A stretch of DNA of 16,061 bases from an archaeon. GTDB lineage: Archaea > B1Sed10-29 > WALL01. How positions within the stretch are numbered: the stretch's first letter is position 1; every line of letters starts with the position of its first letter. The position numbers and the translations under genes were made by a program. The stretch is from contig JBHOSQ010000017.1 of NCBI GenBank assembly GCA_042584585.1, forward strand, positions 1 to 16,061. Direction: 5' to 3'. Of the stretch, positions 1 through 16,061 are shown one piece after another. Under the pieces are notes generated by a model, which saw only the letters and a list, made by a program, of their open reading frames with translations, ran no database searches and was not told the origin of the DNA.

Positions 1-648
1 GGGACGAGGCTGCTTTACGAGTACCCGAGGCCGGACAGGATAACAGGCGCACAAGAGGAATGGATAAAAGGGTACATGGAAGAGTTTGAGGAAGCGGTCG
101 TGCAGGGAAGGCATGAAGAGTACATTGACGTGGACTCGTTCGTGGACTACTACTTGATAAACGAGCTCTTCAAGGATCTTGACGCGTTCAGGTCCAGCAC
201 TTACATAACCAAGGACCGGGGCGGAAAGCTTGTGATGGGGCCAATCTGGGATTATGACACGGCAATGGGGAACAGGGTGCATTATGGCGTGTGGAACACG
301 AGTGGCTGGGTGCTCGGGTCGTTCCAGCCGCGCACGTCACCGGTCCCGTTTTGGTGGAAGATGCTGCTCAAGGACCCAGGCTTCGCGAACAAAACAATCG
401 AGCGGTGGAAAGAATTGCGGCGGGGCCCTCTTTCGGCGGAGAACATTAACGCAGAAATAGATGGAGCCGCGCTGTTACTGGACGAGGCGCAGGAGCGGAA
501 CTTCGAGAGGTGGCTAGTCCTTGGGGAGTACGTGTGGCCGAACCCAGAGCCGTACCCCGAGACATACGAGGGCGAGGTCGAAGCCTTGAGGGCGTGGCTT
601 GTGGCAAGGGCAGAGTGGATTGACGGGAACATTGAGTCGCTTGCATAG
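1..648 (+). CDS. CotH kinase family protein, C-terminal part (5' end outside window)
   Basis: Frame is open from base 1 (GTRLLYEYPRPDRITGAQEEWIKGYM...), so the Met at 76 is internal. CotH-type motifs: YIDVDSFVDYYLINELFKDLD, TYITK, MGPIWDYDTAMGN, WWKMLLKDPGF..RWKELR and LRAWLVARAEWID. Confidence 0.88.
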   Translation, partial: GTRLLYEYPRPDRITGAQEEWIKGYMEEFEEAVVQGRHEEYIDVDSFVDYYLINELFKDLDAFRSSTYITKDRGGKLVMGPIWDYDTAMGNRVHYGVWNTSGWVLGSFQPRTSPVPFWWKMLLKDPGFANKTIERWKELRRGPLSAENINAEIDGAALLLDEAQERNFERWLVLGEYVWPNPEPYPETYEGEVEALRAWLVARAEWIDGNIESLA

Positions 649-662
649 GGCTAAGCCCTTTT
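647..662 (+). terminator. Possible short hairpin plus T-run after the CotH stop
   Basis: AGGGC-TAA-GCCCT (647-659) followed by TTT, directly at the stop codon. Short and weak. Confidence 0.3.
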
Positions 663-674
663 GCGGGGGACCGA

Positions 675-688
675 TTAAGCTTAAATAA
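675..688 (+). promoter_or_regulatory. Archaeal TATA box for the DUF4956 gene
   Basis: TTAAATAA at 681-688, 21 nt before ATG 710. It overlaps a 10-bp palindrome TTAAGCTTAA (675-684). Confidence 0.6.
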
Positions 689-709
689 GCCCAGTGCGTT
701 TCCTTAGAG

Positions 710-1378
710 ATGGACGTAGCGGCTTTGGAACAATTTGTAATGGGGTGGGGCCCAAGCATTGACGTGGGCTCGCTGGCCGCTGCACTTGTATTGGCCGCGG
801 CACTTTCGTATGTTCTTGGCGTGGTCTACATCAAGTACGGGACGAGCCTGTCCAACAGACGGAAGTTTGCGAACAACTTCGTGCTTCTCGCGACCACGAC
901 GACGCTGATAATCACTGTGGTGCGGTCGTCACTTGCCCTGTCGCTGGGGCTTGTGGGCGCCCTGTCAATTGTGAGGTTCCGCGCCGCGATAAAAGAGCCG
1001 GAGGAACTCGGGTTCCTGTTCTTCACCATCGCGATTGGCCTGGGGCTTGGCGCGAGCCAGTTCGTGATAACCATTGTCTCGTTCGTGATAATAAGCACCT
1101 TGATTGTAGTGAAGTCGTTCATGGGCACGGAAAAGGGCTACCAGAACCTGTGCCTCACGGTCTCGGCCGAGGGCAGCAAGGCGAGCCTGAAGGCCATAAC
1201 CAGTGTCCTGTCGCGGCATTGCCCGTCGGTCAGCCTCAGGCGGTTCGACTCGGCCAAGGGAGTTGCCGAAGCGTCTTTCTTTGTGTCACTGCCCTCTCCC
1301 GACAAGCTAGACAAGATAAAGACTGATTTGGAGAAGCTGTCGAAGTCTGTCCGGGTCACCTACGTCGAGGCGGACTGA
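710..1378 (+). CDS. DUF4956 domain-containing membrane protein (MgtC/SapB-like TM region plus soluble C-terminal domain)
   Basis: Signature SSLALSLGLVGALSIVRFRAAIKEPEELGFLFFTIAIGLGLG, several hydrophobic helices, typical ~220 aa length, and CotH/VTC neighbours. Confidence 0.9.
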   Translation: MDVAALEQFVMGWGPSIDVGSLAAALVLAAALSYVLGVVYIKYGTSLSNRRKFANNFVLLATTTTLIITVVRSSLALSLGLVGALSIVRFRAAIKEPEELGFLFFTIAIGLGLGASQFVITIVSFVIISTLIVVKSFMGTEKGYQNLCLTVSAEGSKASLKAITSVLSRHCPSVSLRRFDSAKGVAEASFFVSLPSPDKLDKIKTDLEKLSKSVRVTYVEAD

Positions 1379-2076
1379 ATCCCGAGGGCTTCTACGCCGG
1401 ACACGTACTTCGAGCTTTTGGTGAGCCTGAAGGGGAAATGGTTTGTTATGGCGCCCGCCCCATCGTCAGCGCTTTGGCCGTATTTCAATTCCACGACTAC
1501 GCCTGCGGCGGGCTTGTGCCCAAGGAACAGGTTGTCGCGCTGGAGAATTCTGTAGTAGTCCATGCCCCTATCGATGGTAACCCTGTAGTTTTTGTCTGCC
1601 GACAGAAAATACTTGCGGCTGTATGTGTTTAGGAGGACGGGCTTTAGCGGCTTGAGCTCGCTGACGAGCCAATCCGGCAAGCCAGATTTCGTGATAACGT
1701 TGTCCATGAGCGCCTGGAAAACGAACTTACGGTCGAGTGTGAATGGCTTGAGGGGGTAAGCAATTTTTGCCCTTAGGCCACTGTCTTTTATTTTGAGCTC
1801 AAGCGACGGGCCGGCGGCGCGGCCGAACAAATCCCCATACCACCTAATGCGGGCCTTGGCTCTTTGTGGGCTGCCCCTAACATTGTCGTGGTAGCTCTCC
1901 AGCCGGGGTGAATCAAGGTATATGTTGTTCACGGTCCGCTCGCCGTATATCTCGGTGAACACGCCGGGGTTTGACTTGACTATTGCCTCGGCGGCATGGC
2001 TGTCCAGTTCCGGGACAAAGAACTTCCGTTCATGCGTGAACTCACTGTTTTTGTAGCAGTCCTGCGGGCACAGCAT
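1360..2076 (-). CDS. VTC / polyphosphate polymerase domain protein (triphosphate tunnel metalloenzyme, CYTH-like fold)
   Basis: N-terminal ExK motif (HERKF), NIYLDSP.L, RAKARIRWYG, LELKIK, YSRKYF, RVTIDR, VVELKY and KSSKY. Confidence 0.9.
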   Translation of the reverse strand: MLCPQDCYKNSEFTHERKFFVPELDSHAAEAIVKSNPGVFTEIYGERTVNNIYLDSPRLESYHDNVRGSPQRAKARIRWYGDLFGRAAGPSLELKIKDSGLRAKIAYPLKPFTLDRKFVFQALMDNVITKSGLPDWLVSELKPLKPVLLNTYSRKYFLSADKNYRVTIDRGMDYYRILQRDNLFLGHKPAAGVVVELKYGQSADDGAGAITNHFPFRLTKSSKYVSGVEALGIQSAST

Positions 2077-2102
2077 ACTCTATGAGTTATTGCCGACCGC
2101 GG

Positions 2103-2111
2103 TTTAAAAAA
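2103..2111. promoter_or_regulatory. TATA box for the VTC gene (minus strand; TTTAAA core is palindromic)
   Basis: Minus strand reads TTTTTTAAA, ending 26 nt before ATG 2076. Plus strand reads TTTAAAAA. Confidence 0.55.
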
Positions 2112-2165
2112 CAAAACCATTGGGTGTCCGCCTGCAGACTAGACAGGACCGCAACGGCAGAAACC

Positions 2166-2191
2166 GGGGGAACGCCAATTGGCGTTCCCCC
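2166..2191. repeat. Perfect 26-bp palindrome
   Basis: GGGGGAACGCCAA|TTGGCGTTCCCCC is exactly self-complementary. On + it is followed by TTCTTCTTTTTCT. Confidence 0.95.
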
Positions 2192-2211
2192 CAGTTCTTC
2201 TTTTTCTCCAA

Positions 2212-2223
2212 AACCTTTAAATA
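2212..2223 (+). promoter_or_regulatory. TATA box of the RNase P RNA gene
   Basis: TTTAAATA at 2216-2223 preceded by A-rich AAAACC. The 11-mer AACCTTTAAAT recurs at 2566-2576. Confidence 0.6.
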
Positions 2224-2276
2224 GTGCAATAAATGTAATTTTGGCGTCCCCGTTAAAGGGGGTGCCGGCTTCGGTC

Positions 2277-2554
2277 GGCGGGTAGGGAGCGAGTGGCTGC
2301 GGGAACTTCGGTTCCTGAGGAAGTTCTGCCCACGCCATTTAACCAAACACGAAGTCGAGAGGCTTCCCGCGGGAGCAGAAACGATACCGCGGTTCACCAG
2401 AAAAGCGATGATTGCTCTGCATGAGCGGAGAACGCAGCGGGTGAAACGGCCCACGGTAAAAGGCGTGCAAGGGGGATTCCCCGCTAAGTCGAATGCCACT
2501 TGGAGGATTCGTCCTCCTGCGAAACAGAAGGCAGACTACGTCTCCCTGCCCACC
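2277..2554 (+). ncRNA. rnpB: Archaeal RNase P RNA (type-M-like architecture)
   Basis: P1 GGGTAGGGAG (2280-2289) pairs with CTCCCTGCCC (2542-2551). P2 AGTGGC 2292-2297 / GCCACT 2495-2500. P3 GGGAAC-TTCG-GTTCCT 2301-2316. CR-I GAGGAAGTTCTGCC 2317-2330 pairs with CR-V ACAGAAGGCAGACTA (P4 3' strand 2530-2536). CACGCC 2331-2336 / GGCGTG 2462-2467. P9 GAAGTC-GAGA-GGCTTC 2351-2366. CR-II AGCAGAAAC 2374-2382 and CR-III TGAAAC 2442-2447. P19 GGAGGA-TTCG-TCCTCC 2502-2517. Ends approximate. Confidence 0.95.
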
Positions 2555-2565
2555 ATCCCCCCACT

Positions 2566-2577
2566 AACCTTTAAATC
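2566..2577 (+). promoter_or_regulatory. TATA box for the exonuclease gene
   Basis: TTTAAATC at 2570-2577, 23 nt before ATG 2601, with no Shine-Dalgarno sequence. Confidence 0.6.
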
Positions 2578-2600
2578 AATTCCCCACAATAAAGTTAGCG

Positions 2601-3200
2601 ATGCCAACTTTCTACTTTGACATTGAAACAACCGGCGTGAAGCCGGACCGCGACAAAATAATCACGATTCAATACCAGGAAGTCGACCGCAACACCGCGA
2701 AGCCCATCGGGCCGCTGGTGATACACAAAGAGTGGGACTCCAGCGAGCACGAAATGCTCCAGGACTTCGTGGGCTCCACGAGGATTACTGACCCGTACCC
2801 GTTTTCGTTCGTGCCCATCGGGTACAACCTCAAGTTCGAGAACGACTTTTTGCGGGAACGGTTGGCGGCGTACGGGTTGCCGCGGCCGGACATACTCGGC
2901 AAACCCAACGTGGACTTGCAGGCCATCGGGGTATTGATGAACAAAGGCGAGTTCGTCGGCTCGGGATTGGACAAGATAACGAACAAGCCGTTCAGCGGGA
3001 AAGGCATTCCGGTGTGGTACAAAGAAAAAGAGTACTGGCGGATTGAAGATTACGTAAAGGCGGAGGCCGAAGCGTTCCTCGAATGGGCGCAGTGGCTGTA
3101 CAAAGAAATGCCCGGGCTAAGAGAAAAGTGGGTCAAAGATGCTTGCGGTGCTCAAACGAATACGCCTTCGCAATCATCCACGGCGCAGCCGCAAGAGTAA
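2601..3200 (+). CDS. RNase H-like / DnaQ-superfamily 3'-5' exonuclease domain protein (YprB/RNase_H_2-like)
   Basis: ExoI FYFDIETTG, DKIITIQ, SEHEMLQDF, ExoII-like IGYNLKFENDFL, VDL, GLDKI and ExoIII-like IEDYVKAE. Confidence 0.8.
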   Translation: MPTFYFDIETTGVKPDRDKIITIQYQEVDRNTAKPIGPLVIHKEWDSSEHEMLQDFVGSTRITDPYPFSFVPIGYNLKFENDFLRERLAAYGLPRPDILGKPNVDLQAIGVLMNKGEFVGSGLDKITNKPFSGKGIPVWYKEKEYWRIEDYVKAEAEAFLEWAQWLYKEMPGLREKWVKDACGAQTNTPSQSSTAQPQE

Positions 3201-4275
3201 TCAAGACCACGATGACGAACGAGGAATACAGCCCCGCGCCGACTTTGCCCGCCAGCATCCCAGCCGTTACAATCGCGAGCGACAGCTCCATCCGCGGAAT
3301 CATCGCTATCCCAACGACGAGGGATTTGCGGGGCGACAGGGCGACCAAGGCCGGGAGGCCGCTTCCCAGTAATTTGCCGAAAAACGCGATTATCAACAAG
3401 GCGATTATAACGGTTCCAACGCCCAAAGCAGCCGCCAAATCCACCTGCATGCCGATATAAAAGAAGAAAATGGGCACAAACACCTCGTAAAACGGCTTCA
3501 GCTCCTGTGCAACGTGCTTCTTGTCGTGAATTTCAGAGAAAAACACGCCCGCAGCGAACGCTCCCACCACAGCAGCGAGCTGCATTTGCATGGAAAGCCA
3601 CGCAAGCAGGAAACACCCCCCCAAGAACAGGGGGAGGAGCGAAGACTCGTGAATACTGCGCTTTATTGACAAGGCCTTGAAGCCCCAAAAGAACGAAAAC
3701 GAAATCGCTGCAAAAACTATTAGGGCCAGGAATGCGAAGGTCTGCAAAGCCATTTGGGTGATTGCCACTGCGGTCGTGGCGGTAGTAATGGCAGCCAGAA
3801 TAACGACGCCCACGATGTCGTCGATGACCGCCGCGGTGGTCACGAGCCGGCCTTCCTCGGACTTAAGGCGGCCCAGGTCGGCCAGCACTCGGGCTGCCAC
3901 GCCTATGGAGGTCGCGGCCATTGCCGCGCCGATGAACGGGGCGCTTTCCGGGGGCAAGAGAAGCATGGCGAGCAGGAACGGCATGATTATCCCGCCGGCT
4001 GCAACCAAAAAAGCTGGGAATCCCATTTTGAAGAGCGAGCGGACGTTGAACTCGAGGCCAATCAAAAAAATCATGGCGAGTATCCCGATTGCGGCAAGGA
4101 CTTCGAGCTGGGAGCTCATGGCGACCCAGCCGAGCGCGAACGGGCCGAGTATGACGCCGGCAAGTATTTCGCCGAGCATCGAGGGCTGGCGCAGCTTGGC
4201 GAACAATTCACCCATAGCCTTGGCAGAAATAAGGACCACACCCAGCTGAATCAGTAAAGGAGCCTCGATGTACAC
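3133..4275 (-). CDS. Cation:proton antiporter, CPA2 (NapA/KefB-like) family, membrane domain only
   Basis: GTG start; QPSMLGEILAGVILGP, FLIGLE, ATSIGVAARVL, TAAVIDDIVG, VGAFAAG, PIFFFYIGM, GKLLG and MIPRMEL motifs; about 12 TM helices; no TrkA-N domain. Confidence 0.93.
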   Translation of the reverse strand: MYIEAPLLIQLGVVLISAKAMGELFAKLRQPSMLGEILAGVILGPFALGWVAMSSQLEVLAAIGILAMIFLIGLEFNVRSLFKMGFPAFLVAAGGIIMPFLLAMLLLPPESAPFIGAAMAATSIGVAARVLADLGRLKSEEGRLVTTAAVIDDIVGVVILAAITTATTAVAITQMALQTFAFLALIVFAAISFSFFWGFKALSIKRSIHESSLLPLFLGGCFLLAWLSMQMQLAAVVGAFAAGVFFSEIHDKKHVAQELKPFYEVFVPIFFFYIGMQVDLAAALGVGTVIIALLIIAFFGKLLGSGLPALVALSPRKSLVVGIAMIPRMELSLAIVTAGMLAGKVGAGLYSSFVIVVLITLAAAPWMIAKAYSFEHRKHL

Positions 4276-4297
4276 AGAATAGGATACTTGGACAATC

Positions 4298-4305
4298 TTT
4301 TTAAA
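4298..4305. promoter_or_regulatory. Shared bidirectional TATA box between the antiporter gene and alaS
   Basis: TTTTTAAA in a 59-bp intergenic gap: 29 nt before the alaS ATG (+) and, read as TTTAAAAA, 22 nt before the antiporter GTG (-). Confidence 0.6.
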
Positions 4306-4334
4306 CCCTGCCCATCAAATCAATATCGCTGATT

Positions 4335-7055
4335 ATGGGCATTGACAAGAGCAGGCTAATGAAATTGTTCCAGAAAGACCCGGACCGCTACTGGAAAGTT
4401 TCTTTGTTCGAGGACGGATGGAACCGCAAAAAATGCCCCAAATGCGGCAAAATGTTTTGGACGCTTGACCCGGACAAGGAACTGTGCGGCGACCCGCCGT
4501 GCGGCGAATACGAATTCCTGGGCAAGCCGCCAACGAAAAAGAAATTGGACTACATCCAGACGTGGAAAACAATCGAAAAGTTCTTTTCCGACGAGGGGCA
4601 CACCCCCATCAAGCGCTACCCCGTGATTTGCAGGTGGTTCCCGGGGCTGTATTTCACTGTGGCGTCGATTGTGGACTTCCAGCGCAGCGCCGGAGGCAAA
4701 ACGGTGTTCGAGCTCCCGACAAACCCGTTAATCGTGCCGCAGGTCTGTTTACGTTTTAACGATATTCCTAACATCGGCGTGTCCGGCAGGCACATGTCGA
4801 GCTTCACCATGGTCGGCCAGCACGCCATCTCCGGAGAGAAGGGCGGGTACTGGAAGGACCGCTGTGTTGATTTGGACCACCGGTTCCTGACCGAGGCACT
4901 GGGCATTCCCGAAGAAAAAGTGGTGTGGACCGAAGACATTTGGGCGGGCCCCAACGCGTTCGGGTCCAGCCTTGAGTACTTTGTCGATGGCTTGGAATTG
5001 GGCAACGCCGTGTTCACCGAATTCGTCGGCACGGTCGACAAATACGAGACCATGGACCAAAAAATCATTGACATGGGCGCGGGACACGAGCGGTTCACCT
5101 GGCTCAGCCAAGGAACGCCCACGGCGTACGACGCGGTGTACGGTCCGGTCATGGAAAAGCTCAGGAAAACAACTGGCGTGAAGTACAACGAGAAAAAGTT
5201 CTTGGAGTACGCGAGGCTCGCCGGGTCAATCAACGCGGACGAGCACGACATCGTAAAATCCAAGGCCGCGGTCGCCAAGACAATGGGCATGGCGCCCAAG
5301 GACTTGGCTGAATTCCTTGCGCCGATGGAAGCGCTTTACGCCATCGCGGACCACGCGAGGACACTCGCATTCGCAATCAGTGACTCCGGGCTCCCGAGCA
5401 ACGTTGGCGGGGGCTATAACCTTCGCGTGATTGCCCGCAGGGCAATGGGGCTAAACGAAAAGTTCGGGTTCGGGCTTGACCTTCCGGAAGTGTGCGCTTG
5501 GCACGCGGATTATTTGAAGCCGTTGTTCCCGGAACTGGCGGAGCACAAAGAACAATACAAAGAGATTCTGGGCGTCGAAAAAACAAAGTACGTGCAGACC
5601 ATGCACCGCGCGAGGCGCACGGTCTCCGGATTGTTGGACTCGAAAAAGCCGATTGGCATGAAAAAGATGCAGGAGCTTTACGAGTCGCACGGCATCACGC
5701 CTGAACTGATTAAAGACATCGCCGAAAAAAGCGGGAACAAGTTCGAGGTGCCGCCCGACTTTTACACCCGGATGACCGAGCAGCACATGAAGCGCGAGGA
5801 AACCGACGCCGAAGTGGTGGACGTGCGCGAATTCCCCGTGACAAAGAAATTGTTTTACGGTCCAAAACTGAAGTTCAAGGCCAAGGTAATCGGCAACAAG
5901 CGCATTGACAACAAGGACTGGGTGGTACTGGACCAAAGCGCGTTTTACGCGGAGAGCGGCGGCCAGGACCACGACACTGGCTACATCAACGGCGAGCGCG
6001 TGAACAACGTGCAAATCGTTGGCGGCGTTGTGCTGCACCAGGTCGACAAGCGCCTGACCGGAGAAGCCAAATGCGAGGTAGACCCCGAGCGCAGGAAGCA
6101 ATTGACCCAGCACCACACCGCGGCGCACCTGGTGAACGGTGCAGCCAGGCGTGTTTTGGGCGAGCACGTGTGGCAGGCAGGCGCACAAAAAGGCGTTTCC
6201 AAGGCTCATTTGGACATCACTCATTACGAGGCCCCTTCGCCGGAGCAGGTGCAGGAAATGGAGGACTTGGCGAACAAGGTAATCGCCGAGGGCCGGACAA
6301 TCCACAAGGCATTGGTCCCCCGCGCCGAGGCGGAAAGGGAGTACGGGTTCCGGCTGTACCAAGGCGGCGCAGTCCCCGAAAAAGAATTGCGGATAATCAG
6401 TATTCCGGAGTGGGACACCGAGGCATGCGGCGGCACGCACGCGGACAACACGGGCGAAGTCGACAAAATCGTGATTACTTCAACAGAAAAAATCCAGGAC
6501 GGGGTCATCCGTGTCTGGTTCCGCGCCGGGAGGGCTGCGGACGCATATTTGTCCGAAATGGACTCGATGCTCGAGGACACCGCACAGTTATTGATGGTCA
6601 ACAAGAAAGACGTGCCCAAAGCGGTGACGAAACTGGTCGCGGGCTGGAAGGCGAAGCGCAAGCGCGTCGAGGAATTGCGCCGCAAGCAGGCCAAGACAAA
6701 AATCAAGGAAATGCAGTTCCGTGCGCTGAAGAAGTACCGCGTCTTGATCAGCAAGGTCGACGACGCGAACATGGACTACTTGCGCGATATCTCGAAACAA
6801 TTGTGCGACGACAGGACATTCCTGTTCTTGATCGGCGTGAAGGACCAGATTTACGTGTTTTCGTTTACGGGAAAAGAGTTCCTCGCGGAGGGCGTGAACT
6901 CGGGCGTAATCGTGAAAGAGCTGTGCAAAAAGCTCGGTGGAGCCGGGGGCGGCCCGCCGCACAAGGGCGAGGGCGTAATCCCATTGTCCCAGAAAGAGGC
7001 CATTGACAGGCTTTTGGAAGACGTCAACAAGCGTGTGGAGGCGAACCTGAAATGA
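4335..7055 (+). CDS. alaS: Alanine--tRNA ligase, archaeal type
   Basis: N-terminal Zn ribbon CPKC..FW..CGDPPC; ASIVDFQ, QVCLRFND, GRH and IDMGAGHER; IADHARTL; LYESHG; FYAESGGQDHDTG; editing motifs QHHTAAH and CGGTH; C-Ala GGAGGG. Confidence 0.98.
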   Translation: MGIDKSRLMKLFQKDPDRYWKVSLFEDGWNRKKCPKCGKMFWTLDPDKELCGDPPCGEYEFLGKPPTKKKLDYIQTWKTIEKFFSDEGHTPIKRYPVICRWFPGLYFTVASIVDFQRSAGGKTVFELPTNPLIVPQVCLRFNDIPNIGVSGRHMSSFTMVGQHAISGEKGGYWKDRCVDLDHRFLTEALGIPEEKVVWTEDIWAGPNAFGSSLEYFVDGLELGNAVFTEFVGTVDKYETMDQKIIDMGAGHERFTWLSQGTPTAYDAVYGPVMEKLRKTTGVKYNEKKFLEYARLAGSINADEHDIVKSKAAVAKTMGMAPKDLAEFLAPMEALYAIADHARTLAFAISDSGLPSNVGGGYNLRVIARRAMGLNEKFGFGLDLPEVCAWHADYLKPLFPELAEHKEQYKEILGVEKTKYVQTMHRARRTVSGLLDSKKPIGMKKMQELYESHGITPELIKDIAEKSGNKFEVPPDFYTRMTEQHMKREETDAEVVDVREFPVTKKLFYGPKLKFKAKVIGNKRIDNKDWVVLDQSAFYAESGGQDHDTGYINGERVNNVQIVGGVVLHQVDKRLTGEAKCEVDPERRKQLTQHHTAAHLVNGAARRVLGEHVWQAGAQKGVSKAHLDITHYEAPSPEQVQEMEDLANKVIAEGRTIHKALVPRAEAEREYGFRLYQGGAVPEKELRIISIPEWDTEACGGTHADNTGEVDKIVITSTEKIQDGVIRVWFRAGRAADAYLSEMDSMLEDTAQLLMVNKKDVPKAVTKLVAGWKAKRKRVEELRRKQAKTKIKEMQFRALKKYRVLISKVDDANMDYLRDISKQLCDDRTFLFLIGVKDQIYVFSFTGKEFLAEGVNSGVIVKELCKKLGGAGGGPPHKGEGVIPLSQKEAIDRLLEDVNKRVEANLK

Positions 7056-7189
7056 ACAGGAAAAGCGAGGCCTTGCTGAAGGAAGCGGCGGAAATACTGG
7101 ACGTTCCTGTGAATGACGTGCCAAAAGTAGTCAAGAATTTGCTTGACGAGTCCAACGAATTGGACGCGCTAATCACTCAACTAGAATAG
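7052..7189 (+). CDS. 45-aa protein homologous to the AlaRS helix-loop-helix dimerisation segment (not in the supplied ORF track)
   Basis: ATG 7052 overlaps the alaS TGA (ATGA); TAG at 7187-7189. Translation: MNRKSEALLKEAAEILDVPVNDVPKVVKNLLDESNELDALITQLE. Ungapped match to AlaS residues 742-782 (11/41 identical, including DVPK). Fills the whole alaS-leuS gap. Confidence 0.8.
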   Translation: MNRKSEALLKEAAEILDVPVNDVPKVVKNLLDESNELDALITQLE

Positions 7190-9923
7190 CCGGCTTGCCG
7201 GGGACAGAGTTCTTTGCTTTCGCTTGCTCGGACTTCGACGCAAGCACCACTTCTATTTTTGTATTGAACTTTTTGGACAAGTAATCCACCGCGCTCTTGA
7301 GTGCCGCTTTTTCTTCTGCCTCGCCCATTGCTTCGCCGAGCTCGTGGAACTTTTTCTGGAGATAGCCCGCGAATGCGGCGCCTTCTTTTGACTTTAATTC
7401 GGGCATCTTCATTAGCTCGGGCATCAGCGTTTTGCGGTCAAGGGCTTTTGCCTTCGCCATTGCCGCGCGCTTCCACTCCGGTGCGACAAACAAAGTTATT
7501 TTCTTGGGCTGGATTTTCGCGAGCTTGATTACTTGGGTGATGTCCTGCTCGACAGTGCGCGCCATTTCTTCGCCGAGCTCTGCCTTCGCGTCGATTTTTG
7601 TTTCGTCCGCGGCCGGGATCTCCTGCGTGGAAACAATTCCTTTGCCGCCAACCATTTCCCAGCACTCTTCCGCGACGAAGGGGGTAAAGGGTGTAAGGCA
7701 CTTGAGCCAATCCATGACCACGGCTTTTGCCGCGGAGCTGTTGCCGCCGCGCTTTTCGTACCACGCGAGCTCGCGCTGGAAATCGAAGAGCATTGTTCCG
7801 ACGGCGGTGCGCAAGTCGTATTTTTCCATTGCCTCTGTGTATTGCTTCAGCCGCGTGTTGAAGCGCGAGACGAGCCACGGGTCCATTGGGGACTTGGCTC
7901 CCTTGAACTCGGTGAACCTGTGCACAAGAGAATAAACGCCTTCTATGTGCGACTTGTACGAAAACGCCGTGTCCTCGTCCCACTCAACGTCGCTGTGTGG
8001 GGAGCCCACGTGCGCGTAGTACAGGCGCAATCCATCGACAGAGAAGCGCTTTGCCGCCTCTTGTGGGGACGCGCTTGCCCCTCCTTTGGACTTGGAGATT
8101 TTCCCACCCTTTCCGATTATCCAGTAATTGACGAAAATGCCTTTGGGCCACTTGTCCGCAGGCAGAATCGCGACGTGGTTCATGATGTAGACAGGGAAGT
8201 GCACTGTCTGGTGCTCTTTCCCGCCGAGGTTGATGTCCACGGGGTACCAGTAGTTGAATTCCTCGCGGATTTTTTTCCACACGGGGTTGCCGTCGCCCTT
8301 GCCGAGGAAAACAAAGTCAAAGAATTCTTCTGTCAAGTCATCGGCCTTTATCTCTCCGGAGTTCACGAAGCGCGACACCACGTAGAACGCTGGATACAAA
8401 GTGGAATCGGAAATGGGCTCGATGGTCCATTTCTCGTCAAACGGAAGCTTGGTGCCGAGCCAGTTGCCGAGCCTTGCACAGGCACGCTCCTGGAACCAGT
8501 CCAGCACACTTTCGATGTTTTCCTTGTACTGGTTGGGCATGATGGCCATGGTCCCGGCGTGGGCCTTGGCCTTTTGTGTTAAGCCCGAGTCGCTGTACTT
8601 GATGAACCACGCGTCCGGAATTAGTTTCACGACGACGTGCCCGCCGCATCGGCACACGACTTCTTCGCTCAAGTCGTACATAATGTCCGCCTTGCCTTCC
8701 GAGACGAGCCATTCCTTTACCTCGTCCTTGGCTTTTTCGACTGGCTTGCCTGCGTACTCGCCGCAGTTTTCGTTCATGACGCCGGTGTGGAAACCGCTTT
8801 TGTAAATCTCTTTTGTCGCGTCCTCTAGCCGCGGGTCGTTCTGGTCCTTGATTTTCATTTGCTCGCAGATTTTGAGTGCGGGCGTGTCGCCCCAGCCCTT
8901 GGACTTGATGATTGGGATTACTCTGATGTCCTTGTATTTCCCCGCTTTCTGCAAATCGTGTAACGCCATCCAGTCGTACGGCGCGTCGCTGGGAACGCTT
9001 GTCACGAGCCCGGTTCCGACGCCAGCGTCGACGAATTTGGACGGGAGGATTGGGACTTCGCGGTCGACGCCCGGTGCCAGTGCTGTTTTGTCGATTAGGT
9101 CCTTGCCCTTTATTTTTCCAACGACTTCGACGCCTTCTTTTTGGAATGACAATTTTTCGGCGCATTGCGGCGAGCAAATCCACGTCTCGTTGCCGACGCG
9201 GGCCTTGACGTATTCCTGGTCGGGGTCTGCCCACAGGTTTGTTTGGCCGAACACTGTTTCGGGCCGCAGTGTGGCGGCGACGATGTAGTCGTCACCGATT
9301 TTGAATTTTAGCAGTGTGTATTCGTGCTTTTCTGCGGTGCCGCCTTTGGAGATGTCGGTCTCGCTTGGGTCTACGGCGACGGGGCCGCAGTGGGGGCAGA
9401 AGGTGGCGTAGTATGGCTGCTGGATTAATAGGTTGTGCTCGTTGAGTTTTCTGAATTGCCATTGGATGAATTTTTGGTATTCAGGGTAAATTGTACAGGT
9501 AAAGGAGTTGAAGTCCGCGAGGAAGCCGAACCGCTTCCAGTTTTTCTGGTAGTTTTTGTTGAAGTAGTCGACGACGTAGTCCACGCTTTCCATTTTCTTT
9601 ATGTCTTTCATGGGAAAGCCGTTTGCTTCGAGGTATTCGAGCCAGTTCGCGTCTTTTTTCTTGACTTTGCTGGCGAACCCGAGCGCTTGGTTGCCGGTTG
9701 CGTGGGTGCCGACGGGGAAGAACACGGAGTGGCCGGTCATTCGCTTGTACCGGCAGATGATGTCTGTGTAGGAAAAGCCGCGCATGTGGCCCACGTGTTG
9801 GTATCCGCTGATGCCGGGGTAGGCGAAGTGCATGAAGAATTTGGGGCCGTTTTGCTTCGCTACTCCAAGGCCTTCCCACTTCTCGGGCCATTTCTTTTCC
9901 GCTGCAGCGTGGTCGTATCGCAT
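7173..9923 (-). CDS. leuS: Leucine--tRNA ligase, archaeal type
   Basis: HIGH motif as HVGH, KMSKS as KISKS, CP1 editing motifs ATLRPETVFG and GTGLVTSVPSDAPYD, CPHC and CRCG Zn sites, IEPISDSTLYPAF, and the archaeal C-terminus PGKPAILVE. Confidence 0.97.
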   Translation of the reverse strand: MRYDHAAAEKKWPEKWEGLGVAKQNGPKFFMHFAYPGISGYQHVGHMRGFSYTDIICRYKRMTGHSVFFPVGTHATGNQALGFASKVKKKDANWLEYLEANGFPMKDIKKMESVDYVVDYFNKNYQKNWKRFGFLADFNSFTCTIYPEYQKFIQWQFRKLNEHNLLIQQPYYATFCPHCGPVAVDPSETDISKGGTAEKHEYTLLKFKIGDDYIVAATLRPETVFGQTNLWADPDQEYVKARVGNETWICSPQCAEKLSFQKEGVEVVGKIKGKDLIDKTALAPGVDREVPILPSKFVDAGVGTGLVTSVPSDAPYDWMALHDLQKAGKYKDIRVIPIIKSKGWGDTPALKICEQMKIKDQNDPRLEDATKEIYKSGFHTGVMNENCGEYAGKPVEKAKDEVKEWLVSEGKADIMYDLSEEVVCRCGGHVVVKLIPDAWFIKYSDSGLTQKAKAHAGTMAIMPNQYKENIESVLDWFQERACARLGNWLGTKLPFDEKWTIEPISDSTLYPAFYVVSRFVNSGEIKADDLTEEFFDFVFLGKGDGNPVWKKIREEFNYWYPVDINLGGKEHQTVHFPVYIMNHVAILPADKWPKGIFVNYWIIGKGGKISKSKGGASASPQEAAKRFSVDGLRLYYAHVGSPHSDVEWDEDTAFSYKSHIEGVYSLVHRFTEFKGAKSPMDPWLVSRFNTRLKQYTEAMEKYDLRTAVGTMLFDFQRELAWYEKRGGNSSAAKAVVMDWLKCLTPFTPFVAEECWEMVGGKGIVSTQEIPAADETKIDAKAELGEEMARTVEQDITQVIKLAKIQPKKITLFVAPEWKRAAMAKAKALDRKTLMPELMKMPELKSKEGAAFAGYLQKKFHELGEAMGEAEEKAALKSAVDYLSKKFNTKIEVVLASKSEQAKAKNSVPGKPAILVE

Positions 9924-9946
9924 GGGCTCACTTTAATCGGGTTGGG

Positions 9947-9954
9947 TTGTATAA
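9947..9954 (-). promoter_or_regulatory. Probable TATA box for leuS
   Basis: Minus strand TTATACAA, 23 nt before ATG 9923, just after the giant ORF's stop codon. Confidence 0.45.
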
Positions 9955-9957
9955 GGG

Positions 9958-12900
9958 TTATTTCTTGGCTTTTTTCTTCTTAACCGTTCTAGACTTGGCG
10001 ACCTTCTTTTTGATGGGCTTGGCGGCTTTCTTTTTCGTTGGCTTAGCGACTTTCTTTTTGCGGGGCGTTTCCCCTTTTTGTTGCTGCATTTCTTGAGCCA
10101 GCTGTCTTTTTTGTTCCTCTAGCTTCTTGGGGTCTATATTACCAAAGAGCGGCTTCGGCTTCTTCTTGCCCCGGGTTTTCTTCCCGCCGCCTCCTATCAG
10201 TGCATCAAGCCCTTTCCCTTTCGTCGGCGTCTCGGGCTTTTTCTTGGGCTCTCCTTCGATTACTTCGAGAACCCTTGCCTGGAGCGGCTCTTCTTCGGCG
10301 GACTCTTCTTTGTCATAGAGCCTAACAAATTCGTCGGCGCGCCTTCTGTCGCGCCCGGTGAGGATTCCCTCGTAAAGCATTTCTTTGAAGTTTTGTATGA
10401 ACCCGGATTTGCCCTCCGCGTCTTCTGCGGCGTTCATCAGCTCCGGGAAGTGCGACTCTGCGAGCTCAGAGAGGTCAAAAGTCCTCTGGGTAGTATCCGG
10501 AGTCATGTCAGTGAGGTTCCAGCCCTTCAGTGCCAGCGCGAGGACAGCGGCGTCGCGCTGATGGCTTTGAACATTCCCATCCCGCACCCTCTCGAAAACA
10601 AGTCCTTCTAGGCTGGGGTCTTCATTGGGCTCTGCCCTGTTCAGCTTGTTGATTGCCTTGCTAGTCGTGATGCGTTCATCTCCTCCGGCCCCGGTGGATG
10701 CCTTTTCCCCGGTTTCCTCCTGCACCACCGTCGCTTCCTCGATTTCCATCTCGGCCTCGAGCTCCGCCTTCTTTTGCATCATCAGGCCCTGTGTCAGCGT
10801 GGGGAGCCTGGTCGCTTCAAGCTCTGCCTGCTGTTCGGCAGCCTCCCGCGTGTATTTTTGTTTTGCCATAAGGTCGTCCACCCTCCATCCAGCATACTCC
10901 TGGGCAGTCATCCCCTTGTACCTCAGCAATTCCTCGACCTTTTCAAGCGTCACGCCTTCCAGGCCCGGGGGGATTTGCTCATGGGCGCCATCCATAATTT
11001 CCTCAAGCGGGGGGCTGACGCGCTCAACCACTTCGGGATCATAAACCTCTTCTTCCTGCTCGCGCTGCTTCATCCGCTCTTGTCTCGCAAGGAATTGCTT
11101 GATCATTTCCTGCTCGTCTTTTATCTGCCTGGGCCTGACGTGCATATCGGACACCCCTGGCTCGGAGTGCCTTTCGCTTGTGTATTGCTGCAGGGTCATC
11201 CCCCCACGTTCTTTCAGCTTCTGCATGACGGCTGGGTCTGTTCCAGCGCGCTCGAATAATCCGTAGGTGTATTCCTCGGCCTTGTGGTAGTCCTTCTCGC
11301 CGAGGTACGCGCTCACGGTCTTGAAAGCATCGTTGAGGAGCGACCCCTCTTCAGCCGCAGGCGCGCCCTTCGCTACTAGGCGGGCGTACTGCAGGTCGTA
11401 CTCGTCGTCGGAAAGGCCTTCCACGAAGTCGGTGTTGCCAAGGTCGAATATATCATCGCGCGTGAAATTGATTTCACCGAGCCGGATGATTAGTTTCTCT
11501 AGCTTGTCTTTGTCTATTTCTTCGCGTGGCTTCGCCATTTCTTCCTCGTACGCCAACTTCACTTGCTCCAGGTTCATCGTGGGGTAGTCGGGCTCATCAA
11601 ACTTGGTGGCACGCAAGCCGCCCGGCCGCGCTTCGCGCTCCTCAATCTCTTGTTTGACTGTGTCCCGAATGCCCTCGAGTGAATGAAACTGCTCCTCCAA
11701 ACGCGCGTGATAGTCCTCGTCTTCCAGGTCAATCGATTCGTCTTTCCTGACGAACGGAAAACTCATGACGTTCTGCCCGATAACTTCGTCAAGCTTGGCC
11801 ACGTAGCCCTTCAGCTCGTTTATGTCCTCGATATCGCCCAGCTTCTCAGTGTCAATCGCCAGCAGCTCGTCCGTGTACTCGTTCAGCTTTTTTTCTTCTT
11901 CGTCTGACGTTATCTCGGAAGAAATATCCCCCTCGTCACCAAGTTCAAGGTCTTCTTCCCTGTCGCCCCACTCACCCTCGCCTTCTTCGACTGGAGTAGT
12001 GGCTGTTTCCTCGACACGAATGGCTGCGGGGGGCTGCGTTTCTTCCGTTTTGGTCTCGGGCTCGCCGGCCGGCTGTTCTGCCGCTCCGCCTTCCTCAAGC
12101 AGCCTATTCGTCATTTCCATATTCAGCCGCACAAACTCCTCTGAAGGCTTGTAATCCTCCCCCAACTCATCAAAACGCGCCTTCTCCGTGTTCGCGACCG
12201 CTATATACTCGTCCGAAACACCTACTTTGGTTAACTCCTTGGACTGATTGTCAAACTCTTCAGCACTTATCCCAAAGAATCCTTTTCGCAAGTCAATATC
12301 GAAGTACCCAACACGCGCGACTAAACTATGGCTCAAGGCCGGGTCCAAGGTGTACGGCTCTGCCTGCAAATCCTTGGCTTCAATGTCCCCGTCAATGATT
12401 TTCTTGACCACGTCTGGGTGCTCAATCATGAAAGCCGCTTCGGGCTGCACCTCTAGAATCGCTCCCCTCGAAGCGGGCGAAGGCGCTTCCTCCGCTTCTG
12501 CCTCAAGCCCCGGTTCCTCACCAGCTAGTTTCCTATTAGCTAATCTAAGAACCATATCCGCTTCTAGTCTGGTTAAACCGTATTGGCTCTGCAGGTTTTT
12601 CCCGTAGTCGATTATAGCTGTAGTGTACTTCCCACGCCCCTCTAGGGTATCCTCAAAGTCACTTTCTGAAGGAACCTTGTCGAGTTCATCCGGATGCGTC
12701 GACGAGAATTCCAGGGCTGTCTTAGCCGCATCAATCGACTCTGGGCTAGGTTCCGTTGGTAGTTTGGACTTGTCCCGCTTAAGCCCGTCCATGATAATCG
12801 ATTTCTTAGTGCCTTTTCGCTTAGTTACCCGATCAACACTTCGGTCAATGTCCGCCCCCATCTCATCTATTACTTCGAGTACTCCCCCGCCTTCTGCCTT

Positions 12901-15900
12901 CTCTTCGTCCATCTCGGCCTTGTGTTGTTCGTCGCGCTTGTTATACTCCTTGAGTAGCGCCTTCTGGATTTCGAATTTTTCACCCTCAATCATTTTCCTT
13001 TCGCGAAGGTCAGTGGCTTCTTCGAGCTCTGCCTCTTTCGCCGCAAGGAATTGCTCAAGCTCCTCAGCTTCTGTTGGCAGGACGTCCATTTCTGCCGGGC
13101 GCTCCCGCTCAACGCGCTCAGGCTCGGGAACCTCTTCTTCGGGCAGGGGTATGCCGTGAGCCTCGAAGACCTCGTCAATAATTTTCAGGCTGTTCGGGTA
13201 CTCTGGGTTTTCCGGAAACTGTGTGATAAGGCTAAGGGTCGACTCCCTTTCTAACTTGAGCACTTTCACATCCGTGTCCACCACCCTTTCGAGGTAGTTG
13301 CGGTACTGCTTTTGCTTATGCATTTCCTCAAGGTTCTTGATTCCGGTTGACATCAGTTCTTCAGCGCCGGGAATGCCCAATACCTCAGCTGCCCGGACTA
13401 GCCCCTCTTGGTTTCGTGTGATTTGCTCGATGACGCTTGCAAGCCGCTCAACGGGAACAGTCCCTAGCTTTTCGGGGGTCATGGAAAACCACGGCAAGAC
13501 TTTGGCTATGCCCTTGACCGCCTTCACTTCTTTTTTCTCTTGCGCGTCAGCAAAGTCGGTCTTGCCTTCGTAGTGGTCAGCAATTTCTTTGAGCTCCGCA
13601 ATCCGCTCCTTTTCATCGGCCGCGATTGCGTTCTGGATTTTTTTGGTGCGCCACTCCACGCTCCCAGGCTCATCATGGACAACGGCTTCGTCTCCAACCA
13701 TTCCCTCGAGCTCGCTGATTCTAGCGTCAAGCAATTCCTCGACGTTGGGAATGCCGGTCAATTTGCCGGTGTGGATGATTGCCCTGCGATTATCCTGCAA
13801 GCTCTTCAAGTATTCTTCCTGCATGTCTTCAGGGTGTTCCACGCCCTCGTAAAACGACTCGAGGGTGGGATACTCCACCAAAGCACGGGCAGTGTGATAC
13901 ACGCCTGTGATTTTGTCTATGGTGTTGTGCGTAAACGTAGAAAGTGAGTTAAACTCTGCTTGGTCGGACTCAAGCTGCTCCAGAACTTGGGGCGCCAGAG
14001 CCGCACGCGTCCGGTCTGTGTCTAGCATTAGGTCGGCATGTGAGCGCTTCTGCTCAAGCGCAAGAATGTCCACCAACGCTTCTTTTTGCTTTTTTGGGTC
14101 TCGCCCCCCCGCTAAGGCCAGACCCCTCTCGGCAACCCACTCGTCGTCAACCTCAGCCAAGTCAATGTCTTTTGCGAGAACACTGGCGCGAAGCGGGTCA
14201 GCCACTGGCGTCTCTGTTTTTCCCCCCTCTTCGTGTTTCTTAAGAGCGTCCTCGATTAAGGTTTTTAGGCTTGAGCGTTTTTTCGCGACGACCTTTAGTT
14301 CGTGCGACCCACAAACCTCGCACTCCTCTTCTTTCTCCACGATTTCCGTTCCAGCGGCTGCTTCTTCTAAGTATTCGCCGCAGTTGACGCACTCAGTCCT
14401 CACGAATTCCAGTTGGCGCGAGTCGTTGATTTCTTCTTTCAGCTGCTTGCGCATTAACGCGCTGTTCACAAGGATAGGCGTTTCTTCGTGAAGCTCTTTG
14501 GCCAAGGCGGTTGAGATGCCATGGTCTATTGCGGTTTGGTTTTCTTCAGAAAGCGCCGGTTCCCCGGCTTCCGCAGCAGGCGGTTCAACTGACGCGAGTC
14601 TTTTTTCTGTTTCAAGCAGCTCAGTCTTCGCCCTCAATTCTCGCCCAAACGCATCCATCCCTTGTGTCTGCAGCACTTCAATAAGGGGGTCCACGTCTTC
14701 AGGATTCAGTTCACCGTCGCTCGCCATCTCCAGAAGGATTGTCGTGTTTACATGGAGGTCCTGGAATGCTCTGGCGCCCTTCTCCTCGAATTCTTTCATC
14801 AGCATCCCGACATCCTTGGGCCGCAACTTATTCTCGTCCAAGTCCATTTTAATCGTGCGCCTTGCCGAATACAAGTCTTTGAACGCTATTTCCCCGTTTT
14901 CACTGAATTCTTCCAACAACAATTCGGCGTCCTCGGGTGCCAGCTCACCGTTAGCAACGGTCTCGTCCACCCATTCACGTGCCTTCTCCTCAGTAAATGG
15001 CTCGTCAACCAACGCGTCCTCCGACGGGAGCGACACCGGCTCTTTAATCAACACATCCGGCTTCGGGAAAACAGGGGGTTCTTCCCAGAAGTCCGAGTCC
15101 TCTGAGGGAAGCACTTCACCAACGTCTTCGTCTTTTTTCTCGGGCGTACCCGCGTTGTCACGGATTTTTTGGATTGTTTCCTGTGCCCGCCTCACGTACT
15201 CCTCGGGAATAGTCTCGCCTTCGCGCGTGGCAATTGCCTGCACGTCGACAACGTATTTCTCAAACTTGTCTGCAAACTCGATTGGGTTCTCCAGCCTCTT
15301 GGCGCCAGAAAGAAATTTGAGGGCCTTGTTCTCGTCAAAAGTCTCGAGTATGTCTGTTTCATAGACCTCAGGATTCTTGAAGTGCCAAACCCAGTTGCCC
15401 ATTACGGTAAGGGGTTCATTCCGATCCAACTGCATGGAGTTAATCCCACGAACTTTTTCGAACAAGTCTTTTACTTTTGGGTATTGTTCAAGAACTTCCT
15501 TCTTCTTTTTGTCTTCATCGACAGTCGGCTCCTTGAGGTCTCCAGCATAAGTAAACAAGAGGCCAACCGCTGGCGCCATCTCTAACTCCTCCAGCGACAG
15601 CTTATCAGCAGAAAGCACTTTGTCCACCAGCGCGTCAAACGCCCCAGTAAACTCCTCCAAGTCCACCTCGGCTTTTTGCTTTAGGTCAGGCCTGTTGAAC
15701 AATTCCGCGGCATCCACCACGTCAAGGAAAACCCGGAAACCCTCATTTTTCTTCGCCTGCGAATCAAAACTCTCTAATATCTCACTGAACGGGCGCACGA
15801 CATACTTCACGCTCTCCAGCTTGTCCTGAACCGACTTTTCCATGCTAGTTAATGCTTGGGAGTTATCTAGACTCCACTTGTTCTCAGTGGCTACTATGCT

Positions 15901-16061
15901 GAAAAGCTCTTCAAGCGCCTTGTTGGATTCCTCAATATTGCCGCTCGCGGCCTTCGCCGTTATGTCCGGAATACGCGAAAGCATTTCTTTTTCGATTGGG
16001 TCAGTGGCTTCAACCCAGGCGTTCTCAAACTCAGCATCAGACGCGTACTCGCTTCCTTTGG
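9958..16061 (-). CDS. Giant acidic, helical hypothetical protein, C-terminal >=2033 aa (5' end outside window)
   Basis: Frame stays open beyond the Met at 15984 to the window edge (KGSEYASDAEFENAWVEATDPIEKE-M). Very Glu-rich, no obvious TM helix in the visible part, with a CxxC-x19-CxxC motif, internal repeats and a Lys-rich C-terminus. Confidence 0.9.
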   Translation of the reverse strand, partial: KGSEYASDAEFENAWVEATDPIEKEMLSRIPDITAKAASGNIEESNKALEELFSIVATENKWSLDNSQALTSMEKSVQDKLESVKYVVRPFSEILESFDSQAKKNEGFRVFLDVVDAAELFNRPDLKQKAEVDLEEFTGAFDALVDKVLSADKLSLEELEMAPAVGLLFTYAGDLKEPTVDEDKKKKEVLEQYPKVKDLFEKVRGINSMQLDRNEPLTVMGNWVWHFKNPEVYETDILETFDENKALKFLSGAKRLENPIEFADKFEKYVVDVQAIATREGETIPEEYVRRAQETIQKIRDNAGTPEKKDEDVGEVLPSEDSDFWEEPPVFPKPDVLIKEPVSLPSEDALVDEPFTEEKAREWVDETVANGELAPEDAELLLEEFSENGEIAFKDLYSARRTIKMDLDENKLRPKDVGMLMKEFEEKGARAFQDLHVNTTILLEMASDGELNPEDVDPLIEVLQTQGMDAFGRELRAKTELLETEKRLASVEPPAAEAGEPALSEENQTAIDHGISTALAKELHEETPILVNSALMRKQLKEEINDSRQLEFVRTECVNCGEYLEEAAAGTEIVEKEEECEVCGSHELKVVAKKRSSLKTLIEDALKKHEEGGKTETPVADPLRASVLAKDIDLAEVDDEWVAERGLALAGGRDPKKQKEALVDILALEQKRSHADLMLDTDRTRAALAPQVLEQLESDQAEFNSLSTFTHNTIDKITGVYHTARALVEYPTLESFYEGVEHPEDMQEEYLKSLQDNRRAIIHTGKLTGIPNVEELLDARISELEGMVGDEAVVHDEPGSVEWRTKKIQNAIAADEKERIAELKEIADHYEGKTDFADAQEKKEVKAVKGIAKVLPWFSMTPEKLGTVPVERLASVIEQITRNQEGLVRAAEVLGIPGAEELMSTGIKNLEEMHKQKQYRNYLERVVDTDVKVLKLERESTLSLITQFPENPEYPNSLKIIDEVFEAHGIPLPEEEVPEPERVERERPAEMDVLPTEAEELEQFLAAKEAELEEATDLRERKMIEGEKFEIQKALLKEYNKRDEQHKAEMDEEKAEGGGVLEVIDEMGADIDRSVDRVTKRKGTKKSIIMDGLKRDKSKLPTEPSPESIDAAKTALEFSSTHPDELDKVPSESDFEDTLEGRGKYTTAIIDYGKNLQSQYGLTRLEADMVLRLANRKLAGEEPGLEAEAEEAPSPASRGAILEVQPEAAFMIEHPDVVKKIIDGDIEAKDLQAEPYTLDPALSHSLVARVGYFDIDLRKGFFGISAEEFDNQSKELTKVGVSDEYIAVANTEKARFDELGEDYKPSEEFVRLNMEMTNRLLEEGGAAEQPAGEPETKTEETQPPAAIRVEETATTPVEEGEGEWGDREEDLELGDEGDISSEITSDEEEKKLNEYTDELLAIDTEKLGDIEDINELKGYVAKLDEVIGQNVMSFPFVRKDESIDLEDEDYHARLEEQFHSLEGIRDTVKQEIEEREARPGGLRATKFDEPDYPTMNLEQVKLAYEEEMAKPREEIDKDKLEKLIIRLGEINFTRDDIFDLGNTDFVEGLSDDEYDLQYARLVAKGAPAAEEGSLLNDAFKTVSAYLGEKDYHKAEEYTYGLFERAGTDPAVMQKLKERGGMTLQQYTSERHSEPGVSDMHVRPRQIKDEQEMIKQFLARQERMKQREQEEEVYDPEVVERVSPPLEEIMDGAHEQIPPGLEGVTLEKVEELLRYKGMTAQEYAGWRVDDLMAKQKYTREAAEQQAELEATRLPTLTQGLMMQKKAELEAEMEIEEATVVQEETGEKASTGAGGDERITTSKAINKLNRAEPNEDPSLEGLVFERVRDGNVQSHQRDAAVLALALKGWNLTDMTPDTTQRTFDLSELAESHFPELMNAAEDAEGKSGFIQNFKEMLYEGILTGRDRRRADEFVRLYDKEESAEEEPLQARVLEVIEGEPKKKPETPTKGKGLDALIGGGGKKTRGKKKPKPLFGNIDPKKLEEQKRQLAQEMQQQKGETPRKKKVAKPTKKKAAKPIKKKVAKSRTVKKKKAKK
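9961..10059 (-). repeat. Lys/Ala-rich 8-aa repeats at the C-terminus of the giant ORF
   Basis: KKKVAKPT-KKKAAKPI-KKKVAKSR-TVKKKKAKK. Confidence 0.85.
14638..14988 (-). repeat. Three tandem 39-aa protein repeats in the giant ORF
   Basis: EKAREWVDETVANGELAPEDAELLLEEFSENGEIAFKDL / YSARRTIKMDLDENKLRPKDVGMLMKEFEEKGARAFQDL / HVNTTILLEMASDGELNPEDVDPLIEVLQTQGMDAFGRE. Invariant LxPxD, L24, G32 and AF. Confidence 0.85.

What the first reader, a model, noticed from the sequence alone, without database searches (positions are those of the whole stretch)
6558..7189. Unannotated 45-aa stand-alone copy of the AlaRS dimerisation helix, coupled to alaS and charge-complementary to it: candidate heterodimeric AlaRS mini-subunit
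Seen: an ORF at 7052-7189 starts in the alaS stop (ATGA overlap, implying translational coupling). It aligns without gaps to AlaS residues 742-782 (nt 6558-6680): SEALLKEAAEILDVPVNDVPKVVKNLLDESNELDALITQLE vs MDSMLEDTAQLLMVNKKDVPKAVTKLVAGWKAKRKRVEELR, 11/41 identical with the hydrophobic pattern kept. The distal helix of the small protein has 5 acidic and 0 basic residues (LLDESNELDALITQLE); AlaS has 6 basic and 2 acidic (LVAGWKAKRKRVEELR). Established: in archaeal AlaRS (Archaeoglobus fulgidus structure) this segment between the editing domain and the C-Ala globule forms the helix-loop-helix zipper that homodimerises the enzyme. Inference: a basic zipper would self-repel, and the acidic mini-protein could replace the second subunit. 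That would give an AlaRS with one catalytic chain plus a 5-kDa partner, or a regulator of oligomeric state. I do not recall such a subunit being described.
Basis: partly seen in the sequence, partly recalled or inferred. Interest (0 to 1): 0.9.

Follow-up and report, generated by a model that had tools for sequence, protein, structure and literature searches.

The report
Mini-protein copy of AlaRS zipper
A conserved 45-residue gene that overlaps the stop codon of the alanyl-tRNA synthetase gene encodes a free-standing copy of that enzyme's own dimerisation hairpin and probably binds it as a small extra subunit, something not described for this enzyme in the papers I could search.

Summary
ORF 7052-7189 (45 aa) starts in the alaS stop (ATGA). 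Its gap-free alignment to AlaS 742-782 is the best of all diagonals, and 0 of 2000 shuffles reach its score.

It is a real gene:
- A small frame follows alaS in 13 of 13 genomes of the order.
- dN/dS is 0.115 against a congener.
- A Shine-Dalgarno-like motif lies 5-11 nt upstream in 12 of 13.

A profile of the orthologues finds the A. fulgidus AlaRS dimerisation domain first in the PDB (E 2.5e-6).

The module recurs with AlaRS in other small archaeal genomes. It follows an alaS that lacks the globular C-Ala, or a full alaS. In Woesearchaeota-labelled genomes it is fused to the AlaRS C-terminus.

A complex model puts the mini-protein on AlaS 739-785 (ipSAE 0.77, best control 0.02). That pass may echo the solved homodimer.

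Charge complementarity holds only in this genus. Whether the protein replaces the second subunit is open.

Verdict: a likely AlaRS accessory subunit, a new variant of a known module.

The parts
4335..7055 (+). alaS, archaeal-type alanyl-tRNA synthetase, 906 aa, with the full domain set including the globular C-Ala
   Evidence: Pfam PF01411, PF07973 and PF02272. TIGR03683 E 3.9e-259, model positions 6-898 of 902.
6549..6689 (+). AlaS residues 739-785: helix-loop-helix zipper (HLH1) of the C-Ala helical subdomain. It is the paralogous segment and the predicted docking surface for the mini-protein.
   Evidence: Aligns to the A. fulgidus dimerisation domain 2ZVF. The A1 profile hits 6564-6638 at E 4.3e-4. 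Interface residues 8-54 of the 175-aa tail correspond to AlaS 739-785.
7037..7041 (+). GGAGG, a Shine-Dalgarno-like motif inside the alaS 3' end, 10 nt upstream of the small ORF start
   Evidence: A like motif (GGAGG, GGAG or GGTG, 5-11 nt upstream) is present in 12 of 13 genomes of the order, in codons for different amino acids.
7052..7189 (+). Small gene, 45 aa: free-standing helix-loop-helix paralogue of HLH1. Its ATG overlaps the alaS TGA (ATGA).
7173..9923 (-). leuS (archaeal leucyl-tRNA synthetase, 916 aa), convergent; its last 17 nt overlap the 3' end of the small gene. Context, not shown to be part of the system.

Best explanation
The 45-codon ORF is a real gene for a two-helix hairpin that is a paralogue of the AlaRS helix-loop-helix dimerisation zipper (C-Ala helical subdomain).

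It is translated from the alaS mRNA. A Shine-Dalgarno-like site lies in the last alaS codons and the start overlaps the alaS stop, so the two proteins should be made together. This coupling is inferred.

The mini-protein packs against AlaS residues about 739-785 in a pseudo-twofold, parallel four-helix zipper. It takes the place that the second protomer's hairpin takes in a homodimer, and so acts as a small accessory subunit of AlaRS. This step rests on a model and on comparative genomics, not on experiment.

The same module is fused to the AlaRS C-terminus in Woesearchaeota-labelled genomes. It is encoded directly after a C-Ala-less alaS in several other small archaeal genomes. This suggests that HLH1 and HLH2 are partners.

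Whether the result is one catalytic chain plus the mini-protein (alpha-beta) or a larger alpha2-beta2 assembly is not resolved.
For: Real gene:
- A small frame matching the profile was found in 13 of 13 genomes of the order (4 families, 10 genera).
- It lies at the alaS stop in all 13: ATGA in 8, GTGA in 1, a 14-nt overlap in 1, an 8-nt overlap in 1, start 4 nt after the stop in 1, CTGA without a canonical start in 1.
- The downstream gene varies while the ORF stays with alaS: convergent leuS, co-directional leuS, or a Cys-rich membrane-like ORF.
- The reading frame relative to alaS is not constant (offsets). This argues for separate initiation rather than a frameshift fusion.
- dN/dS is 0.115 for G000 against G002 (16.5 synonymous and 10.5 non-synonymous differences); the alaS tail gives 0.14.
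- A Shine-Dalgarno-like motif is present in 12 of 13.

Homology to the zipper:
- 0 of 2000 shuffles reach the observed score.
- 2ZVF E 2.5e-6 and 3WQY E 1e-5; the next hit has E 0.027.
- Searches give the same register.
- the broad profile hits the matching region in frames of about 900 aa (AlaRS length) in many archaeal genomes.

Link to AlaRS beyond this order:
- Small frames sit directly after alaS in G182, G239, G296, G344 and G260 (AlaRS ends after HLH1) and in G163 and G315 (full AlaRS). In G372 the small frame is convergent next to alaS.
- Fused HLH1-linker-HLH2 AlaRS: all 13 proteins returned (12 of 833-841 aa, 1 of 538 aa) carry PF01411 and PF07973 and no DHHA1; sequences.
- HLH2 lies within 6 residues of the C-terminus in 18 of 19 loci, most titled Candidatus Woesearchaeota.
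- AlphaFold2 of the fused tail gives four helices, pLDDT 84.1, pTM 0.70.

Binding model:
- ipSAE 0.77, 0.77 and 0.76; best of 3 controls 0.02.
- The mark was reached by 58 of 80 solved complexes and 2 of 110 mismatched pairs. These counts hold only roughly, because my own alignments were used.
- Partner pLDDT is at least 90; the runs agree in at least 96% of contacts.
- Contacts pair homologous positions (AlaS 764 with small 27, 767 with 30, 774 with 37; 749 with 27 and 764 with 12).
Against:
- The complex pass may come from the model's memory of the solved AlaRS homodimer (2ZVF, 3WQY). The tool itself warns that such a pass shows likeness, not binding.
- Four of the 12 small-frame hits outside the order are not next to alaS (G143, G220, G353, G334).
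- The G005 copy has no ATG, GTG or TTG at the conserved start.
- Charge complementarity is not general.
- A 45-aa hairpin could equally form a homodimeric four-helix bundle on its own.
- Genome kin are not independent, so '13 of 13' is one lineage.
- The fold search of the fused tail found nothing (best E 0.76).
- A search for longer fused relatives of P0002 found none; the tool calls this weak evidence.
Confidence: 0.6

Rival explanations
1. It acts as a regulatory 'microProtein', like the Id proteins. The hairpin binds the AlaRS zipper to block homodimerisation and lower or tune activity, rather than serving as a constitutive structural subunit.
For: The binding evidence is the same as for the main explanation. 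[quoted passage not shown] The Id-protein logic (a dimerisation domain without the working domain acts as a dominant negative) is stated in the abstract of PMC12560517, which I saw only in a search listing.
Against: An obligatory stop-start overlap with alaS in most genomes gives co-production, not independent control. Permanent cis fusion in Woesearchaeota-labelled AlaRS is hard to reconcile with an inhibitor of an essential enzyme.
Confidence: 0.12
2. It is an independent small protein. The hairpin arose by duplication of the alaS zipper but now self-associates (Rop-like four-helix bundle) or binds nucleic acid, with a function unrelated to AlaRS. The adjacency would only record its origin.
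For: Four of the 12 small-frame hits outside the order lie away from alaS. One relative, P0057, is fused to a protein that by my own reading resembles a family-4 uracil-DNA glycosylase; I ran no family search on it. The residual about 54-residue C-Ala of C. elegans mitochondrial AlaRS is reported to bind tRNA and DNA (passages of PMC10485164 and PMC8887476).
Against: The position at the alaS stop is kept across a whole order while the neighbours change. Linkage or fusion to AlaRS recurs in separate lineages. The window's protein has net charge -5, which is poor for nucleic-acid binding. The complex controls with unrelated partners scored 0.00-0.02.
Confidence: 0.18
3. It is an adaptor that links AlaRS to another synthetase (LeuRS) in a multi-synthetase complex.
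For: leuS lies next to alaS plus the small ORF in 7 of the 9 order loci I inspected: G000, G001 and G002 convergent; G003, G004, G005 and G010 co-directional.
Against: In G006 and G009 the neighbour is a different gene. No leuS linkage was seen in the loci outside the order that I inspected. The homology is to AlaRS only. No LeuRS contact was modelled.
Confidence: 0.05
4. It is a chance or non-functional ORF.
For: It is short, has no Pfam family, and the G005 copy lacks a canonical start.
Against: Conservation at 31-82% amino-acid identity among the nine genome-derived rows of the alignment. dN/dS of 0.115. The Shine-Dalgarno-like motif. 38 of the 74 significant hits in a 1.84-billion-protein library are stand-alone proteins of 37-70 aa.
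Confidence: 0.03

Closest known systems
Helical subdomain (helix-loop-helix zipper) of the C-Ala / dimerisation domain of Archaeoglobus fulgidus AlaRS (PDB 2ZVF, 3WQY)
   Same: Sequence homology and register. It is a two-helix hairpin, and the model shows zipper-type packing of homologous positions. Its role in dimerisation is stated in review passages.
   Different: Here the hairpin is a separate 45-aa polypeptide with its own start codon. It lacks the long continuation of helix B and the globular subdomain. The partner would be a heterologous chain.
AlaRS of about 835 aa ending in HLH1-linker-HLH2, without the globular C-Ala
   Same: The same module joined to AlaRS. The small-ORF profile scores best on the second copy in 8 of the 9 two-copy fragments.
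   Different: Cis fusion, and no globular C-Ala. The window's AlaS keeps the globular C-Ala and encodes the module in trans. By HMM score, 11 of the 13 small proteins of alignment A1 resemble their own order's HLH1 more than the Woesearchaeota HLH2, so the origins may be independent.
C. elegans mitochondrial AlaRS with a residual C-Ala of about 54 residues (PMC8887476, PMC10485164; passages read)
   Same: It shows that the first two helices of C-Ala can exist without the globular subdomain, as in the archaeal AlaRS forms that end after HLH1.
   Different: It is part of the synthetase chain. No separate hairpin protein is described, and it is reported as a tRNA- and DNA-binding element.
Split alaS of Nanoarchaeum equitans and other split DPANN genes (PMC6349945, passages read)
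   Same: A DPANN setting, with AlaRS function spread over two polypeptides. The arrangement 'alaS ending after HLH1 plus small ORF' compared with the fused form looks like a gene split or fusion.
   Different: In the window nothing is split. AlaS has the complete domain set and the small gene is an extra copy of one element.
Free-standing AlaRS-domain homologues (AlaXp editing proteins; PMC3158927, passages read)
   Same: The precedent of AlaRS domains encoded as separate genes.
   Different: AlaXp carries the editing domain, with or without C-Ala. The mini-protein has only the hairpin and no catalytic part.
Id proteins / microProteins (concept recalled; one abstract seen in the listing)
   Same: A small protein consisting only of the dimerisation helix-loop-helix of a larger protein. 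The model gives a parallel four-helix arrangement.
   Different: Those are eukaryotic transcription-factor regulators and are unrelated in sequence. Here the target would be an aminoacyl-tRNA synthetase, and the effect (inhibitor or subunit) is unknown.

Membership tests
AlaRS C-Ala helical subdomain (HLH zipper) homologues | Significant sequence or profile similarity to the segment between the editing domain and the globular C-Ala | tested here: met
   (0 of 2000 shuffles). (2ZVF E 2.5e-6, 3WQY E 1e-5). (TIGR03683 positions 743-784). (own AlaS 6564-6638, E 4.3e-4).
AlaRS C-Ala helical subdomain (HLH zipper) homologues | Helix-loop-helix hairpin fold | tested here: inconclusive
   Partner pLDDT is at least 90 in the complex model, but its secondary structure was not printed. 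The homologous fused tail is predicted as four helices. There is no solved structure.
AlaRS C-Ala helical subdomain (HLH zipper) homologues | Is part of the synthetase polypeptide | tested here: not met
   It has a separate ORF with its own start and a Shine-Dalgarno-like site. The relative frame varies between genomes. No longer fused relative of P0002 was found; the tool calls this weak evidence.
Accessory subunit of an aminoacyl-tRNA synthetase | Physical binding to the synthetase | tested here: inconclusive
   Model only: ipSAE 0.77 against a best control of 0.02, and a solved like complex exists. Gene linkage and fusions support it. No experiment.
Accessory subunit of an aminoacyl-tRNA synthetase | Changes the activity or oligomeric state of the enzyme | not testable with these tools
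   Needs SEC-MALS or AUC and aminoacylation and editing assays.
Split-gene aaRS subunit (N. equitans AlaRS type) | The two genes together make up one copy of the canonical domain set | tested here: not met
   The window's AlaS alone covers TIGR03683 positions 6-898 of 902 and has DHHA1. The small gene duplicates one element.
microProtein / Id-like dominant negative | A small protein homologous only to the dimerisation domain of a larger protein | tested here: met
microProtein / Id-like dominant negative | Inhibits the target by forming non-productive heterodimers | not testable with these tools
The cis-fused forms argue against inhibition.
AlaX trans-editing proteins | Contains the AlaRS-type editing domain (tRNA_SAD, HxxxH/CxxxH motifs) | tested here: not met
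   45 aa with no Pfam domain. The only NCBIfam hit is to the zipper segment.

The most novel reading that the evidence does not exclude
Several lineages of small-genome (DPANN-type) archaea have moved the partner half of the AlaRS dimerisation zipper into a 5-kDa protein, or into a second hairpin in cis. On this reading AlaRS, described in the reviews I read as needing C-Ala-mediated dimerisation to charge tRNA in prokaryotes, works there as one catalytic chain capped by a pseudo-partner. The trans (this window), split and fused forms would mark stages on a route to loss of the globular C-Ala during genome reduction.
Probability: 0.3. Interest if true: 0.8.

Novelty: new variant of a known kind. 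Interest (0 to 1): 0.66.

Why it matters
AlaRS is repeatedly described as keeping one 'prototype' architecture throughout life (abstracts and passages of PMC8887476 and PMC10036535, and PMC10485164). A conserved, co-translated mini-subunit made from the enzyme's own dimerisation hairpin, with cis-fused and split counterparts, would be a new exception.

It would give a natural experiment on what C-Ala-mediated dimerisation is for. It would also add a prokaryotic, translation-machinery example of a small protein acting through a borrowed dimerisation element.

In practice, it flags a family of 37-70 aa proteins with no Pfam model. The one source name I saw for a member is 'hypothetical protein'.

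My literature searches found no description of such a protein. Subscription journals and supplementary files were not searchable, and the primary structure paper (PMC2689022) is not held.

Tried and rejected
Steps that led nowhere, and ideas I rejected:
- BLASTP of the small protein against AlaS missed the alignment. A gapless scan with shuffles replaced it. My first, slow script timed out.
- Charge complementarity as the general principle: rejected.
- A frameshift or read-through extension of AlaS: rejected, because the relative frame and the overlap length vary.
- Pfam for the small family: no family. Each of 15 coiled-coil-type models hit 1 of 39 members. P0002's only weak hit was DUF4777, E 0.19.
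- ESM Atlas: the nearest clusters were unrelated (LuxS- or DNA-polymerase-III-labelled fragments) and there was no structure.
- Foldseek of the fused-tail model against the PDB: best E 0.76.
I then used the genome search on 401 genomes and spent the genome-contig scan on the fused AlaRS P0086.
- Five other small archaeal genomes by handle: only AlaRS-type or weak hits.
- A search for longer, fused relatives of P0002: none among 96 candidates, which the tool calls weak evidence.
- Origin of the order's mini-protein (local duplication of HLH1, or an older HLH2 family): unresolved. 11 of the 13 small proteins of alignment A1 score higher on the own-order HLH1 profile, but that profile shares lineage composition.
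- The primary paper Naganuma 2009 (PMC2689022) is not held. The role of the zipper is cited from passages of two later papers.
No earlier findings and no expression data were seen.
Full report
**1. What is in the window**

alaS occupies 4335-7055 on the + strand. It encodes 906 aa with the domains tRNA-synt_2c, tRNA_SAD and DHHA1. NCBIfam TIGR03683, the archaeal AlaRS model, matches at E 3.9e-259 over model positions 6-898 of 902.

A 45-codon ORF runs 7052-7189 on the same strand. Its ATG (7052-7054) overlaps the alaS TGA (7053-7055). leuS (7173-9923, minus strand) converges on it and overlaps its last 17 nt.

The genome is about 1.0 Mb and 84% complete. An 82%-identical homologue of the small protein is labelled Candidatus Diapherotrites archaeon, a DPANN lineage.

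**2. Is the similarity to AlaS real?**

BLASTP did not report it. The segment score was 51, against 28.2 +/- 3.8 in shuffles; 0 of 2000 shuffles reached it. The stated 41 columns have 11 identities and score 43.

A profile of 13 orthologues (A1) searched against all PDB sequences found two hits first. One is the A. fulgidus AlaRS dimerisation-domain construct 2ZVF (residues 11-52, E 2.5e-6). The other is full-length 3WQY (residues 746-787, E 1e-5). The next hit had E 0.027.

The AlaS tail itself aligns to 2ZVF residues 2-160 (E 3.8e-9) in the same register. The only NCBIfam hit of the small protein is TIGR03683 positions 743-784 (E 0.006).

Review passages state that this helical subdomain dimerises archaeal AlaRS as a helix-loop-helix zipper, and that dimerisation is needed for charging in archaea and bacteria (PMC8583063 and PMC10485164; passages only). 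The primary paper is not held.

**3. Is it a gene?**

With the single protein as query, 14 of 41 related genomes matched at E <= 10. These included 5 of 5 genomes of the family and 2 of 2 of a second family.

With the profile, all 13 genomes of the order (4 families, 10 genera) had a small open frame of 47-134 aa. Outside the order, 1 of the 18 other genomes of the class matched. That hit (G028) lies in a 202-aa frame at a contig start, which one search shows to be an AlaS fragment.

In all 13 genomes the frame sits at the alaS stop:

| Junction | Genomes |
|---|---|
| ATG overlapping the stop by 4 nt (ATGA) | 8 |
| GTGA | 1 |
| 14-nt overlap | 1 |
| 8-nt overlap | 1 |
| Start 4 nt after the stop | 1 |
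| CTGA, no canonical start until a TTG 14 nt later (G005) | 1 |

- The frame relative to alaS is not constant. This argues against a frameshift extension.
- None of the 15 alaS loci from other orders of the class has a homologous ORF there; two have unrelated short ORFs.
- The downstream gene differs between genomes.
- Amino-acid identity to the window's protein falls to 31-51% among the more distant genome-derived rows. The G000/G002 pair gives dN/dS 0.115 (16.5 synonymous and 10.5 non-synonymous differences), like the alaS tail at 0.14.
- A GGAGG, GGAG or GGTG motif lies 5-11 nt upstream of the start in 12 of 13 genomes, inside codons for different residues. Six of seven other gene starts I checked in the window have no such motif; leuS has only a GTGA.

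**4. A wider family tied to AlaRS**

A full HMMER scan of 1.84 billion representatives gave 74 proteins at E <= 1e-3. Of these, 38 are 37-70 aa.

Nine are archaeal AlaRS C-terminal fragments with two tandem hairpins and no globular C-Ala. They run: end of the editing domain, HLH1 with a very basic W-K-rich helix, a short linker, HLH2, stop. The profile scores best on HLH2 in eight of the nine; in P0040 the second copy is cut short.

Full-length examples are 833-841 aa. All 13 proteins returned (12 of that length and one of 538 aa) carry PF01411 and PF07973 and no DHHA1. P0086 matches TIGR03683 only to position 786 of 902.

A genome-collection scan found 20 loci: 16 titled Candidatus Woesearchaeota, 1 Nanoarchaeota, 2 'archaeon' and 1 Candidatus Sigynarchaeum. 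My HMM scan puts HLH2 within 6 residues of the C-terminus in 18 of the 19 loci L102-L120.

AlphaFold2 of this tail gives four helices, pLDDT 84.1 and pTM 0.70.

A search of 401 archaeal genomes hit 236. Most listed hits lie in frames of about 900 aa, the length of AlaRS; only about 150 of 259 matches were listed. It also found small frames in 12 genomes outside the order (context):

| Context of the small frame | Genomes |
|---|---|
| Directly after an alaS that ends after HLH1 | G182, G239, G296, G344, G260 |
| Overlapping the end of a full alaS with C-Ala, as in the window | G163, G315 |
| Convergent, next to alaS | G372 |
| Elsewhere | G143, G220, G353, G334 |

So the hairpin occurs with AlaRS in trans, split and fused arrangements. 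This is a Rosetta-stone type of argument that HLH1 and the second hairpin work together. Some bacterial AlaRS fragments also carry two hairpin copies before C-Ala.

**5. Binding model**

I submitted the AlaS tail (175 aa, alignment A2 of 26 rows) and the mini-protein (alignment A3 of 39 rows).

- ipSAE was 0.77, 0.77 and 0.76; the best of 3 controls was 0.02.
- The mark was reached by 58 of 80 solved complexes and 2 of 110 mismatched pairs. These counts hold only roughly, because my own alignments were used.
- Partner pLDDT was at least 90, and the runs agree in at least 96% of contacts.
- The interface is tail residues 8-54, that is AlaS 739-785, against the whole mini-protein.
- The lowest-error contacts pair homologous positions: 764 with 27, 767 with 30 and 774 with 37, and crosswise 749 with 27 and 764 with 12. 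My reading is a pseudo-twofold, parallel zipper in which the mini-protein takes the place of a second protomer's hairpin.

The caveat is that a like homodimer is solved, so the pass may reflect likeness rather than binding. I could not run the homodimer or the 2:2 comparison, because only one job was allowed.

**6. The charge argument**

The window's pair is complementary: the small helix B has net charge -3 and the aligned AlaS segment +6. So are its two congeners. Across the 12 order genomes I compared (G009 was not included), the small helix ranges from -3 to +4 and the AlaS segment from -1 to +6. Spearman rho is -0.20, p 0.53, and the genomes are not independent.

Basic AlaS helices also occur in genomes without the ORF. 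In the fused forms both hairpins are lysine-rich. The conserved feature is the hydrophobic pattern: L9, L16, P24, L30 and I41 are invariant or nearly so.

**7. Origin**

Of the 13 small proteins in alignment A1, 11 score higher on a profile of their own order's HLH1 than on the Woesearchaeota HLH2. This fits local duplication. Shared lineage composition could also explain it, so the question is unresolved.

**8. Verdict**

The gene is real, with a probability of about 0.95. That it binds the AlaRS zipper as an accessory subunit is the best-supported mechanism (about 0.6), with the consequence for oligomeric state open.

The charge-repulsion rationale is a genus-level feature, not the general rule.

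I found no description of such a protein in six full-text searches. Subscription journals and supplements were not searchable.

It is a new variant of a known module.

Noticed in passing
window 9958-15984 (-): A 2008-aa ORF (the open frame continues to the window edge) with no Pfam family at E <= 0.001.
   Followed up: partly
window 76-2076: A cluster of a CotH-kinase-like ORF (76-648, +), a DUF4956 ORF (710-1378, +) and a VTC-domain ORF (1360-2076, -). A Na+/H+ exchanger lies at 3133-4275 (-) and an RNase_H-superfamily ORF at 2601-3200 (+).
   Followed up: partly
L008 / L046 (G005), junction of alaS and the small ORF: This orthologue has CTGA where relatives have ATGA, and no ATG, GTG or TTG until 14 nt after the stop. 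Either a non-canonical start is used or the copy is decaying.
   Followed up: partly
loci L001-L004, L007/L015, L008, L010: leuS is the next gene after alaS plus the small ORF in 7 of the 9 order genomes inspected: convergent in 3 and co-directional in 4. In G006 and G009 a Cys-rich membrane-like ORF follows instead.
   Followed up: partly
proteins P0027, P0032, P0033, P0050, P0065: Bacterial-looking AlaRS fragments carry two tandem copies of the same hairpin motif ahead of the globular C-Ala. The duplication of this element in cis is therefore not confined to archaea.
   Followed up: no
protein P0057 (238 aa): A hairpin of this family is fused in frame to a protein that, by my own reading of its motifs, resembles a family-4 uracil-DNA glycosylase. 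I ran no family search on it. It could be a real fusion or a lost stop between neighbouring genes.
   Followed up: no
L094 (G323): An AlaRS in an 814-aa frame ends right after HLH1. No second hairpin was found in that genome (84% complete), so a C-Ala-less AlaRS may exist without the partner.
   Followed up: partly
L065 (G020), directly after alaS: An unrelated 62-aa lysine-rich ORF starts 1 nt after the alaS stop in a genome of another order of the class.
   Followed up: no
G007, G011, G013, G017, G020, G022, G025: Second, weaker matches to the AlaS editing region lie in frames of about 240-257 aa and look like free-standing AlaX-type editing proteins. Two of them contain one in-frame TGA.
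   Followed up: no
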